Below are positions 1 to 64,000 of a stretch of 64,000 nt of DNA, one piece after another; the first letter of the stretch is position 1, and every line of letters begins with the position of its first letter. The position numbers were made by a program, and so were the translations under genes. The notes under the pieces are model-generated. The model was not told the DNA's origin. It saw nothing but the letters and a program-made list of their open reading frames with translations, and did no database searches. Where the stretch lies: IMG/VR virus record IMGVR_UViG_3300035501_000704, positions 1 through 64,000 of that record; one strand, written 5' to 3'. Source of the stretch: a virus. Lineage: Duplodnaviria > Heunggongvirae > Uroviricota > Caudoviricetes.

Positions 1-3000
1 AATCATGCAATTTTCTTCTGAGTTACTACAATGCATATTACATTTATAAGCAAATGCGTTATTGAATCCGTCTTTTATTGAAATAAATCCAGTTCCATAA
101 TTTGAATGGCTTTCGGAATTTCCGCTTATAGTAAATATAGGAAGACTTTTATTTCTACTAAAATCGCTACCTGGTAATAAATTAGTATCTAAGTCAGCTG
201 AATAAATTTCGCTACTAAATCCATCTACTGTTGATTGTAAAGATGCAATCTTCTTTGTGTTTTCTGTAATTTGTTCAGAATTTAAAGTAAGACCATCAAC
301 AGTTTGTTTCAATTCAGAAAAATTCTCTTCATTTTCTTCAATACGACTGCTTAATTCGGTTGACGTTTGTTTTAGTTCGGAAAATTTTTCTTCATTTTCT
401 TCAATACGACTGCTTAATTCGGTTGATGTTTGTTTTATTTGAGATTTAGTATATGATTTGTAGTCGGTGATGTCATTACTATCAGCAGTGAAATCAGTAA
501 TACCAACCCCTTTTTCAAGCTTTGGTTTTGTTATACATACATCTACATTTAAAGCTGGTAATATATTTATTGTAATATATTTTGTATTTATTGGCGACAT
601 GAAATGAAAATAATATCTATACCATTCTGAACTACATATTATTGCATTAAAATTTGGGTTATCATATTCATCAAATGAATAAGGAAATGAAGATTCAATA
701 AATGTTTGGTCATTTAAATCTAACCGATTCCAATCATCATCCCAGCATAATATTTGAATTTTGAATGAATAATTAGAACTACTACCCGATATAATTTTTG
801 AATAAAAAGATAATGTATAATCTGTTCTATTTGTATTTTGTTGTGTTATACTATTAAAATTTAGAACATGATAATTAGTGTTATTTTTTTCATTTACCTC
901 TATATAATTATTTCCATAATCATCATATTTACCTATTGTAAAACCGCTACTATACGAAGAATTAGTAGCACCACTTAATGTATCAGCATCTGTTAATAAA
1001 TTTCCTCTTGTAATTTGCTCATTTTCTTTCCAACCAGTAAAAGTTTCTCCTTCTTCCAAATATGGTTTTGCAATAAGAGAAACATAATCACCTGTTGGCA
1101 AATTAGCAGCAAGATTTGTAATACTTATTTCATAAAAATTACATAATGCTTCAAATGTAATACTATATGTGTACCATTTTCCAATTTCAGGTTTCCCATA
1201 ATTAAATTCATCTGAATGTGGGTAATAATATACAATTGATGTTGATTTACTATTTCCAGATTTATCTGTGTACTTACATTCTAATTTTGTTTCGCTATCT
1301 TTTGCTTCTTTATGTGTCATTGAAACGACTAGTGCAACATTGGTATTTAACTTATTATTTTCAGTTAATCCGCTACTTGCGCTTAATACTTTATATTTGA
1401 ATGATAATGTATATGTATTTCCAGATATTAATTGTATATTATATGACGAATCTACGGTAGAATAATATTTGTATGATACACTAATTCCACAATGGTCACT
1501 TGTGCCTCCACAATGCATATTACATTTATAAGCAAATGTGTTATTGAATCCGTCTTTTATTGAAATAAATCCAGTTCCATGGCTTTTATTGTCACTGGAA
1601 GAGCTACTTGTTGAAAATATAGGAAGACTTTTATTTCTACTAAAATCGCTACCTGGTAATAAATTAGTATCTAAGTCAGCTGAATAAATTTCGCTACTAA
1701 ATCCATCTACTGTTGATTGTAAAGATGCAATCTTCTTTGTGTTTTCTGTAATTTGTTCAGAATTTAAAGTAAGACCATCAACAGTTTGTTTCAATTCAGA
1801 AATCTTTGTTGTTGCACCACTAATATTTTCTTCAGTTTTTGAGACACGTGACGTAATACCATCAATGCTTGTACTAAATGAAGCGCATTGTGCGGTTGCG
1901 CTATTTGCTGTACTAACTGCATTCTCTATCTTTTGACTGAATCCATCAACGGTATTAGATGTTTCATTTGATTTAGTTAAAGCACTTTCCGCAGTTTCTT
2001 TTACTGTATTTATACTTTCAGTCCATCCAGTAGCAGTTTCAGTTTTTACATAAGTATTTTCAATTGTTTCAATCTTACCATTAACATCAGATATTTTAGA
2101 ATCAAAATCTGTTATTACAGTTGTTTTAACATTACCTTCTATTGTTTCATATATACCTTTTAAGTAGGTTACTCTCCATGATACAGGCGTTCTATATGCT
2201 TTGCCATTATATTTAAATTCAGCATATGCGGTACCACCAGTTATGCTTTTATCTTTTATTTCAGTTATTTTAATTCCTGGTACTGTTTTATTATCTATTT
2301 CAACATTAGTAGTATATTTAATTGCATCATTTAATTCAACTTGATTGGAACCATAAGAATATGATATTTGTGCTGAGGTTATTGAAATTTTTCCAACATT
2401 ATTATATGAATCTGTGATTTTATCTGTTACATCAACACCATTTTCATATACTTTTAATAATGAAAAAGCCCAACTTAAATCAAAATCTCCATTTATATCT
2501 TCAGTAATTTGGATGTCTCTATCAAAACCGTAATTAAACGTAAGGCCACTTCCAGGTTCACCTTGTTCACCATCAGATACAACTGAATAGCTAAATACTT
2601 GTTTATAAGTAGCTGTTTCTGCTGATGTTTTTTGTACTGTTACATCAAAACCAAATGACTCTTGTTTTATATTTCCAGTTGGTTTAATTTTTAAATTTGC
2701 ATTGTTTGCTGGCAAATCATTTGTTGTGGTGACATTACATTGAATATCACTAGGTATAGAAACTTCTTCTATTGTAAGAAGAACGCCATCTTTTGATGCA
2801 CTTACGGTAACAGATACTTCTTCTGGAGTTATACTTCCGTCTGAATCTTTGTAGAACACATAAGTTGAAGGTGTTGTTCTTACATCTACTACACTTTCAC
2901 CAAAGTTATTGTAGAAATAAGCTTTTGTTGTATTATTTTCAGTTGCACTACCGTACCATTTAGTCCATAATCCATTTTCTTTAAAACGTCTTGCCGCCCA

Positions 3001-6000
3001 TTGATATTTATTGACTTCATTCAATTGTTGTGGGTCATCGGTCCAATCAATATCTGTGATTGTTTTTCCGTCGACCTTAAATCCTTTTGATGGTACATAA
3101 TCATTATCTTGGTAATTCTTTCCATTTAAACCGCTCCCATCTGTAGCCCCAGTCTTTAACATACTGTCAGTCACAATAGGTAAATCTGGCGCGCTATATT
3201 CTGATGTTACGGTGTATATTATTTCATAGTCAAGCCCATCATCGCCAGTATATCTTCCCCATTTATAATCAGTGGCTTCGCTTGAATCAGTTTCATTGTT
3301 ATCTGTATATGTACCAATGAATTTCCCAGGTGCTTCACCATCATGTTCACTAAAATATGATGTCAAATCATCGTTTGTTACGATATATATAGTTTCATTA
3401 AGTGTATTTGACGAAATTACGGCTGAATTAGCCCATTTTGTATGAATATATACACTATCACCAGAATCACCCTTTACAGAACCTGCGTTATACCATTTAT
3501 GTGAAGGGCATTCTGTTCCATATTTATCAAAATCAGATGTAGTTATATCTTGAGATGATTCTTGCCATATCCACATTTCTCCATTGATAATCCAAGCATC
3601 ACCGTCATTTGGTTTAATGGTTTCATTGTAATAAGTTTCTGTTGCACTTTTATCTATATAATTTTGATATTCACCCCAATTCGATTTTGCGAATAAATCT
3701 TGATAACTATCGCAAGTTCCCTTTGTTGTTAAACCAGTTCCAGTTGCTCCTTTTTCACCTGTTTCTCTTATATATGACCAGTCACCAGTTTGAGGTTTGT
3801 TAATTGAAGATACTGCTGGTGTTACCTCTCTTACTCGTCTCCATAAATATTTTCCAGATGTTCCTTGTCCTGGTGCTGTTGTCTCCCAATCTTGTTGCTT
3901 ATCATATGTATTTCTTTGTTCTGATTCAGACATTATTAGTATATCAAGCCATTTGTATTGTGTCTCATTATATTTTCCGTCTTTACCTTTGTAATTATAC
4001 AATGGGCATATATTAGTACTACTAGCTTTTCCAACAAAATTTTGCCATTCACCATTTACTTTTTTTCGCGTACACATAAATTCATATGGATATTCGTCAC
4101 TAATACCTGTAGGGTTATCAGTCCAAGTAGTTTGCTCGTCATATTCATTGTATTCTGTTAATCCTGATGTACCAGCTGATGTTGGTGGAATATAATCATC
4201 GTCTTTGAATGTTTTACCTGAATTTTCAACACATTCTTTTTCTGTGGGAACATAATATGGTACGGCGTTTGTTTTCAAACGATAAACATATTCATATCCA
4301 TATCCATCATCGCCAACAAATTTTGACCATGTATATGCGCTATATACTTCATCATATACACCATTAGTATTAGGTTTATGAGAATCTGCTAATACACCAA
4401 TGTACCTTGTGTCATCTTTCGGAGTTTCTGATACATCGTCTGCTTCAGGATATAGATTTCCATTACTATCTTCATGTAAAATACTAGCATATCTTATATG
4501 AAGATATACACTTTCTCCGCTTTCACCTTTAAATTGACCACAATTAACAAAATGGTGTTTATCAGGGAATGTCATAGTCGCTCCAGTACATTCCATAGCA
4601 TCTGAAGAATTACTCCACGTATATAATGTACCATCAATAATATAACAATCTCCATCAATAGGTTTTACTTTATCATAGTCATCCTGAGTTTTATCTTCGC
4701 CATAATAAGTTCTATAGTTATTTAAGCTTGCCAATGCATATAATTCATCTAAAGAATTTAATGCTGACTTAATCTGGATTGATGTGCCTTCAGAGCCTTT
4801 TTCACCAGTGATTCTTATATATTCCCAATTTTCATCCCAATCCTTTGTTTCAGAATGATATCTCTTTTGACGCATCCACATGTAATAGCCAGTTGGAAGT
4901 GCGTGTAATATTTGAGTTGAATCTATTCCTACTTTTTCTTTTGCTCCTGATATTGTATCGCTCCAATCATTATCATTTTCGCTACAGATTGTTTCACTTT
5001 GGTTAATGAGATATTGGTATTTATTATAACTACCTTCAAGTCCTGTTATTTGAACTGGGTCAGACCAATATATTACATGACCATGACTATCAAGTTTATA
5101 ACTTCCTGTAGCTCTATTTGTGCTACCATCAATCACACAAGTAGACATATACCATATATCATTATCTGATTCAGGGCCATCATGCCAGCCTGAATTTCTA
5201 TTAACCAACTCTAAGAATTCATCATTATCTTCATTAATTTCATATTCTTCTTTAATAAGGGCTTTAATTTCAGATTCAGTCATTTCGACAAAGTTTGGTG
5301 TCTCAAAGGTTGGAGATTCTACTGTGTCACCTTCCTTAAAACTTTTGAAACAGTAATTATTATAATTACCATTCTTACCATTTTCAGATTTTATCTTAGT
5401 GATAGTCCAACTTGACCATGTTCCATAGATTGATTTAAATGATGTTGCCATCCATGTATCTTCACTTGTTCCAACTTCATGCCATCCATAAGGTTGTTCT
5501 TCTGATTCTACTTGTGTTCCATGATTTTTGGGTGTACCTGGCGTTTTATCATATTTGCAATAGCAAACATCAAAGTTTGCACTATCTGCCATTAATGAAG
5601 GTTCACTCCATGATGATTCTTGTGGTGATAACCCATCACTTGTGAATGTTCTATGGCTTTGATATATAAGTGAATAATTCTCATCAGTTAATGCAGGAAT
5701 ACCATCATACCAACCATTTGGAACTGGATTTGAATAACTGCCTCCTGTAGGTTTACTTGGCCCATTTGTAATACTATTCCAACGTCTGAATACTGTTGAA
5801 ACAAATACAGATTGTCCCGATGCACCAGCATTAACAACAATAGGATTACTCCAATAGGTAGTTCCAGTTATTTTGCCTTGTTCATCATATTCAAAATCGC
5901 CAATGGCTTTATTATCATCACCAGATATGGTTGCTACTGAATACCACCATGTACCATTACCTGTAGGTCCATCTTGCCATCCAATATTTCTTTCGATGTA

Positions 6001-7143
6001 CTTATCATCATTTTGATATGATGAATGTGGCGTTGTTTGTTGAATATATGCTTTTACTGTATCATCACTCTTATCAACAAATTTATCAGGGTCATTTATG
6101 GTTGGTGCATCAACACTTGAAGCAGATGATTTCTTATAGATTGTATTTCTATAATTTCCATTGGAGCCATCTTTACCTTTTTCTCCTACAATAGGAAATA
6201 CATTCCAACTTCCCCAAACACCATTACTTTTAATAGACATGGCCATCCAATTATCTCCAGATAATGCATCATTATGCCACAAGCCATCATTTTGTTCACC
6301 ATGTGTCGTAGGTGAATTTGGTGTTCCTGATTCAAGATAACAGAAACATACATCAATATCAGCCGAATCCATTGCTTTAAATGGGGTTGACCATTCATCA
6401 TCTTGTGGGTATAATCCGTCACTTGTAAATTTTCTTCTTGAAGACCATAAAAAGCCTTCTCCACTTTCAGGAATTCCATCGCTCCATCCTTGATTTGTAG
6501 AGCCGGAAGGAAGTCCAGTGTCATAGCTACCACCAAGAGGTTTATCAGGTTTTACTGTGCTTCTTTTAAAGATGGTTGATACATAAATACCTTGACCAGC
6601 CAATCCTTCATCTTCATTTGCAATAACGATTGGAAAACTCCAAGAGTATTCTTTGGATTTAAACGTTGTTGTAAATGTAAAGATTGAATCACTTACAGCA
6701 TTTTCAGGAATTGTTAATTGAAATTGTAATGTGTCATCTGAGATGATATGTTTGACATTTGCAATTATTTCACCTTCATATGCTACTTGATTGTAATATG
6801 AATATGAATAAGTATCAATACTATTGTCTTTTCCAGGCTTCAATATAATATCTCCATATTGAACAACTACAGTAGCAATCACAACTTGTGCTACAGGCTT
6901 CTTTGTAACATATACAATTGTAGGTGATATTGATGCAGTAAGTTTTGTCGTATTATCAACTATTGTACTACCATCAAATCCATTTGCCTTTAATTGTGCT
7001 ATGGTATTTTCAAGATAAATCATTCTTGATTTTATCTTTTCAAAGTTTCTTAAAATTAAGTCTGCAACATATTGACCAGTTTCACCGTGCTGAATCTCTT
7101 CAAATTCTATATTTTCAATTTCTGAGTTAATGTATTCGGCCAT
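1..7143 (-). CDS. Giant tail-fibre-like structural protein. Start codon is present; the 3' end runs off the window (more than 2380 codons visible)
   Basis: ATG at 7143–7141 on the reverse strand. The minus-strand frame read by eye stays open to position 1. It is absent from the ORF track because there is no stop inside the window. It shows recurring fibre-like motifs (W..WMA.S.K..G.WGSW...GEKG.DG) and an internally duplicated C-terminal module. Confidence 0.7.
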   Translation of the reverse strand, partial: MAEYINSEIENIEFEEIQHGETGQYVADLILRNFEKIKSRMIYLENTIAQLKANGFDGSTIVDNTTKLTASISPTIVYVTKKPVAQVVIATVVVQYGDIILKPGKDNSIDTYSYSYYNQVAYEGEIIANVKHIISDDTLQFQLTIPENAVSDSIFTFTTTFKSKEYSWSFPIVIANEDEGLAGQGIYVSTIFKRSTVKPDKPLGGSYDTGLPSGSTNQGWSDGIPESGEGFLWSSRRKFTSDGLYPQDDEWSTPFKAMDSADIDVCFCYLESGTPNSPTTHGEQNDGLWHNDALSGDNWMAMSIKSNGVWGSWNVFPIVGEKGKDGSNGNYRNTIYKKSSASSVDAPTINDPDKFVDKSDDTVKAYIQQTTPHSSYQNDDKYIERNIGWQDGPTGNGTWWYSVATISGDDNKAIGDFEYDEQGKITGTTYWSNPIVVNAGASGQSVFVSTVFRRWNSITNGPSKPTGGSYSNPVPNGWYDGIPALTDENYSLIYQSHRTFTSDGLSPQESSWSEPSLMADSANFDVCYCKYDKTPGTPKNHGTQVESEEQPYGWHEVGTSEDTWMATSFKSIYGTWSSWTITKIKSENGKNGNYNNYCFKSFKEGDTVESPTFETPNFVEMTESEIKALIKEEYEINEDNDEFLELVNRNSGWHDGPESDNDIWYMSTCVIDGSTNRATGSYKLDSHGHVIYWSDPVQITGLEGSYNKYQYLINQSETICSENDNDWSDTISGAKEKVGIDSTQILHALPTGYYMWMRQKRYHSETKDWDENWEYIRITGEKGSEGTSIQIKSALNSLDELYALASLNNYRTYYGEDKTQDDYDKVKPIDGDCYIIDGTLYTWSNSSDAMECTGATMTFPDKHHFVNCGQFKGESGESVYLHIRYASILHEDSNGNLYPEADDVSETPKDDTRYIGVLADSHKPNTNGVYDEVYSAYTWSKFVGDDGYGYEYVYRLKTNAVPYYVPTEKECVENSGKTFKDDDYIPPTSAGTSGLTEYNEYDEQTTWTDNPTGISDEYPYEFMCTRKKVNGEWQNFVGKASSTNICPLYNYKGKDGKYNETQYKWLDILIMSESEQRNTYDKQQDWETTAPGQGTSGKYLWRRVREVTPAVSSINKPQTGDWSYIRETGEKGATGTGLTTKGTCDSYQDLFAKSNWGEYQNYIDKSATETYYNETIKPNDGDAWIINGEMWIWQESSQDITTSDFDKYGTECPSHKWYNAGSVKGDSGDSVYIHTKWANSAVISSNTLNETIYIVTNDDLTSYFSEHDGEAPGKFIGTYTDNNETDSSEATDYKWGRYTGDDGLDYEIIYTVTSEYSAPDLPIVTDSMLKTGATDGSGLNGKNYQDNDYVPSKGFKVDGKTITDIDWTDDPQQLNEVNKYQWAARRFKENGLWTKWYGSATENNTTKAYFYNNFGESVVDVRTTPSTYVFYKDSDGSITPEEVSVTVSASKDGVLLTIEEVSIPSDIQCNVTTTNDLPANNANLKIKPTGNIKQESFGFDVTVQKTSAETATYKQVFSYSVVSDGEQGEPGSGLTFNYGFDRDIQITEDINGDFDLSWAFSLLKVYENGVDVTDKITDSYNNVGKISITSAQISYSYGSNQVELNDAIKYTTNVEIDNKTVPGIKITEIKDKSITGGTAYAEFKYNGKAYRTPVSWRVTYLKGIYETIEGNVKTTVITDFDSKISDVNGKIETIENTYVKTETATGWTESINTVKETAESALTKSNETSNTVDGFSQKIENAVSTANSATAQCASFSTSIDGITSRVSKTEENISGATTKISELKQTVDGLTLNSEQITENTKKIASLQSTVDGFSSEIYSADLDTNLLPGSDFSRNKSLPIFSTSSSSSDNKSHGTGFISIKDGFNNTFAYKCNMHCGGTSDHCGISVSYKYYSTVDSSYNIQLISGNTYTLSFKYKVLSASSGLTENNKLNTNVALVVSMTHKEAKDSETKLECKYTDKSGNSKSTSIVYYYPHSDEFNYGKPEIGKWYTYSITFEALCNFYEISITNLAANLPTGDYVSLIAKPYLEEGETFTGWKENEQITRGNLLTDADTLSGATNSSYSSGFTIGKYDDYGNNYIEVNEKNNTNYHVLNFNSITQQNTNRTDYTLSFYSKIISGSSSNYSFKIQILCWDDDWNRLDLNDQTFIESSFPYSFDEYDNPNFNAIICSSEWYRYYFHFMSPINTKYITINILPALNVDVCITKPKLEKGVGITDFTADSNDITDYKSYTKSQIKQTSTELSSRIEENEEKFSELKQTSTELSSRIEENEENFSELKQTVDGLTLNSEQITENTKKIASLQSTVDGFSSEIYSADLDTNLLPGSDFSRNKSLPIFTISGNSESHSNYGTGFISIKDGFNNAFAYKCNMHCSNSEENCMI
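23..322 (-). repeat. Copy A of an about 300-bp intragenic direct repeat (a duplicated fibre module), about 93% identical to copy B at 1505–1802
   Basis: Long identical runs (23–100 matches 1505–1581; 139–322 matches 1619–1802), with a 40-bp divergent patch in between. Confidence 0.85.
313..437 (-). repeat. In-frame tandem duplication of about 63 bp x2, encoding a 21-aa coiled-coil-like segment (TSTELSSRIEENEE[K/N]FSELKQ)
   Basis: Two adjacent near-identical 63-nt units, 313–374 and 376–437. Only one unit is present in repeat copy B. Confidence 0.8.
1505..1802 (-). repeat. Copy B of the intragenic direct repeat
   Basis: See copy A. Confidence 0.85.
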
Positions 7144-7296
7144 TATCAATCATTCTTTAATATAATATAAATAGACAACAAATCATAATTTTTCTTAAAT
7201 AAATGATGTTTATTTTCATATTTCTTGTATGATTATCAATAAGATATTATATTTGCATCGTTAAACAATTAACTTCAAATTTAAATATTAAATATC

Positions 7297-7809
7297 ATGT
7301 CAGTTAAAGTATCATTCGTTGGACGTTTAGGAAAGGATGCTGAATTTCAGAATTCCCCAAACAACAATCAATTTATTAGTTTCCATGTAGGAACAAGCGA
7401 TAACGTAAAGAAAGGTGAAGACAATACAACATGGATGTCGGTGTCTGCTGATTACAATCGTTTTAAGAACATGTATCCTTATTTAAAGAAGGGTTGCCTT
7501 GTTCAAGTTACAGGAACCGAACGTTGTGTTCTATACACAAATAATAAGGGAATTTCATGTATCTCGCGTAATGTATCATCTGATTCTATTGAATTTATTA
7601 GAACAGCTAATAGTAATTCAAATACAAATAATAACAATAATCAGCAATTCGCTACTAATACATCAGGTGAATCTATTGTTAATGCCCAAATGAATAATGT
7701 TAACGTAGGGAATGAATCTCAGGCTATTCCTCAGTATAATACACCTGAACCAGCTTATGCAATGGCTGCTCCTACCGCACAAGTGAGCAATGATGACCTT
7801 CCGTTCTAA
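7297..7809 (+). CDS. ssb: Single-stranded DNA-binding protein
   Basis: N-terminal OB-fold motif VSFVGRLGKDAEF and the acidic C-terminal tail DDLPF typical of SSB. Confidence 0.85.
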   Translation: MSVKVSFVGRLGKDAEFQNSPNNNQFISFHVGTSDNVKKGEDNTTWMSVSADYNRFKNMYPYLKKGCLVQVTGTERCVLYTNNKGISCISRNVSSDSIEFIRTANSNSNTNNNNNQQFATNTSGESIVNAQMNNVNVGNESQAIPQYNTPEPAYAMAAPTAQVSNDDLPF

Positions 7810-7933
7810 TCATAGAAAATAGACTTCTTTTTTCTGCATATTTGTTCTTTGCTAATCGTTATATTGATTTATAATGGTTAGCAAAGTTTTTTATTTATAT
7901 ATTATGATATTTATAGATTGTAATATATAGTTT

Positions 7934-8278
7934 ATGAGCAATAGAAATGTGATTTGCGTTAGTGAAAGTGAATTAAGAGAAGCTATTATTGAGGCAATTA
8001 AAAATAGTAAAGGACAAGATTGTGAGGGTCAATATGATTTGTTCGGTGGAGGAATTATAGAAGTTCCAAAGAAACCTAATAGAAAGAGAGATATGCGAAC
8101 AGACTTTCAGAAACAAGCTGAAAGAGATGAGAGAGCAAGGCAAAGAAAAATAAAGAAAGAAAAAGAAATTGAAGATAGATTCAATGCAACAGGTAGAACA
8201 CAATTACAAATGCAATTTGAAGCAAAACTTAGACAAATTGTATTTGAAAAGATAATGAGAAAATTAAGAACATTATAA
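7934..8278 (+). CDS. Hypothetical basic protein (Lys/Arg/Glu-rich)
   Basis: 114-aa ORF followed by a terminator. Confidence 0.5.
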   Translation: MSNRNVICVSESELREAIIEAIKNSKGQDCEGQYDLFGGGIIEVPKKPNRKRDMRTDFQKQAERDERARQRKIKKEKEIEDRFNATGRTQLQMQFEAKLRQIVFEKIMRKLRTL

Positions 8279-8284
8279 TAAATA

Positions 8285-8329
8285 AAATCCCCTATCTAAT
8301 AAAAGATAGAGGATTTCTTTTTTTTTTTT
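8285..8329. terminator. Bidirectional intrinsic terminator between convergent genes
   Basis: Imperfect 13-bp stem (aaatcccctatct / agatagaggattt) followed by T11 on the plus strand. An A/T-rich run lies on the other side. Confidence 0.6.
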
Positions 8330-8768
8330 ATTGTATATATTTCTTCACTGTATCAGCCACTAATTTTCCATCAACATTCTTTAGTTTTGATTTAATCTCC
8401 TTAATGAAAGTTCCCATAGATTTCTTATCAATAACCATTGAATTATTGGTTAATTCACGAATAACAGAAACAATATCATCTTCAGTTGCTTCTACAGGCA
8501 AGAATGATGATAATATTCCAGCCTCAGCTCTTTCCATATCTGCTAAATCTTCTCTACCAGCATTAGAGAATGTAACAGCATTTTCAACACATTCACTGAA
8601 CATCTTCTTTATTAAAGATATTTCAACATCTTCTGTAATTTCCTTAGCATTCTTAGCTGTCTTTAATTTCATTAGCTCTACCTTAATATCTTGATAGGTA
8701 TTGAGTAAATTTATGTCTCCAGACTTTCTTGCTGTCTGGATATAAGAATCAATTTTTTCGATTAACAT
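8328..8768 (-). CDS. GatB/YqeY-domain protein
   Basis: AGREDLADMERAEAGILSSFLP matches the conserved YqeY core (AGR.DLA..E..E...L..YLP). The size of about 146 aa is also typical. Confidence 0.7.
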   Translation of the reverse strand: MLIEKIDSYIQTARKSGDINLLNTYQDIKVELMKLKTAKNAKEITEDVEISLIKKMFSECVENAVTFSNAGREDLADMERAEAGILSSFLPVEATEDDIVSVIRELTNNSMVIDKKSMGTFIKEIKSKLKNVDGKLVADTVKKYIQ

Positions 8769-8778
8769 AACTTCTTTT

Positions 8779-9597
8779 TTATTTTAATAGTTTATCAATT
8801 TCTTCAATTACTGATTTAATATATCCTTTCTTCATCTCAATGAAGTTAATATCTTTATTCTTATATAACTTGTAGATAAGAATAGGATTATGGATAACAG
8901 CAATGAGTTGAGTCTTTTCTTTTCTTGTGTTAAGAATCTCAAAGATTTGATTTATATTAAAGATGTCAAGATTTCTATCTGGCTCATCAATAAGAACTGT
9001 ATATTCATTATCATTTCCGAAATCTACTTTATGTTCCTTAACGTAATCAATATATTGTGTAAAGATATTATCCTCGCTAAAATTTTTAGAATAATATTCT
9101 GCTTCAGATTTAATTTCATTCACAGGGAAGTCAAGATTTGCATCTTGTGAGAACATTCTCTCAAATAGATTTTCAAGATTTAAGACAATTCCTTCTCCAG
9201 TTGAAGCATGCTTTACATTAAATGTATATTGGAATAGTTCAAATGAAGATAAACATCTCTGGTCATGCTCTAATTCATTCCAATTACAATATCTAAATAC
9301 TGTAGTTAGATAATCAGCATAAACATCAATGCCTTTATACATTTGAGTTTGCATCAATTGACCTTTCTCCCATCTTGATAGCTCTTTGATTTTGTTGTAA
9401 TTCATTTTATCTCTATCAACTAACATATATCTTTCGATTAGTTTCATAAGAGTTGTCTTACCACAACCATTAGGGCCAACAATGATATTGATACCAGGTT
9501 TAAATTCAAACTTGGTACCATTCTTGAAACGTTTAATGTCTTTAAGATAAGAGATAGGACAATCTTTCCTATCTTTAATAACAATACTTTGAATCAT
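8779..9597 (-). CDS. Minimal ABC-type/AAA_21-like ATPase
   Basis: Walker A GPNGCGKTT, ABC-signature-like STGEG, Walker B/D-loop VLIDEPDRNLD, H-loop VIHNP. Confidence 0.65.
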   Translation of the reverse strand: MIQSIVIKDRKDCPISYLKDIKRFKNGTKFEFKPGINIIVGPNGCGKTTLMKLIERYMLVDRDKMNYNKIKELSRWEKGQLMQTQMYKGIDVYADYLTTVFRYCNWNELEHDQRCLSSFELFQYTFNVKHASTGEGIVLNLENLFERMFSQDANLDFPVNEIKSEAEYYSKNFSEDNIFTQYIDYVKEHKVDFGNDNEYTVLIDEPDRNLDIFNINQIFEILNTRKEKTQLIAVIHNPILIYKLYKNKDINFIEMKKGYIKSVIEEIDKLLK

Positions 9598-9629
9598 TTT
9601 ATTACTTTATAAAAAGTAAAACAATCTTT

Positions 9630-10412
9630 TTAATCATCATTCAATGTAGCGTCATAATCTTCAACGCTAACAATGTTCTCTGAAATGTATGGGTGATACT
9701 TTGAACCTTTGAGATATTCTTCAACAGGAACATATACCTTTTTCCACTTCAATGGAATAGGTTGATACATTCTGTCACTTCCTTCAACTGGCTTGTAATC
9801 CTGAGTCCATGATTCAAAACAAGTTGTAATTGATTCATTTTTTTTATTATCATGAATCCATCTTACAAGCTTATAATGTTTCTTGTCGAATAAGCTTGCT
9901 AAGTTTGCCCAAGGAATCAAATCATCAATCTCATGTTGAGCAAAATATGTTCTTGTGTCGGGAACTTGATTTATAACACGATACTTATGTGGTGCATCCT
10001 TATCATAAGTCTCATGATAAATGCTAATTTCCTTAATGGCAAGAATTTTCTCCTGAGAATCAATATTGTTATCACTCCAATATTGAAGCATATCTTCCAA
10101 AGGACGTCTTGATTCATTATCAACAGTACCTTCATATGTCACATGGCCAGGGAGAAAATCAAGGTGATATTGAATCTCTCTACGAATATCCAATGCTGTA
10201 AATTCTAATCGCTCTTTACTCAATAGATTATAATACTTATTAGCCATATAGTAAGCCAAATCGGTCACATAAGTATGTCTGCCAATGCAATATCTATATG
10301 ACGTCCACATTAGCATTTCTTCATCCATAGATAAGGATTCTTTTACTATGGATTTCATTTTTTCTAAATTCTTTGCCATATATGTAAATGTTATTTTCTG
10401 CAAATATAGCAT
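9630..10412 (-). CDS. Hypothetical protein
   Basis: 260-aa ORF. No motif recognised. Confidence 0.5.
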   Translation of the reverse strand: MLYLQKITFTYMAKNLEKMKSIVKESLSMDEEMLMWTSYRYCIGRHTYVTDLAYYMANKYYNLLSKERLEFTALDIRREIQYHLDFLPGHVTYEGTVDNESRRPLEDMLQYWSDNNIDSQEKILAIKEISIYHETYDKDAPHKYRVINQVPDTRTYFAQHEIDDLIPWANLASLFDKKHYKLVRWIHDNKKNESITTCFESWTQDYKPVEGSDRMYQPIPLKWKKVYVPVEEYLKGSKYHPYISENIVSVEDYDATLNDD

Positions 10413-10463
10413 ATAAAGAAATAGATAGCAAATACACGTATATGTATTTAATATTATTTAACC

Positions 10464-11018
10464 TTATTTCTTCTTTTTTCTATGGATTGAATATCCTGAA
10501 AAGTTTTCTTTAATGAAGTCTCTTATTTTTCTAACAATATAGTCAGCATTGCTGATATTCCATTGTTCATTGATTTCTCTTAGTGTATATCCTTTAATGA
10601 ATTGAGAAAATTGTTCTAATGAATCTTTTCCAAATCTTTTCTCTATTTCATAGATAATAATACTATAATCAATATTTGAATCTTCATTTTCTTCACTTAA
10701 TCTATATATGGATTCATTAAATTCATTATCATCTTTCTCTTTATTATAGGAATACATAAGGCTTCTTATATAATTTGTCCTAACAGCCTTGCAATAATAA
10801 GATAATACATGATTTTTGGTTAATGTTGATACATTCCCATAGATATCACACATTCTTATCATGGTATCATGGGCAATGTCTTTATATGAATCACTATCAC
10901 TATCATGAAATAGCTTAATGTATTCACGTTCTGCAATTTTCATCAAATCATTGTAGTAATACGTAATTGCTTCATAAATGGTTAGATTTGATGTTTTCTT
11001 TGGTGTTTTATTATACAT
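10464..11018 (-). CDS. Hypothetical protein, possibly a divergent ECF-like sigma factor
   Basis: Weak region-2-like segment (IAHDTMIRM...YYCKAVRTNYIRSLM) and region-4-like segment (GYTLREINEQWNISNADYIVRKIR). Confidence 0.3.
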   Translation of the reverse strand: MYNKTPKKTSNLTIYEAITYYYNDLMKIAEREYIKLFHDSDSDSYKDIAHDTMIRMCDIYGNVSTLTKNHVLSYYCKAVRTNYIRSLMYSYNKEKDDNEFNESIYRLSEENEDSNIDYSIIIYEIEKRFGKDSLEQFSQFIKGYTLREINEQWNISNADYIVRKIRDFIKENFSGYSIHRKKKK

Positions 11019-11105
11019 AATGGGTATAGAAAGAGTTTTATCTCATCTCTATACCCATAATACTTTAGGAATGAAAATGTTTAAAAATAATCAATATTTC
11101 TTTAA

Positions 11106-11861
11106 TTACCAGTTTTTTAGAATCTTAGAAATCAATGAATTTCTTACAATATCATCTTCCGTAAATTCTGTTACAGATACCTCATCGAAATTCTTTAACT
11201 TTTCAACAGCATGTTCAAGACCTGATTCCATACTTGAATATTTTCTATCTGATTGCCTTGGGTCTCCAGAAATAACCAATTTGCTGTTTTCACCAATTCT
11301 TGTCATAACAAGCAATAATTCTTCAGGAGAAAGATTTTCAGCCTCTTCAACAAGAATAAGTGTATTATCAAATGTTTTTCCTCTAATATATGACATCAAT
11401 TCAAAACTAATCTTTCTTGAATCTACCAAATTCTTTACGATTGATTTTGCGTTGATAACTTCACTCTTTTCAAGAATTTTCGTCATGGTGTACATGCTTG
11501 CTTCTTTATAGACAGTTGTCTTATCTTCAACTGTACCCGGCAAGAAACCTAATGATAATCCGCCTGATGCCTCGCAAGTTGGAACTAATATTCTTATTTC
11601 TTCAAATTCATTTTCTTTTAATGCCTTTAGCGCATAGGCTTGACTTAAATATGATTTTCCTGTTCCTGGGGCACCTGAACCAATAACAATAGATTTATTG
11701 GTGTCTCTTAATGCCTTCCAATAAAGTTTTTGATTATCATTCTTTGGTTTAATGTTTACCTTAATGGATGATAATAAACTTGCCTGTTTTTCGATGAATT
11801 CTGCAAGCTTCAACTCTTCAGGAGTAATGTTCAATTTTTGATTCTGCTTTTTTCTCGGCAT
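11106..11861 (-). CDS. phoH: PhoH-family ATPase
   Basis: Walker A GAPGTGKSYL, LGFLPG motif, Walker B ILVEEAENL, SGDPRQSD motif. Confidence 0.85.
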   Translation of the reverse strand: MPRKKQNQKLNITPEELKLAEFIEKQASLLSSIKVNIKPKNDNQKLYWKALRDTNKSIVIGSGAPGTGKSYLSQAYALKALKENEFEEIRILVPTCEASGGLSLGFLPGTVEDKTTVYKEASMYTMTKILEKSEVINAKSIVKNLVDSRKISFELMSYIRGKTFDNTLILVEEAENLSPEELLLVMTRIGENSKLVISGDPRQSDRKYSSMESGLEHAVEKLKNFDEVSVTEFTEDDIVRNSLISKILKNW

Positions 11862-11901
11862 AGAATTTAATTTTAATTGAAATTTATTTATTTAAAAGCA
11901 A

Positions 11902-11939
11902 AAATGAAACATAGAGTTTTATTCACTATGCTTCATTTG
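11902..11939 (-). terminator. Putative hairpin terminator downstream of the 621-aa gene
   Basis: 13-bp stem with one mismatch (aaatgaaacatag / ctatgcttcattt), T-rich on the minus strand downstream. Confidence 0.35.
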
Positions 11940-12023
11940 GAAATATGTTGAGTTTATGGAAAAATATTATACATTCGCATCCCTATTGTTTCTTTATAAT
12001 AAATAGAGAAATGTAATTAAATA

Positions 12024-13889
12024 TCAAAGTTCATAGGCATTATTTGTGTCAGAAACTATATTAAAATGTAAAACATCTCTATGAACAAGTGATTCTGTGC
12101 CGTAATTAACTCTTACATCCATATAATACTTTTGAGGAATAAGTATATTGGTATCAAGCATGATAAAGTTATCTGTAAAGGCTCTTTCAATTCTTGTATA
12201 AGGAATTACATCACACTGAGCCGTTCCATCCATAATATATAATCTTGCTTCTGCATTAACTATTGTTAATCCAATATTCTTTTCATATTGTTTATTAAAC
12301 AAGAAAAATATACGTCTTACATCACCTCTCTTAATGTTTTCATTGTCACTAATTCCATATACACTTGGAACGAAATTATTTTGTTCAGGAATGCTTGTCC
12401 CAATCTTAAAATAAGAGTTAGCTGGTTTAAGTGTAAAATCCATCTCTATTGGGCTTAATTTCTCTCCATGGTAAATTATATTATCCCACTTATCATAAAG
12501 CATTGTAGGTGTCTTAAAATCGTTTTGAGATAGTTTTACATTAACACAATAGACTCCTTTTGTTACTTGACTAACTTCATAATCATTTCCTTCAATGGAG
12601 CAAGTTGGTAATTCATCCAAATTATTTAAGTCTCCACCAATGGAAGCATATAAATAAAGTTTATTTTCTTTCCCAATAATAAAGTTTGCTCTATCATCAA
12701 TGATATAATCATCATAGGTTGTCTCAACAAAAGGTTCAAAGAATGAATTGGTTTTATTGGTTAATAATCCAATATAGTTTTCATATAATGAATCAGAATA
12801 TTCGAAGTTTGGGGCAAATGCAATGCCAATACCATTATTCTTTAATTCTCCTGTAATAAACTTATTAAATGTATTTGTTATATCAATATCAATGTTTTCA
12901 TTACCAATATCAAAGTGTTGTTTTCCAATGACAATTGAATCTTCTCCGTTATTAAATTTATTCAATTCAATTTCTAATATTTTTGTTGAATAAATACCAT
13001 CATCAGTTGTTGGAAATGATTGTTCATTTTTTCCTAATTGTGTTATTGTATAAGGTCTTGATTCAAATTTATCTTCTCCTATGGTATAAGTAACGATAAA
13101 TCTAATTTTTCTCTTTGAATTGAAAGGATTCTTGGGTATGGTTACAGGAACTTGAACATATTTGCAATATTTTATCTTATGTTCTTCGCTTTCACATACC
13201 ATACCATTATTGGCAAAATAAATGGGTGTTCCTATATTGATAGGGCTATCCATCACATCATCCAATACTTCTAACTTGATATTTTTATTATTGTATGTCT
13301 CATCACATTTGCAATAATAAGAAAAGGTAAGTGTATCACCATTTCCTGAGATATAATCATTATTTGATTTAACATAAAAATGAATCAATTCATCTTTTGA
13401 AAAACAATATGCTGAACCATTTTTCCAATCATATCCATTTCTTGATTGATACCAATTAACACCGTCTTTTAATTTATATAAAGTATAATCATAAGACATC
13501 TTGTTATAGTATTCTGTATTCAGATAATTCTTGCTATAGTCAAATCCCTTTCCATTATCCCATTCTTCAGGAATTAAAAAGAAAATCAAATCAAATGAGG
13601 ATGCTCTTCGTTTCTTATCAGCGTCAATTTGACTTGCATAAACCTTATGAAGCTCAGACATATCTAATGAACCAGCATTGGTAATTTTAAGCCTATGGCG
13701 TAGTTTATTTATATCTGGATAAACTTTTGATTCAACCAAAGATTTAATCTTTTCTTCATTGAAATGAATGAGCGTTCTTGATATGTTACGTCCCCATAAT
13801 AGGTCTGAGACTGGATTCAGACCAGTATTCACATTACTACCTTTAACAATTGTCGCACACTTATCTAAATATGTTCTCTCTAACAACAT
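12024..13889 (-). CDS. Hypothetical virion structural protein (baseplate or fibre candidate)
   Basis: 621-aa ORF, Asn/Tyr/Gly-rich, within the structural gene block. Confidence 0.5.
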   Translation of the reverse strand: MLLERTYLDKCATIVKGSNVNTGLNPVSDLLWGRNISRTLIHFNEEKIKSLVESKVYPDINKLRHRLKITNAGSLDMSELHKVYASQIDADKKRRASSFDLIFFLIPEEWDNGKGFDYSKNYLNTEYYNKMSYDYTLYKLKDGVNWYQSRNGYDWKNGSAYCFSKDELIHFYVKSNNDYISGNGDTLTFSYYCKCDETYNNKNIKLEVLDDVMDSPINIGTPIYFANNGMVCESEEHKIKYCKYVQVPVTIPKNPFNSKRKIRFIVTYTIGEDKFESRPYTITQLGKNEQSFPTTDDGIYSTKILEIELNKFNNGEDSIVIGKQHFDIGNENIDIDITNTFNKFITGELKNNGIGIAFAPNFEYSDSLYENYIGLLTNKTNSFFEPFVETTYDDYIIDDRANFIIGKENKLYLYASIGGDLNNLDELPTCSIEGNDYEVSQVTKGVYCVNVKLSQNDFKTPTMLYDKWDNIIYHGEKLSPIEMDFTLKPANSYFKIGTSIPEQNNFVPSVYGISDNENIKRGDVRRIFFLFNKQYEKNIGLTIVNAEARLYIMDGTAQCDVIPYTRIERAFTDNFIMLDTNILIPQKYYMDVRVNYGTESLVHRDVLHFNIVSDTNNAYEL

Positions 13890-13942
13890 GATATCAAAAT
13901 AAAATTATGAAGCTATAATTTATATTCAATAAATATCATGAT

Positions 13943-14965
13943 TTAGCTAATTCTCACATTATTAGATAACATCTTACTATAATCATATCCAACAATATCT
14001 GCTAATGTAGTCCCATTGATGGTTGGGGGAAGCATGGAATAAGGATGTGTGTGTTCACAAATTGCTTTTACCATCAATTCCAATAGTTTAATCAATTCAT
14101 CACCATAGACACTCTTATGTAGTTTTGACATGATGTTATCCATTTGCTCTTCCAATACCAATTGTTCATTATTGGTAAGTAATTCTCCAAATTGATTGGT
14201 GTCCTTATGCGAAATTAAATTGATTTTATCAGCTACGACATTAACAACACTATTTGCTTCTCTGCTATTCTTTGATTCACATTTGTATTCATTATTGTCA
14301 CCATCACCATCAGATAATCCAGCAATACCATTTTGTTTATATTTAATCTGAATATATCCAGGATTCAATGTGTTAAATACCACATTTCCTTTCAAATACT
14401 TAACTGTCTTATCGGCAGGTTCCAATCGAATACCAGCTCTTAGGTCAATTTCACTGGATTGTGAGTATTCTCCATCTCTATTTCCTCTGTACTTCAATAC
14501 AATATCTTCTTGCCCTCTACCAATCAACGCAACATCCTTTGGGTCAGGGAATGAACCTTTAGTTAAATCCTTAGCTCTTTCAATAGATGTTAATGGCTGA
14601 TTCTTTAATCCTTTACCAATAGATAATAAAGATACTGCATCTCCATTGCCTTTATTATAGGAACAATATTCTTGATATTGTGGTTGAGATATAATAGGGC
14701 CAATATAGTATCTTTGACTATCTGGTGTGTTTATCTTTGCATTGATTACAAATACACCTTCTCCTATCTTTGGAATGGATTGGAATACTTTAGGTAATAA
14801 AGGAAATGCGTAAGGTAAATCTTCTGTAGCTGTTCCCTTTCCATCAGAATCCAATCTAACTTTAATTCTACCAGCATATGCTGAATCTGTATATTGCGTG
14901 GTATCTCCACCTTCTACATATTCAACTTGCCCTGTAACAAATAATGATGATTCTCCAACAGCCAT
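13943..14965 (-). CDS. Baseplate hub/spike protein, gp5/gpV-like N-terminal OB-fold
   Basis: GRIKVRLDSDGKGT...LPYAFPLLPKVFQSIPKIGEGVFVI resembles the gpV/gp5/VgrG OB-fold. Confidence 0.5.
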   Translation of the reverse strand: MAVGESSLFVTGQVEYVEGGDTTQYTDSAYAGRIKVRLDSDGKGTATEDLPYAFPLLPKVFQSIPKIGEGVFVINAKINTPDSQRYYIGPIISQPQYQEYCSYNKGNGDAVSLLSIGKGLKNQPLTSIERAKDLTKGSFPDPKDVALIGRGQEDIVLKYRGNRDGEYSQSSEIDLRAGIRLEPADKTVKYLKGNVVFNTLNPGYIQIKYKQNGIAGLSDGDGDNNEYKCESKNSREANSVVNVVADKINLISHKDTNQFGELLTNNEQLVLEEQMDNIMSKLHKSVYGDELIKLLELMVKAICEHTHPYSMLPPTINGTTLADIVGYDYSKMLSNNVRIS

Positions 14966-14968
14966 ATA

Positions 14969-15151
14969 TTATGAATTTACAATATTATTTCTATTATTTA
15001 CCTCTTGTTTTAATAATTCATACTCTTCTGCCAATGAATCCATTTCAGAAGCAACCTTAACAGCAAGTTTTCTTAATTTTAAGAATTTTTGATTTAACTC
15101 ATCCATTCTATTCTTTATTTCTTCATTTGTAAGTGTTTTATAATCTTCCAT
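14969..15151 (-). CDS. Small coiled-coil protein
   Basis: 60-aa ORF immediately downstream of the hub gene. Confidence 0.4.
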   Translation of the reverse strand: MEDYKTLTNEEIKNRMDELNQKFLKLRKLAVKVASEMDSLAEEYELLKQEVNNRNNIVNS

Positions 15152-15163
15152 ACAATATTTCCT

Positions 15164-15577
15164 TTATTGAATTACGCCCCAAATATTCGTGGGTAATATG
15201 TTTGTTCCTACAGACGCTACAGGTCCAGCTGCATTTGCACCATTGGATTGAATGGTTAATGTTGAAGCATCAATGCCTCCTTGAATAACAGCATCCTCTG
15301 TTTGTGCTCTATAAATTTCCTTTAATGTTTCATATACAACACTAACAATAAGATTAGGGCTTCCATCAGGATTTGCTGATGTTGGTATTCCTAAGTTTTC
15401 CAATGAAACACATATATTATTCAAAGACCGTAAAGGTGATAATCCTTGTCTTGTCTTTGCACCAGCAATCAATAAAATTGCTGGCATTTGTGTAACCTGT
15501 GTAACTTTATTATTTATACTTGAAATAAAGTTATTTATTTGATTTGTTATTGCGTCAATTGTCATAATTATCAGCAA
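15164..15577 (-). CDS. Hypothetical structural protein
   Basis: 137-aa ORF overlapping the upstream gene by 7 nt, which suggests coupling. Confidence 0.5.
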   Translation of the reverse strand: MLIIMTIDAITNQINNFISSINNKVTQVTQMPAILLIAGAKTRQGLSPLRSLNNICVSLENLGIPTSANPDGSPNLIVSVVYETLKEIYRAQTEDAVIQGGIDASTLTIQSNGANAAGPVASVGTNILPTNIWGVIQ

Positions 15578-18021
15578 TTATTCGTGTTAGGTTCAATATT
15601 ATCAAGAATATCAGCATAATTACCTTCAGCAAGTATTGCGGCAATTTCATTGTCAATATCTGTATCAGATGATTTTTTGCTTTTTCTTCTCTTTAATCGT
15701 TTCATTAACTTCTTATAAGCGTTAATGAGCAATTTCAATAAATCAATCCATTTTTTAGCATATTCAAGACTTAATAATTTAAGATATGTGCTCATAATGA
15801 TATTGATTCTTTCGAGAATCATTCTTAATAACTCTTTTTGAATAGATTCAACGATTTCTCTTACAGCTGCCTTAATAATACCTGATACTGCGCCAAGAAT
15901 ATCCTTAATTTCAAATTTAAAATTCTTATCCAATGATAATGGGTCATTCTGCATCAATTTTTGATTGATTTGAATAAGCATCAATACCTTTGGTGTTAAT
16001 ATTGCATTGGTAATCTCAGCTGTCAAGAATTTAATGATTTTATCAATAAATGATGATGTACTACTATCAGAATCACTATCTTCTGTTCCGCCATTATTAG
16101 ATGATGAATTGGAACTACTTGCAGCCGTTTCAGCCTTATTAAGGATATTCTTTAATGCAGTTACTTGTGTTTCAACATCTCCAGATGATTTATAATCAGT
16201 CATCATATCATAAACCTCTGTTATTTCATCTGCATTGGATGAATCAGTAGCAAATATGCCTTGTTGAATCTTATTTACTGTGTTTTGCTCTAATGCTTTA
16301 TAATCATTATTATCAAATGTATAGAAGCATCCTGTAAATTCACCATCAGAATCTCCTTCACTGATAATATTTTGTACCAATTGGTCAATATAATTATCAA
16401 TGTATATTTGGTCTGTATTTGATAGATTACTATTCTTTTTGAAAGGATTGTGTATCTTATAGTTAATATTCATCAAGTCATTAACTATATTCGAAGCAAT
16501 CACTTCCGCATCAAATAACTTAAAGCTCCATATATAATCAAAATTAAATTCATATACAGTTTTTCCAAAATAACATTCTGTTAATACTTTAAAAGCGTCC
16601 GCTCCAGTAATAACATTGCTATCACTTTCAGGATTGTTTGTATTTGTTATTTCACTACTCTTCGCTAAATAGAACTTATGTGATTTTGAATCGAACCATA
16701 TATAACAAATAATATCTTTATCTTTAGGTGAAATGCTATATATGCTTATATTTCCTTTTCCAATTGTATCTGTTGAACTTGTTCCTTTCTTTCCAACTAA
16801 CTTAACGGTATATAGGTTTTCATCAATACTATATTTACCTTTCTTGCTATATTTTCCATATTCATCAAATCTCGCAACACAAGGCTTAATATTGTTGTAT
16901 GTAACATTAGAAGATGTTATGCCTGTTGTTAATCCAGATGCGTCTTCTCCAACAACTTTAGATTCTAATTTATTGATTGTGTTGCCTAAATTATTCAATC
17001 CATTTGTAATACTGGTGACATATCCAATTCCTACTTGAAATGGTTTAGGTAATACCTTGAATGTAAAATTATTTTTAGGTAAATTCGCTAAATCATTATA
17101 ACCATTTGAATAAGATAGATTAAATACAGGTTTCTTTGTTTCACCATTCTTTTTATTCCAATACCAGTTTACGCTATCCCAAGTTGAAGATACTGGTTTA
17201 ATTATATAATAATCATCATGTGCTTCTTCAACCAAGAATATTGTTTGAGATAATTCAGTCTGTTTAAAGGTTGTTCCAACAAGAAATTTTCTATTTTCTT
17301 TTGAATTGAATTTTCCTTTATTTTTATTGTAGATAGAATACAATGTATCACTACTACTTACATTACTAAAATAATCTGTAATGTTATTGCCAATGATATT
17401 AGGATTCGCAAATCTACCACTTGTCTTTACGAACCATATAAATGCATTCATATCTGTATGGCGAGCCAATGAATACAATGGGTCATTTTCACTATCTACG
17501 GTATAATTATACTTACCAATTTCTGAATAAGGAGAAACGCCTAATATTCCTCTTGGGTCAATTTCTTTTTCATTCAATATAACACCTTCTGTTCTCCATG
17601 AGTCAGGAATGGTCGGGTCGATACTACATGAAGTTAATTCCTTAATATTGGCGAGTAATACGGCTTTAACAGAATATTCCAATGCTGGCAGATTGTATTT
17701 CAAATACATAGCTAGCCATTCAATGATTGCATCTTTACTAATATCAACCATCTCCAATAAATGTAGTAATAAATCATTGGCACTTGTAATTAACTTATTT
17801 ACCTTAGATAATAGATTATTTGCTGCATTGGCAAGTTTTTGCTTTCTCTTTAATAATTGGGCTTCAAATTTGCTTGATGTTCCTTCTATTTGACTTTGGT
17901 AATAATTTGCATCATAAGTGAGTTTACTCTGTGACTTATTAAGATTAGCTAAGACATCTTGAGAGAATATCTTAGCCGCACCAATTTGACCGTATATTTC
18001 ATTTGTATTTGTTGTCGCCAT
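15571..18021 (-). CDS. Large hypothetical virion protein
   Basis: 816-aa ORF in the structural block. Confidence 0.55.
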   Translation of the reverse strand: MATTNTNEIYGQIGAAKIFSQDVLANLNKSQSKLTYDANYYQSQIEGTSSKFEAQLLKRKQKLANAANNLLSKVNKLITSANDLLLHLLEMVDISKDAIIEWLAMYLKYNLPALEYSVKAVLLANIKELTSCSIDPTIPDSWRTEGVILNEKEIDPRGILGVSPYSEIGKYNYTVDSENDPLYSLARHTDMNAFIWFVKTSGRFANPNIIGNNITDYFSNVSSSDTLYSIYNKNKGKFNSKENRKFLVGTTFKQTELSQTIFLVEEAHDDYYIIKPVSSTWDSVNWYWNKKNGETKKPVFNLSYSNGYNDLANLPKNNFTFKVLPKPFQVGIGYVTSITNGLNNLGNTINKLESKVVGEDASGLTTGITSSNVTYNNIKPCVARFDEYGKYSKKGKYSIDENLYTVKLVGKKGTSSTDTIGKGNISIYSISPKDKDIICYIWFDSKSHKFYLAKSSEITNTNNPESDSNVITGADAFKVLTECYFGKTVYEFNFDYIWSFKLFDAEVIASNIVNDLMNINYKIHNPFKKNSNLSNTDQIYIDNYIDQLVQNIISEGDSDGEFTGCFYTFDNNDYKALEQNTVNKIQQGIFATDSSNADEITEVYDMMTDYKSSGDVETQVTALKNILNKAETAASSSNSSSNNGGTEDSDSDSSTSSFIDKIIKFLTAEITNAILTPKVLMLIQINQKLMQNDPLSLDKNFKFEIKDILGAVSGIIKAAVREIVESIQKELLRMILERINIIMSTYLKLLSLEYAKKWIDLLKLLINAYKKLMKRLKRRKSKKSSDTDIDNEIAAILAEGNYADILDNIEPNTNNC

Positions 18022-18035
18022 GAAAATATGTTATT

Positions 18036-18452
18036 TTACGGTTTCTTCAAATTTATAGTTTTTGTTTCGTTGCTCTTGTTTCTTTGTGACATGGTTTCAT
18101 CAATCATGCTCTGCAAGTTTTGAATGTTGAATGCGCCACTTGAAGATTCTGCCATAGCAGCTTTAATATCACCATTATGTGCCATTACCTCATTTAAAAT
18201 TCTTGCAACTTCAATCTTCTTAGACATTGCTTTATCTTTAATTCCAAGATAATCATTCAATGCTTTTGAATATTTTGCTTTTCCATCCATTACCTCATTT
18301 TTTAGGTCTGTAGATGTGACAAGCTTATTTATTTCATTCTGTGTTTGATTTAATTGTTCATCAGCAAGCTCAATAATCTCTTGCAATAAATCCCTTAAAT
18401 TATCAGCAGAATTTAATTCAATCTTGAACTTCTTTATTATTCTATTTTGCAT
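18036..18452 (-). CDS. Hypothetical coiled-coil protein
   Basis: 138-aa ORF. Confidence 0.45.
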   Translation of the reverse strand: MQNRIIKKFKIELNSADNLRDLLQEIIELADEQLNQTQNEINKLVTSTDLKNEVMDGKAKYSKALNDYLGIKDKAMSKKIEVARILNEVMAHNGDIKAAMAESSSGAFNIQNLQSMIDETMSQRNKSNETKTINLKKP

Positions 18453-18493
18453 AATTTACAACATATATCTATTATTGATAAATAGCCAACAAA

Positions 18494-19228
18494 TTAGTTT
18501 TCAATTAAATCTTTTTTAATGTTATAATATGCAGACTTATACTTCTTCATGCTCAATCTTATTTCTGTGGTATCCATACAAGTCGCTTCCTTTAGATATA
18601 AGATAATGGATGATTTATTAAATTTATTGGAACCCATTTCTTGAAATATCTCATTCCAATTGGTTAATAGGTTAATTAAAGCATATCCAATCTTTCTCTC
18701 ATTATTGGTAAGCATATCACTCGGTGTATTGTCAATAATGTTTTGAATTTCCTGTGTTGTTTTTGAAATAAGACCAGTTAGGAATGCTTCATTGGATTCT
18801 TCTTCAAAATAATCTGTTGTCTTTTCGTTATCCTCAGTGAAGACTTGATAGATATCTTCATAGGATTCTTGCCTTGCTTGTGATTTCTTAAATTGATTGA
18901 TTTTAAATAGGAGATAGTTCTTACAGATGGTTCCACAATATGAATAAGCCTTAAATCCCTTATCAGGATTGAATAATTCAATCTTTGTCATTAAGAATGA
19001 TATGGTATCATTAAAGGTTTCTGTAAATTCCTCATCGGGCAAATATAATTTATATCGCCTGATGATTGATTCAATCATTTTTGTAAATGCTGGTTTCAAC
19101 CATGTATCAAAGATTTCATCTTTTTCTTCTTTTGTTTGTGCATGTATGTAGTTAGAAACAGCTGTTTCCTGTTCTTCATAGAAATATCCTTTTCTCTTTC
19201 TTCCTCTTTTTGCCATATAATATAGCAT
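18494..19228 (-). CDS. Divergent sigma-70 region-2-like transcription factor
   Basis: IESIIRRYKLYLPDEEFTETFNDTISFLMTKIELFNPDKGFKAYSYCGTICKNYLL resembles sigma region 2 (FdP.kG.kFstYa..I). Confidence 0.4.
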   Translation of the reverse strand: MLYYMAKRGRKRKGYFYEEQETAVSNYIHAQTKEEKDEIFDTWLKPAFTKMIESIIRRYKLYLPDEEFTETFNDTISFLMTKIELFNPDKGFKAYSYCGTICKNYLLFKINQFKKSQARQESYEDIYQVFTEDNEKTTDYFEEESNEAFLTGLISKTTQEIQNIIDNTPSDMLTNNERKIGYALINLLTNWNEIFQEMGSNKFNKSSIILYLKEATCMDTTEIRLSMKKYKSAYYNIKKDLIEN

Positions 19229-19343
19229 TATGTAAATTATGAATATGGCAATTTCTAAATATAATATTGAACATATATATTTCTTTTCGCATTTGTAGTT
19301 ATACCTAAATAATAGGCCTTATCTTCGCCATTTATAATTTTCA

Positions 19344-19387
19344 AGAAAGAATGACTTGTAATTTAACATACGTTAGTCATTCTTTCT
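19344..19387. other. Perfect 13-bp inverted repeat (agaaagaatgact / agtcattctttct) with an 18-nt loop
   Basis: Seen directly. Lies just downstream of the glycosyltransferase gene stop. Not followed by a T-run. Confidence 0.6.
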
Positions 19388-19406
19388 ATCTTATAGATGA
19401 ATATAA

Positions 19407-20195
19407 TTACTCTTCAGTTTCTTTATTTTCAACATATTGAATATTTCTATCCTCCATGTGATAAGATTCTGCCTTTGCTGTCTTAAACCAGAATTCTGAT
19501 TCTTCCTTTGAAATGGTATCACGATATTCCTGCATCAATGAACCCTTTCTTGCAAGACAATGGATATATCCAATTTTAGGAACTACATAAATCTTTTCTC
19601 CCTTATGTGTTGCCCGGAGCATAAATTCATACCAGAAAGTTAATTTCATGGATTCTTTTAATCCTCCTAAATCTCGCCAAGTGCTTGTTCTGAAAATACC
19701 ACCTGTTAAATAGAATTGGAAAAATTCGGCAATATCCTTTTCACCAAGAACGCCAATGGTATCAGAGAATGAACTTGCCCAAGCAACTTCATTACCATTA
19801 CCAACAAATTCATCCTTATCGTCCTCACAATTATACAAGTCGTTCAATGGAAGGAAGATATTAAATTCCTGATGATATTCTTGATACTTTTCAAAATTGC
19901 TAAACCAAATCTTTGTATAAACATCATCGAATTCAAGAATTGAGAACCATTCTGTAGGAACCTTACTTACACCCAAATTGGTAAGATGCTGGAATGATGT
20001 ATTATCATTATCATCTTCAATTGCCAATTCAACATTCTCATATGTAGATAGCGATGAACTAATGTTTTTGGGGCAAGCAACGATTACCTTAATATCTTCA
20101 GGAACACTTGACATCGCCTGTTCAAACATACCCTTAATCTCATCATCCCAAATATGAACAGGGACAATTACTGTAATATCTTTATTTTGTACCAT
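19407..20195 (-). CDS. Glycosyltransferase family 2-like
   Basis: N-terminal ITVIVPV motif, acidic DxD-like EDDNDN. Confidence 0.45.
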   Translation of the reverse strand: MVQNKDITVIVPVHIWDDEIKGMFEQAMSSVPEDIKVIVACPKNISSSLSTYENVELAIEDDNDNTSFQHLTNLGVSKVPTEWFSILEFDDVYTKIWFSNFEKYQEYHQEFNIFLPLNDLYNCEDDKDEFVGNGNEVAWASSFSDTIGVLGEKDIAEFFQFYLTGGIFRTSTWRDLGGLKESMKLTFWYEFMLRATHKGEKIYVVPKIGYIHCLARKGSLMQEYRDTISKEESEFWFKTAKAESYHMEDRNIQYVENKETEE

Positions 20196-20198
20196 AAA

Positions 20199-21305
20199 TT
20201 ACTTTTCTTTATTTTCTTCCTTATTTCCAATCTTTAAAAGCTCTGTAAGAGACTTCTTACGTTCTTCAAGAACATCTGAAATGTATTTAAGAATTTGTTC
20301 CTTTGTTGCTTCTTCAGAATACATATTTTTAGCAACCTCCTGATTCTTATAAATTGATTCTGGAATTGAATCTGTAATAAATGCTCTTACCAACTGAGCA
20401 ATCTTATCGTGAATCATATTGATATCATCAAACCAGAAACAAGACTTATTAAGCTCTGACTTTGTGCCAGGTTCAATCATCCAATCTTTATATACTTTCG
20501 GAACCTTTGCAAATATAACATTTCCTGATTTCATAGCTTCAATAGGGCTGTAACCAAATGAAGCGTCTTCATCAAGCCAAATGGTCAAGAATCCTTCTCT
20601 AAGAGCCGTAGCAAAGTTTTCCTTTGACATACCCTTCAAATCCTTAAATGATACCCACTTCATAAGAGGATACTTCCAATAGAAAGGTTTCAATATTCGT
20701 GAAATATCATTTTCATCCTTTGCAACAATGTTGATTGTAGCAATCTTAGGTTCATTGGTCTCACCAAAAATCTTTTCAATGAATGGGTCAATGACAGTTG
20801 TATGTAAATATGGGAATACACTCTTAATAAGCGAAGCATTCTGTGCTGTATTTGAAATTACATCAGTAATGCCATAATCGCCAAATTGTGCTGAGAAAGG
20901 CATTTGAGCAATTACATAATCGAAATTCTGCATAATAACAATTCGCTTGCAAGGAAGCTTTTTTGTCTGATTCATTACCTGTGTAAAGATATCAGGAATA
21001 AACAAGATATCACTTGCGTTGATTGTTACTTCATCCTTTTGAACATTATAATGAGGAAGTGATGAATAATCTGTTCCAAGCCATCCTTCAACGCCAATAA
21101 ACTTTTCATCGTCCTTATCCAATTGGTAAAGCATGCCTACTTTATATCCATCATCACTAAGGAACTTTGCAAGATGATAAATATATGCTAAGCTCCCACT
21201 TGCATATCCTTCAGTATCAATTACATAAAAGAAAATGTTACTTTCCTTATTATCAATCTTTGCAATCTCATCTTCGATTCTACTAATCGCTTTTTTCTTA
21301 TCCAT
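20199..21305 (-). CDS. Hypothetical protein, possibly a GT-B glycosyltransferase
   Basis: 368 aa. The PIEAMKSGNVIF segment resembles the GT1/4 C-terminal motif. Confidence 0.3.
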   Translation of the reverse strand: MDKKKAISRIEDEIAKIDNKESNIFFYVIDTEGYASGSLAYIYHLAKFLSDDGYKVGMLYQLDKDDEKFIGVEGWLGTDYSSLPHYNVQKDEVTINASDILFIPDIFTQVMNQTKKLPCKRIVIMQNFDYVIAQMPFSAQFGDYGITDVISNTAQNASLIKSVFPYLHTTVIDPFIEKIFGETNEPKIATINIVAKDENDISRILKPFYWKYPLMKWVSFKDLKGMSKENFATALREGFLTIWLDEDASFGYSPIEAMKSGNVIFAKVPKVYKDWMIEPGTKSELNKSCFWFDDINMIHDKIAQLVRAFITDSIPESIYKNQEVAKNMYSEEATKEQILKYISDVLEERKKSLTELLKIGNKEENKEK

Positions 21306-21339
21306 ATATATTATACGAAAATATTTTTATTATTTATAT

Positions 21340-22068
21340 TTAAATTGTACCGTCTGAATTTAATCTTGATTTTCTCTTAAATAATGAAATGATGTTTTTA
21401 TATAAACATTTTACATTATTATAGATTTTTCTTAATATACTTGGTCTATAATTAACCAAATCTTTGATTAAATCCAACTTAGAATTATCATCTAAAAATT
21501 CTCTAAATGAATCATAGAAATAATTTGATTTGAATAAATCTGTTTTATTCATTGTTGTCTTAATGGCAATGCAAGACTTTTCATTTCTATCATAAATGTA
21601 TTTGATTACATCCTTATTTGAAGTCACAAATATATCTCCATATTCCATCAATTCATCACATGATTTAGGAAATACCGTTTCTCTTACTCGCGAACCAATC
21701 TTGCTTAAAAAGAAATAAGATGATTGAATGGTAATTCCACCTTCTCTCATTGAAAAGAAAAATATTTTCAAATCAACATCTTCTTGATTTGTTAATCTCT
21801 GAATCCAAAGATTTAAATCTCTTGATAGATTTCTATCCATCTGGTCAGCACTACCATATATCTCAAAAGGATAATCATCATAAAGGAATGTAATAATATC
21901 ATCCTTTGTTTCAAAATGGCAAACATCGTGAATAACATCAGATGTATAATCTATATCATCAATATCAATGTTTTCATCAATATCCTTTTGATAATATTTA
22001 AGGATTTGTTTATTTACATTTCTAATCACATGATTTAATTCTATTCCTAATCTAATAGTTTTTGACAT
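21340..22068 (-). CDS. Hypothetical protein
   Basis: 242-aa ORF. Confidence 0.45.
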   Translation of the reverse strand: MSKTIRLGIELNHVIRNVNKQILKYYQKDIDENIDIDDIDYTSDVIHDVCHFETKDDIITFLYDDYPFEIYGSADQMDRNLSRDLNLWIQRLTNQEDVDLKIFFFSMREGGITIQSSYFFLSKIGSRVRETVFPKSCDELMEYGDIFVTSNKDVIKYIYDRNEKSCIAIKTTMNKTDLFKSNYFYDSFREFLDDNSKLDLIKDLVNYRPSILRKIYNNVKCLYKNIISLFKRKSRLNSDGTI

Positions 22069-22195
22069 GTTTATTCTATCTTATATATATAATATAATGA
22101 TTTTAATTAAATTTCCAAATAAAAATGACCATATTATTATAAAAAATAACATGGCCATCAAAAAAAAAAATCATGAGAATAAAATAACCTATCAA

Positions 22196-23119
22196 TTAGA
22201 TTTTATATTTCTCCAGCTCTTCAGCTGTTATTGCCTTAATATATTGCTCTCTTGGAGCATGTTCATCATTCTTCTTCTTTGCTGATTCAGAATAATATTT
22301 TTCTGATAAAAGAACGTCTCCATCAAATTCCATCCATTGATGTTTAATCACCAAGTCACTACCTTTCTCTTCAATGCCAATGAATTTAGGTTTATGAAAT
22401 TTGAAATCAATTCCATTGGGAACGTTATTAGAGGCTCTATAAGTTGTAAACTCCAGTCCTGTCATATCTGTACAAATTTCCTGACGTGATAAATAAGCCT
22501 CAATCATTTCTTTATTATCACTACCAATTTGATTCAATTCGTTTGCAATCTTTTTAATCGCATTGACAAATGGAACATTCTTCTTTAGACTCTTATCATC
22601 AATGAAGTGCATCTTTGTGAAGAATCCTTTCTTTGTATTCACTTCAATCTTATTGCAATAAGTTTCAAACTTGAACTTTACATTTGGATTATCATAGGTA
22701 ATTTTCAATAACTTTCTCGCAGGTAAATTGTCAGGCGCATAATGCTGTTCATTGATTAACTTTAAGGCTTCATCTGTAGTATATTCAAGTGTAATGTTTT
22801 CTTGTGTAAACTTTTTTCGTCTTGCTTTCATCTTTTCATCAGAATCATCAATTTTTTCCGCTACACCGTTTCCAACATACTTATAGTTTGACGCTAATTC
22901 ATCAGATTTATACATCTCCCATCTTAATTCTTGAACTTCTTGCGTTTCTTCTCCTCTTAATACATCTACTAATGTGCCAGGCTTATTAACTAATTGTTGT
23001 GCTACAGCAGCTTCATCGGTACTATCCTTTTGAGGTGTTGTAAGAACTTCATTAACAGCTTTCATTCCAAATGGGAGTGAATGAAGCAATATCAATATAT
23101 TTCTCCAGAGTTTTTTCAT
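22196..23119 (-). CDS. Secreted or exported hypothetical protein
   Basis: N-terminal signal-peptide-like MKKLWRNILILLHSLPFGMKA. Confidence 0.5.
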   Translation of the reverse strand: MKKLWRNILILLHSLPFGMKAVNEVLTTPQKDSTDEAAVAQQLVNKPGTLVDVLRGEETQEVQELRWEMYKSDELASNYKYVGNGVAEKIDDSDEKMKARRKKFTQENITLEYTTDEALKLINEQHYAPDNLPARKLLKITYDNPNVKFKFETYCNKIEVNTKKGFFTKMHFIDDKSLKKNVPFVNAIKKIANELNQIGSDNKEMIEAYLSRQEICTDMTGLEFTTYRASNNVPNGIDFKFHKPKFIGIEEKGSDLVIKHQWMEFDGDVLLSEKYYSESAKKKNDEHAPREQYIKAITAEELEKYKI

Positions 23120-23172
23120 CTATATTATATATCTATTTTTAATTACTTATTTAATATGAGTGATATGTTATT

Positions 23173-23904
23173 TTAGATTTTGATTGGGAAATATTTTCCA
23201 TATTTCTCATTTATTCGATTTCTATTTTCAAACCATTCAGAAGATAATTCTCCAATGGATTTATGTGCCAATCGAATATTTGTAGTTACACCAATCTTGC
23301 ATTTACCATCGAAGAAATTTGCAAGACAAACATCAATATCATACATATTAAATCCTGGTAATTTTGGGTCGAAATTCTTTGATACACGTTCTTTATGAAA
23401 TGCCATAAATAAACCATCAATTACACATACTTGCTGCAAATCTTTCTTTAACAATGGCGAGAATGTAGTTAGCCAAGATTTTCCATCATGCTTATGCAAC
23501 ACTTGTCCGTATTTCTTCTTATAATTCCACCATGCGCCATTTTCATCAAATTCAGCTGAACCAGCAACGCCAATAATACCATAATCTCTATGTTTATTAA
23601 ATAGACGCACAATTTCTTTACCCCAATCAGGTTTTAGAAATTCAATGTCATCATGACAGAACACAACAATCTTACTTTCAATATTTGGATTAAACAACAT
23701 TTGCGAATATAATTGACTTAATCCCATATCTCCATCATTAGTAACAAGAATTACATGTGCTGTTGTTCCGCAAGTATTCTGAATTTGGCCAATCAATTCC
23801 TGATTATCTTCTCCTTCTTCACGAGAAGAAATCACAATGGTTATATCTTTAGGCATTATATCTAAATTTCTTTTTCTATATAATATATAATGATTTATTT
23901 TCAA
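23173..23904 (-). CDS. Glycosyltransferase family 2-like
   Basis: DITIVISSRE N-terminus and HDDIEF DxD-like motif. Confidence 0.4.
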   Translation of the reverse strand: MKINHYILYRKRNLDIMPKDITIVISSREEGEDNQELIGQIQNTCGTTAHVILVTNDGDMGLSQLYSQMLFNPNIESKIVVFCHDDIEFLKPDWGKEIVRLFNKHRDYGIIGVAGSAEFDENGAWWNYKKKYGQVLHKHDGKSWLTTFSPLLKKDLQQVCVIDGLFMAFHKERVSKNFDPKLPGFNMYDIDVCLANFFDGKCKIGVTTNIRLAHKSIGELSSEWFENRNRINEKYGKYFPIKI

Positions 23905-23941
23905 TATCCAAATAAAATAAACAATATTTCATAAGAAAATG

Positions 23942-24304
23942 TCATAATTTTACCTCTTTATTAAAAAATTTGATTATCTCACTAGAATCTTTCACTACAA
24001 TAATATCTCCATCATTCATATTGGCAATAACACAATAGAAATATATAATAGAAACAATACAATTTACATATGGTATAACGATGCTTAAAGCATATAAGAA
24101 TATATAAACATATTTAAATTTAATTCTTGAAATATTCTTTTTATTGTCATATCCTATGTTTTCAAATCCAGTGGCTTTAATCTCATCTATAGCCCATTCC
24201 ACTGGAATATAATTATTTCTTTGCACTGAATGCTTTAATAAATAAAGCGCAATAAGTGAAAGGGTGATAGAAATAAAGTAATCAAATAACAGAAAAACTA
24301 ACAT
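23942..24304 (-). CDS. Small membrane protein
   Basis: Hydrophobic predicted transmembrane segments. Confidence 0.4.
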   Translation of the reverse strand: MLVFLLFDYFISITLSLIALYLLKHSVQRNNYIPVEWAIDEIKATGFENIGYDNKKNISRIKFKYVYIFLYALSIVIPYVNCIVSIIYFYCVIANMNDGDIIVVKDSSEIIKFFNKEVKL

Positions 24305-24348
24305 AAGATTTATATTTTAAAGTTCAATTTTTTTAAATAGTAATTTAA

Positions 24349-24678
24349 TTATGGATGTATTTTCAATAATATATCCAATATTTTTTTTATTTTCCTTACA
24401 AATCGTAATGTCAACCCTTTTGGTTTAAAATCATAATCATCACCAATAAATTCTATGATAATCATAACAAATGTAGACCCTGAAGCAAGTATATTTAGGA
24501 GAGGAATAAACATCAAGATTACATATAAAATAATATATAAGATTGGAATCTTTATATTTGCGCCTTTTACATATTCATAACGTAGATAGTCTTCACTATA
24601 CTTTGCATTAGAAAGTAAAATATAATTCACCCATGTTAGAATAAAAGCGATTGAATATACAATAATATAATCTTTCAT
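24349..24678 (-). CDS. Small membrane protein
   Basis: Hydrophobic segments. Confidence 0.4.
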   Translation of the reverse strand: MKDYIIVYSIAFILTWVNYILLSNAKYSEDYLRYEYVKGANIKIPILYIILYVILMFIPLLNILASGSTFVMIIIEFIGDDYDFKPKGLTLRFVRKIKKILDILLKIHP

Positions 24679-24765
24679 AATTTTTTTTAATTAAAATTGG
24701 CCATGTATATTTCAACATGACCAATCATTCAACAATAAAAACAAAAAATAAAAGAGAGTATGAAA

Positions 24766-25590
24766 TTACTTTGCTACGTCTCTGAACAACTGAGGCACAG
24801 TTCCATATGTGGGAAGCTCACCATTCCATTTGTCAATCATTGCTTTTTGGACAATAAGCGTTGAAAGTGATTGACTAACTTTTTGATTATATTCAGCCTC
24901 TGCTTGTGCCTTAATCTTCAATGCTTCGGCTTCACCATTTGCTGTCGCAATCTTCTTCTTTGCTTCTGCTTCAATGGTCTTTACTTCATTTTCAGCCTTG
25001 ATTGCATTTTGAATGGCTGCATTCTTTGCGTCAATACTCTTAACCAATGTTTCAGGATACTTCAAACCTGATGTCATTTGTTCAAGATGGAAATTTTCAG
25101 CTTCCAATTCTTTTCCTAACTTATCCTCAATGGCCGCTTCAAATTCTTCTCGCTTACTTACCAATTCGTCTGTTGTGTAGTTATTCAATTGAATACGGAA
25201 AGCATTCTTGACATAATTATAAAGTGTTGTATTGATTACCTCTTCAAGATTATCCTTTCGATACTTCTTAAACACTTCATGAGCTTTGCCATCAATAATT
25301 TTGAGTGAAATTGTAGGGTCTACAGTGAATGAAGAACCATCTTTTGCGTTAATGCTAAACGGTTCATAATCAACCGTAATTACGTATGTTGGATATTCGT
25401 AAACTCGTGTTGTAAGAGGGTCATAAAATACAGTCCCAGTAACAAGAGAAACATCACCAACACCCTTATCATCACCATAAAGATTAACTTGAATGCCTTC
25501 ATGACCAGCATCAATACGCTCAACACAAGTTAAAGCAAGAATTACACCAATAATTACTACAGTAGAAATAATAGTCCAAACTTTTTTCAT
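24766..25590 (-). CDS. SPFH/band-7 (prohibitin/HflC-like) membrane protein
   Basis: N-terminal transmembrane segment, SPFH core and a C-terminal Ala/Glu/Lys-rich coiled coil. Confidence 0.6.
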   Translation of the reverse strand: MKKVWTIISTVVIIGVILALTCVERIDAGHEGIQVNLYGDDKGVGDVSLVTGTVFYDPLTTRVYEYPTYVITVDYEPFSINAKDGSSFTVDPTISLKIIDGKAHEVFKKYRKDNLEEVINTTLYNYVKNAFRIQLNNYTTDELVSKREEFEAAIEDKLGKELEAENFHLEQMTSGLKYPETLVKSIDAKNAAIQNAIKAENEVKTIEAEAKKKIATANGEAEALKIKAQAEAEYNQKVSQSLSTLIVQKAMIDKWNGELPTYGTVPQLFRDVAK

Positions 25591-25790
25591 TTCTTATTAT
25601 TTTTAAAATTAATGTTAATATTCGTAAAACACTTTGTTACAACTGCAAAATATACATTTGCAATAAAGATAAATAGGCCAGCAAAGTTTTCAATTGTATT
25701 TGCTGCTGATAACATATTAAATGATAGAGTCATTATTGCAATAAAAACTATCAACCATATAATAAATAACCAGAATTTCATAATCTCCAA
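25587..25790 (-). CDS. Small membrane protein
   Basis: 67-aa hydrophobic ORF with a 4-nt overlap with the upstream gene. Confidence 0.35.
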   Translation of the reverse strand: MEIMKFWLFIIWLIVFIAIMTLSFNMLSAANTIENFAGLFIFIANVYFAVVTKCFTNININFKNNKK

Positions 25791-26416
25791 TATTTTTTAT
25801 CAATATCCAAATACAATCTCAAAAAGTGATAATCACTTGACTTATATGAATCTCCTACGATTTCATCACCATTTATTTGTACCACAGAACAAAAATTATC
25901 CAATTTATATGGGTCAAATGATTCACGATACATCCAATGATATTGAATGAAAAGATTTTTACTATAATTTGCAATGTAATTCATTATCTTTTCTCCATCA
26001 TGGTCTTGGGATGGTAAACGCCAATCAAGCCCTGTGATTCGCTTAATATGATTTAATTCTTGAAGTGCTTCAGGATAAGTCATATCATAACGATAATCCT
26101 TTGTATAAAGAATATTTTCTTTTGTTACACAAAGCCCACCACCAAGATAGATACAAGGAAATTCTGAAATAATGATTTCATCACCAGGAATCAATTCTCT
26201 ATTCTTTAAAACACTCTTTCTTGTTCCTTTACAAGAAATATCATCATCTGATACAAATGTTCTTGCAGTTGAATATTCAGGACTACAATCATATAAATAA
26301 TCATCTGTTCCAATGACTATATTATCATCTTCATTGAATTTCCCATTACATTCTGGTGCAATTCTTTGTAGTACATTTAATAAATCTTGAAATTTACCTT
26401 TAATTGTTATTTCCAT
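25778..26416 (-). CDS. Hypothetical protein
   Basis: 212-aa ORF. Confidence 0.45.
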   Translation of the reverse strand: MEITIKGKFQDLLNVLQRIAPECNGKFNEDDNIVIGTDDYLYDCSPEYSTARTFVSDDDISCKGTRKSVLKNRELIPGDEIIISEFPCIYLGGGLCVTKENILYTKDYRYDMTYPEALQELNHIKRITGLDWRLPSQDHDGEKIMNYIANYSKNLFIQYHWMYRESFDPYKLDNFCSVVQINGDEIVGDSYKSSDYHFLRLYLDIDKKYWRL

Positions 26417-26427
26417 ATGATTTATTT

Positions 26428-26994
26428 TTACTTACCACTTGCACCGAATCCTGTCTCTCCTCGTGAACTATCTGAAAGCCAATCTGTTTCAATAAGTTCA
26501 ACATCTTTATATTCAACGACCATCATCTGTGCAATCTTATTTCCAATTTCATAAGGAGCATAATTCATTGGGTCTAACTCACCAGCCTTAACCACACCTT
26601 CTGCCAATTGCTCTTGTGTATAAGACTGCGTGTTTCCACTAATAGCGTTATCCAACAACCAGCCCCATTGTGCTACTCGCTTACGAACTTCGAAGGATGT
26701 TCGATTCTTGAATACAAGCATAATTTCGCCACGATATCCTGCAATATCAGCCAATCCAACATGGTTTGCAAGATAACAATCCGTCTTACTATTTGAAGAG
26801 CGAACAAATAGAAAAGAACCTGTGTTTTTCGGACTTTCAAATGCCAATCCTGTGTGATAAATATATGCGTCCTTCTCAGCATTATATTCAACACTAATTG
26901 CTTTTAAATCCATGGCCATATCTTCACCAGGATGAGCATACTTAGGCGTTTCAGCCTTTTCATCTAACTTTTTGAACTTAACTTGAATTTCCAT
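26428..26994 (-). CDS. dut: dUTP diphosphatase
   Basis: Motifs RSSNSK, GLADIAGYRGEI and RGETGFGASGK. Confidence 0.85.
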   Translation of the reverse strand: MEIQVKFKKLDEKAETPKYAHPGEDMAMDLKAISVEYNAEKDAYIYHTGLAFESPKNTGSFLFVRSSNSKTDCYLANHVGLADIAGYRGEIMLVFKNRTSFEVRKRVAQWGWLLDNAISGNTQSYTQEQLAEGVVKAGELDPMNYAPYEIGNKIAQMMVVEYKDVELIETDWLSDSSRGETGFGASGK

Positions 26995-27012
26995 TAAAAA
27001 TATTATTATAAA

Positions 27013-27657
27013 TTAAACAATCAATTTTGCTTTCTTATTAGCTTCTGTATATACCATTTCATTAGCTTGTTTTACAATGCTTGATAACATGCTTGAATGA
27101 AACTTAGCTTGCAAATCATCATCAGCCTTATCAATAATCGTCATTGCTTCAACTTCAGTAGCTGTAAATTGAATACCACACTCTACTGCAATAGCCAATG
27201 AATGTAATCCAATTCCAATTGCAGGCATATTCTTAATAAAACAATAAGCCTCGCCAAGATTCTTAGCTCTCCATTCATTGCTATTCTTTTCAAGACGAAC
27301 AGCCTTTGAAATATGTTGTAAGAGCAGAATTTTAACCACTTGCCTTGTTGGTAATCTTAAATCTTCTGGATAAAGATTATTGATAAGAACACCATACTTA
27401 GCTAATTTCTTTAGTGACACTTCCAATAATGTTCCATCACCTGATAAATCAGTCTGATTACTTGTTGCATAGCTTGCAATCATCAGAGCAGCGCCATATC
27501 TATCACTTAATAGATTACATGATTCTTTCGATACTCCATTAGCTTCGAGCTTAGAGAGATATAAGTCAACTGTTTCTTTTGTGTTCATGTTTATTATGTT
27601 TTTAATTCTGTGCTGCAAATATACTATATTATTTTTGAAAAACAAACAAAAATCCAA
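27013..27657 (-). CDS. Hypothetical protein
   Basis: 214-aa ORF. Confidence 0.45.
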   Translation of the reverse strand: MDFCLFFKNNIVYLQHRIKNIINMNTKETVDLYLSKLEANGVSKESCNLLSDRYGAALMIASYATSNQTDLSGDGTLLEVSLKKLAKYGVLINNLYPEDLRLPTRQVVKILLLQHISKAVRLEKNSNEWRAKNLGEAYCFIKNMPAIGIGLHSLAIAVECGIQFTATEVEAMTIIDKADDDLQAKFHSSMLSSIVKQANEMVYTEANKKAKLIV

Positions 27658-27808
27658 GAAATCTTCACAGACTCCTTGGATTCACCTCGTTTTTAATATA
27701 CGTTAACTATATAACACTATTCTCACGAACCATTATTATATAGTGCATAGTCGGTAAAAAAAAAACAAATAAAACAAAATGTTAACAACAGAATAATAAC
27801 ATAAATAC

Positions 27809-29038
27809 TTAAAGACCAACTATGCTCTTGTATAACTTAACTCTATCCTTGCAAACATTCTCTAACGAATATCTCTCAATTACCATCTTTCTTAAATTAT
27901 CCTGCATCTTTGTAACCACGTCAGGATTTTCAACCAAATATTTAATATACTTTGCCCACTGCTTATGGTTTCTTGATGGGTCAACCAATAATGCATTACC
28001 TTCCTCATTCACTACATTTCCCTTCTCCAAATATGGTACAAGGTCAATAGTATATGGGCCGTAATTCTCCGCAATGATGGCTGTTCCTGTAAAACCTGCT
28101 TCAATTACCTTTAATTGGCTCTTAACATAATTAAAATCATTTTCCTTTAATGGGGCTAACAATACGTCTACATTTTCATAATGTGTTCCATATTTTGAAA
28201 TATCTCTCGTCCAGAATCGTCTATAAAAATCATCCTTAAACGGGTCATCCATTCCCTTAACATATTGCTTCAAGAATGATATGTGTTCAGGATTCATACC
28301 TTTATAATTATTTGTAAGATATTCTTCATATCTACACCAAATGGATTCATATGGGGCAATATTTCGTCTTGTAACCTTACCTGTCTTATTATCATAAATG
28401 GTAGTTGTTCCATTTGTATCAAAACCACAAAGAACAATCTGCATCTTATTTCTAACCTCTGTAGGAAGCGAATCAAGCGCTTGAATCATTTGAATATCCT
28501 TCATGTGAGTTGAGCCACAAACCAATCCAAATCTTAGAATAGATGATTTGTTTTTCTTACAAGTGAATTGCTTATCATTTATATCAATGGCATTAGGAAC
28601 AACAACCACATTCTTATTATACCTTTTTAGCTTATTAGCGAACAGGGGTGTTGTGGTTGTAACACAAGTTGCATTTTCAAGATGCTTTACAACACTTTCT
28701 GACCAATGTTCCTTTTGAGATGTGATATACATAGGATGGTCTGGCCCAAGAATAAAATGGTCATCAATATCCAAAATTGTTGGAATGTTCAAGAATTTAA
28801 TTACATCCATAATCTTCAACTGATTATCCAACTGCTTATGAAATTGAATCAAATCATATTTTGATAAAAAAGATGACAAATCACTCTTAGGGAAATCCTG
28901 CAAATAAACAATATCTATATCAAATTCGTCCTTATAATGCTCTTGAATATAGATGTGTGGGTCTCCCTCTCTGAATTTATATACTCCTGTATAATCATCA
29001 GGAACGACAAGCATCTTTATTTTCTTATTTTCTTCCAT
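27809..29038 (-). CDS. GT-B fold glycosyltransferase (GT1/GT4-like)
   Basis: C-terminal E-x7-E-like LKVIEAGFTGTAIIAENYGPY. The 409-aa length is also typical. Confidence 0.45.
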   Translation of the reverse strand: MEENKKIKMLVVPDDYTGVYKFREGDPHIYIQEHYKDEFDIDIVYLQDFPKSDLSSFLSKYDLIQFHKQLDNQLKIMDVIKFLNIPTILDIDDHFILGPDHPMYITSQKEHWSESVVKHLENATCVTTTTPLFANKLKRYNKNVVVVPNAIDINDKQFTCKKNKSSILRFGLVCGSTHMKDIQMIQALDSLPTEVRNKMQIVLCGFDTNGTTTIYDNKTGKVTRRNIAPYESIWCRYEEYLTNNYKGMNPEHISFLKQYVKGMDDPFKDDFYRRFWTRDISKYGTHYENVDVLLAPLKENDFNYVKSQLKVIEAGFTGTAIIAENYGPYTIDLVPYLEKGNVVNEEGNALLVDPSRNHKQWAKYIKYLVENPDVVTKMQDNLRKMVIERYSLENVCKDRVKLYKSIVGL

Positions 29039-29221
29039 ATATTATTATATATTCTACAATTTATTGCTTTATATATAATATATAATGTTTTTTAATCATA
29101 TTTCAAGTCTTTTTACAATAAAAATGATGGAAATCGTATTTTTTTTACAACTTCCATCATCTGATTATGTTTAACAATAATTACTTGTTAAAAAATCATG
29201 AGAATATAACCAAAAACAAAA

Positions 29222-29995
29222 TTACAAATTAAAAATCAATTTATTTGGATATCCTACCGTATAATCATAAGACTTCAATGCTTCCAATGTAGTTAAAGTC
29301 TTAACTTCTGTCTTATGCTTTGCTGTGACATTGTAACATTCAAGTGCATAAACCTCAATTTCACTCAATATCTTAATTACATCATCACACTTCAAAACAA
29401 TACCAGTATCACCCAACCATAATGTAGTTGTTTCATTTCCCATTGACTTTGCAATCGTTGTGGAGTTCATAAGGCCAACTCTTGTTGCTTTATCCAACCA
29501 CATATCTGTGCCATTGAACGAGAATGAATTAACCTCTTCGCTTGAATCATATTTATTGATTGCTCTAAGTAATTTAATCTTCTCACTCTCGACAGTCTCA
29601 TCAATATCAATGTTCAATTGCTTACAAATAGATGTTGCGACTTGCTCTGCAAATTCAACCCAATTTGCCATTCTTTGATAAGCTTCATAATCTTCATCAG
29701 AATTTTCCTTATTAAGAATCAACAATACTTGGTCATTTCCTGAATATCGCATCTCAATAATTGCAGCTAAAATATCTTCATAAGTATTTAATTCTGCAAC
29801 CGGGAATGAAACATTATCCTCTGAACAAACAGCAACCTTATAAGCATTGAAGCTTCTAACAGCCAAATCAGATAAATCAATATCCAATTCCATTGTGCCA
29901 TCTTTCAAATCAATAGGCATTTCTAAACCTACATTAGCCCCATTCAATAAGAATTTACCAGGCTCAGCATATATTTTGTCATTTATTGTGTACAT
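29222..29995 (-). CDS. Hypothetical protein
   Basis: 257-aa ORF. Confidence 0.45.
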   Translation of the reverse strand: MYTINDKIYAEPGKFLLNGANVGLEMPIDLKDGTMELDIDLSDLAVRSFNAYKVAVCSEDNVSFPVAELNTYEDILAAIIEMRYSGNDQVLLILNKENSDEDYEAYQRMANWVEFAEQVATSICKQLNIDIDETVESEKIKLLRAINKYDSSEEVNSFSFNGTDMWLDKATRVGLMNSTTIAKSMGNETTTLWLGDTGIVLKCDDVIKILSEIEVYALECYNVTAKHKTEVKTLTTLEALKSYDYTVGYPNKLIFNL

Positions 29996-30016
29996 TATAT
30001 ATGTAAAAATTAATTA

Positions 30017-31354
30017 TTATTTATTGCTTACGGTTCTACCTAATATCTTCATATAAATATCAAGATTTTTAGATTTTAGAACCAATTCTTTATTTATTTT
30101 CGCTTTTAACTTAGCAATGCATGTCTCTTTTGAATTATGTTTTCTTAAATTATCATCAGAATCGCAATATTCCTTATAGATTGATACCTTGCTTAGATTA
30201 TCATTTGCTATATATAAATATTTAAAAATGAATTCTGAGTTTTTCCATTTGGTGAAAATCTTCGCTCTTATATTAAATGAGTTTCTATGTACCATAAATC
30301 CTAAATACGAATTTAATGTTGAAGCTAATTTATGAATAAGTTCAATATCATTTGGATATTTCTCGAATTCTTCCTTATATTCATCCAATTTATTATACAA
30401 GCTACCAACTGTTCTACTAATAATATATGTTCGATTAGGTTTGATAATTGTGCCAATAAATTGAATGCCCTTCGTTATATCTTGCATATAACATTTATTT
30501 GGATGTAATGTGACACCAAACTCTTTAACTTTCTCCATTATTTTCTTTCTACAATCTTTTAAAAATTCTTTATCTTGAGATATGATAAAGAAATCATCGA
30601 CGTATCTTCCATAATATTTACAACCTAACTCTTCCTTAACCCAATGGTCAAAATCAGAAAGATAAAAATTTGCAAATATTTGAGAAGTTAAATTACCGAT
30701 AGGAAGACCATGATAATCATCACAATAAAACAATGATTTATTCGTTGGTAATCCTTTCCACATATATTTAGGCTGCTTGAACACACAAGACATTGTTGGA
30801 TTATTAAAAACAACTCTATTGATTAACCATAAATTATATTCCAAATCTCTTTCGTTGAATTTTCCTGATTTAGTGAGGAAATTCTTTAATTTATCAAATA
30901 ATATATTTTTATCAATAGACATGAAGAATGATTTTAAATCACATTTAAGAATATATGCTTTCTTTGTATAATTCTCTGTACATTCCTCAATTTGTCTCTT
31001 ACATTGAAGCACACCGTATTCAACTCCTTTATTATCCCTACAAGAATATGAATCATCAATAAAATTATTTTCAAACAAATCATTGGTTCTACCAATAATT
31101 AAATGATGCACGATTCTGTCTCGAAAATCAGCAGCAAATACTTCTCTCTTAACAGGCTTTGTTACAATAAATGTAATACTCTTACCAATTTCATAGGTTT
31201 TACTATTCAAGTCAACCCATAACTTATATAATAAATTACATTCATCTATCTCAAATTTCATTGCATTTGCCGTTTTTCTTTTATGCCTCTGACAATCGTG
31301 GTATGCTGCCACTAATTCTTCAAATGACACGTATTCCTCGGTAAATGTTTTCAT
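30017..31354 (-). CDS. Diversity-generating retroelement reverse transcriptase
   Basis: RT motifs: FAADFRDRIVHH (domains 1/2), LPIGNLTSQIFANFYL with the DGR-specific I-G-x-x-x-S-Q, and the catalytic YVDDF. TR/VR pair immediately upstream. Confidence 0.9.
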   Translation of the reverse strand: MKTFTEEYVSFEELVAAYHDCQRHKRKTANAMKFEIDECNLLYKLWVDLNSKTYEIGKSITFIVTKPVKREVFAADFRDRIVHHLIIGRTNDLFENNFIDDSYSCRDNKGVEYGVLQCKRQIEECTENYTKKAYILKCDLKSFFMSIDKNILFDKLKNFLTKSGKFNERDLEYNLWLINRVVFNNPTMSCVFKQPKYMWKGLPTNKSLFYCDDYHGLPIGNLTSQIFANFYLSDFDHWVKEELGCKYYGRYVDDFFIISQDKEFLKDCRKKIMEKVKEFGVTLHPNKCYMQDITKGIQFIGTIIKPNRTYIISRTVGSLYNKLDEYKEEFEKYPNDIELIHKLASTLNSYLGFMVHRNSFNIRAKIFTKWKNSEFIFKYLYIANDNLSKVSIYKEYCDSDDNLRKHNSKETCIAKLKAKINKELVLKSKNLDIYMKILGRTVSNK

Positions 31355-31470
31355 AACATTCTATTGAATTTAAATGTTTATTATAATTTTTCCACATAGG
31401 GTATTTTTTTTAAATAAAAGATATTAGCTTACAATTTTATTTACAATTTATATTTTCTTCGAGGATTTCC

Positions 31471-31708
31471 GAAGAGCTGGGGGGACCCTCCCCTAAACCA
31501 AACAAACAACAAACTACTAATAATAGAAACTAAAACGGGAAACAACCCTCGCCTCACACGGCGAGGAAAGCTCGCACATAATTGCTATTGTTCTTATTGT
31601 TGTTGTTGACGTTACCACTATTAGTATTCACGTTCCAAGCATTGTTGGACGAATTCTCGGAACTTGACCAGTAATTGTTACCTGTATTCAACGTAACAAC
31701 GGACAACG
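31471..31708 (-). repeat. DGR template repeat (TR) plus shared downstream segment. The mutagenic part is about 31583–31687
   Basis: 238 nt homologous to 33280–33519. Adenine-rich on the coding (minus) strand, with AAC codon runs. It overlaps the listed 107-aa ORF 31554–31877, which is judged non-genuine. Confidence 0.9.
31547..31566 (-). other. GC hairpin (cctcgcc-tcacac-ggcgagg) in the TR copy
   Basis: 7-bp perfect stem with a 6-nt loop in an AT-rich context. The identical element overlaps the stop codon of the VR gene. Confidence 0.6.
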
Positions 31709-31900
31709 TTGTGCCAACTAAATAATTTATTAACACCATATCAAATAAGGTGTGTGGCACCCTTTTCAGATTATACCTCAAAGACTCATTTCCGCAGCAA
31801 TTAAATCCGTTTCCCATGAGACTTATATAACTTTTCGAGTTATATTTTTTATAGACAATATAAACTGCAAACAACATTGTAAACTAATCTCTTTTTTTTA

Positions 31901-32533
31901 TTATCCTTCTATCTTTTTTGCAATATTATTCTCTTTTTCGATTTCTGCTTTAATCGAATTTCTAAAAGAATAAATCTGGCCTAAGACACAACCAATTCTC
32001 TTAGTTAATTCAATAACGTGACTTTTAGGCGCAGCGTTAATAAAATCAAAAATACAAATATAATTTTCAATATCACGCATGGTTTCCATTGCTTCATCAC
32101 TCTTACTGAGCTTCTTATGCTTATTTGCTTCATAATATACAGAACTGTACTGATTTAAAGCTTTCATAAGCAATTTCAAGAAATCATAGCCATAAGCTTC
32201 CTTCATATTACGATTCATGGAATTAAGCATAATTGCAGCATATTTAATCGTGTCTTTAATATCAACATAAATCAACGTATTAAAAGCCTTACGAGTATTC
32301 TTACGCTTTATCTCATTATATTCATCTTCTGATTTAAAATTCTTATCAAAAAGATTTTTCATTTTCTCTTCAGTATTCTTCTTTACTGAATCATTACCAT
32401 TACTAACAGCCTTAGCAATAATATTTCCATCAGGAAGCTTCTTGCTATCCTTATTGTATGATGAGTTCGTCCCCACCAACTTTTCAAGCAGTGAGTTAAT
32501 ACTCATATCTGCTAATTTATGATTATTTATCAT
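31901..32533 (-). CDS. Candidate DGR accessory variability determinant (Avd-like)
   Basis: Lies between VR and TR as expected for avd. It is Lys-rich and basic. At 210 aa it is longer than typical Avd. No sequence motif confirmed. Confidence 0.35.
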   Translation of the reverse strand: MINNHKLADMSINSLLEKLVGTNSSYNKDSKKLPDGNIIAKAVSNGNDSVKKNTEEKMKNLFDKNFKSEDEYNEIKRKNTRKAFNTLIYVDIKDTIKYAAIMLNSMNRNMKEAYGYDFLKLLMKALNQYSSVYYEANKHKKLSKSDEAMETMRDIENYICIFDFINAAPKSHVIELTKRIGCVLGQIYSFRNSIKAEIEKENNIAKKIEG

Positions 32534-33236
32534 AATCTATAAAAATTTAAAAATTATTATTTTATAATCTATATGGCATTTTATTTACCTCTAATAATAA
32601 ATATCATCAATGTTCAAAAAATTCAACTACATTGCGATATTTTTTAAATAAAATGTAATATTTTTTTTATATTACAGAAGATAATACTATTTTTATATTA
32701 TCTATTGTGTAATCTGTTTCAATTACGAACTGTTATTTTCCATTATAAATTCCTTTATATATAATATACTAAATAAATAGTATTTTTCAAGTGTAAAATG
32801 CTAATTTTATGAAACTTTTTTCTATCTAAAATCATTATAAATTTATAAAGTGTTATATATCAATGATATACAAAATGAAATTATAGTAAAATTTTTTTCT
32901 TATTTAATAGATTTTTTCTGAATTTTATGTTTTAAATGGTGTAATTTCGCTTATTATTTATTACAATGTTTGTTTTATTCGTTTATTTTCGCAATAAAAA
33001 CAAAAAAATATGCTTATGTAAAAATACACAAGCATATCTAACTTTTACAAAAATATTTTTAGCACTTTACAGCTCTTGCTTACAGATTTAGCACATTTAC
33101 GCGATTTTATCGGGTATTAAAGCCTCAACGAGACATTGCAAATGTACTAAAATAAATCCACAATCTCAAGTAAATCTACGATTTTCTAACATAAAGTGTG
33201 GATAATTTAAGGAAATTTTATATAAGAACTAATATC

Positions 33237-33258
33237 CCCGCTCCGTTAAGGAGCAGGG
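33237..33258 (-). other. GC-rich hairpin just beyond the end of TR/VR homology
   Basis: cccgctcc-gttaa-ggagcagg: 8-bp stem with one mismatch inside a long AT-rich intergenic region. Confidence 0.4.
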
Positions 33259-33279
33259 ATGGTATGAAGTGGCTAAGCT

Positions 33280-33519
33280 GAAAAGCTGGGGGACCCTCCC
33301 CTAAACCAAACAAACAACAAACTACTAATAATAGAAACTAAAACGGGAAACAACCCTCGCCTCACACGGCGAGGAAAGCTCGCACATAATAGCTAGTGTA
33401 CTTATTGGCGAAGTAGTTGACGTAACCACTAAGAGTAAGCACGTACCAAGCATAGCTGGACGAATGCTCGGAACTTGACCAGTAAAGGTTACCTGTAATC
33501 AACGTAACAACGGACAACG
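33280..33519 (-). repeat. DGR variable repeat (VR) at the 3' end of the target gene. The variable part is 33391–33495
   Basis: Identical to the TR except for about 20 substitutions, all at TR coding-strand adenines, plus a 3-nt length difference. Confidence 0.9.
33355..33374 (-). other. GC hairpin overlapping the target stop codon (candidate cruciform downstream of the IMH)
   Basis: cctcgcc-tcacac-ggcgagg. It encodes the terminal ...FLAV* residues. Confidence 0.6.
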
Positions 33520-36500
33520 CCGGGTACTTCTTCGCAATCGCCGACAGTATGGTATTCAGCCTACCCATTCTTGGAATGATGTATGCCAATTCTCCGATAG
33601 CGGGAAGATACCAATCACCCTGTTGAGTGCCGACAACGCCTTCATCACCTGACACGTGATAACGCCAGCAACAACATGCGGCAGGATAATAGTTTGCCCC
33701 CGAACTGTTCTTGATGGTCTCAGCCAGATGCCAGTACATTTGCGACAACGCATAGTTGAGAATCTTCTCCGTATTACCAGCGCCATCCAAATCGCCACAA
33801 GAATTATTTGTAGTGTTCGCATCGTAATATCCTGACGCTCCTGACGCTAAGTCCGTCTCGTCCCTTGTCTCTGCGGATGCGTTGGTATAATAATATGGAT
33901 TCGGATAATCCGTCATCGTTCCGTCCTTTATAAGGTAAGGATTTTGACAAGCACCTGAAATTGAAGTGGTAGTAAAATCACGGTAGTAATACAAATTATC
34001 GGCATACGTTCCTTCCGTATTGTGGAACGTCAGATTTCCGTTATAATTCGTTTCGCTACCCATCTGAGAGCTATAATCTCCTAACTTCTTGTACAATCTT
34101 GGTGTTTTATTCTTATTAATAAGTTCAGGAATATCAAGTGTACCATATCCACCCCAAATAATACCACATCTTGAAGTACCACTTGTGCCAGCGTCAGGTG
34201 TGTTGTAACTCATTTCGTTGAGTGACATAATTCGAGCCGTACCAGCATAAGACTTATCCGTACCGCTATAAGATTCATTCGATAATCTTAAAGTATGACG
34301 CTTAGGAACAACACAAACACCGATAGGCAATTTACCAGTTGGGATTTCATCAATGGTTGAAACTAAAGAACCATCAGAGCAATAAATCCATCCGAAAGTA
34401 TCCAAAGCTTTTTCGCCTAAGTAAATGGCTCTTGTAACTGTAAACAATTCATCACCCATTGCGGGAACACTGCCACTTAAAACAGAATCATAAATGGTAG
34501 CTGTAAGTCTAACCGTCTTAATATCATCAGGGAACTTAGCACAAGTTAATCTAATTGAAGCATATTGATAATCTTCATCAGTATTATCCTTCTGATAATA
34601 ACCCATAGTTTGTCCTAAGATATCTGATGTTAAATAATCCTCATCATCAACTGACCAAACAACATAATAAGGTTTATTAACTAATGAGTTAATAGCTAAC
34701 TTATAATCAACCTTCGAATCCGTTGTAATAGAATCCAAAATAAATTCACCCTGAATAGAGGTAGAATTAGTATCAAGTGTTCTAAACGCATGGAAAATAA
34801 TTTTTTTCGAAGGATTATAATAGTTACCACTCTTATCCATAAATTGTGCAGTAAGAGTTACCTCACAATCTTCTGTCATGCCATAGGTACCACTATTAGT
34901 TAATGTAACAGCACTCGTGCTATCACTATCAGGAGTTAATGCCACAAAAGCATTATTATCAACTGACCATGAAACATCTCCGTCAATATCAATAGCATAA
35001 GTTGCTAAAGAATACTTTTCAGATTTCATTGCTTCCAAATCATCGGAACCGAAAATTGTATTATAAGGATTAATAAAGTTAAAGGCTAATCCATCAATCT
35101 CATTATAACCAGGCCAGAATGAATTTATCTTATCGGCAATATTCTCTTCAAAGTCAGTAACATTGATTGAACCAGTCAAAGATAAAGAACTTACTTTACC
35201 TAATACAGTAGTATATAATTCTTTCAATTTATCAGAATCAATACTCCAATAGATATTAGAAATAGAAATTGTCTTTGCAGATAATTCATATTTACTTGTA
35301 TCAGTATTACCGGAAGTATTTCCTGAAGTTGTAGCTGAGGTAGCATACTTTTGAATATTATTATACCAATCAAGAATCCATTGATAATTATATCCAAAAT
35401 AATCATTTGTATTATCAGGATTACCATCACATACAATCGTTATTGATTCAAGGCCTACATAATTTTTCAACAATAACTGTTGCATATTACAATTAGGGGC
35501 CTTATTGATTGTTAACGTAGTCAAAGAAGATAATGACGGTAGTGTAACATTCTTCAAAGAGTTAGATTGTGGAAGCTTAACTTCAGAAGAATGGGTATTC
35601 TCAAGATAAACTGTCTTTAATCTATAATAATTTGTTAAATCAACAGTAGAAGACAATGTTGTAACATTTGACAAATCAAGTTTCTCAATTGTTTGTGGTA
35701 AAGTTTCAATATCAGTAATATTAAATGTTGGGTTTGTACCACCACCAATGAAAGATGTTACACGTTTTGAATTAAACTTTAATGACTTATTAACAACACT
35801 TGGACTAATAAACTTATTAGACCAGTCACCCATATCTGACATATATTCAATACCAACAATAGTAGATGTGTCGGTTGAACCATTGTTAGGCAATGTTAAT
35901 GCCACCTTTCCACCAGGACTCAACAATGTTGGGTGATTCTGCTGATAATTATTCTCGCCTTGCAAAGAATATGCATACATATGTGCTGCGGCTGTTACAG
36001 TAACACTATTATTACCACCACTCAATGCATAACCGAATTTATTCAAACCATTAGAATACATTGCAAATGTTTTCATAAAGAAAACTCTCATCTTAACATA
36101 TTGCTTCTCTCCTTCCAAACAATCACCCATAGACATTGTTATAGGGTTTGAGTTCTTTGAAATGTTAAATGCCTCAACTCCACTTTGATTTAATATTTCA
36201 GCCTCTTCATATAATAATCTTGCGGTTTCATTATAAGCAACAGCTGGGAAATAATTTTGAACAGAGAAATAATATCTATTAAAACATCCCATGATACTAT
36301 CGTTGTCAATAATATATGAAGAGTTTGAACCAAGGCTTGACATTGCTCCAATCATTTTATTCATGATTGTTCTAATTGAAGGAGTGTCTTTGACATTTCT
36401 ATCAATAAAGTCTTGCAAATATACATAAAGCAATGTTCCATAGTATCCACTGTTATTTGCAGTAAAATAATTTACAGTATTACCCTTATCATCCTTATGT

Positions 36501-39500
36501 GTTGTATAATATTCAGCCCAATAAGGTTTATCCTTCATACCTTCATTATTGATACGGAAAATCGTATCATCATCATCACGCCATGGTCTAATTTTCGGTC
36601 TACCAACAGTATTTATTGTTTTATCAACTAAGAAATATTGATTTTTCGATAAATTATCAGATGCGGCAATAAATAATGTAAAACAGAAACATAAAAGAAC
36701 TTCTTCTATATCTACATATTCATTAATGTTAGCACGTAACTTAGCGGCTCTTGCTCTTCTAAAGATAGTTGTTTTGTTGGCGGTGCTTAATTGATTGAAG
36801 GCAGTCAATCTATCACCATCCATAGAACCAGTTAAGCCACTTGTACAACCAGAATAAACATTAGGAATTGAACCATTCTCTTTAAAGATGTTTTCTGTAA
36901 AATACCCATCTAAGTCTTCAATAAGGTCTAATTTTGCTGAAATTGTATTACCTTCTTCATCTTTTGTTGTACCAGCATCTACCCATACATAATTGACATA
37001 ATCATGGCGCATGGCATAATACTTACTATCTGTCGTATCATAATACCAATACTGATATGTCTTATCAAGGTTTTTAAGATTAGAAAAATCTGAGCTAGAA
37101 GTAGCCGAGCATCCAGAAAGTCTATGACTGCATGAATAAACAAAATTCAAATAATCTTGTACATATCCAATTGAAGCATCGTTACCTAATTCAAGGTCAA
37201 AAGCTTCTTGTGATGTACTTCCACCATTATCATCCTTTCTATTGAATATAAATTCCTCTTTTCCATCAAATTTTACTTCATCTGTTAACCAAGGGCTATG
37301 GCAAAGTGTAATAGGACATTCCTGATTAGAACCGCCAACCATTAGCATTTCAGGTGTCTTCTTCTTATCATATCCGAAAGTGGCTTTATCGCCCTTACCA
37401 GCTCCCCAAGTCATAAGGCCATAAAACACAGGAGCAGAATCTGTAGGAGTCTTAACAAAGAATAAGAATTCATCCTCTCTTACCGACATTCTTGATAATT
37501 CAAGTCCTTCAGTTTGCTGAATTTCACTCTTAAATCCTAACAAATTACGTATATCCTCATACATTCTCAATGAACCTTGTTTATGGCTTTGCATTGAAGA
37601 CGCATAATTAAGCTTGCCAACAAGCTTTGTTGCCTTTGGTGTTACAGCCACATATTCTCCAGTTGAAGAATCTTCCTCAGAATAAACATAATAATTATGG
37701 TCTGGAATTTCTTGGCCATATATATCAAGATAAGAGCTATTATCACCAAACTTCCATGAACCATTCCACTTATAATATGTTTTTGCTGTGGAACCTTGAC
37801 CCTTACAAATGGCTTTTTTAATTATACATGAATTAACTGTATCAACTTCATAATTTCCATCAGCATCTTTAGTTGATTTCACATATCTTACTGTCAAATC
37901 ACCTTCTGTTCCATTTTCTTCATCAAGTTTATTGATATAGCAAGGATATGCATCACCTTCCCAAAGTAAAGTTCTATATTTCTTACAAGCTTCTGCATAA
38001 GAAATTTCATTACCAACTGAAGTAATATCATTTCTATCACTAAAATCTTGCTTTTTTGCTAATGAGGGTAATGAAGATAGATAATCCTTTTGAATTTCAA
38101 CCGAATCAAGACGTGTATTTTGATATATTCTAATACCATACAAATCAACGTCAGCTGTATCTGAACCAATAATAATACTATTAACACCATAATGAATATT
38201 ATTTGAGCCAGGGTTATACAAATACTCTCTATTGATTACACCATTGATATACATACGAACAATGTTCTTAGTATAATCCGTACCATTTATCGAAAGAGTA
38301 TAATCAGGTAAAATATTCAAAGCTAAATGTGTTCGTGTGTCTTCTTGATATTCAACCTCCTTTGTTAATAATACACCATTTTGATTATTCAGTAAGAAGT
38401 AAGCAACATTAGGATACATTGATAGTCCTTCCATTGTAGAACCGCTATCAACACTATGGCTAGTTGCTAAATTGATTACAATATTTGAATCATCTGATAC
38501 ATTTCTAATTGCAAAATCAACTTCAACTGTTATAGGTGATTTTAAATTTTTATCTTCAAAAACATTATATGGAATATTTACTTTTGAGCCAGCAAGAATT
38601 CTAAGGCACTTAGAACCATCACTATCAGCAATCCAACCGCCATTCAACCAGTCCATATTCGTCCAAGTTGTTCCTGTTAATGCATCGCCATTATATTTGT
38701 TGTAAATGACTTCTTTGTCCGCATCAATATTAGAACGTCCTTTTGGAGAGAAAATAAAGCCACCAGCCATTTGTGTTGGTGAATAATTTGCCTGAGAATT
38801 GATAAAGAAAGTTGATTGTGCCAAATATTCAGTATTATTGTCAATTGCCACAGTACTATTAGCATCATAAGCCCTCATAATAGCTGTAACGCCAGTCACA
38901 CCTTCATTTAATTCAATTTCAGTTTGTGATTTAAAGTTGTTTACAATACCAGATTTAACATCGGATTCAGTATATTCAGCATACTTTTCAGAAAAATCTT
39001 CATTCCATAAAATAAACTTAATATCAGCTGTTGTTTTTCCATAAATCGCATAAGAAAAATATGTATTTTCTGCCCAGTTATAAATTGTGTTTGATGCATT
39101 GTTTATAGACAATTTTAAATCTGTAGAATCAGCTTTTAACACACAAAATTGAAATTCAAGTTTATCTGTTTGCAATGTTTCATTTACATAAGCAAATGCA
39201 GTACCTGTGTAGTTTCCTGGGCGCAATGTACTACCCAATGGAATATTTGTTGTTTTCGTACCGACCAAACTACCTTGTGAATGTGTACATGGAATGCCAT
39301 CAATATAAGAAACGGTAAATTGGTTTTCTCCACCGTCTTCCAATTCATTTATTGTAACATATAAAGTCTTTGAAAGCACACCAGTAGTGTTAAATGAAAG
39401 GCCACCAGGATTATTTTCATAACGAATAACCTTAATAGAGTCATTACTATATGCTAAAGTAAGAGTTGTATATGTTACAGTATACTTAGCTGAGTTTGAT

Positions 39501-40147
39501 GCATTAGAATCATCAGCAGACCAAGTTAAACGCACCTGAGTTGTTGTATCGACAGATATAAAGTCACTAATATCATATTTCTTAAAACCAGCATCTTCTG
39601 CTGTTTCAATAGACGATACATAAGCAACGCTTCTTTTTTTTGTGAAATAAGAACTTCCTTCAGATGCGGTATAAACTGTAAGTGTACCTGATTTTTCTAC
39701 AATCTTTGCTTCCGCATCAGCAGGTGTTTTCAAATAATACACAGGTTTAATTGTTGCATATACCTTACCGTCAATTGTTGTAACAGTAGTATTACCACTA
39801 GTGTATAAATAAGCAGATTCCTTATTGACTGTTGCAACAGCTTCAAGCCCAGGAATCACACAGCTAAACAAAGCATTGTTGCTGTAGCTCTCTTTATCTG
39901 AAACCCAGTCCTCATAACTCTTTTGGTCTGCAAAACCAATAAGATACATATTATTATCTGTATCACCACTAGTAACTGTAGTATATCCAACTTTTGTGTC
40001 AAGGGCACTATTACAATCTTTGATTTTTTGCTTGATAAAGTCCTGGATAGCTTTACCACTAAACGGAAGGCTATTATCTTCTTTATCACAACCCCAGTCT
40101 TGTTCAAAAGATGTAAGTGAATTATTGCTAGTTTTTCTTACCGCCAT
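33362..40147 (-). CDS. DGR target: a giant 2261-aa fibre or receptor-binding-like protein with a C-terminal DUF1566/C-type-lectin-like variable domain
   Basis: The VR lies in the last about 45 codons (...YWSSSEHSSSYAWYVLTLSGYVNYFANKYTSYYVRAFLAV). There is an LRR-like segment (LDLSNVTTLS...LKNVTLPSLSSLTTLTI). The rest is Thr/Ser/Asn/Tyr/Gly-rich, fibre-like. Confidence 0.85.
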   Translation of the reverse strand: MAVRKTSNNSLTSFEQDWGCDKEDNSLPFSGKAIQDFIKQKIKDCNSALDTKVGYTTVTSGDTDNNMYLIGFADQKSYEDWVSDKESYSNNALFSCVIPGLEAVATVNKESAYLYTSGNTTVTTIDGKVYATIKPVYYLKTPADAEAKIVEKSGTLTVYTASEGSSYFTKKRSVAYVSSIETAEDAGFKKYDISDFISVDTTTQVRLTWSADDSNASNSAKYTVTYTTLTLAYSNDSIKVIRYENNPGGLSFNTTGVLSKTLYVTINELEDGGENQFTVSYIDGIPCTHSQGSLVGTKTTNIPLGSTLRPGNYTGTAFAYVNETLQTDKLEFQFCVLKADSTDLKLSINNASNTIYNWAENTYFSYAIYGKTTADIKFILWNEDFSEKYAEYTESDVKSGIVNNFKSQTEIELNEGVTGVTAIMRAYDANSTVAIDNNTEYLAQSTFFINSQANYSPTQMAGGFIFSPKGRSNIDADKEVIYNKYNGDALTGTTWTNMDWLNGGWIADSDGSKCLRILAGSKVNIPYNVFEDKNLKSPITVEVDFAIRNVSDDSNIVINLATSHSVDSGSTMEGLSMYPNVAYFLLNNQNGVLLTKEVEYQEDTRTHLALNILPDYTLSINGTDYTKNIVRMYINGVINREYLYNPGSNNIHYGVNSIIIGSDTADVDLYGIRIYQNTRLDSVEIQKDYLSSLPSLAKKQDFSDRNDITSVGNEISYAEACKKYRTLLWEGDAYPCYINKLDEENGTEGDLTVRYVKSTKDADGNYEVDTVNSCIIKKAICKGQGSTAKTYYKWNGSWKFGDNSSYLDIYGQEIPDHNYYVYSEEDSSTGEYVAVTPKATKLVGKLNYASSMQSHKQGSLRMYEDIRNLLGFKSEIQQTEGLELSRMSVREDEFLFFVKTPTDSAPVFYGLMTWGAGKGDKATFGYDKKKTPEMLMVGGSNQECPITLCHSPWLTDEVKFDGKEEFIFNRKDDNGGSTSQEAFDLELGNDASIGYVQDYLNFVYSCSHRLSGCSATSSSDFSNLKNLDKTYQYWYYDTTDSKYYAMRHDYVNYVWVDAGTTKDEEGNTISAKLDLIEDLDGYFTENIFKENGSIPNVYSGCTSGLTGSMDGDRLTAFNQLSTANKTTIFRRARAAKLRANINEYVDIEEVLLCFCFTLFIAASDNLSKNQYFLVDKTINTVGRPKIRPWRDDDDTIFRINNEGMKDKPYWAEYYTTHKDDKGNTVNYFTANNSGYYGTLLYVYLQDFIDRNVKDTPSIRTIMNKMIGAMSSLGSNSSYIIDNDSIMGCFNRYYFSVQNYFPAVAYNETARLLYEEAEILNQSGVEAFNISKNSNPITMSMGDCLEGEKQYVKMRVFFMKTFAMYSNGLNKFGYALSGGNNSVTVTAAAHMYAYSLQGENNYQQNHPTLLSPGGKVALTLPNNGSTDTSTIVGIEYMSDMGDWSNKFISPSVVNKSLKFNSKRVTSFIGGGTNPTFNITDIETLPQTIEKLDLSNVTTLSSTVDLTNYYRLKTVYLENTHSSEVKLPQSNSLKNVTLPSLSSLTTLTINKAPNCNMQQLLLKNYVGLESITIVCDGNPDNTNDYFGYNYQWILDWYNNIQKYATSATTSGNTSGNTDTSKYELSAKTISISNIYWSIDSDKLKELYTTVLGKVSSLSLTGSINVTDFEENIADKINSFWPGYNEIDGLAFNFINPYNTIFGSDDLEAMKSEKYSLATYAIDIDGDVSWSVDNNAFVALTPDSDSTSAVTLTNSGTYGMTEDCEVTLTAQFMDKSGNYYNPSKKIIFHAFRTLDTNSTSIQGEFILDSITTDSKVDYKLAINSLVNKPYYVVWSVDDEDYLTSDILGQTMGYYQKDNTDEDYQYASIRLTCAKFPDDIKTVRLTATIYDSVLSGSVPAMGDELFTVTRAIYLGEKALDTFGWIYCSDGSLVSTIDEIPTGKLPIGVCVVPKRHTLRLSNESYSGTDKSYAGTARIMSLNEMSYNTPDAGTSGTSRCGIIWGGYGTLDIPELINKNKTPRLYKKLGDYSSQMGSETNYNGNLTFHNTEGTYADNLYYYRDFTTTSISGACQNPYLIKDGTMTDYPNPYYYTNASAETRDETDLASGASGYYDANTTNNSCGDLDGAGNTEKILNYALSQMYWHLAETIKNSSGANYYPAACCCWRYHVSGDEGVVGTQQGDWYLPAIGELAYIIPRMGRLNTILSAIAKKYPALSVVTLITGNLYWSSSEHSSSYAWYVLTLSGYVNYFANKYTSYYVRAFLAV

Positions 40148-40177
40148 AATATTACTATAATTATTTATCTATTTATC

Positions 40178-40354
40178 TCAATTATTATTCTTCCAAGGAG
40201 AGTCATTTTTCCAAGGATAAGAATTTTGCCAATATCCTGCCCCAAAACAAGAAGAAATGGCTTGCCAAACTAAATTTGCTCCTTTATATATATAAAGAAT
40301 AGCTTTCTTGCCATAATATCTTGCTTGAAGCTCACTTCCATTACGATATATCAT
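40178..40354 (-). CDS. Possible 58-aa Trp-rich small protein (not in ORF track because under 60 aa)
   Basis: Its ATG overlaps the TGA of the upstream ORF (ATGA). It ends 30 nt before the target gene start. It contains the repeat PWKNDSPWKNNN. Confidence 0.25.
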   Translation of the reverse strand: MIYRNGSELQARYYGKKAILYIYKGANLVWQAISSCFGAGYWQNSYPWKNDSPWKNNN

Positions 40355-40581
40355 TCTTCATACACATTATATTCGACATCCTCGTCAACATTATCACCCA
40401 ACTTTGCATATTCCTCTTCAGTTAAATAAACCTTAGATTTAATCAATTGGGTTAATTTATCGGCTACTGTGTCCTTATTTTCTCTTGTTGAAGTATCACC
40501 TTCCTTATAAGCAATTTCATTTGATTCTGCCACAAGATGTTCAACAGTCTTTGCTGTTAATTTATCTGCAAGATTTATCAT
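40351..40581 (-). CDS. Small acidic hypothetical protein
   Basis: 76-aa ORF. Confidence 0.4.
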   Translation of the reverse strand: MINLADKLTAKTVEHLVAESNEIAYKEGDTSTRENKDTVADKLTQLIKSKVYLTEEEYAKLGDNVDEDVEYNVYEE

Positions 40582-40626
40582 AATTCTATTAAAACTAATT
40601 TCTATTTTCTTATAACATTATTAAGG

Positions 40627-41379
40627 TTAACTTACAACCAGATTCCAAGTATTCTCACTTAAAGCATTTAAAGTTCTATAACACTTATATTTTCCACTAT
40701 AATTGTCGCCAACATAAGAAATAGTCTTTACATCACTACTCAAAGTAACTTCAAATCCATCACTCGTAACCTTACTAATATTTAAGTTGCTTGGAACAAT
40801 AATCCAAATATATTGTCCTGTTCCGGTCTTAATTTTAGCATTAAAAGAAGAGCCAGTTGTTATGGTATGAGTTAAACCTACAATCAAGTCAGATAATGTA
40901 GAATCATTAACAGATTCTGATTCAGAAGCTCCGTAATGAACCACATATCGAGTTGTAGAACGAGATGCACTTGTTCTACCTTCCTTAGCAGCAGTAATCT
41001 TATACGATAAAATGTTAGAATCAACCTCTGTTGTAATCTTTCCACTACTTTCTTTTCCATCATAAATTGTTTCACTATTTTTAAAAATAGAAACAGTATC
41101 AGGAGAAAAAGTCTTACCATTTTCAGTAACACTCCACTGTAATGTATCCGTATCACAAGAAGAATTTGTTGATGCACTAAACGAAACATTGATTGGAAAG
41201 ACTGAATCCAACAACTTTTCAATCTTTTCTAAATTATCATCATGAGCTTGCTGCAACTCATCCAATTTAACGTTAAGCCTCTTACCATTAGCGTCATACA
41301 CGGCAGCTTCAGCTGTAAAAGGGGATATTAGCCCACCTGACTTATCACTAAGCTGCTTAATAGTAGTCGTTGTAGCCAT
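40627..41379 (-). CDS. Hypothetical protein (Ser/Thr-rich, possibly structural)
   Basis: 250-aa ORF. Confidence 0.5.
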   Translation of the reverse strand: MATTTTIKQLSDKSGGLISPFTAEAAVYDANGKRLNVKLDELQQAHDDNLEKIEKLLDSVFPINVSFSASTNSSCDTDTLQWSVTENGKTFSPDTVSIFKNSETIYDGKESSGKITTEVDSNILSYKITAAKEGRTSASRSTTRYVVHYGASESESVNDSTLSDLIVGLTHTITTGSSFNAKIKTGTGQYIWIIVPSNLNISKVTSDGFEVTLSSDVKTISYVGDNYSGKYKCYRTLNALSENTWNLVVS

Positions 41380-41504
41380 TATTATAAATTGATTTTTATA
41401 TAATATAAATATTAACTCACGTTGATTTCAGACGAAAATGATAACAATTTGCTTATTTAAGACAATATATTTATATTTTATATATAATCATTTGATTTTA
41501 TATT

Positions 41505-42278
41505 ATGCCAAAGAAAAGAGGTAGAAAGAAAAAGCGAGGCCCTAAGAAAAAAAAGCCAGTTGTTGTTCACAAATACGTTGGATTAAAACGCCCATACCAT
41601 ATTATCACATCCAATAATGGGATGCAAATTAAAGATATATATTCAGGGGTTAATATCGAATATGCTTTAAACAAATTAAAGGAATTGCAAAAAGAATACA
41701 ATAAAGATATTGTATTCCCTGTTAGATTTATATCAAATAAGAAAGAGAAAACATTTATTGAATGTGATTATAAACTAATCCTCATTAAGAAAAGAACCGA
41801 TGAGCCTAATGAATATGAAGGTAAAGTAAAAAATGAATTTGGCAAATATGTTGATTGTGTAACAGATAGTGAACATTGGATTTTTATTGATGAATTACCA
41901 TATCAAATTGAAGAAACATTTTGGGTATATGGCTATAATCCTAAGAGACAAAGAAAAACATTCAATTTTATATTTGATAATTTAATTCAATATAGTGAAA
42001 AAAATAAATATTATTTTAAGGAATTGGTCGTTTTTAAAAATAAGCTATTGATTAACTCAAACGATGAATTTAATATGATTATCTGTAAGAACCATAAAGA
42101 TAGTGTAAGACTATATAATAAGATTCATGAGGTAGCAGATAATAAAAAGATAAAATATTTGGTATATGGTGGCGATATACAAAAATCTTCCTATTCATTC
42201 CACATATGGTATAATAAAATTAAATCATTAACCAATTGGAATAATAGGAAGATAATGAAAAATACCACAAGAGATTAG
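41505..42278 (+). CDS. Hypothetical protein with a polybasic N-terminus (KKRGRKKKRGPKKKK)
   Basis: Lone plus-strand gene within a minus-strand block. Confidence 0.5.
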   Translation: MPKKRGRKKKRGPKKKKPVVVHKYVGLKRPYHIITSNNGMQIKDIYSGVNIEYALNKLKELQKEYNKDIVFPVRFISNKKEKTFIECDYKLILIKKRTDEPNEYEGKVKNEFGKYVDCVTDSEHWIFIDELPYQIEETFWVYGYNPKRQRKTFNFIFDNLIQYSEKNKYYFKELVVFKNKLLINSNDEFNMIICKNHKDSVRLYNKIHEVADNKKIKYLVYGGDIQKSSYSFHIWYNKIKSLTNWNNRKIMKNTTRD

Positions 42279-42284
42279 AAAGTA

Positions 42285-42659
42285 TTATTCAATAACTTTA
42301 TTATAAAACTTTTCTGATAATTCTACAATAGACTTTATATCTTGTTCTGAAGGATGTTCAAAATCAATATTGTCAAACTCATGTAGAGATTGCTTAATTA
42401 CTTCAACAAGTTTATCTTCTTTTCCTTTAATATCTTCATAATGTTCGGCAACAATTTTTGCGACAACACCGGAAGCTATTCCAAGTTCATTATAAAGTTG
42501 TTTATCTGCTAAATTGCTATCATCATAATCATAATCTTCATATTCAAAGAATAATTTATAATAAATGTCACTCATCATTTTAAGATGCTCAACAGAAATA
42601 TTACAATTATTTTTCATTACGCCTAAAAATTCATCAATCCAATTTTCATTGTTTTTCAT
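42285..42659 (-). CDS. Hypothetical protein
   Basis: 124-aa ORF. Confidence 0.4.
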   Translation of the reverse strand: MKNNENWIDEFLGVMKNNCNISVEHLKMMSDIYYKLFFEYEDYDYDDSNLADKQLYNELGIASGVVAKIVAEHYEDIKGKEDKLVEVIKQSLHEFDNIDFEHPSEQDIKSIVELSEKFYNKVIE

Positions 42660-42682
42660 TTATTTTTAATTTTATATATTAT

Positions 42683-43159
42683 TTATTTTATTTGACTATC
42701 AAGTTGATAGAATATCTTATAAGTTTCATAGATATCATCAAAAAATTTCTTATACTTTTCAGTGATTTTAGTATCAATCTTTGTAACATCTATCTTAGAG
42801 AAATCATTTATTTTATAGATAAGAGTCTTGACAATTTCTTTAGATTCGAATTGTTTCTTACCAATATCCAAATCCATTACAAATAATGTAATTGTAAATG
42901 CAACCAATGATAGTTGTAGTGATTCATCATTCAATTTTCCATCAATTACATCATAGAATTTACCATAAATTCTACTAATTAAACGATACTTATCCCAAGG
43001 TATTTCCTTTTCGGATTCAAGTTTTTCATATAATATAGTGGCCTCCATTACAGGAAAGATTCTTGTTTTGAAAATAACCTTGTTTAATTCTTTCGTCTCA
43101 TTTGCTTGAATATCACAAAGCATTTTATAATAATCTACATTATCATTCTTTTCTTCCAT
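42683..43159 (-). CDS. Hypothetical protein
   Basis: 158-aa ORF. Confidence 0.4.
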   Translation of the reverse strand: MEEKNDNVDYYKMLCDIQANETKELNKVIFKTRIFPVMEATILYEKLESEKEIPWDKYRLISRIYGKFYDVIDGKLNDESLQLSLVAFTITLFVMDLDIGKKQFESKEIVKTLIYKINDFSKIDVTKIDTKITEKYKKFFDDIYETYKIFYQLDSQIK

Positions 43160-43199
43160 AATTCAATATTTTATATAAGTTGTTATAACAAATATATTG

Positions 43200-43559
43200 T
43201 TAATCCTCTTTTAAATTTCTACAATCTTTAAGTATATTTTTATACCAAAAACCATCTTTTAAAAGATAATATGTATAATACATATGTATTTGATATTCAT
43301 GTAGTATAATTACATCAGCATAAGATGTTTCTTTTTCAGACAAATCAGATATATTTTCAATATCTTGAATTATATTGTTAAGAATATCACAGGCTCTATG
43401 TAAATACCCAATTCCTTCATCATCATAATTCTTATAATGCTCAAACAGCTTATTTGATTCACGTTCAAATATGGCGACTTTAGCATCACATTCCTCTTTT
43501 AAGCCTTGAATTCTATTCTTGATTTCATTCTTAGCATATTCTTGCGACTGTAAATCCAT
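43200..43559 (-). CDS. Hypothetical protein
   Basis: 119-aa ORF. Confidence 0.4.
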   Translation of the reverse strand: MDLQSQEYAKNEIKNRIQGLKEECDAKVAIFERESNKLFEHYKNYDDEGIGYLHRACDILNNIIQDIENISDLSEKETSYADVIILHEYQIHMYYTYYLLKDGFWYKNILKDCRNLKED

Positions 43560-43579
43560 ATAATATTATGCTTAAAATT

Positions 43580-43816
43580 TTATTCTTTTACAAATATACT
43601 AAGAAACTTTTGTATCTTATTCAACACTTTAAACTTTATCTGTTTCATTTTTGAAATTTTAACCTCTTTCTTACCATTTAGCACTGATATCATATCATTG
43701 CCCAATTCTCCTTTCAGCTTTTCAGACATTTCATATTGAGCTGCTGCAACAGCCCTTCTTGTCATTTCTTTATCAGCTTTAAATCCATCTAATTCTCTGC
43801 TTATTTCAGTTCTCAT
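43580..43816 (-). CDS. Hypothetical protein
   Basis: 78-aa ORF. Confidence 0.35.
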   Translation of the reverse strand: MRTEISRELDGFKADKEMTRRAVAAAQYEMSEKLKGELGNDMISVLNGKKEVKISKMKQIKFKVLNKIQKFLSIFVKE

Positions 43817-44159
43817 ATTTGCTTTGAATATTATTGATTATATAAGTGATTCCACCGCTAAAGAAAGCATCAAATATAATAATTAAAGGCCAATATTCAT
43901 AATGTTCATAGAACATAATTGAAAATGGTGTAAATGGTATTGTACAACAAGTCATACTAACAATGGATAAAATAATTCCTACATTAGTTGGTAAACAAAA
44001 CATACAAGAAAACAATTCTTCAAATGTTTTATTCTTGTTGCTAATCCACGTTCTAAATCTATCAATAATATTAAATGGCCCATTGAAATATACAAGGGCA
44101 TTGGATATTCCATAGACCATTATTGAATACACTATAACGAAAACAAGATAATTCATCAT
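43806..44159 (-). CDS. Multi-pass small membrane protein (holin-like candidate)
   Basis: Several hydrophobic segments in 117 aa. Confidence 0.35.
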   Translation of the reverse strand: MMNYLVFVIVYSIMVYGISNALVYFNGPFNIIDRFRTWISNKNKTFEELFSCMFCLPTNVGIILSIVSMTCCTIPFTPFSIMFYEHYEYWPLIIIFDAFFSGGITYIINNIQSKYEN

Positions 44160-44163
44160 TAAA

Positions 44164-44808
44164 TTAACCCCTTAAATCATCAATTTCACTTTTCGATAAA
44201 TCGCTTGCATTGCGTGTTTCATGAAACTCATTGATTTTCTCATTTACAGGAACATTTAATTTTTCTTCATTTGGCTGAGAATTCATGTTCTTAGTAGCTT
44301 TAACCACGCTTTCAGGAATATCTGTACTATTACTAATATCAGAATTTAATTGTTTAATAACATCTTTCTTTGTCTTTGCTTTAGCTTTCTTTTTAATATC
44401 TTGCTTTACTGATTCAACAACAATACCAGTTGGCTTACTTTCTTTTTGATAATCAAAAACAAATTTCAAAGCTAATAAGTCATTATAAGTATATTCTTCA
44501 CTTGAAAATAATACCTTTAATTCACTTGCTTTCTTTTGGAATAATTCTGCTTTCTTAAATGCATCAATATTCGTATTGATTGTTTCTTCAATCAAATCAA
44601 TAATATTATCCAAAGAAACAGAAGTATCTGTTGCAATGTACCAAAATCTGTAAGCTACATTTTCATCCTGAATGGCATTGATTTTACCATTCTCTGATGA
44701 ATATGCACACCATTTAGGTTTAAAATTCACACAAACAACCCATTTTCCTTCATATTGCTCTAAACTCTGGAAATATTCTCTAATATTACTTAATCTATCT
44801 TGTACCAT
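44164..44808 (-). CDS. Hypothetical protein
   Basis: 214-aa ORF. Confidence 0.45.
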   Translation of the reverse strand: MVQDRLSNIREYFQSLEQYEGKWVVCVNFKPKWCAYSSENGKINAIQDENVAYRFWYIATDTSVSLDNIIDLIEETINTNIDAFKKAELFQKKASELKVLFSSEEYTYNDLLALKFVFDYQKESKPTGIVVESVKQDIKKKAKAKTKKDVIKQLNSDISNSTDIPESVVKATKNMNSQPNEEKLNVPVNEKINEFHETRNASDLSKSEIDDLRG

Positions 44809-44811
44809 ATT

Positions 44812-45603
44812 TTAATCAATGTATTTCGGCTTATATCCTTTCTCTAATAGGTTAATTGCTTCCATTGGAGTATAATTATACTCTCCCGCATAATGCCGAC
44901 AATCATTCTTAACCCATGTTAACTTTTCAGGTTTATATCTTTCATCCAAATAAGGCTTCAATATAATCTCACAATCTTCATTTTCTAAGTAGTGGTTAAT
45001 TACTTTTCTATATTTATTATCACTATATGAAATATAAATGTGACTTCGCGTTACATCTTGAATGCTACACAACGCATAATTGATAATTTGATATCCAGAT
45101 GGTTCATGATATTCACATAATATTTTTTCTTGTAAATCAAATTCGTCAACTACAATATCATCAAATTTAATACTAATGCCATCATGGAGTTTTGTAAGAA
45201 AATATACATGCACCTTATCAACAAGACCATTTAAAGGGTTGATACTAAAATCACAATTCGAAGAATTATATTCATCAAATTTAAGAATCATCTTTTCAGG
45301 AATACTTTCAAGAACTTTACGTAATTCAAGTGAAAAATTCGCCTTATTATGAGTAATAATACCAACATTTATAGTTCTATCACTGATATAACCATATAAT
45401 ATTTCCCAAGCAATAGCTAAGCACAATATGGTTGTTGTTCCTGAACATCTATATTTGTTAATAGCAACTTGATTATGTTCATTGATAAATTTAACAAGTT
45501 CTTTTTGCTGGAATGATAAATCCATTCCTTGACTTTTAAAATATCTCTCAGTGAAATCAACAAAGTCTACACATACTCTTTCTTGTGGATTATATAAAAT
45601 CAT
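44812..45603 (-). CDS. P-loop NTPase-like hypothetical protein
   Basis: Possible Walker A RCSGTTTI and Walker B DIVVDEFD. The assignment is weak. Confidence 0.3.
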   Translation of the reverse strand: MILYNPQERVCVDFVDFTERYFKSQGMDLSFQQKELVKFINEHNQVAINKYRCSGTTTILCLAIAWEILYGYISDRTINVGIITHNKANFSLELRKVLESIPEKMILKFDEYNSSNCDFSINPLNGLVDKVHVYFLTKLHDGISIKFDDIVVDEFDLQEKILCEYHEPSGYQIINYALCSIQDVTRSHIYISYSDNKYRKVINHYLENEDCEIILKPYLDERYKPEKLTWVKNDCRHYAGEYNYTPMEAINLLEKGYKPKYID

Positions 45604-45610
45604 ATATCAA

Positions 45611-45817
45611 TTAAATTTTAATTAAATAAGTTATAATATAGGATAAAGCTAATCCCAAGTAAAGAAATCCATGTTTCCCCAAATCAACTTTTCCTGATTT
45701 TAACAAATAAACAATAATGGTTTCAAACACAAGCTTTACTGTATATAAGCAAGATAAGATAAAAACAAACAACCAAACACAGTTTAAAGCATAAAACCAT
45801 ATTTCAACAAAGCTCAT
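45611..45817 (-). CDS. Small membrane protein
   Basis: 68-aa hydrophobic ORF. Confidence 0.35.
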   Translation of the reverse strand: MSFVEIWFYALNCVWLFVFILSCLYTVKLVFETIIVYLLKSGKVDLGKHGFLYLGLALSYIITYLIKI

Positions 45818-46086
45818 TATCCTTCCTTATTTTCAACATTATTATCATCTTGAACAATCTTCAACAAATACTTTGACTTATCATTGATATTGATTGAAAA
45901 TTCATTTACACCTAATTCCTTACATTTATTATCAATGTACCAAGTAATCAATCTAAGAATTTCTTCTTCCTTTAATTCTCGTCTAAATTTACTAATTTGA
46001 TTCTTATTTGATACTTTCTTTGAAATAATAGCTTTACCGTTATTTCCTAAGAAGATATCTAAACATTCAGCACTATTATTTGCCAT
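45817..46086 (-). CDS. Hypothetical protein
   Basis: 89-aa ORF. Confidence 0.35.
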   Translation of the reverse strand: MANNSAECLDIFLGNNGKAIISKKVSNKNQISKFRRELKEEEILRLITWYIDNKCKELGVNEFSININDKSKYLLKIVQDDNNVENKEG

Positions 46087-46234
46087 ATATATTATTATCT
46101 TTTTATAAAATATAACATTTTCTTTTAAAAATTCAATAGTTTAATAAAGAAAAATAAATAAAAAAATTGGCACCATTTTGCAATGATGCCAACCAACAAA
46201 TTAAACAATAAATTTTATGATATTCGAACTTTAA

Positions 46235-46612
46235 TTATTTCTCGTTATCGGCTGAGATAATCTTCTCTAAATCTTCCATTGAATAAGGGCAATGTTCAGG
46301 ACACGTATTTGCATCCTGACAACCATTTGCAATAAGAAATGTAACTATTTTCTGCATTCGTTTCAATTCTAATGTGTTTTTCTCAATGAGAGCTGTCTGT
46401 GCAAGAACTTGCTCACCCAATTGCTTGATTTGCAAATCCTTTACATTCAAAGCTTCCTCATAAGCTTTATCTTTTGTTACCTGCAATTCTTGTAACAATT
46501 CTAATTCCTTCTTGATGGAATCTAAGTCTCTGCCTTTCTTTCCTGCCCAAAACTGATATACGTTACCAGCCATGGATATAATGAATAGGACAATTGCTGC
46601 TTCTAATGTCAT
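46235..46612 (-). CDS. Membrane-anchored coiled-coil protein with a C-terminal Cys cluster (spanin-like candidate)
   Basis: N-terminal transmembrane segment, coiled coil, and C-terminal CQDANTCPEHCPY. Confidence 0.3.
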   Translation of the reverse strand: MTLEAAIVLFIISMAGNVYQFWAGKKGRDLDSIKKELELLQELQVTKDKAYEEALNVKDLQIKQLGEQVLAQTALIEKNTLELKRMQKIVTFLIANGCQDANTCPEHCPYSMEDLEKIISADNEK

Positions 46613-46636
46613 TTCGTTTATTGGTTAATAATTTGA

Positions 46637-47452
46637 TTATTCCATTAACTTTCTTACACGGCCAAGCATATCACCAATATTCTTATCCTCATTCATTCTA
46701 AGAGCATTGGTTGTTTTTGATTTTTGACCTTTGTAATCGAATAGATACTTAATCCTATCCATTTCAGAATTAACTTTTGATTCGTTCAATTGTTTTTCTA
46801 CATCAGGTTGTTTATGCCACTCAACAAGATACTTATCACCATAGCAATCCTGCATATAGAATTTCTTTCCTTCCACCTTATATTCATCAGGAACATGAGA
46901 TAACATGTGACTCTCAGAAATGAATTGAACTCGCTTAAACTTTAATAAGCTAATCTTTTTTGACTCTCCTACAACATCATCATGCAAATGTGTTTTTTCC
47001 TTTGGTTTTTGTGCATTTGTAATACCAACCTCAGATTGTGCATCTTGCATCTTCTTTAAATCAGTTGCTTTTCTTTCAACTTCCTTCGCAATCGCATCAT
47101 CAAATGTTGCATTACCATGTACTTCCTTACCATGATTTTTCTTTTCAAGAGCACTTGTATAGCCTTCATATCCAGCTTTAGCTCTTTCCTTAAAATCATC
47201 ACTTACTTCACCGTCATACTGCAAATCACTCAAACCCTTATTTACATCAGACATTATAGAAGAACCATGCTTTACAGTTTTGGATTGTGATAACCCACCA
47301 TTATATGCTTTGGTTTCCTTTTTGATGTCACTGTAGGCCTTATCGTTGATTTTCTTGTTTTGACTTTCCACCCCATCACCAAACTTAGGCTTAAATTCAT
47401 TGGTGCTTTCCTGGAGTTGTTTTCTCAAATCGCCAAACTTGTAACTTCTCAT
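46637..47452 (-). CDS. Hypothetical protein
   Basis: 271-aa ORF. Confidence 0.45.
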   Translation of the reverse strand: MRSYKFGDLRKQLQESTNEFKPKFGDGVESQNKKINDKAYSDIKKETKAYNGGLSQSKTVKHGSSIMSDVNKGLSDLQYDGEVSDDFKERAKAGYEGYTSALEKKNHGKEVHGNATFDDAIAKEVERKATDLKKMQDAQSEVGITNAQKPKEKTHLHDDVVGESKKISLLKFKRVQFISESHMLSHVPDEYKVEGKKFYMQDCYGDKYLVEWHKQPDVEKQLNESKVNSEMDRIKYLFDYKGQKSKTTNALRMNEDKNIGDMLGRVRKLME

Positions 47453-47486
47453 TATATATATTGTATATTATTATTCTTATTTTTTT

Positions 47487-47723
47487 TTAATACATAGGTT
47501 GATACGGATTACGTGTCATATATATTCCTCTCAACATTTGTTCGAATCTCAGTTTTGTTAATTTATCACCATCAACAACTTCTTTTTCAGATTCTTCTTT
47601 AATCATATCTTCAATTTCTTGCATTCCTTTAATAACAAGATTTTCATTGAATGTTCCAGTAGAATCAAGAATATTCATTTTACTTTCTACGTTTAGGAAT
47701 TGAAATTGAACCACCCTTACCAT
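47487..47723 (-). CDS. Hypothetical protein
   Basis: 78-aa ORF. Confidence 0.35.
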   Translation of the reverse strand: MVRVVQFQFLNVESKMNILDSTGTFNENLVIKGMQEIEDMIKEESEKEVVDGDKLTKLRFEQMLRGIYMTRNPYQPMY

Positions 47724-48003
47724 CTTTACGATTCAATACAGGTGTCATATCAACATTAGATTCTTGCTTCGTAATATCATCTGTTGACTTTGCTCCAATC
47801 TTACGCCTTTGAATTTTACCAAAAGGAACGGTATATTGGCCTGAACCCATTTCACCAGTTCCGCAAGCATTAGTTGCCCCACCAGCACTCGGCCCACCCA
47901 TAGTTGCCATTTCACCATCTTCTTTCAAGATTATTCTAACGGCTTCCATAACCATATTTTGAACATCAGATTCTGTAATTCTGATAATCTGTTTCTTTGT
48001 CAT
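47680..48003 (-). CDS. Hypothetical protein
   Basis: 107-aa ORF overlapping the upstream gene. Confidence 0.35.
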   Translation of the reverse strand: MTKKQIIRITESDVQNMVMEAVRIILKEDGEMATMGGPSAGGATNACGTGEMGSGQYTVPFGKIQRRKIGAKSTDDITKQESNVDMTPVLNRKDGKGGSISIPKRRK

Positions 48004-48034
48004 ATGTAATATATAACTTTATTAGTATTATAAT

Positions 48035-48400
48035 TCAAATCAATTGAGAATTTCTAATGAAATAATCGTACAATTTATGCATGTTATCATTAAAATTACG
48101 ATTATTAAAAATATATTGCTTTGTATGTACAGAATGTTTCTTTCCGTTTGCATCTTCAGGCTCTGTAATATTCTCTTTCTTTGTAATTAAGCCTAAATCA
48201 AGCATCTTATTTAATAAATCTCGTTCACCAATACTATTTTTTACAAAGAATTCATCATACTTTGGATGAATGGCATCTTTTCTCAATTCTTTTAAATAAT
48301 CTCTTACATGAGATTCAAATTGATAATAAAGAACCTCCTTTTTATCTTCAAATTCCTTGATAATTCTTAATTGTGATTCGTTTAATATAATAGTTGCCAT
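48035..48400 (-). CDS. Hypothetical protein
   Basis: 121-aa ORF. Confidence 0.4.
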   Translation of the reverse strand: MATIILNESQLRIIKEFEDKKEVLYYQFESHVRDYLKELRKDAIHPKYDEFFVKNSIGERDLLNKMLDLGLITKKENITEPEDANGKKHSVHTKQYIFNNRNFNDNMHKLYDYFIRNSQLI

Positions 48401-48408
48401 AATCTCAA

Positions 48409-48621
48409 TTAGTTTTTAATAGAATTTTTCCAGAATGATTCTCTTTGCCATAGAATTTTAAATACTTCTGATACAACATCAGCAGCCAATGATTTCACAG
48501 CTTTTTTAAATTCTCTTGAAGTTAATTGAGAATCCAATTTTGATGAAATCATAGAGCTAATATCATTTTTTGATAATTCTTCTTCTATAACCGATTTTAA
48601 TGCTTCTTCTGATAAAATCAT
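48409..48621 (-). CDS. Hypothetical protein
   Basis: 70-aa ORF. Confidence 0.35.
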   Translation of the reverse strand: MILSEEALKSVIEEELSKNDISSMISSKLDSQLTSREFKKAVKSLAADVVSEVFKILWQRESFWKNSIKN

Positions 48622-48792
48622 TGTATATGAATAATATATTATATAAATATCATGTTATTTTAATAATGAAATGAAAAAATAATTCAATTATTTTATACAT
48701 TCGATAAAACAAATCATATTCATTATGATATTTATTATATGAGGCTTTCAATAAGAAAGCTGAATAAAATAATAAATTAAAATAATTTAAAG

Positions 48793-50124
48793 ATGGCTGA
48801 CGTAACAAAGAAAACGTTCCAACTATTAAGAAGTTCACAAGTCTATGCTGATTTGGCTGCTGCAAAGACCGCTCTTGCTGGTCTTACTTTGGTATCTGGT
48901 GAACCTGCTGTAGCATTTTACAAGTCCGGTGAAGAGACCTTATCTATTCTCGCTGTAGGTGATAGTACTGGTAAGACTATTTTCTACAATGGTAGTGAGG
49001 TCGAAGCTCTTATTGAAAAGGCTTCAGACAAGGCTACAACGGTTGTTGCTGGCGTAAGTGGCGCAACGGTTGAATCTGAGACTAAGGACGATGGTCATGT
49101 TGAATATACCGTATCTTCTAACCTTGATATTAAGTATGTAGCTTCTTCTGAAGATGCACCTGCTTCAATTAAGTTGGTTGATAGTGACGGTAATGTTCAT
49201 GGTACTGTAGATGTTTCGGATATCATTGGTAATGGTGTTTTGAGTGGCACCTCTTATGATTCTACAACTGGTGTACTTACATTGACGTTCAATCAGGCAG
49301 ATGGCAAGGCCAAGTCTGTTGAGGTTGACCTCAAAGCAATGCTTGACCTTGATGATGTTGTTATTGGTTCTGGTTCTACAGATTATTTGACAACTTCTAC
49401 GACTCAGGCTGAGGAAGGTCAGTTTGTGCTTGATGTTAAGACTAAGGCTATTTCGGCTGCTACGGCTGATGCTACAGGTCTTGCTGATGCTGCTGACGTT
49501 AAGGCTTATGTTGATTCTGCTGTAGGTGATAAGAACGTAAGTGCTGAAGGTGATGACTATGTTGCCGCTTCTGCTGCTGATAACAAGGTAACTGTATCAG
49601 CTACTGTATCTGGTCTCACTGTAACCTCCGCTGAGGGTGCTGACACTACTATTGCTGGTACTGAAAAGACTCTTGTCGATGGTAAAGAGATTGCTGATAA
49701 GGTAGGCTCGTTTGTTAATGCTCGTGTTGCTGAGGAAATTGCTAAGCTTGATGTTGAGGATAGTGCTGTAACTGACCAGTTCGTTACCGTAGTTTCTGAG
49801 GCTGATGGTAAGATTAGTGTTTCTCGTGCTCAGGTTGCCGCCTCTGGTGTAACCGCTGCCTCTATCGCTTCTGGTGATACCACTGTTGCTGTAACTGGTG
49901 CTACTGTTGCTGAGCAAATTTCAAGCATTGCAAAGAGCGTTAAGGCTGTAGAAACCGCTAATTCGCTTAGCGCTGCTAATAAGGGCGTAGAAGTTAAGGC
50001 TGATGAAAACGGTACTACTGTAGGTCTTGTTATTGCTACAACTGGCGCAACCGCTGATTTGCTCTCAATTGGTGAGAACGGTCTTGAAATTAGCGATACC
50101 TATGACTGCGGAACTTGGGCTTGA
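48793..50124 (+). CDS. Abundant virion structural protein candidate (Ala/Val/Thr/Gly/Ser/Asp-rich), possibly capsid, decoration or fibre
   Basis: Local GC is much higher than the flanks. Codon choice is strongly T-ending (GCT/GTT/GGT/ACT). A strong intrinsic terminator follows. There are no Cys or aromatic residues until the C-terminus. Confidence 0.6.
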   Translation: MADVTKKTFQLLRSSQVYADLAAAKTALAGLTLVSGEPAVAFYKSGEETLSILAVGDSTGKTIFYNGSEVEALIEKASDKATTVVAGVSGATVESETKDDGHVEYTVSSNLDIKYVASSEDAPASIKLVDSDGNVHGTVDVSDIIGNGVLSGTSYDSTTGVLTLTFNQADGKAKSVEVDLKAMLDLDDVVIGSGSTDYLTTSTTQAEEGQFVLDVKTKAISAATADATGLADAADVKAYVDSAVGDKNVSAEGDDYVAASAADNKVTVSATVSGLTVTSAEGADTTIAGTEKTLVDGKEIADKVGSFVNARVAEEIAKLDVEDSAVTDQFVTVVSEADGKISVSRAQVAASGVTAASIASGDTTVAVTGATVAEQISSIAKSVKAVETANSLSAANKGVEVKADENGTTVGLVIATTGATADLLSIGENGLEISDTYDCGTWA

Positions 50125-50160
50125 TAAATCGGGCAGTTTAATAGTTAAGTGAAAAGGAAT

Positions 50161-50197
50161 TATCCTCATGGTTTTTATCATGAGGATATTTTTTTTA
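50161..50197 (+). terminator. Rho-independent terminator
   Basis: 10-bp perfect stem tatcctcatg / catgaggata, an 8-nt loop, then T8–9. Confidence 0.8.
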
Positions 50198-50284
50198 TCT
50201 GTATGAAAACAAAAAAAAAAAACATTGGCCATTTTCATAACCAATGCAACAAAATAAAATTATTATAATTGGAACAGAATATTC

Positions 50285-51262
50285 TTACATTACATGATAA
50301 ATTTTCAAAGACCATGCATTTTCTACAAGGGGTGTACTATTTCTATATACAAAGAAATCACCAGTATTATCAGCGTAAGTTCCATTTAATTTAATCATAG
50401 GTACTGTAATCCCTTCACTTGTAATATACAATACTCTAATGCTTATTGGAACTACAACATAGATATATTCATTATCAGCAGTTTCAATATCAGCTGTAAA
50501 ATTTGTACCATCTGACATATATCTCTTTGCGTTACTTGTACAAAGTTTTACCCAATCGCTACTTGAAAATTCGCTTCTCTCCGACGAACACACATAGCAT
50601 AGATATCTTGTTGTTTCAGATTTAATAGGTAACGCTCCTGCTAAGTTTGGTGTAACTGTAATGCTATATATTTCTTTATTATGGCTTATAGATGTTGTAA
50701 CACTACCTGATGATACTAATGTTTCATCATATAAATTTTGTGGCTCATCATCATCACCAAAATACTTATATATTACTACTTCACTTGCAACTGTTGAACT
50801 ATCACCATTCTTTAAATCAAATGATATGGTTTGAGTATTTGCATCTCTATCATATTCAACGATTAAGTTAGTAACTAACATATATACATTACTCTTTAAT
50901 TCATTTAGAAGATTAAGGCTTTCTTTCAATCTTTTAGCCAATTCTTCAATTGAATCATCAACAGTCTTACATTCAGTTAATATTTCATTCTTAGGTGTAT
51001 ATACGTAAGTTACATCATCACTTGATGTGCTATCAATAGTTAATCCAATTGCATCTGAAACACTCTTATCTTGTTTATCAATTACATCTTGAATTAAATG
51101 GTCAGATGACACACTTATAATCTTATCGTCTGAGTTTTTTAAATATATCTTTTCAAAACCACCTGTAAAATTTAATGCAAGTTCACCTTTAACCATATTT
51201 TCTGCACTTGGCTCTCCAGCTCGCTTACCATTTCTATAGAAAAGTACATGTTTTCTCTCCAT
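50285..51262 (-). CDS. Hypothetical structural protein
   Basis: 325-aa ORF. Confidence 0.5.
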   Translation of the reverse strand: MERKHVLFYRNGKRAGEPSAENMVKGELALNFTGGFEKIYLKNSDDKIISVSSDHLIQDVIDKQDKSVSDAIGLTIDSTSSDDVTYVYTPKNEILTECKTVDDSIEELAKRLKESLNLLNELKSNVYMLVTNLIVEYDRDANTQTISFDLKNGDSSTVASEVVIYKYFGDDDEPQNLYDETLVSSGSVTTSISHNKEIYSITVTPNLAGALPIKSETTRYLCYVCSSERSEFSSSDWVKLCTSNAKRYMSDGTNFTADIETADNEYIYVVVPISIRVLYITSEGITVPMIKLNGTYADNTGDFFVYRNSTPLVENAWSLKIYHVM

Positions 51263-51284
51263 CTAATGCCCTCCTTATTGCTTA

Positions 51285-51602
51285 TTAAAATGTACCTGCA
51301 TCAAGATTAGAACTAATTGTGCCCCCTGAAGACACACCACCATTAGCAACAATATGCTCCAGTTCCTGAATACGAGCATCTTGCTCTTCATTCTTATTAC
51401 CTAATGATTCAATCACACTATCCTGAGATTCATTCTTAACAAGAATCTGTTGAATATGCTCATCTTGAACTGTATTTATAATTGTATTTTGTTCAATTTG
51501 AACATTTTGAGTATTATCAGTTGCTTGTTGTTCCTGAGTAGCACTTGACTTAATAACAGGCGTTGCAGTATCTGAGTAACTATATGAATAAAAAGAGGTC
51601 AT
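51285..51602 (-). CDS. Hypothetical protein
   Basis: 105-aa ORF. Confidence 0.4.
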   Translation of the reverse strand: MTSFYSYSYSDTATPVIKSSATQEQQATDNTQNVQIEQNTIINTVQDEHIQQILVKNESQDSVIESLGNKNEEQDARIQELEHIVANGGVSSGGTISSNLDAGTF

Positions 51603-51620
51603 TGGTTAGTTCTAATTTAA

Positions 51621-52184
51621 TTACAATTTATTTGCTTCTTTGTCCAACTTTTCCAGCAAATCACCATCTTCAACCAAAGATTGCTTCCAATTTAAAAAAG
51701 CATCTCTAATCTTTTGAATAGTTCTTAAATTGCTGTCGGTAAGTTGTAGACCTTGTGACCAGATATAACATCCATCACCAGATGGGTCTTTATATCTGAA
51801 TTGGAATGTTACACCAAGCCCATTTATTTCTCCATTTATTACCAAATCTTGAAGCTTTGAGTAATACTTTAATGCATCATCCTTTAATTTAACATCCCCA
51901 ACAGCTTTCTTAATTGCTGTTTCTTGTGAATTGCGCACACTGCCAAATTGTACATCACCTCTCTTTATCGTAATAACTTTATCTTTATCTCCTTGTGATT
52001 GTTCATCCTCGTTTAACTGGCCTTTATTCGCTAAATCAACAGCCTCATTCATAAGAGTCTTATATTGATTTACAATATTGTCTTTTTCATGAACATTTAT
52101 ATCATCCAAAGATTCAGATAGTGCTGAACGAGTCCTTTTACGAATCTCGTTCAACATTTTTCTGCTATAATCTTGCTCTACCAT
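51621..52184 (-). CDS. Hypothetical protein
   Basis: 187-aa ORF. Confidence 0.45.
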   Translation of the reverse strand: MVEQDYSRKMLNEIRKRTRSALSESLDDINVHEKDNIVNQYKTLMNEAVDLANKGQLNEDEQSQGDKDKVITIKRGDVQFGSVRNSQETAIKKAVGDVKLKDDALKYYSKLQDLVINGEINGLGVTFQFRYKDPSGDGCYIWSQGLQLTDSNLRTIQKIRDAFLNWKQSLVEDGDLLEKLDKEANKL

Positions 52185-52207
52185 TATATCAAATAAACTT
52201 TAATGGA

Positions 52208-52576
52208 TTATATGCTACTTGAGCCATTCCAAGACCATACATAAGTATAGTTCTTCTTAGGTTTTTCTTCTTTCTGTGGTTCAGGAATAACCTCTTCAAT
52301 TTTTTCCTCAACTTTCTCTACTTCAGGAACAATCTCTTCTGTCTTAGATTCAACAGCTTCTTCAATCTTTTCTTCTTCCTTGATTTCAGAAACAGTTTCC
52401 TCTACCTTAGTATCTACAACTTCTTCAGCCTTAGTTTCAGTCTCAATAACTTTAGATTCTTCCTTATTTTCTACAGATTCTTTAGCAATATTTTCTGTAT
52501 TTTCAACGTCTTTTGCTTCTTCTGTAATTATATTTTCATCTTTTACAAGATTTTCCTTGTTTTTTGATTTAGCCAT
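52208..52576 (-). CDS. Acidic Glu/Lys-rich low-complexity protein
   Basis: Repeated EEK/IEE motifs, 122 aa. Confidence 0.4.
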   Translation of the reverse strand: MAKSKNKENLVKDENIITEEAKDVENTENIAKESVENKEESKVIETETKAEEVVDTKVEETVSEIKEEEKIEEAVESKTEEIVPEVEKVEEKIEEVIPEPQKEEKPKKNYTYVWSWNGSSSI

Positions 52577-52621
52577 ATATTATAGTTATTATCAAATTTA
52601 TATGTATACATATTATAAATA

Positions 52622-53389
52622 TTAAGAGAATAGAAATTCAGCTTCTTCTATATCAAAAACTTGCATTCTCATCTCATTTAATGCTCTCATTTTGATTTGT
52701 CTTACTCGCTCAGTGCTTATATTTAATTCAACACTAATCTCTTCAAGACTTTGGCCATCATCGTCTTTTTCTAACCCATAATACTTTTCAACGACAATTC
52801 GCTCTCTCTTTGGAAGTTTTGCAAGTAATTCCTTAACAACAACTTTCTTTTGTTTTTCTTCTTCATCCCTTTCAAGATTATTCAAAATATCATCCTTAAC
52901 GTCCATCATAGATACCTTATAGCCATCATCCTCAACTTGTAAAAGCTCATCACTGGCATCTTGTGGAGTTTCATCATAAACTGGAAATATTTCTTCAAAG
53001 CTAACTTCAGATTCTTTCATTATATTTTTATCCTCAATAGCTTTAATCATCTTCTGTCTAATCCACCATACAGCGTAAGAGAAGAATTTAATGTCTTTGG
53101 ATGGGTCAAATAAATTGAAAGCCTTCAACAATCCTTTATTCCCTTCTGAGATTAAATCAGCAATTGAAACACCTTTCCCTCTATATTTCTTTGCGATATT
53201 AAAAACAAATCGCAAATTTGATGAGAGAATCTTATTTCTTGCTTCGACATTACCTTCCTTTGCCAAAGCCATCAATTCTTTCTCCTTTTCTCTTGTAAGT
53301 GGTTTGCATTTCTGCAAATCCTTAAAATACATTTTTACGCTGTCAGTAAAATCGTTATTACCTACATTCTGGCTATCAACGTTTAACAT
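52622..53389 (-). CDS. Sigma-70 family RNA polymerase sigma factor
   Basis: Region 2: NLRFVFNIAKKYRGKGVSIADLISEGNKGLLKAFNLFDPSKDIKFFSYAVWWIRQ. Region 4: LEEISVELNISTERVRQIKMRALNEMR. Confidence 0.85.
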   Translation of the reverse strand: MLNVDSQNVGNNDFTDSVKMYFKDLQKCKPLTREKEKELMALAKEGNVEARNKILSSNLRFVFNIAKKYRGKGVSIADLISEGNKGLLKAFNLFDPSKDIKFFSYAVWWIRQKMIKAIEDKNIMKESEVSFEEIFPVYDETPQDASDELLQVEDDGYKVSMMDVKDDILNNLERDEEEKQKKVVVKELLAKLPKRERIVVEKYYGLEKDDDGQSLEEISVELNISTERVRQIKMRALNEMRMQVFDIEEAEFLFS

Positions 53390-55788
53390 TAAACATTTAA
53401 TTTTCCTCTATTATAAACATCATTAAGGGAGGATATTCCGTCACTGTTCTTTGTTACTGTAACAATTTGATTACTCCATTCCTTAATTTCATCCAAATGT
53501 GTGATTTGGAATACAAAATCATAATCCTTTGAAATACGTTCAAAAAGAATATTCATCTTGTCATAATTCTCCTTAGCAACTCTTCCCAAAATTTCATCAT
53601 AGATACAGAAATTCAATCTCGGAATATTACTAATATCAGCAAGAACACTTCTTAATGCTAATGCTGTTGCAGTTCTCTCAAAACCACTTGCAGACTTAAT
53701 ATTTGAAGACTGGCCGTTTTTAATAATGTTAAATGCTACTTCATTCTTGTTATTGATTGATACGTTTACATCAAAGTCACAAACATCTTCAAGAATTTGA
53801 GCCAATCTTGCGTTAATAATAGGCAATGTTTTTCTCATTACCATCTTAGAAATACCATTCTTACCAACCATTTCAAGGTATAACTTCCAATTGAATACCA
53901 CCTTTTCTTCTTGATTGATTTTATCGATAATATCATTTCTCTTTACAATCTCATTATTATATTGCTCAGTTAAGTTCTTATTACCAACAAGAACTCTGAT
54001 ATTATTCTCTCTAAGTGTTCGCTTCGTATTGATTTCTGTATCAATATTTCTTACCTTAATATCAATATTATTATTCTTATCAATAGCGTCAGCATTTTTA
54101 TTGTATTCTGCTTCCCTATCAATAAGCTCCTTATATTCAGCTCTTAATTTTTCAAGACTTAATTCAAGAATTGGTTTCTGATTGTTCAACGAATTAAGTT
54201 TGTTATATTTTTCCATATTCTCCTTCATTGAAGTAATCTGATTCTCAATGTTATTCACATTTTCGGTAATCTTCTTACCTTCCTCAATCAAATTATCCAA
54301 TGAATCCTGATTCTCCTTAATTTGCTTTGAATTATCGACATTATCAAGCTTCTTGCCACATGTAGGGCAATATTCACTTGTTTTTAATTGATTTATCAGA
54401 TTCATCAATCTATGGGCCTCAGTTCTTGCGTTCTGCTGTTCTAACATTGCAGACATCTTATCGGCTAACAGTTTATCATACTTTTCAATGGAAAAATCAA
54501 CCTCACCAATGTTGTTTATTTCATTGATAACATTATTAAGCATTTGCTTTTTTTGAACACCTTCATTCTTTTTTGCCTGAATGTTGTTTCTCAATGTTGT
54601 AATATCAATTTTCAATAAATCTTTATCTGTGATTGATTTTGACGCCAATGCCTCTGTCTTTTGATTTTCAAGCTCTTTAATCTCCTTATCAAAGACAGCA
54701 TTATTGTTTTCACTCTTAATGGTACTTTCTTTCAAATTCTCAATTTCAACATTATAGGCTTCAATTTCTTGTTTTAATGTTTCTCTATTGAATTGATTTG
54801 TTAATAAACGAGGTTTAATAGAGCTATTAAAATAATCTCTTGCTAATGTATCCTTTGCTTCAAGAGGGAGCAAGCCAATCCAACGAGAGAATAATCTACC
54901 TCTATCTGTAGGTTTTTCATTGATAAGAGAATCAAGATTACTACCAGTAATACACATCATAAGGTCAAAGTCCTCTTCACGACCAATAGATTCCTTAATA
55001 ATCTTATTTGTTTGACGTGTATCTACACCATTCTCAACTTCAACATAATCTTCAAGGGATTCAAGATTCTCCCCTACTAATCTATAATATTCAACCTTTT
55101 GAGTTACCTTACTCTTAGCACTTCTATTAGACAATTTAGGTCTTGAAAGTGTTCTCTTAATGATATAATTCTCACCTTCAATAACAATACATCCTTCAAC
55201 AGTTACATTTGTAGCTTCAGGAAGATTCTTATTAAAGATTTCATCTTGTGTTTCTACCTTTGTTGATTTACCAAACAATAAGAAATGCAAAAGGTCTACA
55301 GCAAAAGTTGTCTTACCACTTTGATTAGCAGGTTCACCATTTAATAAGACAATACCATTTAAGGTTGTAAAATCAAAGTAATTAGATTCACCGTATGATT
55401 GGAAATTAGAAAACTTAATCCATTTAAGAGAAAACTTTCTAAACTTATCATAAACTTGATAGTCAACCTTTGAGTTAAGTTCCTTATCTATTGAAAGAAT
55501 ATAATCAAAATCATAATTCTTAACATCATTCACTTTAATATATTCCTGAAATAATTTTTCTTGGAATATAGGGTCTTGAATATTATCTATTACATCATTA
55601 GTAATAGATTTATTCTCTCCGTTCTCATCAACTACAATAAAATCAGCACACAATTTAATATTCTCTTTCAAAAGACCATATTTCTTTGCAAATAGCGCAA
55701 TGATTTCTTTAGCCTTTTCAGGAGAATAATCATAAGGAGTTACCTTCCAATGTAACTTTACTTTTCCTTTTTTACTTATTTCAATCAT
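53389..55788 (-). CDS. sbcC: SbcC/Rad50-like recombination ATPase (T4 gp46-like) with an about 120-aa N-terminal extension
   Basis: Walker A GEPANQSGKTT, long coiled coils, and a CPTCG zinc-hook motif. Confidence 0.75.
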   Translation of the reverse strand: MIEISKKGKVKLHWKVTPYDYSPEKAKEIIALFAKKYGLLKENIKLCADFIVVDENGENKSITNDVIDNIQDPIFQEKLFQEYIKVNDVKNYDFDYILSIDKELNSKVDYQVYDKFRKFSLKWIKFSNFQSYGESNYFDFTTLNGIVLLNGEPANQSGKTTFAVDLLHFLLFGKSTKVETQDEIFNKNLPEATNVTVEGCIVIEGENYIIKRTLSRPKLSNRSAKSKVTQKVEYYRLVGENLESLEDYVEVENGVDTRQTNKIIKESIGREEDFDLMMCITGSNLDSLINEKPTDRGRLFSRWIGLLPLEAKDTLARDYFNSSIKPRLLTNQFNRETLKQEIEAYNVEIENLKESTIKSENNNAVFDKEIKELENQKTEALASKSITDKDLLKIDITTLRNNIQAKKNEGVQKKQMLNNVINEINNIGEVDFSIEKYDKLLADKMSAMLEQQNARTEAHRLMNLINQLKTSEYCPTCGKKLDNVDNSKQIKENQDSLDNLIEEGKKITENVNNIENQITSMKENMEKYNKLNSLNNQKPILELSLEKLRAEYKELIDREAEYNKNADAIDKNNNIDIKVRNIDTEINTKRTLRENNIRVLVGNKNLTEQYNNEIVKRNDIIDKINQEEKVVFNWKLYLEMVGKNGISKMVMRKTLPIINARLAQILEDVCDFDVNVSINNKNEVAFNIIKNGQSSNIKSASGFERTATALALRSVLADISNIPRLNFCIYDEILGRVAKENYDKMNILFERISKDYDFVFQITHLDEIKEWSNQIVTVTKNSDGISSLNDVYNRGKLNV

Positions 55789-56041
55789 TTTCTCTGACTT
55801 TAATTTTGTGTTTCTTTACTTCAAGTTTATGACTATCCGTCTTTTCTTTCTTTGATTTGTTTTCTTTGTTTATTTGTATATCTCCTGATTCCCTTTTAAT
55901 ATTATCTCCTGGTGATATACCATATTTTTGAATATTAAACCCGGTTAACAAACACTGTGTCATGAATCCTGCAATGTCCTTTATCTCATTTATATCACAG
56001 TATTCCTTTATTTCTTTCTCTAACAATGCTCTGTTTACCAT
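55781..56041 (-). CDS. Hypothetical small basic protein
   Basis: 86-aa ORF overlapping the sbcC start. Confidence 0.35.
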   Translation of the reverse strand: MVNRALLEKEIKEYCDINEIKDIAGFMTQCLLTGFNIQKYGISPGDNIKRESGDIQINKENKSKKEKTDSHKLEVKKHKIKVREND

Positions 56042-56199
56042 AAAGTTAAAAATTCTGATGCAAATATACTCATTTAGTTTTGTATTTTCAAGTAAAATAG
56101 TAAAAAATATTGAAAAATTATTTTTCTCTTAATTTTTCTTACATTAGCCACTTGAAATTATCATTTAAATTATTATATTTTATATAGAGATATTTTGTT

Positions 56200-56964
56200 A
56201 TGGAAGAAAGTCAAAATAATAGAGAAATAATTATGGGTTTAGATGTAAGTACTGCAACCATTGGTGTATGTATCTTACTTAATGATGGTAGTGATTACGG
56301 AAAAGTCATTGAATTAACTCATATAAACCCAAAAGCAACTAAAAAGAAGATAAATAAGACAGAAGAGTTATTCTTAAAGAAAAAGTGCTTTGAAGAATTT
56401 GTTCAACAATTTATTGAATTTGGAATTACAAAAGTTGTCATTGAAGAACCGCTCCTTTCAAGCAATAATCAAAATACCGTAGCAACATTATTAAGATTTA
56501 ATGGAATGATTAGTGATGTTATCTATAATACATTCAATGTTGTTCCTATTTATATATCTTCTTATGATGCGCGAAAGTATTCTTTCCCTGAATTGATGGC
56601 TATTCGTAAGTTTAATAAGAATGGAGAAAAATATGAACCAAAAAAGATTGTTAAAGCAATTCAAGATTCAAAATATGTTTTATTTGGTTCATATCCTTGG
56701 ACTGTTGATAAAAAGACTGTAATTCAACAAAAGGTAAGTGATATTTTTCAAGAAATTCCTTGGATATATGATAAGAATGGCGAATTGAAAAAAGAGAATT
56801 TTGACGCTTCTGATGCTTGTGTTTGCGCTATTGCTGAAATGAATAAAGAAAAATATGGTGAATATACACCTGAGTCAAAGAATATATCTATCCATGATGA
56901 CAGTGTTGAATATGATACAATTTATTGGGATAAATCAGAACATAGAATTACATATTTAAATTAA
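56200..56964 (+). CDS. RuvC-like Holliday junction resolvase
   Basis: IMGLDVSTATIGVCIL (catalytic Asp), VVIEEPLL (Glu), and C-terminal DASDACVCAIAE (Asp). Confidence 0.65.
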   Translation: MEESQNNREIIMGLDVSTATIGVCILLNDGSDYGKVIELTHINPKATKKKINKTEELFLKKKCFEEFVQQFIEFGITKVVIEEPLLSSNNQNTVATLLRFNGMISDVIYNTFNVVPIYISSYDARKYSFPELMAIRKFNKNGEKYEPKKIVKAIQDSKYVLFGSYPWTVDKKTVIQQKVSDIFQEIPWIYDKNGELKKENFDASDACVCAIAEMNKEKYGEYTPESKNISIHDDSVEYDTIYWDKSEHRITYLN

Positions 56965-57132
56965 AATATATCAAGCAGCATATTATTTCTTGCTGCATTT
57001 ACTTAGGTATTTGCAGCTTTTTTATTTTTTAACACGTGATTTCCTTGATTATTAAGAAAAATATATGTACGTTTGCACACGATATTTAATATCAAAACGT
57101 GATGTAATACAATTTAATATTCTAATTCAGCT

Positions 57133-58152
57133 ATGATTGCTCCTGAAATTCAAAAAATGTATGACATTCTAGTTTGCTTTTTGGGTAAGTCAAAAAATGG
57201 ATTAGATGAATCATATCAGCTACAATTTTCTTGTCCACGATGCCAGTCAAGAGAAGGTATCGGAGAAAAGAATAAGTTTCATCTTGAAGTAAATTTAGCA
57301 AGTGGAATCTTCAATTGTTGGAAATGTTCGAGTATTGATAATAAAATGCATGGTACCATTTTCAAACTAATTAGAATGTATGGTTCTCCTATGTTACTTG
57401 CTGAATATAAGAATTGCATTAGAGAATTTAAGAAAAGTTCTTTATATAAAATAAATTCTAATTCAAATGAACAAATTTTTGATTATGGAGAAGATGATGA
57501 TATCATTGAAAATAAAATTGTATTACCAAATGAATATATTAAATTAGATAAGTCACTTCATCAAGACACTAAAGCATTTAAATACCTTCAAGAAAGGGCT
57601 ATAGATTGGCCTATAATCGAAGATTTTAACATTGGCTTTACAACTTACCATGAAACCAATAAAAAGCTCTCAAATCGCATTATTTTGCCATCATATGATG
57701 AATTTGGAGATGTTAATTACTGGACTGGAAGAGATTTTACAAAGAATCCTAAGAGGCAAAGGTATGATAATGCAAAAGCAGATAGAAAAACTATTATTTT
57801 CAATGAAAATAAGGTTCAATGGAATGCCGATATAACTCTTGTTGAAGGTCCATTTGATAGCATTGTCGTTCCTAATTCAATTCCTTTATTGGGGAAAGCA
57901 TTAAACGAGGATTTTAAGCTATATCATGCCTTATTTGATAATGCAAATGCACATATCAATATATTCCTTGATGGAGATGCAATTGAAACAACAAAAGCTT
58001 TATACAAGACGTTAGATAAAGGAAGATTAAAAAATAGAATTAGATACATCTTTATTCCTGTAGATGAAAGAGAACTTGACCCATCAAAAATCTTTCAATT
58101 ATATGGTAGAAAAGGTATTATTCAATTCATAAATTCAACCCAAAAACTATAA
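57133..58152 (+). CDS. DNA primase (zinc-ribbon plus TOPRIM, DnaG-like)
   Basis: CPRCQS...FNCWKCSS zinc finger and VEGPFDSIV TOPRIM acidic motif. Confidence 0.6.
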   Translation: MIAPEIQKMYDILVCFLGKSKNGLDESYQLQFSCPRCQSREGIGEKNKFHLEVNLASGIFNCWKCSSIDNKMHGTIFKLIRMYGSPMLLAEYKNCIREFKKSSLYKINSNSNEQIFDYGEDDDIIENKIVLPNEYIKLDKSLHQDTKAFKYLQERAIDWPIIEDFNIGFTTYHETNKKLSNRIILPSYDEFGDVNYWTGRDFTKNPKRQRYDNAKADRKTIIFNENKVQWNADITLVEGPFDSIVVPNSIPLLGKALNEDFKLYHALFDNANAHINIFLDGDAIETTKALYKTLDKGRLKNRIRYIFIPVDERELDPSKIFQLYGRKGIIQFINSTQKL

Positions 58153-58158
58153 CAAATA

Positions 58159-58380
58159 ATGAACTTAATAAAAAATTATTTAAAAACAAGAAATCGCTAC
58201 ATATTAAATGAATTTGATTGTAATGGAAGAATAACAAGACCTGTTTTTAGACTTAATTCTCCATACTTAACAATTAGCAATGTAGCCGAGCTTACACCAG
58301 AGCAAATGGATTCATTTGATGAATCAGTTAATATTATTGAAGATGAAAATCATGTTTTATATTATAAACCAACAGAATAA
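58159..58380 (+). CDS. Hypothetical small protein
   Basis: 73-aa ORF whose stop overlaps the sbcD start (TAATG). Confidence 0.35.
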   Translation: MNLIKNYLKTRNRYILNEFDCNGRITRPVFRLNSPYLTISNVAELTPEQMDSFDESVNIIEDENHVLYYKPTE

Positions 58381-59210
58381 TGATTAAGAGAGTATATCAA
58401 ATTGCAGATGTTCATGTGCCAACCTATCAAAAGTTGGATATCTATGCTGAACAATTAGACAAATTAGTAAACAGTATTAAGGAAGATGTTAGTAATAACA
58501 ATTTAAGTAATGATGAGATTAGAATTGTTATTTGCGGTGATTTAGTTCATAGCAAGAACATTGTTACCAATGAATTGTCTGTCTTTGTTTCTACATTTAT
58601 TAGACAATTATCATCCATTTGTAAGGTATTATGTATTGCAGGAAATCATGACCTTATTGAATCAAATTCATCAAGAACTGATACACTTACAGCAATTTTC
58701 CAAACAGCTGAATTTTCCAATGCTGTTTTCCTTGATATGGTATTTGATTATGAAAGTGGAACTGCGTTCGATGATAACATTACATGGGCTTTATATTCAA
58801 TTTATGATGAAATGAATAAACCTGATATTGAATATGCTCGAAATGAACAGCCAGATAACATTGTGATTGGTTTATATCATGGCTCTATTGTTGGTGGAAA
58901 ACTTTATAATGGATTCATTTCTGATGTTGGTAACGACCCAACTACATTCAATGAATGTGATTATGTATTTGCTGGGCATATTCACAAAAGACAGGAAATG
59001 AAAGCTGGAGATTGTGAGATTGTTTATGCAGGTTCTCCTATTCAACAGAATTTCGGAGAATCAATCACTCAACATGGATATGTTATATGGGATATTGAAA
59101 ATAAGACACATGAATATATTGATATCCCATCTGATTTCGGATATTATGATTTCTCCATTACATCTATTGAAGATATCAAAGAAAATAAGGAAGTTTTAAT
59201 CAACTACTAA
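58380..59210 (+). CDS. sbcD: SbcD/Mre11-like metallophosphoesterase nuclease (T4 gp47-like)
   Basis: Calcineurin-fold motifs IADVHV, CGDLVH, IAGNHD and AGHIH. Confidence 0.8.
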   Translation: MIKRVYQIADVHVPTYQKLDIYAEQLDKLVNSIKEDVSNNNLSNDEIRIVICGDLVHSKNIVTNELSVFVSTFIRQLSSICKVLCIAGNHDLIESNSSRTDTLTAIFQTAEFSNAVFLDMVFDYESGTAFDDNITWALYSIYDEMNKPDIEYARNEQPDNIVIGLYHGSIVGGKLYNGFISDVGNDPTTFNECDYVFAGHIHKRQEMKAGDCEIVYAGSPIQQNFGESITQHGYVIWDIENKTHEYIDIPSDFGYYDFSITSIEDIKENKEVLINY

Positions 59211-59422
59211 AATGATTGAAGAAACAACTAAAGAAAAAGAAACCAATCATAAAGAAGATAAAGAAATTCTTAATGATTTCGTTTCAACTATATTGAAAGA
59301 CACTAAACCAATGGATAGTGATTTTTCAAAGTTTATTGATGATAATTTCTTTGATTTAGTATAATTATTAAAAACAAATCCTGATAGATTTTATTTCTAT
59401 CAGGATTCTTCTTTATGTTATA

Positions 59423-62400
59423 TTATTTGTTGTTATCTAAATATTCTTGCATCTTTTCAGCTGCCATCTTTACATATGTTGTACTTGTTCCTTTCTGAAT
59501 AACAAGCGCACTTAAATATATGGAATTTTTAGAGCTTGTATATCTTTCATATATAGTCTTTTCAGTAATGAAACTGTTAATTCTATATTGTTCTGATAAT
59601 GTTCTTGTATAATAATTTTTCATACCTTCTACAATATTAGAACTATATGATTGATAAATATTATAAGCGTCTGCATCTGCAATCCAATCTGATTTACTGA
59701 ATCTACCACTATTTGGGAATGTAATTGTTGAATCAGATTGTAAATCAGCACCATATTCAACCAAATCCCCAGCCCATCCACAAAGGTCTCCAAAACCATT
59801 ATATAAACCATTTACAGCAGCCCAGAAATGAGGCAATTCAAGAACCTCTCCATTAGGTAATGATAAAGTTGATTGTGTTGCAAAATCCTTATACTTTGTA
59901 TCAAGATATGATGTGAAGGTACTATCTAATGTTCCACAAGCAATGGTCCACGTCGTTCCTGTATATGTCTTACTTCTAATGTATTGAGCCATTGCCATAT
60001 CAGTATTTGTAGAAACGTCATAGGTGGATTTATTTGCATCTATATCAGCTCTTAACAGTTGTGCTTGCGCAATATAATTACTGAATTTCGTGCTACCTGA
60101 TTCCCATATACCTTCATCTTTCCAATAGAAATAATTATGCCAAATACCTTCATCACCATCATTATCATTCAATGTATCATAATCATATACCCAATTGAAT
60201 ATATTCATATTTAAATTAACTCTAACGATAGCTGTAGATGGGATTAACTGTTCAACATAAGGCATTACCTTATCCTGAATATACTTAGCTTGTTCTTGGA
60301 ACTCTGTAGAATAGAAATCGTCACCTTTTAAATAAAAATCAATTTCAATTACCTTAGTATTGATAATCTGATTGGTTACACCATCAGCATTTTCTTTTTG
60401 ATTCACAAAATCATAATTTGAATTTCTACTAATAAATTTACTTGAATCTAAATCATATTTTATCTCATTGCCATTTACATCCATTGTAGTCACAAATGAA
60501 TGTACTTTACCATCCTTATTCAAATATTTAAAGTAATTATATCCATTTGATGAAGTTAATCCACTAAAACCAATACTATTTATTTCTTCCATTGTATCAT
60601 CTGGAGTAGTAAAACAATTAGTATTGATTAAATTATTATCATAAGCGTATTTAAACAATCTATCAAATCTTGATATATATTCATAACCATTATCATAAGA
60701 GAAACATCCACTATGAGGATTATTACCTTTATAGTTATCAACAATTGTATTTAATCTAATATATTCAGAATTATTCTTTGTTAATTGAACCCATCCATTA
60801 GAATTCAATCTTCTTGAATAATCCTTATTAGCTAATTTGAAGTAATTTGTTGCAATAGTCTTATCACTATTACAACTTCCACTAATGAATATCTTTGTTC
60901 CAGAGAAAATAGTTTCACTTTCATTTACCTCTTGTGCTCCTAATGTACCCTTTGATACTCTTTTCTTCTTTAATGCACCACCTTCCCATACAGTTATCTC
61001 CAATCCTTTCTCACTATATCCTCTAATATAGAATGGTTCTGTGTCATCAGGCTGATAATATATCTTGATGATAGTTCCATCAACACATTGAGTTAAATCA
61101 TAAGTAACAGTTTCGCCACTATAATTCTTTGTGTCTATATATTGATTGAAATAATAATCACCAATACTCGTTCCAAACAGTTTGACTACAATCTTAAAAT
61201 AATAATAAATATTATTATTTATTACTTCCTGAGCCAATTCATAAATTCTACCACCAATAACAGCATAATTTGTTGATAAGTCAAGGACATAGAATACAAC
61301 ATTATCTTCAAGAACTGAACTTCTCTGACTTAATAATTCAGATAGATTCTTTACTTGTTTTACGTTTCTATATGTTTCCTTATTTGTTTTTCCAATACTA
61401 TTAGGAATCAAAGTTGAACTAACATCAAATGAATAAGGCCAATAATCAAGCCAACCGCCATTCATTTGATAATACATTCCACCATCATAGATACTATCAC
61501 TATCAAAGTTAGGATATAATCGTCTTTCATTGACTTTATTATCATCATCAATGTAACTATCATCAACATCTCTATATGCTATCGGTAATCCTTGGTATGA
61601 TACATATTCACCATTGATATATGTTTGTGTATTGTAAGAAATCTTCTTCTGTGAATTATAAAAATCAATACTATACATATCATGAACGCCATCCCATGAC
61701 TCCTTGATAGGTTCAACAAAAGCTGTATATTCAGTTATATCAAAATCGTATGGCGCTTTATCTTCAATGTTATAATATTTGCTATAATACTTCTCACCAA
61801 CTCTTGTTGTGTTTAAAGCGTCAAACCATCTCTTACTTCTATAGCCAAATAATGATAATAATGATTCAATAGAATCAATTGTTCCTTTCTTTCTTAATAT
61901 ATAACGAGAATTCATTTTTAATCTCTTCATGAACTCATTGTTAATATTAGGAATGGTATATTCAGTTTGATTGCTATAATCCTTAATAATGTTTTTTACA
62001 CTACCATTTTCAACGTAATATTCCGAACTATCATTATCTTCTGGTACAGATAATAATGTTGGTTTTCCATTCACACAAGCCTGATAGAATTCACCTTCAC
62101 TATAACCATAAGGATAAATTATATCTTGATTATTTTCATAGAATGAACGTGTATATGTATTCCCTGTTTGTAATTCATCCCATTGATATCTTTCATCACT
62201 ACCAATGCTTGCATCCTTATTTTCTTTTACTTCATTTCCTTCAGAATCTGTAAATTTCAATTCAAATGGATATATGGTAGTAGTTTCCCAACCATCTAAA
62301 GATAATGCATCAGTTAAAAAATAATCAGGAATATTTGAACGATTGTCATAAGAAATACTATTCACATTTCCAATGGTATCAATATATGATTTCTCATTAT

Positions 62401-63856
62401 CAAATGCAAATCCAATGATTCTTATAATTGACTTGAATTTTTCTCCATTATCAACATATTCATTATCTGTATCATTATCATGCCCATTAAAGTTTCTCGT
62501 CCAATCGAAATTCTTTAATGATTCATGCGTCATAAGACGATACATATTATCAGTGAATATTTCATCATATCTCAATGCAATTTTTGCTAATCTCTTAACA
62601 TAAGATTCCATAGCAATACTGCTTGAATCAATATTATACCCACCATCATCTGTTGGTAATTCAAATCTCTCTGTTGATTTTCTTAATCCACTATCAGTTT
62701 CAGTTAATATCTCAAAGTTAGCAACGAATTTTGTATTACTATATTCGCCTAATAAGCATTTCTGAAATTGATTCATTCCATCTAAGAATTCATCATAAAA
62801 CCCTTCAGATTCTTTCGGTCTTATATGTAATTCTTCACTATATGTTTCACTACAACACTTAACGCCTACATTCTTGTCAGCAAAAGCATAGAGATTTATC
62901 AATCCTTTTCCATTATTGTACATAAGGCTAACAGAGCCTAAGAAATCTCCATCTTCTTGGCACATTTCATCCAAAACAATGAATGAACCATTGATATATC
63001 TTAAAAAGTATTTAGCGCCAAGCTTGAAATTATTCTTATCCTTATTATAGAATTTTACACTATATTTTGTTCTATTCCACACAATTGAAGTAAAAGTTGT
63101 TCCAGATTCTGTAATATGAAAATAAGTACTATTATTTATATATGAACTATCAGGCAATGTTAATACATTAACTCGCACATCTACACTCTTTGAAACAACA
63201 ATATCAGAAAGTTTAGCGGAATTTACACTTAATAGGCTTAAATCATATCTATTATCATCTGAATCAATTACTTCATAATTCTTATATCCACCATTAAGCA
63301 AATAATGTAATTCATTTGAATCATCATAATTTGTAGGATTCTCAGTATAAAAATCAATTAAAGCTGGATTACTTAATTCAAATAAACTATGGCCATCTAA
63401 TAACGTTGTTATTTTTTCACTAATATCTCTCTTTGGAATATAAATTTCATAAGGATATTTTTGAATAATACCACTAATAGATATTTCAACAAGACTATAT
63501 AAAGAACCATAACAAGCAAATGAACGTAAATCAACAAAATCATTCTTTAAAGTAATTGATGATTCAACAGAACCATTTACATCACTTGCATAATTCTCTA
63601 ATATTTGCTTATTCCATGTATCGCCACTCTCACTATTCTGATGCCATCCTTTTTTAATGATATGTTTTGTTGCTGTTACAGTATCATTAACGGTAATAAC
63701 AAAATTACCACTCTGATAAATAGGTGTCTGACCTGTTGCAAATGAATCAACACCACCAATGGTACTAATATCTCTTTCAAGAATTGTACCATTGTTTATC
63801 TCTTGGTGTTTTTGTGTGAGTCTATAATTGGAATGTGATTTTGTGTATTTCGCCAT
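59423..63856 (-). CDS. Large virion structural protein (1477 aa), baseplate or fibre candidate
   Basis: Long Asn/Tyr/Ser/Gly-rich ORF. Confidence 0.55.
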   Translation of the reverse strand: MAKYTKSHSNYRLTQKHQEINNGTILERDISTIGGVDSFATGQTPIYQSGNFVITVNDTVTATKHIIKKGWHQNSESGDTWNKQILENYASDVNGSVESSITLKNDFVDLRSFACYGSLYSLVEISISGIIQKYPYEIYIPKRDISEKITTLLDGHSLFELSNPALIDFYTENPTNYDDSNELHYLLNGGYKNYEVIDSDDNRYDLSLLSVNSAKLSDIVVSKSVDVRVNVLTLPDSSYINNSTYFHITESGTTFTSIVWNRTKYSVKFYNKDKNNFKLGAKYFLRYINGSFIVLDEMCQEDGDFLGSVSLMYNNGKGLINLYAFADKNVGVKCCSETYSEELHIRPKESEGFYDEFLDGMNQFQKCLLGEYSNTKFVANFEILTETDSGLRKSTERFELPTDDGGYNIDSSSIAMESYVKRLAKIALRYDEIFTDNMYRLMTHESLKNFDWTRNFNGHDNDTDNEYVDNGEKFKSIIRIIGFAFDNEKSYIDTIGNVNSISYDNRSNIPDYFLTDALSLDGWETTTIYPFELKFTDSEGNEVKENKDASIGSDERYQWDELQTGNTYTRSFYENNQDIIYPYGYSEGEFYQACVNGKPTLLSVPEDNDSSEYYVENGSVKNIIKDYSNQTEYTIPNINNEFMKRLKMNSRYILRKKGTIDSIESLLSLFGYRSKRWFDALNTTRVGEKYYSKYYNIEDKAPYDFDITEYTAFVEPIKESWDGVHDMYSIDFYNSQKKISYNTQTYINGEYVSYQGLPIAYRDVDDSYIDDDNKVNERRLYPNFDSDSIYDGGMYYQMNGGWLDYWPYSFDVSSTLIPNSIGKTNKETYRNVKQVKNLSELLSQRSSVLEDNVVFYVLDLSTNYAVIGGRIYELAQEVINNNIYYYFKIVVKLFGTSIGDYYFNQYIDTKNYSGETVTYDLTQCVDGTIIKIYYQPDDTEPFYIRGYSEKGLEITVWEGGALKKKRVSKGTLGAQEVNESETIFSGTKIFISGSCNSDKTIATNYFKLANKDYSRRLNSNGWVQLTKNNSEYIRLNTIVDNYKGNNPHSGCFSYDNGYEYISRFDRLFKYAYDNNLINTNCFTTPDDTMEEINSIGFSGLTSSNGYNYFKYLNKDGKVHSFVTTMDVNGNEIKYDLDSSKFISRNSNYDFVNQKENADGVTNQIINTKVIEIDFYLKGDDFYSTEFQEQAKYIQDKVMPYVEQLIPSTAIVRVNLNMNIFNWVYDYDTLNDNDGDEGIWHNYFYWKDEGIWESGSTKFSNYIAQAQLLRADIDANKSTYDVSTNTDMAMAQYIRSKTYTGTTWTIACGTLDSTFTSYLDTKYKDFATQSTLSLPNGEVLELPHFWAAVNGLYNGFGDLCGWAGDLVEYGADLQSDSTITFPNSGRFSKSDWIADADAYNIYQSYSSNIVEGMKNYYTRTLSEQYRINSFITEKTIYERYTSSKNSIYLSALVIQKGTSTTYVKMAAEKMQEYLDNNK

Positions 63857-63858
63857 GG

Positions 63859-64000
63859 TTAATCAGATACTTTATCTTCTAATGTTTGTGTTGAATCAAT
63901 ATTATTGCTTCTATTGTACTTCAATTCATATTGAGCACCATCTGAATCATCTGTTCTAAGTGTAGACAACTCATGTTGGGCAATAATATTACCACTTGTA
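63859..64000 (-). CDS. 3' end of a further minus-strand gene (5' end outside the window)
   Basis: Open minus-strand frame from the window end to a TAA at 63859–63861. Confidence 0.45.
   Translation of the reverse strand, partial: TSGNIIAQHELSTLRTDDSDGAQYELKYNRSNNIDSTQTLEDKVSD

Follow-up and report, generated by a model that had tools for sequence, protein, structure and literature searches.

A diversity-generating retroelement, very probably complete and recently active, in an AT-rich tailed-phage genome

Introduction

Does the reverse transcriptase (RT) gene on the minus strand of this phage genome belong to a diversity-generating retroelement (DGR) that has been at work recently, and which protein would it diversify? 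The window, that is, the whole stretch of 64,000 nucleotides analysed here, comes from an AT-rich and otherwise uncharacterised phage, and most of its proteins have no PHROG or Pfam match. Among prokaryotes and their viruses, DGRs are the only natural means of targeted protein hypermutation known to date.

We conclude that the minus-strand cassette is very probably a complete BPP-1-type DGR which has been active recently. All its parts lie on the minus strand in the order target gene with the variable repeat (VR), AT-rich gap of ~830 nt, avd-like gene, template repeat (TR) and RT. This is the order of the BPP-1 DGR (target-VR, avd, TR, RT), as a preliminary description of this DNA had claimed. 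Every component tested (RT, TR/VR pair, accessory gene, VR in the target) is present and intact. The cassette adds a clear-cut new case to a well-known type of system and brings no new principle.

Its closest described relative is the DGR of Bacteroides phage BS-TP1 (PQ571274), which comprises the target gp27, the four-helix bundle protein gp26, the TR, the RT gp25 and the DUF4376 protein gp24 (PMC12694917).

The reverse transcriptase

ORF calling returned the RT and target genes at the same positions as in the preliminary description. The RT gene (30017..31354, minus strand, 445 aa) carries the DGR signature reported there: LPIGNLTSQ occupies residues 217-225 (IGNLTSQ 219-225) and YVDD residues 251-254. 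The [I/V/L]GxxxSQ motif is characteristic of DGR RTs, and QGxxxSP is found in group II and retroviral RTs (PMC7826257). Arg70 and Ile219 align to R74 and I181 of the BPP-1 enzyme bRT; equivalents of these residues and of the [I/V/L]GxxxSQ and YxDD motifs are all kept. The protein matches Pfam RVT_1 (1e-20) and PHROG 1423 (1e-87), and its best solved relative in a PDB search is bRT itself (PDB 8ub7, E = 2.9e-29), ~22 orders of magnitude ahead of the group II, retron-like and Drt3a RTs. The other PDB matches are a group II intron RT (6.5e-7), the 8bgj RT (1.4e-7) and Drt3a (4e-4). With 445 aa against 328 aa in BPP-1, the enzyme is extended at its C-terminus and carries inserted sequence between residues ~155 and 212. 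In tblastn searches it matches DGR-bearing Bacteroides phages, with Bordetella phages also among the matching records, and its cluster includes a 123-kb contig.

Other RT classes were tried and rejected. The group II intron RT model TIGR04416 reaches 83 bits where its cutoff asks for 300, and the motif reads IGxxxSQ, not QGxxxSP; the NCBIfam models Retron St85 and Drt3a reach 62 of 235 and 62 of 200 bits. In PADLOC the matches of the RT are all of a generic or partial kind, and its neighbours have none. An Rfam search of 29000-42000 at E <= 1 yields no group II intron or retron RNA and just two chance-level matches.

These results bear on an explanation without a DGR, in which the TR arose by duplication of the target 3' end and then decayed, the VR alleles arise by recombination between strains, and the RT is unrelated to both (of retron, group II or defence type). 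The weak matches of generic group II, DRT and retron profiles speak for it. However, the specific models stay far below their cutoffs, Rfam finds no accompanying intron or retron RNA, and the nearest solved structure is that of a DGR RT. A group II or retron affiliation, which the preliminary description had named as an observation against a DGR, is therefore not what was found, and with the repeat data below we give this explanation a negligible probability.

Adenine-restricted differences between the repeats

The DGR reading, to which we return, predicts differences at template adenines. The TR (31582..31713, minus strand, 132 nt) and the VR (33390..33524, minus strand) form a repeat pair, and the full match extends over 31713-31480 for the TR and 33524-33288 for the VR. 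The two copies in the window differ by 21 substitutions, which fall on 21 of the 60 A positions, while all 174 non-A positions agree. Of the substitutions in the 127-nt span 31708-31582, 18/18 hit adenines, of which this span has 46 (hypergeometric p = 8.6e-10). The most common change is A-to-T (10/18 and 10/20); in BPP-1, likewise, only A-to-N changes occur and A-to-T is the most frequent. The nucleotide most often misincorporated by bRT is dATP (PMC7826257).

The VR also has one extra codon relative to the TR (3 nt, 33413-33411), located inside an AAC run of the TR. Hence not every TR/VR difference is an A substitution, and the earlier claim that all differences lie at template adenines is right for the 21 substitutions and misses this codon insertion. 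In-frame indels beside AAC repeats are among the minority features of DGRs, as are identical IMH and IMH* elements (PMC5758913).

In the VR frame, 47 of 51 TR adenines are in codon positions 1 or 2, and AAY makes up 17 of 52 sense codons. The VR forms the last ~53 codons of the 2261-aa target ORF; its C-terminal location had been described before, with an extent of ~45 codons. An A-rich TR had likewise been reported upstream of the RT. We find the TR there, with 42% A in its variable part, compared with 25% in the VR; the whole strand has 37% A, and the contrast is thus with the VR, not with the genome. No second VR was detected within the window. A 107-aa ORF (31877-31554) overlaps the TR, and its resemblance to the target and to Lcl_C is confined to the part that derives from the TR; from its sequence it can be read as a by-product of the repeat.

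VR turnover in related contigs

Six VR-bearing sequences, the window and five metagenome contigs, were surveyed, and they hold three VR alleles. Contigs L005 and L012, from two other JGI samples, have zero differences from the window over 42542-33500, an identical stretch of 9,044 nt that takes in the rest of the target gene. In the adjoining 110 nt (33499-33390) they differ from it by 20 substitutions and one codon, all at TR-A sites; the allele that they share differs from the TR at 23 sites, 23/23 at A. Over 9.3 kb the VR is the sole difference between L005 and the window, apart from a cluster at the L005 contig end. Positions that vary between alleles span 33390-33499. Contigs L019 and L024 represent a 97.8%-identical strain with a third VR allele, and the TR/VR differences of L019 are 21/21 at A in the repeat.

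The TR is invariant within each strain; five further contigs of the window strain carry the window TR unaltered. Four non-A changes distinguish the TR of the L019/L024 strain (31659, 31653, 31647, 31497), and all four are present in the VR of the same contigs. The occurrence of strain-specific non-A markers in the cognate VR is the expected sign of TR-to-VR transfer. The sequences thus fit a transfer in which the VR turns over while the TR stays constant, and the codon gain in the AAC run of one allele is consistent with template slippage. The contigs in this way supply what usually needs an experiment: turnover confined to the VR, co-transfer of neutral TR markers, and the codon gain in the AAC run. 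Independent contigs also bear on the second observation that had been named as contrary to a DGR, a VR that lacks adenine-specific variability: the three alleles do vary, and the variation is restricted to adenines.

Over the three alleles 61/61 substitutions are at adenines and 0/~174 elsewhere, which no neutral or recombinational process predicts; VR variants with non-A differences matching other strains, as strain exchange would give, were not seen among these sequences. Could the cassette be intact and yet no longer mobilising, with the alleles persisting as old variants? There are only three of them, and two recur unchanged in two different samples each (L005 = L012, L019 = L024), as such a fossil would show. 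Against this, two alleles of the window strain are found on a background of 9,044 nt that is otherwise identical and includes the rest of the target, which makes the VR change the most recent mutation in that stretch. Moreover, after 2.2% strain divergence the L019 VR matches its own TR at 4/4 strain-specific non-A sites, and the RT, the Avd-like gene and the TR are intact, the TR being conserved as well. We therefore consider a fossil DGR very unlikely, and recent activity remains the preferred reading.

The shared 3' extension of the repeats

The identity of TR and VR in the window continues for 102 nt beyond the last mutagenised A, past the stop codon, through an A-poor stretch. This gives an IMH-like constant segment on the VR side (33288..33389, minus strand) and an identical IMH*-like segment on the TR side (31480..31581, minus strand), the latter being the first part of the TR-RT spacer. 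A GC-rich segment with an 8-bp hairpin follows directly after the last mutagenised A; in BPP-1, too, a GC-rich segment and an inverted repeat come after the mutagenised region. On the VR side the stop codon (33364-33362) is in the loop of GC hairpin 1 (33375-33354), hairpin 2 is GGGGAGGGTCCCCC (33301-33288), and the DNA fold of the segment has z = -4.8. On the TR side the hairpins are at 31567-31546 and 31493-31479.

The extent of identity, with hairpins at both repeats, is unlike BPP-1, where IMH differs from IMH* and the TR has no following inverted repeat (PMC5758913). Since the segment and both hairpins are identical in TR and VR, the distinction between donor and recipient (IMH/IMH*) is not visible here. 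Across all contigs the only TR/VR differences in the extension are two singletons, both at adenines (31524 in L012 and 31521 in L019). In L019 both repeats carry the marker at 31497, which lies 85 nt beyond the last mutagenised A.

We consider it doubtful, though conceivable, that the homing tract or a recognition element in this lineage extends far beyond the mutagenesis boundary. If it did, hairpin 2 would lie close to the starting point of cDNA synthesis or integration, and adenine mutagenesis would be mostly suppressed in the initial ~100 nt; in another version, integration might involve short cDNA patches. Either version, if true, would imply a rule of donor/recipient discrimination unlike the IMH/IMH* rule of BPP-1. 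Ordinary gene conversion between the repeats, together with coincidence, explains the same data. The concerted evolution of the extension, 31497 included, also speaks for the duplication-and-recombination explanation rejected above, as gene conversion between 230-nt repeats could suffice for it.

The Avd-like gene and the AT-rich spacer

Between VR and TR lies a gene for a 210-aa protein (31901..32533, minus strand). NCBIfam DivGenRetAVD matches it at E = 1e-5 with 25.8 bits against a cutoff of 80, covering profile positions 3-101 of 104; it has no Pfam bAvd match, no PDB sequence match and 3 relatives by sequence among 1.84 billion representatives. In the AF2 model, helices 87-104, 108-134, 138-164 and 170-209 form a four-helix bundle at pLDDT ~90, preceded by an N-terminal extension of ~85 aa, of which residues 1-81 are low-confidence and Lys-rich. 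The top Foldseek matches of the bundle are 2gsc, 4dwl and the Avd chains of 8ub7 (probability 1.00; target-normalised TM 0.84-0.91). Superposition with BPP-1 Avd (4dwl) gives TM 0.88 and rmsd 1.7-1.8 A, while there is almost no sequence similarity between the two.

The modelled fold and the canonical position in the cassette support the assignment of this gene as an Avd-fold accessory protein. The gene had been announced as avd-like, which agrees with both; it departs from the BPP-1 pattern in its 210-aa length with the extension and in its distance of ~830 nt from the VR, a gap that BPP-1 does not have.

The gap contains an AT-rich non-coding spacer (32534..33233, minus strand; down to 16% GC) and, 3' of the target and outside the repeat, a terminator-like hairpin with an 11-bp stem (33234..33260, minus strand). 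Promoter-like sites are found upstream of avd, e.g. at 32863-32834 (11/12 matches), and a small transcription unit at ~33135-33000 is possible on sequence grounds. Rfam has no match in this spacer.

The target and its neighbourhood

The target gene (33362..40147, minus strand, 2261 aa) was recognised as an ORF with homology to BS-TP1 gp27 over its first ~1530 residues and a DUF1566/Lcl_C-type module in its C-terminal ~300 aa. Pfam Lcl_C matches residues 2175-2257 with 28 bits, below the cutoff of 34.9 bits; the last 299 aa have 578 homologues, many with PF07603, and the C-terminal profile finds 4eps_A in the PDB (E = 4.5e-4). The AF2 model of this domain, at pLDDT 49, is unusable for fold assignment. 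Targets with DUF1566/CLec2 form 'category d' of the survey of Wu et al. 2018 (Legionella LdtA type), and about half of them have large N-terminal extensions (PMC5758913). The window target resembles them in that its VR overlaps the sub-threshold DUF1566/Lcl_C match at the extreme C-terminus. In BPP-1 the target is the small Mtd.

With the syntenic BS-TP1 cassette as the basis, we infer a role of the target as tail or receptor-binding protein. The BS-TP1 cassette, homologous gp27 included, lies next to genes with the annotations tail fiber, baseplate hub and tape measure. The C-terminal module has homologues near a portal-like gene on a ~100-kb phage contig, and DGR targets of ~2000 aa are regarded as tail-related by the authors of PMC12694917. 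Directly downstream of the RT there is a DUF4376-like gene (29222..29995, minus strand; Pfam E = 1.6e-4) with a weak match to the tail fiber PHROG 1807 (E = 3.7e-4). It is 45% identical to BS-TP1 gp24 and 36% to the DUF4376 gene beside another cassette, on contig L017, and the sequence evidence marks it as a neighbour conserved beside cassettes of this kind; any part in the mechanism would be putative.

The target could instead be another virion-surface, injected or host-acting protein, which we regard as possible, though less probable. For its N-terminal 2000 aa, Pfam and PHROG offer only families whose function is unknown (e.g. PHROG 24896, residues 173-1171). No tail, baseplate, capsid or other structural gene could be recognised on either side of the cassette within the window, where its neighbours comprise a glycosyltransferase, a dUTPase, a Band_7/lipoprotein-like gene and unknowns. 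For the same reason the earlier placement of the cassette in a phage structural region is unsupported here.

Proposed mechanism of diversification

The targeted hypermutation cassette proposed before is borne out by the RT, the adenine-specific TR/VR pair, the Avd fold, the C-terminal VR and the allele turnover. The mechanism is modelled by homology with the Bordetella phage system, and the RNA intermediate, the priming and the integration are drawn from that analogy.

Step 1: The avd-TR-RT unit would be transcribed. The RT, presumably together with a pentamer of the Avd-like four-helix-bundle protein, would then reverse-transcribe the TR RNA.

Step 2: C, G and U would be copied faithfully, and random nucleotides would be placed opposite adenines.

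Step 3: The cDNA would take the place of the VR, with which the target gene (2261 aa) ends at its 3' side. Some 26 adenine-encoded positions or more, almost without exception positions 1 and 2 of AAY codons, would be re-randomised in the last ~37 variable codons of the DUF1566/Lcl_C-type domain, a putative C-type-lectin-like ligand-binding domain. If the target is the tail or receptor-binding protein suggested above, the payoff would be host-range adaptation.

Related cassettes in other phages

BS-TP1 has the same module order, with a target of ~2200 aa, a C-terminal VR, an avd-type gene, TR, RT and DUF4376. Its gp26, at the position of the window Avd-like gene, is an extended Avd-type four-helix-bundle gene product of 171 aa, and two small ORFs precede the cassette in both phages. 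Identity is 26-27% for the target (tblastn, gp27), 36% for the RT and 45% for the DUF4376 C-terminus. There is a 3-nt offset between the repeat blocks of BS-TP1 (spacings 835 and 832), which suggests a 3-nt length difference of TR and VR there too. Unlike the window, BS-TP1 has no target-avd gap; the annotated RT ORF runs through its TR, and the homology of TR and VR, whose ends are not identical, stops ~25-30 nt beyond the last mutated A. GC content and host probably also differ.

The 308-kb contig L017, of a gut jumbo phage, carries a cassette of DUF4376, a 319-aa Lcl_C target, a 134-aa bAvd and an RT. Its RT is 51% identical to that of the window, its target is 34% identical to the last 299 aa of the window target, including the ...YVRAFL(R/A)V end, and the TRs are alignable at the DNA level; both cassettes have the DUF4376 neighbour. 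The L017 Avd is short and weakly recognised by Pfam bAvd, and the shared 3' extension in L017 is only ~55 nt.

The likeness to BS-TP1 is limited to the cassette genes, the rest of the window having no detectable similarity. The giant target, Avd, TR, RT and DUF4376 thus appear to behave as an exchangeable module, which bears on the spread of host-range modules among gut-type phages. The variable domain itself, ~300 aa, occurs in other phages as a small stand-alone protein: in L017 the target module stands alone at ~320 aa, whereas the 2261-aa protein of the window has it fused to its end.

Repeat pair and its reading frame

We regard the diversity-generating retroelement (DGR) as genuine, complete and recently active. 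The two minus-strand ORFs of the preliminary description are present in the ORF map at the claimed coordinates, with 445 aa at 30017-31354 (the reverse transcriptase, RT) and 2261 aa at 33362-40147 (the target). Between them the map holds two further minus-strand ORFs, of 210 aa (31901-32533) and of 107 aa (31554-31877), the latter lying over the template repeat (TR). Repeat finding and alignment show that the segment 31713-31480 recurs at 33524-33288. In the ungapped, position-by-position comparison 0 of the 174 non-A positions of TR differ from the variable repeat (VR), against 21 of the 60 adenines, so the claim that all substitutions lie at template adenines stands. Within the 127-nt span 31708-31582 all 18 substitutions fall on its 46 adenines (hypergeometric p = 8.6e-10). 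What had been overlooked is that VR is one codon longer than TR. The extra triplet (33413-33411) is placed by the alignment within the TR run AAC-AAC-AAC; in-frame indels beside AAC repeats are known from a minority of DGRs and have been put down to template slippage (PMC5758913). Translated in the VR frame, TR reads ...NTGNNYWSSSENSSNNAWNVNTNSGNVNNNNKNNSNYVRAFLAV*; 17 of the codons are AAY, and codon position 1 or 2 accounts for 47 of the 51 adenines.

A second VR copy was considered and dropped, as none is present elsewhere in the 64-kb window. The 107-aa ORF was also rejected as a real gene: its similarity to the target, and in family searches to Lcl_C, is confined to the TR-derived part, and we take it to be a side effect of the repeat. 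The region 29000-41500 has no megablast match among INPHARED phages, the hairpin segment was not found by an exact-pattern scan of IMG/VR, and an Rfam search of the cassette gave no credible match. The A-degenerate VR pattern is absent from the scan of JGI metagenome_contigs, though JGI contigs bearing it exist elsewhere.

VR alleles and recent activity

Contigs of the same phage were found by exact-protein look-ups in several JGI and Logan samples. One of them, L005 (JGI 3300043080), shows no difference from the window over 9,044 nt (42542-33500), a stretch that takes in the remainder of the target gene, and then differs within 33499-33390 by 20 substitutions and the extra codon. Its VR has the length of TR and departs from it at 23 positions, 23/23 of them adenines. 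This second allele is shared by L012 (JGI 3300035502). The TR and avd region is 100% identical in the same-phage contigs L001 and L013, and TR itself is unchanged in L001, L012, L013 and L014.

A third VR allele is carried by a 97.8%-identical strain (contigs L019 and L024; JGI 3300035520 and 3300035521). Its TR differs from that of the window by four non-A changes (31659, 31653, 31647 and 31497), and 4/4 of these strain-specific changes also occur in its own VR, while TR and VR of L019 differ across the repeat at adenines only. Such sharing of strain markers amounts to a marker-transfer experiment done by nature, and it fits copying from TR to VR. With three alleles and A-only TR/VR substitutions, the adenine-specific heterogeneity anticipated for VR is borne out between contigs. 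The first two alleles together change 26 different adenines of the variable span, all at codon position 1 or 2. A-to-T is the commonest change (10/18 and 10/20), and dATP is the preferred misincorporation of the BPP-1 DGR RT, bRT (PMC7826257).

Independent assemblies break within the TR/VR repeat: L002-L004 begin at 31483-31509, L001 begins at 33397 and L005 ends at 33307. These breaks are expected of a repeat with a hypervariable copy, and they mean that metagenome assemblies usually recover the DGR cassettes of this phage in pieces. Two other clusters of differences were seen. Positions 1-105 of L005 differ from window 42543-42638, in the N-terminal part of ORF 42285-42659, by nine clustered changes that are not adenine-specific and are followed by the 9 kb of identity; this cluster is either an artefact of the contig end or the edge of a recombination tract. 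The 6-kb contig L002 has only three differences from the window, all in 46 nt (28514-28559) of the glycosyltransferase ORF 27809-29038.

Shared 3' extension

The identity of TR and VR continues for 102 nt past the last mutagenised adenine (33288-33389 and 31480-31581, minus strand). This extension comprises an 8-bp GC hairpin with the stop codon in its loop, followed by a second hairpin, GGGGAGGGTCCCCC, beyond which the two copies diverge with differences that are fixed in both strains. Its 11 adenines are essentially unmutated (P ~ 8e-6 if they changed at the VR rate), hence the mutagenesis boundary at ~31582 is real. The extension evolves in concert, as the strain marker 31497 T>C is present in both TR and VR of L019. 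The only TR/VR differences within it are two singletons, both at adenines (31524 A>T in L012 and 31521 A>G in L019; chance ~0.012), and they sit on VR alleles otherwise equal to those of L005 and L024, respectively. Gene conversion between the copies could produce this pattern; so could an extended homing tract, or occasional extended or short-patch homing. Identical IMH and IMH*, the homing segments 3' of VR and TR, have been noted for some DGRs (PMC5758913). The shared extension is shorter in Bacteroides phage BS-TP1 (~25-30 nt) and in L017, a 308-kb gut jumbo-phage contig with a small DGR cassette (~55 nt).

Reverse transcriptase

The translated RT contains LPIGNLTSQ at residues 217-225 and YVDD at 251-254. 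The DGR RT signature is [I/V/L]GxxxSQ, with QGxxxSP in group II intron and retroviral RTs (PMC7826257). As had been proposed, the protein is of DGR type, by motif and by nearest solved structure: its best match among all PDB sequences is the BPP-1 DGR RT (8ub7 series, E = 2.9e-29), followed at a distance by the 8bgj RT (1.4e-7), a group II intron RT (6.5e-7) and Drt3a (4e-4). In the 8ub7 alignment an Arg and an Ile of the window RT fall on R74 and I181 of bRT, the two reported promoters of adenine mutagenesis (PMC7826257). PHROG 1423 'reverse transcriptase' matches at 1e-87. The NCBIfam group II, retron and Drt3a models score the protein far under every cutoff, and PADLOC returns only generic RT matches; a group II intron, retron or defence RT was rejected on the NCBIfam, PDB, Rfam and PADLOC results.

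The RT belongs to a very large family, in which >7,979 proteins reach E < 1e-20. Apart from itself, its nearest relative has 63% identity, and most of the family lies at ~50%. By tblastn against phage genomes the RT matches the DGR-bearing Bacteroides phages F2, F4, Bacuni_F1 and BS-TP1 at 36-40% identity, and Bordetella phages are also among the records matched. No confirmed relatives came from the related-locus search, in which the RT was run against viral, genome and metagenome collections, and therefore no host is assigned. The 90%-identity cluster of the RT includes a 123-kb contig, hence the phage is a large one.

Avd-like protein and the VR-avd gap

The 210-aa protein is nearly an orphan. 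A word-indexed search returned it alone, and among 1.84 billion representatives searched exhaustively with HMMER there were only 3 remote relatives, one of which (123 aa) weakly matches the four-helix-bundle/23S-rRNA-IVP family that includes Avd. The match of the 210-aa protein to the NCBIfam DGR Avd model runs along the entire model (3-101 of 104), with a score of only 25.8 bits (cutoff 80); Pfam bAvd does not match, nor does any PDB sequence, by single sequence or by profile. In the AlphaFold model the N-terminal 81 residues are disordered and residues 87-209 form four long helices with pLDDT of ~90. Foldseek against PDB places the 2gsc pentamer family at the top, then 4dwl (BPP-1 Avd; TM 0.88, rmsd 1.7-1.8 A), and also matches the Avd chains of the bRT-Avd-RNA complex 8ub7, with probability 1.00 for all three. 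BS-TP1 has a four-helix-bundle gene at the matching position. Sequence alone being insufficient, it is the predicted fold, the cassette position and this counterpart that jointly support an Avd-like assignment. Compared with BPP-1, both the Avd-like protein and the RT bear extensions.

Another difference from BPP-1 is a non-coding stretch of ~830 nt between VR and avd, very rich in AT (GC down to 16%). In it lie promoter-like sites, a hairpin resembling a terminator for the target gene and possibly a small transcription unit. The putative unit, of ~130 nt on the minus strand, is bracketed by a promoter-like site (33169-33141) and a terminator-like hairpin (33039-33006; 15-bp stem, T-run), and it has no Rfam match. 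Five linked differences (33143, 33136, 33110, 33101 and 33062) separate the window from the contigs L001, L012, L014 and L015, and in L001 (12.9 kb) they are the only ones. Covariation in a putative small RNA was rejected, since the five SNPs form no compensatory pairs in the predicted fold.

Target protein and its variable module

For the last 299 aa of the target there are 578 homologues, with identities of 35-43%. They are mostly independent proteins of ~300-350 aa; many of them carry the annotation PF07603 (Lcl_C/DUF1566), and the contigs of many measure 100-180 kb. On a 101-kb phage contig, one of them has a portal-like gene three genes upstream and no RT in its vicinity. In L017 a homologue serves as target in a small cassette of the classical type (DUF4376, Lcl_C of 319 aa, bAvd of 134 aa, RT). 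Because the homologues mostly stand alone, this cassette target included, we interpret the window protein as a widespread variable-domain module joined to the end of a giant protein. A C-type lectin fold of this domain is only likely, since the target's own Lcl_C match falls under threshold and the AF2 model of the 299 aa (pLDDT 49) is too poor for a fold search. The 2261-aa protein is not on record in the exact protein look-up, as expected of a variable protein. The module (33200-34100) has 41-50% GC in a genome of ~30% GC, and it is the most divergent part of the target gene between the window and L019 (18-36 differences in each 500 nt, compared with 1 over 37500-38499). This contrast in composition and divergence suggests that it was acquired or exchanged separately.

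Genomic context

The closest relative of the DGR is that of BS-TP1, which is already published; we describe a further example of a known system, not a new kind of system. BS-TP1 gp27 is homologous to the first ~1530 residues of the target at 26-27% identity. Over the first 100 kb of its 111.7-kb genome BS-TP1 shares with the window only cassette genes (target, RT and DUF4376), and since the similarity is limited to these, the DGR and giant-target block (29222-40147) looks like an exchangeable module.

The cassette had been placed in a phage structural region. Among 37 window ORFs scanned with PHROG and Pfam no clear structural gene emerged, and three large neighbour proteins (621, 340 and 816 aa, concatenated) had no tblastn match among phages; the rest of the window encodes phage-type PhoH-like, dUTPase, SbcC-like, primase and glycosyltransferase proteins, with most ORFs of no known function. 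The structural label is owed to BS-TP1, whose cassette has annotated tail fiber, baseplate hub and tape measure genes next to it. From that cassette we infer a putative receptor-binding role of the target; DGR targets of ~2000 aa of this sort are considered tail-related (PMC12694917).

A DUF4376-type gene lies beside the DGR cassette in three otherwise unrelated phage genomes: at 29222-29995 in the window, at 3506-4156 of L009 (BS-TP1 gp24) and at 7400-8002 of L017. The three are 36-45% identical in the C-terminal half. Their position beside the cassette may be no coincidence, and the gene could work together with the target, for example as a fibre or assembly protein. A second DGR-like locus of BS-TP1 lies at 27864-30613 of L011 (record 77864-80613), where gp76 bears the annotation DUF1566-domain protein and the nearby gp79 that of 'tail protein', with a note citing PHROG 1423 (reverse transcriptase). 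Elsewhere in the window, a minus-strand ORF of 1477 aa (59423-63856) is without PHROG or Pfam match; its C-terminal ~195 residues share 38-40% identity with a region of Prevotella Lak megaphages.

Follow-up and report, generated by a model that had tools for sequence, protein, structure and literature searches.

The question raised by this locus is whether two similar repeats on the minus strand of an uncultivated phage belong to a diversity-generating retroelement (DGR), and whether such an element is still at work. The window, by which we mean the whole 64,000-nt stretch analysed (positions 1 to 64,000 of IMG/VR virus record IMGVR_UViG_3300035501_000704, Caudoviricetes), holds a template repeat (TR) and a variable repeat (VR) as direct repeats 1.8 kb apart. 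In the usual DGR arrangement the VR lies inside the target gene, mostly at its C-terminal end, and the TR lies outside the target; the accessory protein is Avd or HRDC, and the residues that vary belong to a C-type-lectin-like or Ig-like domain. The minus-strand order in the window is target gene (with the VR at its 3′ end), avd-like gene, TR and reverse transcriptase (RT), with the TR between the accessory gene and the RT (Table 1). We conclude that the region is almost certainly a complete, currently active DGR in a low-GC uncultivated phage.

Table 1. Features of the DGR region, in window coordinates.
Feature	Position	Strand	Remarks
DGR reverse transcriptase, 445 aa	30017..31354	−	directly downstream of TR
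TR copy of the 3′ extension	31471..31580	−	putative IMH* and part of the TR-to-RT spacer RNA; holds the shared hairpin
Hairpin common to TR and VR extensions	31546-31567 (TR), 33354-33375 (VR)	−	inside both extension copies
107-aa ORF overlapping TR	31554..31877	−	probably not a gene; called as a gene in one assembly, with a weak Lcl_C match (L007)
TR core, 128 nt	31581..31708	−	46 adenines, 17 AAY codons; 100% identical in L001, L005, L006 and L007 from other samples
avd-like accessory gene, 210 aa	31901..32533	−	basic product (pI 9.2); between VR and TR
AT-rich hairpin followed by T-run	33006..33039	−	likely intrinsic terminator of the target gene
GC-rich 11-bp hairpin, VR side only	33234..33260	−	~20 nt past the end of TR/VR homology; absent beside TR
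VR copy of the non-mutagenised 3′ extension	33280..33388	−	putative IMH region; last codons, stop at 33362-33364, ~80 nt non-coding
VR, 131 nt	33389..33519	−	last codons of the target, with substitutions and one extra codon
Target gene, 2261 aa	33362..40147	−	ORF with VR at its C-terminus; probably a tail fibre or receptor-binding protein

The initial annotation held that the TR and VR differ by 19–20 substitutions, every one at a template adenine. In exact global alignments the two repeats differ at 18, 19 or 20 sites, depending on where a 3-nt gap is placed, and under every placement tried no non-A template site in the core is hit, so that the adenine rule is borne out for all 18–20 substitutions. 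The changed TR positions on the plus strand are 31583, 31588, 31592, 31600, 31601, 31604, 31613, 31621, 31622, 31627, 31628, 31634, 31643, 31645, 31655, 31675, 31676 and 31687; fifteen of these had been named exactly, and 31600, 31601 and 31604 correspond to what had been described as about 4–5 changes within 31599–31607. All 18 are T on the plus strand, that is, A on the coding minus strand, and their replacements in the VR are A (11), G (6) and C (1) on the plus strand, the same three bases that had been read by eye. With 46 adenines in the 128-nt TR core, the hypergeometric probability that 18 random sites all fall on A is 7.4e-10. The template was also described as encoding N-rich text through AAC/AAT codons, and its translation indeed reads ...SSENSSNNAWNVNTNSGNVNNNNKNNSNYVRAFLAV, with AAY codons as frequent as Table 1 lists. 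That a 107-aa ORF runs over this region is explained by the TR, which copies the target gene's end in frame.

The further statement that no non-A position differs was made for the core and holds there. In the wider range that had been proposed for comparison (31471-31708 against 33280-33519), two non-adenine differences occur outside the core, G versus A at 31474 and a 1-nt length change in a G/C run at 31479, both at the far 3′ end of the homology, within its last ~15 nt. Otherwise sound, the earlier reading left out a single point, the 3 nt by which the VR exceeds the TR in length. The central claim, a TR/VR pair with adenine-specific mutagenesis, was supported in every test that we ran (adenine pattern, RT, Avd, target and allele variation).

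DGR-clade RTs carry an I/VGxxxSQ motif. The 445-aa RT matches RVT_1 (1e-20) and phrog_1423 (1e-87), and its best solved relative is 8ub7_A, the RT of the BPP-1 DGR (2.9e-29). Compared directly with BPP-1 Brt it shows 26% identity (E=4e-34), with IGNLTSQ aligned to IGSLTSQ and YVDD to YMDD; by this motif and the homology to Brt, the protein is predicted to be an RT of the DGR type. The RT also scores, less well, against group II intron, retron and Drt3a models, and this, along with direct repeats at a spacing of 1.8 kb, might instead be taken to indicate an ordinary segmental duplication of a gene's 3′ end that diverged neutrally beside an unrelated RT (retron, group II intron or defence RT). 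The DGR-specific motif and the BPP-1 enzyme as best solved relative argue against an unrelated RT, as does an Rfam search of 29500-34500 that found no family, including no intron or retron RNA. Together with the behaviour of the repeats across samples described below, this leaves a neutral duplication with a negligible chance, and we consider it effectively refuted already.

For the 210-aa ORF, Pfam and PHROGs gave no credible match, and neither a PDB profile search with the protein nor an hhalign comparison of a small Avd alignment with BPP-1 Avd was significant. The NCBIfam model DivGenRetAVD aligns at aa 88-186 with model positions 3-101 of 104 (E=9.8e-6), scoring 25.8 bits against a cutoff of 80. 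AlphaFold2 prediction from the single full-length sequence was unusable (pLDDT 47). A three-sequence run on aa 80-210 yielded four helices at pLDDT 92.4, and the top Foldseek matches of this model are 2gsc, 4dwl (BPP-1 Avd) and the Avd chains of 8ub7/8ube, with TM 0.7–0.9. The modelled fold suggests that the protein is a divergent Avd falling below the curated NCBIfam cutoff, in which aa ~88-210 would form the Avd four-helix bundle and the N-terminal ~85 aa an extra, low-confidence extension.

The VR makes up the last ~45 codons of the 2261-aa target ORF. Upstream, aa 173-1171 match phrog_24896 (function unknown) at 4e-62, and at the C-terminus aa 2175-2257 match Pfam Lcl_C (PF07603) with E=2.8e-6 and 28 bits, below the gathering score of 34.9. 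Lcl_C also appears in the precomputed Pfam matches for partial copies of this protein on other contigs. An exact look-up of the window's own protein gave no entry. When the C-terminal 145 aa were used as a query for more alleles, only relatives at ≤54% identity were returned, and these carry PF07603. The C-terminal domain is thus predicted to be lectin-like (Lcl_C/DUF1566, ‘CLec2’-type), from a match below the Pfam gathering score, and the protein as a whole is probably a tail fibre or receptor-binding protein. Its stop codon is separated from avd by about 830 nt. Elsewhere in the window, the apparent lack of ORFs in 1-7300 is no anomaly: the stretch is one very long ORF on the minus strand (at least 2383 aa), which runs off the left end.

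Comparison across related genomes, as the initial annotation had advised, showed the TR constant and the VR differing between samples, again only at TR adenines. Five VR alleles were found, that of the window and four more on contigs from other metagenomes; all are taken from assembled metagenomes, where co-existing variants can be joined into a chimeric VR. Their differences from the TR fall on TR adenines in 93 of 93 cases (pooled P about 1e-41), and this count, with an invariant TR beside a varying VR, tells against neutral duplication. Scans of viral contigs with the RT protein and a 35-nt pattern gave no match, nor did pattern scans of a metagenome contig collection, which evidently does not include the source samples, as JGI contigs with the sequence exist. 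The sample accessions turned up nothing in the literature.

One contig also gives the direction of transfer. L011, whose genome is 97.55% identical to the window over 22.3 kb, has a TR that departs from the window TR at three non-A sites of the core and at one site of the extension; its VR has the same states. Because these non-A changes of the TR are mirrored in the VR, sequence information passes from the TR to the VR; the element is active. A relic, in which the A-to-N pattern is the fossil of past activity and the element is dead, has in its favour that no single genome proves present activity. The alleles, however, include two from what is one strain: the window and L009 differ at 2 positions in about 1,700 nt of flank, and their VRs stand 11 adenine sites apart. 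Sample 3300036769 yields both L009 and L001, the latter with a VR end that agrees with the window allele. The RT, Avd and TR show no difference between samples, and all three are intact. A dead element is therefore very unlikely, and we retain the reading of an active DGR.

The VRs of the window and L009 share their 5′ half, and all 11 differing TR-adenine sites lie in 33396-33439, a 44-nt segment of the 3′ half. This confinement fits a fixed 3′ start combined with a variable 5′ crossover. A VR transcript templating its own re-mutagenesis through the shared extension was considered and rejected, as the changes between these two alleles are not from A in either direction.

The mutable adenines are themselves unevenly used. 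Across the five alleles, 92 of the 93 differences fall in the 17 AAY codons, the 12 other core adenines were changed once in 60 opportunities, and the synonymous third positions of ACA and TCA were changed in none of 10. Adenines in an AAC context have been described as more mutable (PMC12875486). For the near absence of change at non-AAY adenines, selection alone offers no obvious explanation and context-dependent misincorporation is needed, on what is a small sample.

Two hallmarks of DGRs concern the sequence 3′ of the repeats, namely an IMH at the VR 3′ end that differs from the IMH* at the TR, and a GC-rich inverted repeat downstream of the VR that is absent from the TR. In the window the proximal difference between IMH and IMH* is absent. 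Past the last variable adenine, 31480-31582 and 33288-33390 are 100% identical over 103 nt, and only position 31474 and the C-run at 31479 set the two extensions apart. Identical IMH and IMH* do not exclude DGR membership, because they are reported in some accepted DGRs (Wu et al., 2018, PMC5758913), and their combination with a VR-only GC hairpin already has precedent in the same survey. The VR-only hairpin of the window is a candidate cruciform or stem-loop element that would mark the recipient.

The extension of allele L010 equals that of TR_L011, taken as its cognate TR, at all positions; treating L010 and L011 as one strain was rejected, given a difference of ~6% upstream of the VR. We also rejected mutagenesis reaching into the shared extension, for which the candidates were two A-to-N changes, one in VR_L005 at 33332 and one in VR_L011. 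The L005 contig has 5 differences in ~780 nt of adjacent flank, so that one change in 110 nt of extension is the background expectation. L011 has a single strain-specific substitution in the extension, present in both TR and VR.

The additional length of the VR is a 3-nt insertion, one codon, within the (AAC)n tract, where the TR reads AAC AAC AAC AAT and the VR reads AAC TAC TTC GCC AAT. Two of the five alleles have the extra codon, the window (TTC GCC) and L009 (GGC GGC); in both the added codon has the form NNC and the reading frame is intact. Length differences between TR and VR in multiples of 3 beside AAC have been described, and about 7% of DGRs are on record with such indels, so the phenomenon as such already has precedent (Wu et al., 2018, PMC5758913). 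We infer that the extra codon would arise by slippage of the RT on the (AAC)3 tract. Since it occurs in two alleles with different 3′ halves and is absent from the TR, slippage must have recurred, or else a variant of the TR has gone unseen.

Both alternatives to slippage were weighed. A sub-population of the phage with an (AAC)4AAT TR would make the longer alleles faithful-length copies, and one longer template is simpler than two independent slippage events in alleles with different 3′ halves; nevertheless every recovered TR (window, L001, L005, L006, L007 and L011) reads (AAC)3AAT, including the one on the same contig as a longer VR, and we consider a templated codon unlikely. Alternatively, the extra codon, and possibly the window's VR sequence too, could be an assembly artefact, in which co-existing VR variants, or a VR and the TR, were mis-joined or fused into a chimera. 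Assemblies do break exactly at these repeats (L002, L004, L007 and L008 start or end inside them), and a chimera would look much like the window and L009 VRs, with one half in common and the other different. It is harder to see why a mis-join would give an in-frame extra codon in two independently assembled contigs with differing sequences, always as the NNC expected of a mutagenised AAC unit, and comparable indels occur in the documented fraction of DGRs cited above. We judge an artefact improbable, more so than a longer template, and favour slippage.

By analogy with Bordetella phage BPP-1, the avd-TR-spacer transcript would be reverse-transcribed by an RT-Avd complex, which would misincorporate where the template has adenines, for the most part those of the 17 AAC/AAT codons. 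The mutagenised cDNA would then replace the VR, and the outcome would be a rewritten ligand-binding surface on the C-terminal lectin-like domain of the target. Given the 103 nt of TR/VR identity that follow, mutagenesis would stop at about 31583/33391. Sequence outside the repeat, most likely the VR-only GC hairpin at 33234-33260, would allow donor and recipient to be distinguished.

Viewed as a type of system, the DGR of the window is ordinary and adds nothing new. It does provide a clean natural case of a DGR that hypervaries a very large, fibre-like phage protein, in a phage with almost no annotated relatives, and its several co-occurring alleles are direct evidence of activity. Three details have modest value, bearing on cDNA start and integration in DGRs: the in-frame gain of a codon at the AAC tract in two alleles, the confinement, within one strain, of 11 differences to 44 nt of the VR 3′ half, and the pairing of identical IMH and IMH* with a VR-only hairpin. 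It is conceivable, though we regard it as doubtful, that these belong to a DGR clade that homes on a long identical 3′ extension (103 nt here, ~70 nt in the relatives L017/L018) and discriminates wholly by the VR-only hairpin, with (AAC)3 slippage (2/5 alleles) as a second, loop-length form of diversification and a strong RT context rule behind the unchanged synonymous adenines (0/10).

Megablast of 29000-35000 against INPHARED phages gave no nucleotide match; at the protein level, the closest RTs in deposited phage genomes are those of Bacteroides phages F1, F2, F4 and BS-TP1 and of uncultured gut phages, at 36-42% identity over ~87%. Closer relatives are uncultivated. L017 and L018 (RT 53% identical) have the same layout of target, a 143-aa ORF at the avd position, TR and RT. 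Their TR is the same in two samples and their VRs are different. Beyond the last variable adenine, the identity of TR and VR extends for ~70 nt, and 25-30 nt after this stretch comes an 11-bp GC hairpin that only the VR has. The targets are shorter than in the window (512 aa in L017), as is the extension. L019 and L020 (RT 63% identical) come from the same samples; no VR was recovered for either. The TR of L019 is homologous and shares the (AAC)3AAT AAG tract, and its stop-codon hairpin shows a compensatory change.

Among described types, DGRs with a DUF1566 or ‘CLec2’ domain form category d, exemplified by the Legionella DGR, and cassette architecture B1 has the order avd-TR-RT (Wu et al., 2018, PMC5758913). 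The window resembles the former in that its VR overlaps a weak C-terminal DUF1566 (Lcl_C) match, and the latter in its avd-type accessory gene and gene order. It departs from the Legionella type in being phage-borne, with a giant fibre-like protein rather than a bacterial lipoprotein as the apparent target.

The most instructive comparison is with the BPP-1 DGR (mtd-avd-TR-brt), which has the same order of target, avd, TR and RT. The RTs are homologous over their full length, with IGxLTSQ and Y(V/M)DD motifs aligned, and the predicted accessory fold of the window is that of BPP-1 Avd. In both, the VR sits at the C-terminus of a phage protein of (in the window, probable) receptor-binding type, differences are confined to adenines of an AAY-rich template, and the VR, unlike the TR, is followed by a GC-rich inverted repeat. 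The window departs from BPP-1 in the size of its target (2261 aa, against 381 aa) and its Lcl_C/DUF1566-type domain, where BPP-1 has an Mtd-type lectin domain, as well as in an RT of 445 aa with a C-terminal extension (328 aa in BPP-1), the N-terminal extension of ~85 aa on its Avd-like protein and the gap of about 830 nt between stop codon and avd. Furthermore, unlike in BPP-1, its TR/VR homology runs 82 nt beyond the stop codon, and the 103 nt after the last variable adenine are the same in both repeats, with no proximal IMH/IMH* difference.

The initial annotation reported 19–20 substitutions between the template repeat (TR) and the variable repeat (VR), every one at a template adenine, and proposed an exact pairwise alignment and a comparison across related genomes or metagenome reads as checks. 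The alignment was made, and the comparison was run on contigs from other samples. Global alignment of the two repeats (region 31300-33700 read; TR core 31581-31708 against VR 33389-33519) matched the positions already listed: on the plus strand, the core mismatches fall at TR positions 31583, 31588, 31592, 31600, 31601, 31604, 31613, 31621, 31622, 31627, 31628, 31634, 31643, 31645, 31655, 31675, 31676 and 31687. Each is a T on the plus strand and hence an A on the coding minus strand. When every position was tried for the 3-nt alignment gap, the best placements gave 18, 19 or 20 substitutions, with no non-A substitution in any of them. Given 46 adenines in the 128 nt of the TR core, the probability of 18 randomly chosen sites falling exclusively on A is 7.4e-10.

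An exact-protein look-up found the reverse transcriptase (RT) and accessory protein (Avd) in contigs of at least four other samples, and the TR and its extension are 100% identical in L001, L005, L006 and L007. Clustered at 90%, the target protein forms a group of seven members, among which five different C-termini occur. DNA of the cluster members was fetched and each VR was aligned to its cognate TR, yielding 18, 19, 20, 19 and 17 substitutions per allele. All of these (93/93) are at TR adenines; 92 lie within 17 AAY codons and the remaining one in GAG. In the sister strain L011, 97.55% identical to the window over 22.3 kb, the TR differs from that of the window at three non-adenine core positions and one position in the 3′ extension. 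The L011 VR shows all four of these states, and therefore non-adenine information follows the TR.

The window and contig L009 represent one strain: their flanks, compared over about 1700 nt, show 2 differences. Their VRs have the 5′ half in common and differ at 11 adenine sites, all within 33396-33439, a pattern that fits what is described for BPP-1, where the 3′ start is fixed and the 5′ boundary depends on homology (PMC5758913). The sample that yielded L009 also yielded L001, whose VR end agrees with the window allele; two alleles therefore co-exist in one sample. Other assemblies of the phage, the Logan contigs L002, L004, L007 and L008, break exactly within the shared TR/VR extension, the usual effect of a repeat combined with VR heterogeneity.

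Adenines outside AAY codons are rarely affected: the 12 such positions of the TR core were changed in 1/60 cases. Scaffold selection, combined with reduced mutability outside AAC contexts (PMC12875486), is compatible with this near-absence. A minor point is that at the third positions of ACA and TCA, where changes are synonymous, adenines were changed in 0/10 cases over five alleles, against 54% for AAY-codon adenines (P=4e-4 at the AAY rate; P=0.03 at the misincorporation rate of 30% quoted in PMC12875486). Two A-to-N changes occur in VR copies of the extension (L005, L011); a special explanation for them is unneeded, and background divergence is compatible with both.

Within the (AAC)3AAT tract (33407-33415 in the VR, 31599-31607 in the TR), the VR exceeds the TR by one codon (3 nt). 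The minus-strand sequence is GTC AAC AAC AAC AAT AAG in the TR and GTC AAC TAC TTC GCC AAT AAG in the VR. Every codon of the expanded tract except the final AAT keeps a third-position C, so the extra codon resembles a further AAC unit that has undergone mutagenesis in its turn. It is present in two alleles of one strain, the window (TTC GCC) and L009 (GGC GGC; L009:1998-2236), and the three other alleles keep the TR length. Since the two expanded alleles differ across the tract, the unit was either gained on two occasions or copied from a longer TR variant absent from the assemblies; every TR recovered has (AAC)3AAT and none a longer tract. Wu et al. report that TR and VR differ in length in about 7% of diversity-generating retroelements (DGRs), mostly by multiples of 3 and mostly adjoining AAC, and attribute these differences to RT slippage (PMC5758913), a model also invoked in PMC12875486. 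The extra codon beside the AAC tract is therefore a known DGR feature.

Features of the DGR cassette and its repeats (window coordinates)
Feature	Position	Strand	Remark
Target ORF, 2261 aa	33362-40147	minus	VR at its end
Shared hairpin, 7-8 bp	33354-33375 (VR); 31546-31567 (TR)
GC hairpin, 11 bp	33234-33260		VR only, without counterpart at TR; about 20 nt past homology end
Target-avd spacer, about 830 nt		minus	no ORF of 50 aa or more
Terminator-like hairpin and T-run	33006-33039		in target-avd spacer
avd-like ORF, 210 aa	31901-32533	minus
TR core	31581-31708	minus	between 210-aa ORF and RT ORF
RT ORF, 445 aa	30017-31354	minus

After the last variable adenine, TR and VR show 100% identity over 103 nt (33288-33390 and 31480-31582, within the repeat extensions 33280-33390 and 31471-31582), a stretch that takes in the stop codon, the shared hairpin and a GGGGAGGGTCCCC element. 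Past the stop codon, homology continues for about 82 nt, and differences within the extension are confined to its last 15 nt or so; in allele L010, with TR_L011 used as cognate, even these are missing. This leaves no proximal distinction between IMH (VR) and IMH* (TR). Wu et al. point out that some DGRs have identical IMH and IMH*, in which case recognition has to reach further downstream (PMC5758913). We infer that the VR-only hairpin is a candidate mark of the recipient.

In a predicted fold of the TR-spacer RNA (31355-31720, minus strand; z-score -2.9), ACUAAUAGUGGU in the TR is base-paired with CUAUUAUUAGUA of the extension, and a hairpin present only at the TR (CUCUUCG...CGAAGA) lies exactly where the homology ends. 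Between the target gene and avd lies an AT-rich, ORF-free stretch of about 700 nt (32534-33233) containing the region's best sigma-70-like match (32863-32834, 11/12). Five of the few between-sample differences fall in 33062-33143.

The 445-aa ORF encodes a reverse transcriptase: it matches RVT_1 (1e-20) and phrog_1423 (1e-87), and among solved structures the closest is the RT of the BPP-1 DGR in 8ub7 (2.9e-29). Its family is very large: more than 7900 proteins reach E<=1e-30, most of them at about 50% identity. The 210-aa protein lacks matches in Pfam and PHROG; it covers nearly the whole NCBIfam DivGenRetAVD model at E=9.8e-6, below the curated cutoff, and an exhaustive HMMER search returned only three, distant relatives. 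A model built from an alignment with two of these predicts a four-helix bundle for residues 80-210 (pLDDT 92.4). In the PDB, the model's top matches are 2gsc, 4dwl (the Avd of BPP-1) and, in the DGR ribonucleoprotein 8ub7/8ube, the Avd chains. With a pI of 9.2 the protein is basic, as Avd proteins are (PMC5758913). Unlike BPP-1 Avd (128 aa), it is extended at the N-terminus by about 85 aa (aa 1-85), K/N/S-rich and of low confidence; one distant relative (P0009, 180 aa) has an extension as well.

The window has a GC content of about 30% and no tRNA genes, and a search with 29000-35000 gave no nucleotide match among deposited phages. Very few of its proteins match PHROG or Pfam, among them SbcC/SbcD-like proteins, a primase and glycosyltransferases; a weak tail-fibre match adjoins the RT. 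A giant minus-strand ORF (>=2383 aa, 1-7149) runs off the left end, and a 1477-aa ORF (59423-63856) has no match in Pfam or PHROG. The sole annotation of an 816-aa protein (15571-18021, minus strand) is a weak HORMA-domain match (aa 573-663, E=8e-4, below gathering score).

Related cassettes share several of these features. In L017/L018 (RT 53% identical to that of the window; L017:4290-4425), one TR occurs in two samples with differing VRs, and about 70 nt of identical 3′ sequence is followed by an 11-bp VR-only hairpin, as in the window. A second phage of the same samples (L019/L020; JGI 3300035502, SRR11793810; RT 63% identical) has a TR homologous to the window TR with the same AAC AAC AAC AAT AAG tract (L019:1-450), and a C-G pair of its stop-codon hairpin is replaced by A-T, a compensatory change (CCTAGCC/GGGTAGG versus CCTCGCC/GGCGAGG in the window).

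The observation of adenine-only substitutions is confirmed. The RT, Avd-like protein, target and adenine-only differences over five alleles support the DGR interpretation of the repeats, and the element is a canonical, active, phage-borne DGR with minor variations already known. The target C-terminus matches Lcl_C/DUF1566 weakly (E=2.8e-6, below gathering score), the ‘CLec2’ target category of Wu et al. 2018 (PMC5758913). The gene order (target, avd, TR, RT) is that of BPP-1, and the RT can be aligned with BPP-1 Brt over the full length (26% identity, E=4e-34); its IGNLTSQ and YVDD motifs correspond to IGSLTSQ and YMDD of Brt.

Follow-up and report, generated by a model that had tools for sequence, protein, structure and literature searches.

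A long non-coding tail shared by the template and target repeats of a phage DGR, and the structures that differ in their flanks

How can a DGR distinguish its template from its target when the two repeats share the same 3' segment? In phage BPP-1, a handful of differences between IMH and IMH* sets the direction of homing (PMC5758913, PMC5703328), and a sequence-only reading of the locus described here assumed that such a difference gives directionality in characterized DGRs generally. That is correct for BPP-1 but does not hold as a universal rule (PMC5758913, PMC7290462). Wu et al. 2018 (PMC5758913) describe some DGRs with identical predicted IMH and IMH*, in which recognition must consequently reach further downstream, and Morozova et al. 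2020 (PMC7290462) describe a crAss-like phage (crAssphage LMMB) with the same identity. Here we analyze a 64,000-nt stretch of phage DNA (hereafter the window) in which the two repeats remain identical far beyond the stop codon of the target gene. The minus strand of the window carries the element, with the sense order target gene and VR, accessory ORF, TR and RT:

33362-40147, minus strand: target gene, a 2261-aa ORF (ORF list) with the VR at its C-terminal end
33391-33519, minus strand: variable part of the VR, with all substitutions relative to the TR at TR adenines
33284-33390, minus strand: VR tail, the final 9 codons and stop followed by 78 nt of non-coding sequence, which matches the TR tail
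31901-32533, minus strand: accessory ORF of 210 aa (ORF list), in the usual Avd position between VR and TR
31582-31708, minus strand: TR template for the variable part, with 46 adenines and the same sequence in the window and in the sister assemblies L087 and L088
31476-31581, minus strand: TR tail, equal to the VR tail in the TR/VR alignment except for a C6 run
31355-31455, minus strand: remainder of the spacer, A-rich by base composition, from a TR-only hairpin to the RT gene
30017-31354, minus strand: DGR reverse transcriptase (RT) of 445 aa (RVT_1, E = 1e-20)

In protein-coding targets the VR typically lies at the C-terminus of a C-type-lectin-fold domain, and the C-terminal part of this target scores 32 bits against Lcl_C (C-type-lectin-like), just under the 34.9-bit cut-off. 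The RT translation contains IGNLTSQ and YVDD, which correspond to the DGR-type I/LGxxxSQ and YxDD motifs, and its best annotated relatives are the RTs of DGR-bearing phages. All 18 substitutions between the VR and the variable part of the TR in the window occur at TR adenines. The VR also has one codon more than the TR (AAC TAC TTC GCC AAT versus AAC AAC AAC AAT). Because the sister VRs of L087 and L001 lack this codon and the L087 TR is the same as that of the window, the extra codon arose during homing or later; indels opposite AAC repeats are a recognized feature of DGRs according to Wu et al. 2018 (PMC5758913). By all of the sequence criteria that could be checked, the system is a DGR. A 750-nt, AT-rich intergenic stretch separates the VR from the accessory ORF, and the complete spacer between TR and RT (31475-31355) is 121 nt long and 46% A.

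For the accessory ORF, sequence searches of Pfam, PHROG and PDB gave no match, and no homologues were found outside the phage lineage of the window. It is predicted with low confidence to be all-helical (pLDDT 47 in a single-sequence AlphaFold model). ORFs at the same position in related elements encode 134-139 aa, and those of two relatives (L006 and L094) are weakly bAvd-like. Avd itself is found in most DGRs, not all. A near-consensus promoter-like site (TTGATA-18-TATAAT) is present at 32863-32834, upstream of the accessory ORF. The window as a whole has 31% G+C. When the accessory ORF and nine large ORFs were scanned against PHROGs, only two matched: 53389-55788 to an SbcC-like protein and 27809-29038 to a glycosyltransferase. 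The nearest DGR relatives are located on viral contigs 279-356 kb in length, and this size points to a very large, poorly characterized phage as the source. One of these contigs bears two DGR RTs (L005 and L030).

Past the last variable position, TR nucleotides 31581-31476 and VR nucleotides 33390-33284 are identical over 106 nt except in one homopolymer. On the plus strand this run is G6 at 31479-31484 in the TR and G5 at 33288-33292 in the VR, or C6 and C5 in the sense orientation; the difference had been seen by the sequence-only reading, which placed the runs 1-2 nt away from these positions. The target stop codon, TGA, occupies plus-strand positions 33362-33364, and identity extends for another 78 nt, or for 82 nt when the border, which matches in part, is included, in agreement with the original estimate of about 80 nt. 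At the border the sense sequences diverge as CAGCT-CTTCGG (TR) and CAGCT-TTTCAG (VR), which are the gaagag and gaaaag first recognized at the far end of the repeat. A match of 106 of 107 nt in a genome with 31% GC, together with a distal motif that is unique within the 64 kb, is not due to chance.

Two hairpins are encoded within the shared tail:

33355-33374, minus strand: hairpin 1 in the VR, CCTCGCC-GTGTGA-GGCGAGG, with 7 bp and the stop codon within its 6-nt loop
31547-31566, minus strand: copy of hairpin 1 in the TR, with the same sequence
33288-33301, minus strand: distal hairpin in the VR, GGGGA-GGG-TCCCC, which includes the C5 run (GGGGAGGG hairpin) and within which the 3' limit of transfer falls

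The arms of hairpin 1 lie on the plus strand at 33355-33361 (cctcgcc) and 33368-33374 (ggcgagg), so that the 7-bp GC hairpin already described as overlapping the stop codon is indeed found in both copies. It is followed by TTGTTT and is terminator-like in each. The non-coding part of the tail is also markedly poor in adenine, with 9 A in the 78 nt after the stop codon (12%). The corresponding values are 37% across the strand, 46% for the TR spacer next to the tail and 40% for the intergenic region between VR and accessory ORF. This depletion (binomial P ~4e-7) ceases at the homology border, and it is what would be expected of a sequence that is exposed to adenine-specific mutagenesis and yet bound to stay constant. 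The DNA on the VR side folds far below shuffled sequences (z = -4.9), and the TR tail with its spacer folds modestly better than shuffles (z = -2.1).

Sister assemblies of the same phage lineage, reached through RT and accessory-protein searches, show that the element is active and that its tail takes part in transfer. They comprise L001/L002 (RT 99% identical), L087, L088, L089 and L090. The TRs of the window, L087 and L088 are identical, and the VRs of the window and L087 differ at many TR-A sites; divergent VRs beside the same TR imply an active DGR. Pooled over three genomes, the VR differs from the TR at 61 of 144 A sites and at 0 of 243 non-A sites. The TRs of the window and L001 are distinguished by four non-A differences in the stretch of homology that precedes the distal hairpin. 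One of these is in the tail, and all four are mirrored in the VR of the same genome. The mirrored tail site (TR 31497, VR 33305) is T/T in the window lineage and C/C in L001. Since each VR has the base of its own TR at all four sites, we conclude that the tail is copied from TR to VR.

Only two substitutions separate any VR tail of this lineage from its own TR tail: an A>T in L087 (equivalent to 33332) and an A>G in L001 (equivalent to 33329). They lie 30 and 33 nt beyond the stop codon, and both are changes in the VR at TR adenines. With an adenine content of 11% in the tail, both changes would hit an A with a probability of ~0.013. Change at tail adenines (2 of 36) is nevertheless far rarer than at coding adenines (61 of 144; Fisher P = 1e-5). 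Three readings fit this rarity: purifying selection, higher RT fidelity, or homing that mostly resolves upstream of the tail. Several of the remaining tail adenines sit in the stop codon or in hairpins.

The C6 run defines where this copying ends. It is present in the TRs of the window, L087 and L088 and in none of the VRs of the window, L087 and L090, even though the VRs of this lineage have been rewritten since they diverged. Because the run has never been copied, the 3' limit of transfer falls between 31497 and 31484, inside the distal hairpin. L001 and L002 have C5 in both TR and VR, so run length is specific to a lineage and is not a conserved mark of either repeat. The border nucleotide after CAGCT, by comparison, is C in the TR and T in the VR throughout the window, L001, L087, L088 and L090. 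All of this comparative evidence comes from metagenome assemblies over a repeat, and informative events in the tail are few: a single concerted site, two changes at A and an indel that was not transferred. A residual chance remains that mis-phasing of repeat copies in the assemblies affects the concerted site and the two A changes. Taken together, the tail shared by the sisters, the mirrored TR change, the restriction of differences to A sites and the 12% A content indicate that the tail is most likely reverse-transcribed template.

The tail is unusually long. With an RT alignment as query, 80 viral loci and 80 genomic ones were recovered; 121 of them have A-biased TR/VR pairs, and homology in these pairs usually ends within a few nucleotides of the target stop (median near -2). 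The window lineage, with +74 to +82, is one lineage among the 121 related pairs, and the other largest well-supported values are +31 (L006), +23 (L016), +22 (L005) and +14 (L094). A value of +26 for L153 comes from a 54-nt match only. An apparent +97 for L034 is an ORF-calling artefact, as its VR has frameshifting indels. In a distant subclade (L024, L058 and L076), the VRs of different phages end in CGCTTG and the corresponding TRs in CGATTR or CGCATA. These look like fixed differences of the IMH/IMH* type that happen to fall on TR adenines, where they could be miscounted as mutagenesis.

The closest of the related elements, L091 (RT 63% identical), L005/L003 (53-54%) and L006 (51%), are mostly on viral contigs of 280-356 kb. 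They share with the window the RT clade, a target C-terminus of RAFLAV or RAFLRV, a structured motif in the 5' TR flank and an A-poor extension, although the post-stop homology of L005 and L006 is only 22-31 nt. The TRs of L091 and L005/L003 end in CAGCTCT, as in the window, and L005, whose flanks are otherwise unrelated (RT 53% identical), has the identical C (TR) and T (VR) difference after CAGCT. The L091 TR has an A-poor, GT-rich extension of ~55 nt past its stop equivalent; this value describes the TR only, since the VR was not recovered. A target-protein homologue search ruled out L178 as its VR partner, and the candidates L179-L181 differ in layout. L091 also has a hairpin that spans its Phe-Leu-Ala codons and stop, as hairpin 1 does in the window, but the sequences differ (CUA:UAG, versus CUC:GAG in the window); L005 has no convincing hairpin 1. 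The GU-rich linker that follows differs in length among the window, L091 and L005 and has no conserved pairing. In form, the tail resembles a GU-rich linker of expandable length, bounded by a stop-codon hairpin on one side and a conserved terminal motif on the other, and it is longest in the window lineage. The sequence-only reading had named one outcome that would undermine its case, a gene-conversion artefact confined to this genome; diverged sisters share the tail, and relatives have shorter forms of it with the same terminal motif.

Several other searches returned nothing. A DNA search of the region against a phage collection gave no match, a search of IMG/VR with the single RT found no close relative (the RT alignment was needed instead), and exact-pattern scans of IMG/VR for the hairpin and tail were empty. 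The metagenome exact-pattern matches L085 and L086 are unrelated, high-GC chance hits. Literature text searches found no report in DGRs of a shared non-coding stretch of ~80 nt or of A changes beyond a stop codon.

Set against BPP-1 (mtd-VR, avd, TR, brt), the window element has the same gene order and the same strictly A-specific differences between TR and VR. In both systems the repeats have a G+C-rich, A-poor segment at their 3' ends, the VR flank contains a GC-rich hairpin past the homology that the TR flank lacks, and the RNA that flanks the TR is absent from the VR. Marker transfer also ends within a G/C-rich element near the end of homology in each: here the marker at 31497 is transferred and the C6 run at 31479-31484 is not. 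The two systems differ in the invariant segment itself. In BPP-1 it spans 35 bp, (GC)14 plus a 21-bp IMH, and IMH* is not the same as IMH. In the window it spans 106 nt with no internal substitution, and the first fixed difference is found at the border. The invariant segment of the window, unlike that of BPP-1, reaches 78-82 nt past the stop codon and places a stop-codon hairpin in both copies. Identity between the window RT and the Bordetella phage RTs is ~30% or less, and the latter rank below the 25 best phage-database matches. The accessory ORF has no Avd similarity, unlike BPP-1 avd.

The DGRs of Wu et al. and Morozova et al. are like the window in that their invariant 3' segments are indistinguishable, which leaves discrimination to sequences farther downstream or to the flanks. 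Cases of identical IMH and IMH* are already on record, and the window element is a known kind of DGR with a rare tail length. What appears to be uncommon is the length of the invariant segment, its reach of ~80 nt into non-coding sequence, and the co-conversion and occasional A mutation of this non-coding part.

The flanks of donor and recipient differ as well, and four structures are predicted there:

31707-31768, minus strand: structured RNA motif directly 5' of the TR, the sole match to covariance model R1 in the window
31456-31475, minus strand: TR-only hairpin, TCTTCGG-AAATCC-TCGAAGA, with 7 pairs in both the minimum-free-energy and centroid structures
33234-33260, minus strand: VR-only GC-rich hairpin with loop TTAAC, 24 nt beyond the end of homology
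33006-33039, minus strand: AT-rich hairpin of 15 pairs followed by a T run (TTTTTGTTTTT), in canonical terminator form

The 5' motif is composed of AAAAGGG, the 5' arm of P1, a C, P2, GUUAAG, AG-N and the 3' arm of P1. In the window, these elements are AAAAGGG, P1 (GTGCCA/TGGCAC), P2 (ACACC/GGTGT) and GTTAAT. P1 is a 6-bp helix, P2 is an inner hairpin, and the 3' arm of P1 stops two nucleotides short of the start of homology. Of 158 loci, 34 have a strict version of the pattern in the zone 100-450 nt upstream of the RT, at a density of 0.61 per kb there versus 0.015 per kb elsewhere (a 40-fold enrichment). Further sites include the following, and others exist:

L005, 7689-7760: 5' motif
L006, 7675-7733: 5' motif
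L007, 1504-1572: 5' motif
L093, 452-531: 5' motif
L094, 3628-3694: 5' motif
L061, 7867-7922: 5' motif
L113, 3734-3791: 5' motif

The motif is represented by 19 distinct P1 arm pairs. Its loops vary so much that a MAFFT alignment was unusable, and a trimmed seed of 19 sequences was used in its place; 98.9% of the cells in this seed pair, 8 of the 10 pairs have compensatory changes, and covariation scores 0.93, versus 0.24 in shuffles and at most 0.27 with slid partners. The pairedness of P1 is circular because P1 members were selected for pairing. Fairer evidence is provided by the 40-fold positional enrichment and by P2, although the P2 partners were set by eye. Model R1 found no match near the VR when the 64-kb window was searched, Rfam gave no match across 29500-34500 at a permissive threshold, and we found no description of the motif in the literature searched. 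Its position suggests that it may be a handle for the RT or accessory protein as well as a barrier to reverse transcription. The cPRT Stop of BPP-1 (preprint 10.1101/2023.10.23.563531) is comparable in role, not in architecture. A pairing between the motif (AGGGU, CCACA) and the spacer (ACCCU, UGUGG) was also considered and rejected, as the order of the halves forbids a duplex and UGUGG is absent in L001.

The TR-only hairpin begins exactly at the homology border, where its stem ends in an A. Structure prediction of the TR 3' region, a check proposed at the outset, recovered both hairpin 1 and this hairpin, and the latter shows no covariation. By analogy to the template:primer duplex of BPP-1 (TR117-129:Sp47-56), it could be a candidate duplex that presents a priming adenosine. 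Complementarity between TR ends and spacers is not enriched across 105 elements of the clade (mean z = +0.12), so a priming role for the hairpin remains a guess.

The VR-only hairpin has 11 pairs, including one G-T and 7 G-C, and occurs in all sister VR flanks and not in the TR flank. It lacks a proper T run. Judging from its form, the hairpin at 33039-33006 is probably where transcription of the giant target gene really ends, which would place both the VR tail and the VR-only hairpin within the target 3' UTR. Because the VR-only hairpin has no T run and a canonical terminator lies downstream of it, a role like that of the BPP-1 hairpin/cruciform is plausible. VR-side hairpins of phage DGRs have a 7-10 bp stem and a 4-nt GRNA loop and are located 4-34 bp from the VR (PMC3240598). 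The BPP-1 hairpin is 4 bp after the VR with the stop codon between them; the VR-only hairpin of the window is 24 nt out and has a 5-nt loop that is not GRNA. VR ends at 105 loci are complementary to their own downstream flanks above the level of shuffles (mean z = -0.64, with 29% below -1.64), which fits the known VR-side inverted repeats, and TR ends have no such signal.

These flank structures lend more support to another idea of the sequence-only reading, that this element marks its donor and recipient differently: the 5' motif and a hairpin are specific to the TR and another hairpin to the VR, and the flanks may be what supplies the mark. Starting from the observed repeat, its A-specific variation, the concerted change, the transfer limit, the A depletion and the flank-specific structures, we infer a start site, a mode of priming and roles for the three hairpins and the 5' motif. 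Reverse transcription of the accessory-TR-RT transcript would begin at the distal end of the tail or slightly past it, near CAGC|UCUUCG and ~80 nt downstream of the equivalent of the target stop. The resulting cDNA would include the coding template together with the tail and would carry the two into the VR, with the tail serving as a long, nearly mutation-proof 3' homology arm. Homing direction would be set by the flanks and not by differences within the tail. On the TR side, the two-helix motif upstream would be a probable RT or accessory-protein handle and reverse-transcription stop, and the hairpin directly downstream a possible cis-primer. On the VR side, the marks would be the border T in place of C and the GC-rich hairpin 24 nt on, which resembles the target-side hairpin/cruciform of BPP-1.

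Two aspects of BPP-1 are relevant to the proposed start site. Its cDNA starts in a G+C-rich, adenine-free stretch (PMC6182149), and the first base to be copied lies 5-10 nt downstream of its co-conversion boundary, TR107-112 (PMC5703328). If the first copied base in the window is the C of CAGC, then the untransferred C run would lie within the corresponding 5-10 nt zone that BPP-1 leaves unconverted. Overall, we consider it moderately probable that the tail is a real, non-coding, A-depleted 3' template extension of an active DGR whose direction comes from its flanks.

Direction might instead be set by the border nucleotide, the C (TR) or T (VR) after CAGCT, perhaps with a second difference 4 nt on, and the flank hairpins would then be secondary. 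This possibility is compatible with a reverse-transcribed tail, it has a precedent in the few IMH/IMH* differences that decide direction in BPP-1, and the border difference is common to the window, L001, L087, L088, L090 and L005. These genomes represent three lineages at most, however, and the difference sits at the extreme edge of homology, where unrelated flanks must start to differ. The run length, which is the other candidate difference, is not conserved. We judge this explanation unlikely. The earlier suggestion that the functional IMH/IMH* distinction resides in the distal few nucleotides consequently loses the run, with its five residues in both copies of L001/L002, and keeps the border, whose conservation in the sisters and L005 leaves this alternative open.

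A passive tail is quite improbable. In such a scenario, cDNA synthesis would start near the stop codon and hairpin 1, like in those relatives whose repeats stop matching at the stop codon, and the tail would be maintained by RecA-type conversion between direct repeats 1.8 kb apart or would be a leftover of TR duplication. The 121 related pairs do normally end their homology within a few nucleotides of the stop, A sites in the tail are rarely altered (2 of 36), and hairpin 1 with TTGTTT is terminator-like in both copies and could truncate the TR transcript. Gene conversion nevertheless leaves three things unexplained: the jump from 12% A on the tail side of the border to 46% A beyond it, the placement of both tail differences at TR adenines and exclusively in the VR, and the halt of conversion in every genome before the C run, which is 4 nt from the border. 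Any transfer is also one-way, since the TR is invariant while the VR varies. Even less can be said for a tail that functions mainly as an RNA or DNA structural module, in which hairpin 1, the GU-rich linker and the distal hairpin would be required either for RT loading on the TR transcript or as a 3' UTR or terminator of the target, with the other copy as a by-product. In its favor, L091 retains hairpin 1 at the same codons despite a change in its sequence, and the fold energies are low (z = -4.9 on the VR side and, more modestly, z = -2.1 for the TR tail and spacer), but the GU-rich linker varies in length among the window, L091 and L005 without conserved pairing, L005 has no convincing hairpin 1, and there is no Rfam match. 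A structural role alone predicts neither A depletion nor A-specific changes, and we regard it as very improbable.

If the tail is a template extension, as we favor, then this element is informative in several respects. Discrimination between template and target, the start of cDNA synthesis and the joining of cDNA have been worked out for one phage only, and the window provides a natural case with no internal difference between IMH and IMH*. The transferred segment reaches well into non-coding DNA, so natural markers place its 3' limit within ~15 nt. Three candidates for the mark of donor or recipient emerge: the border base, the TR-only structured RNA and the VR-only hairpin. The covarying 5' motif, found in dozens of related elements, is a target for structure and binding studies, and adenine depletion as a shield for a long homology arm may be a practical design rule for engineered DGR mutagenesis. 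More tentatively, and with the balance somewhat against it, a large clade made up of phage and Bacteroidota-type DGRs might specify donor identity through the two-helix 5' motif, which would replace the Sp-centered architecture of BPP-1, and in the lineage of the window the cDNA start would have moved ~80 nt past the stop codon and an adenine-free non-coding buffer would have evolved. If this is true, then mutagenic retrohoming in these phages would routinely rewrite the 3' UTR of the target gene in addition to its codons.
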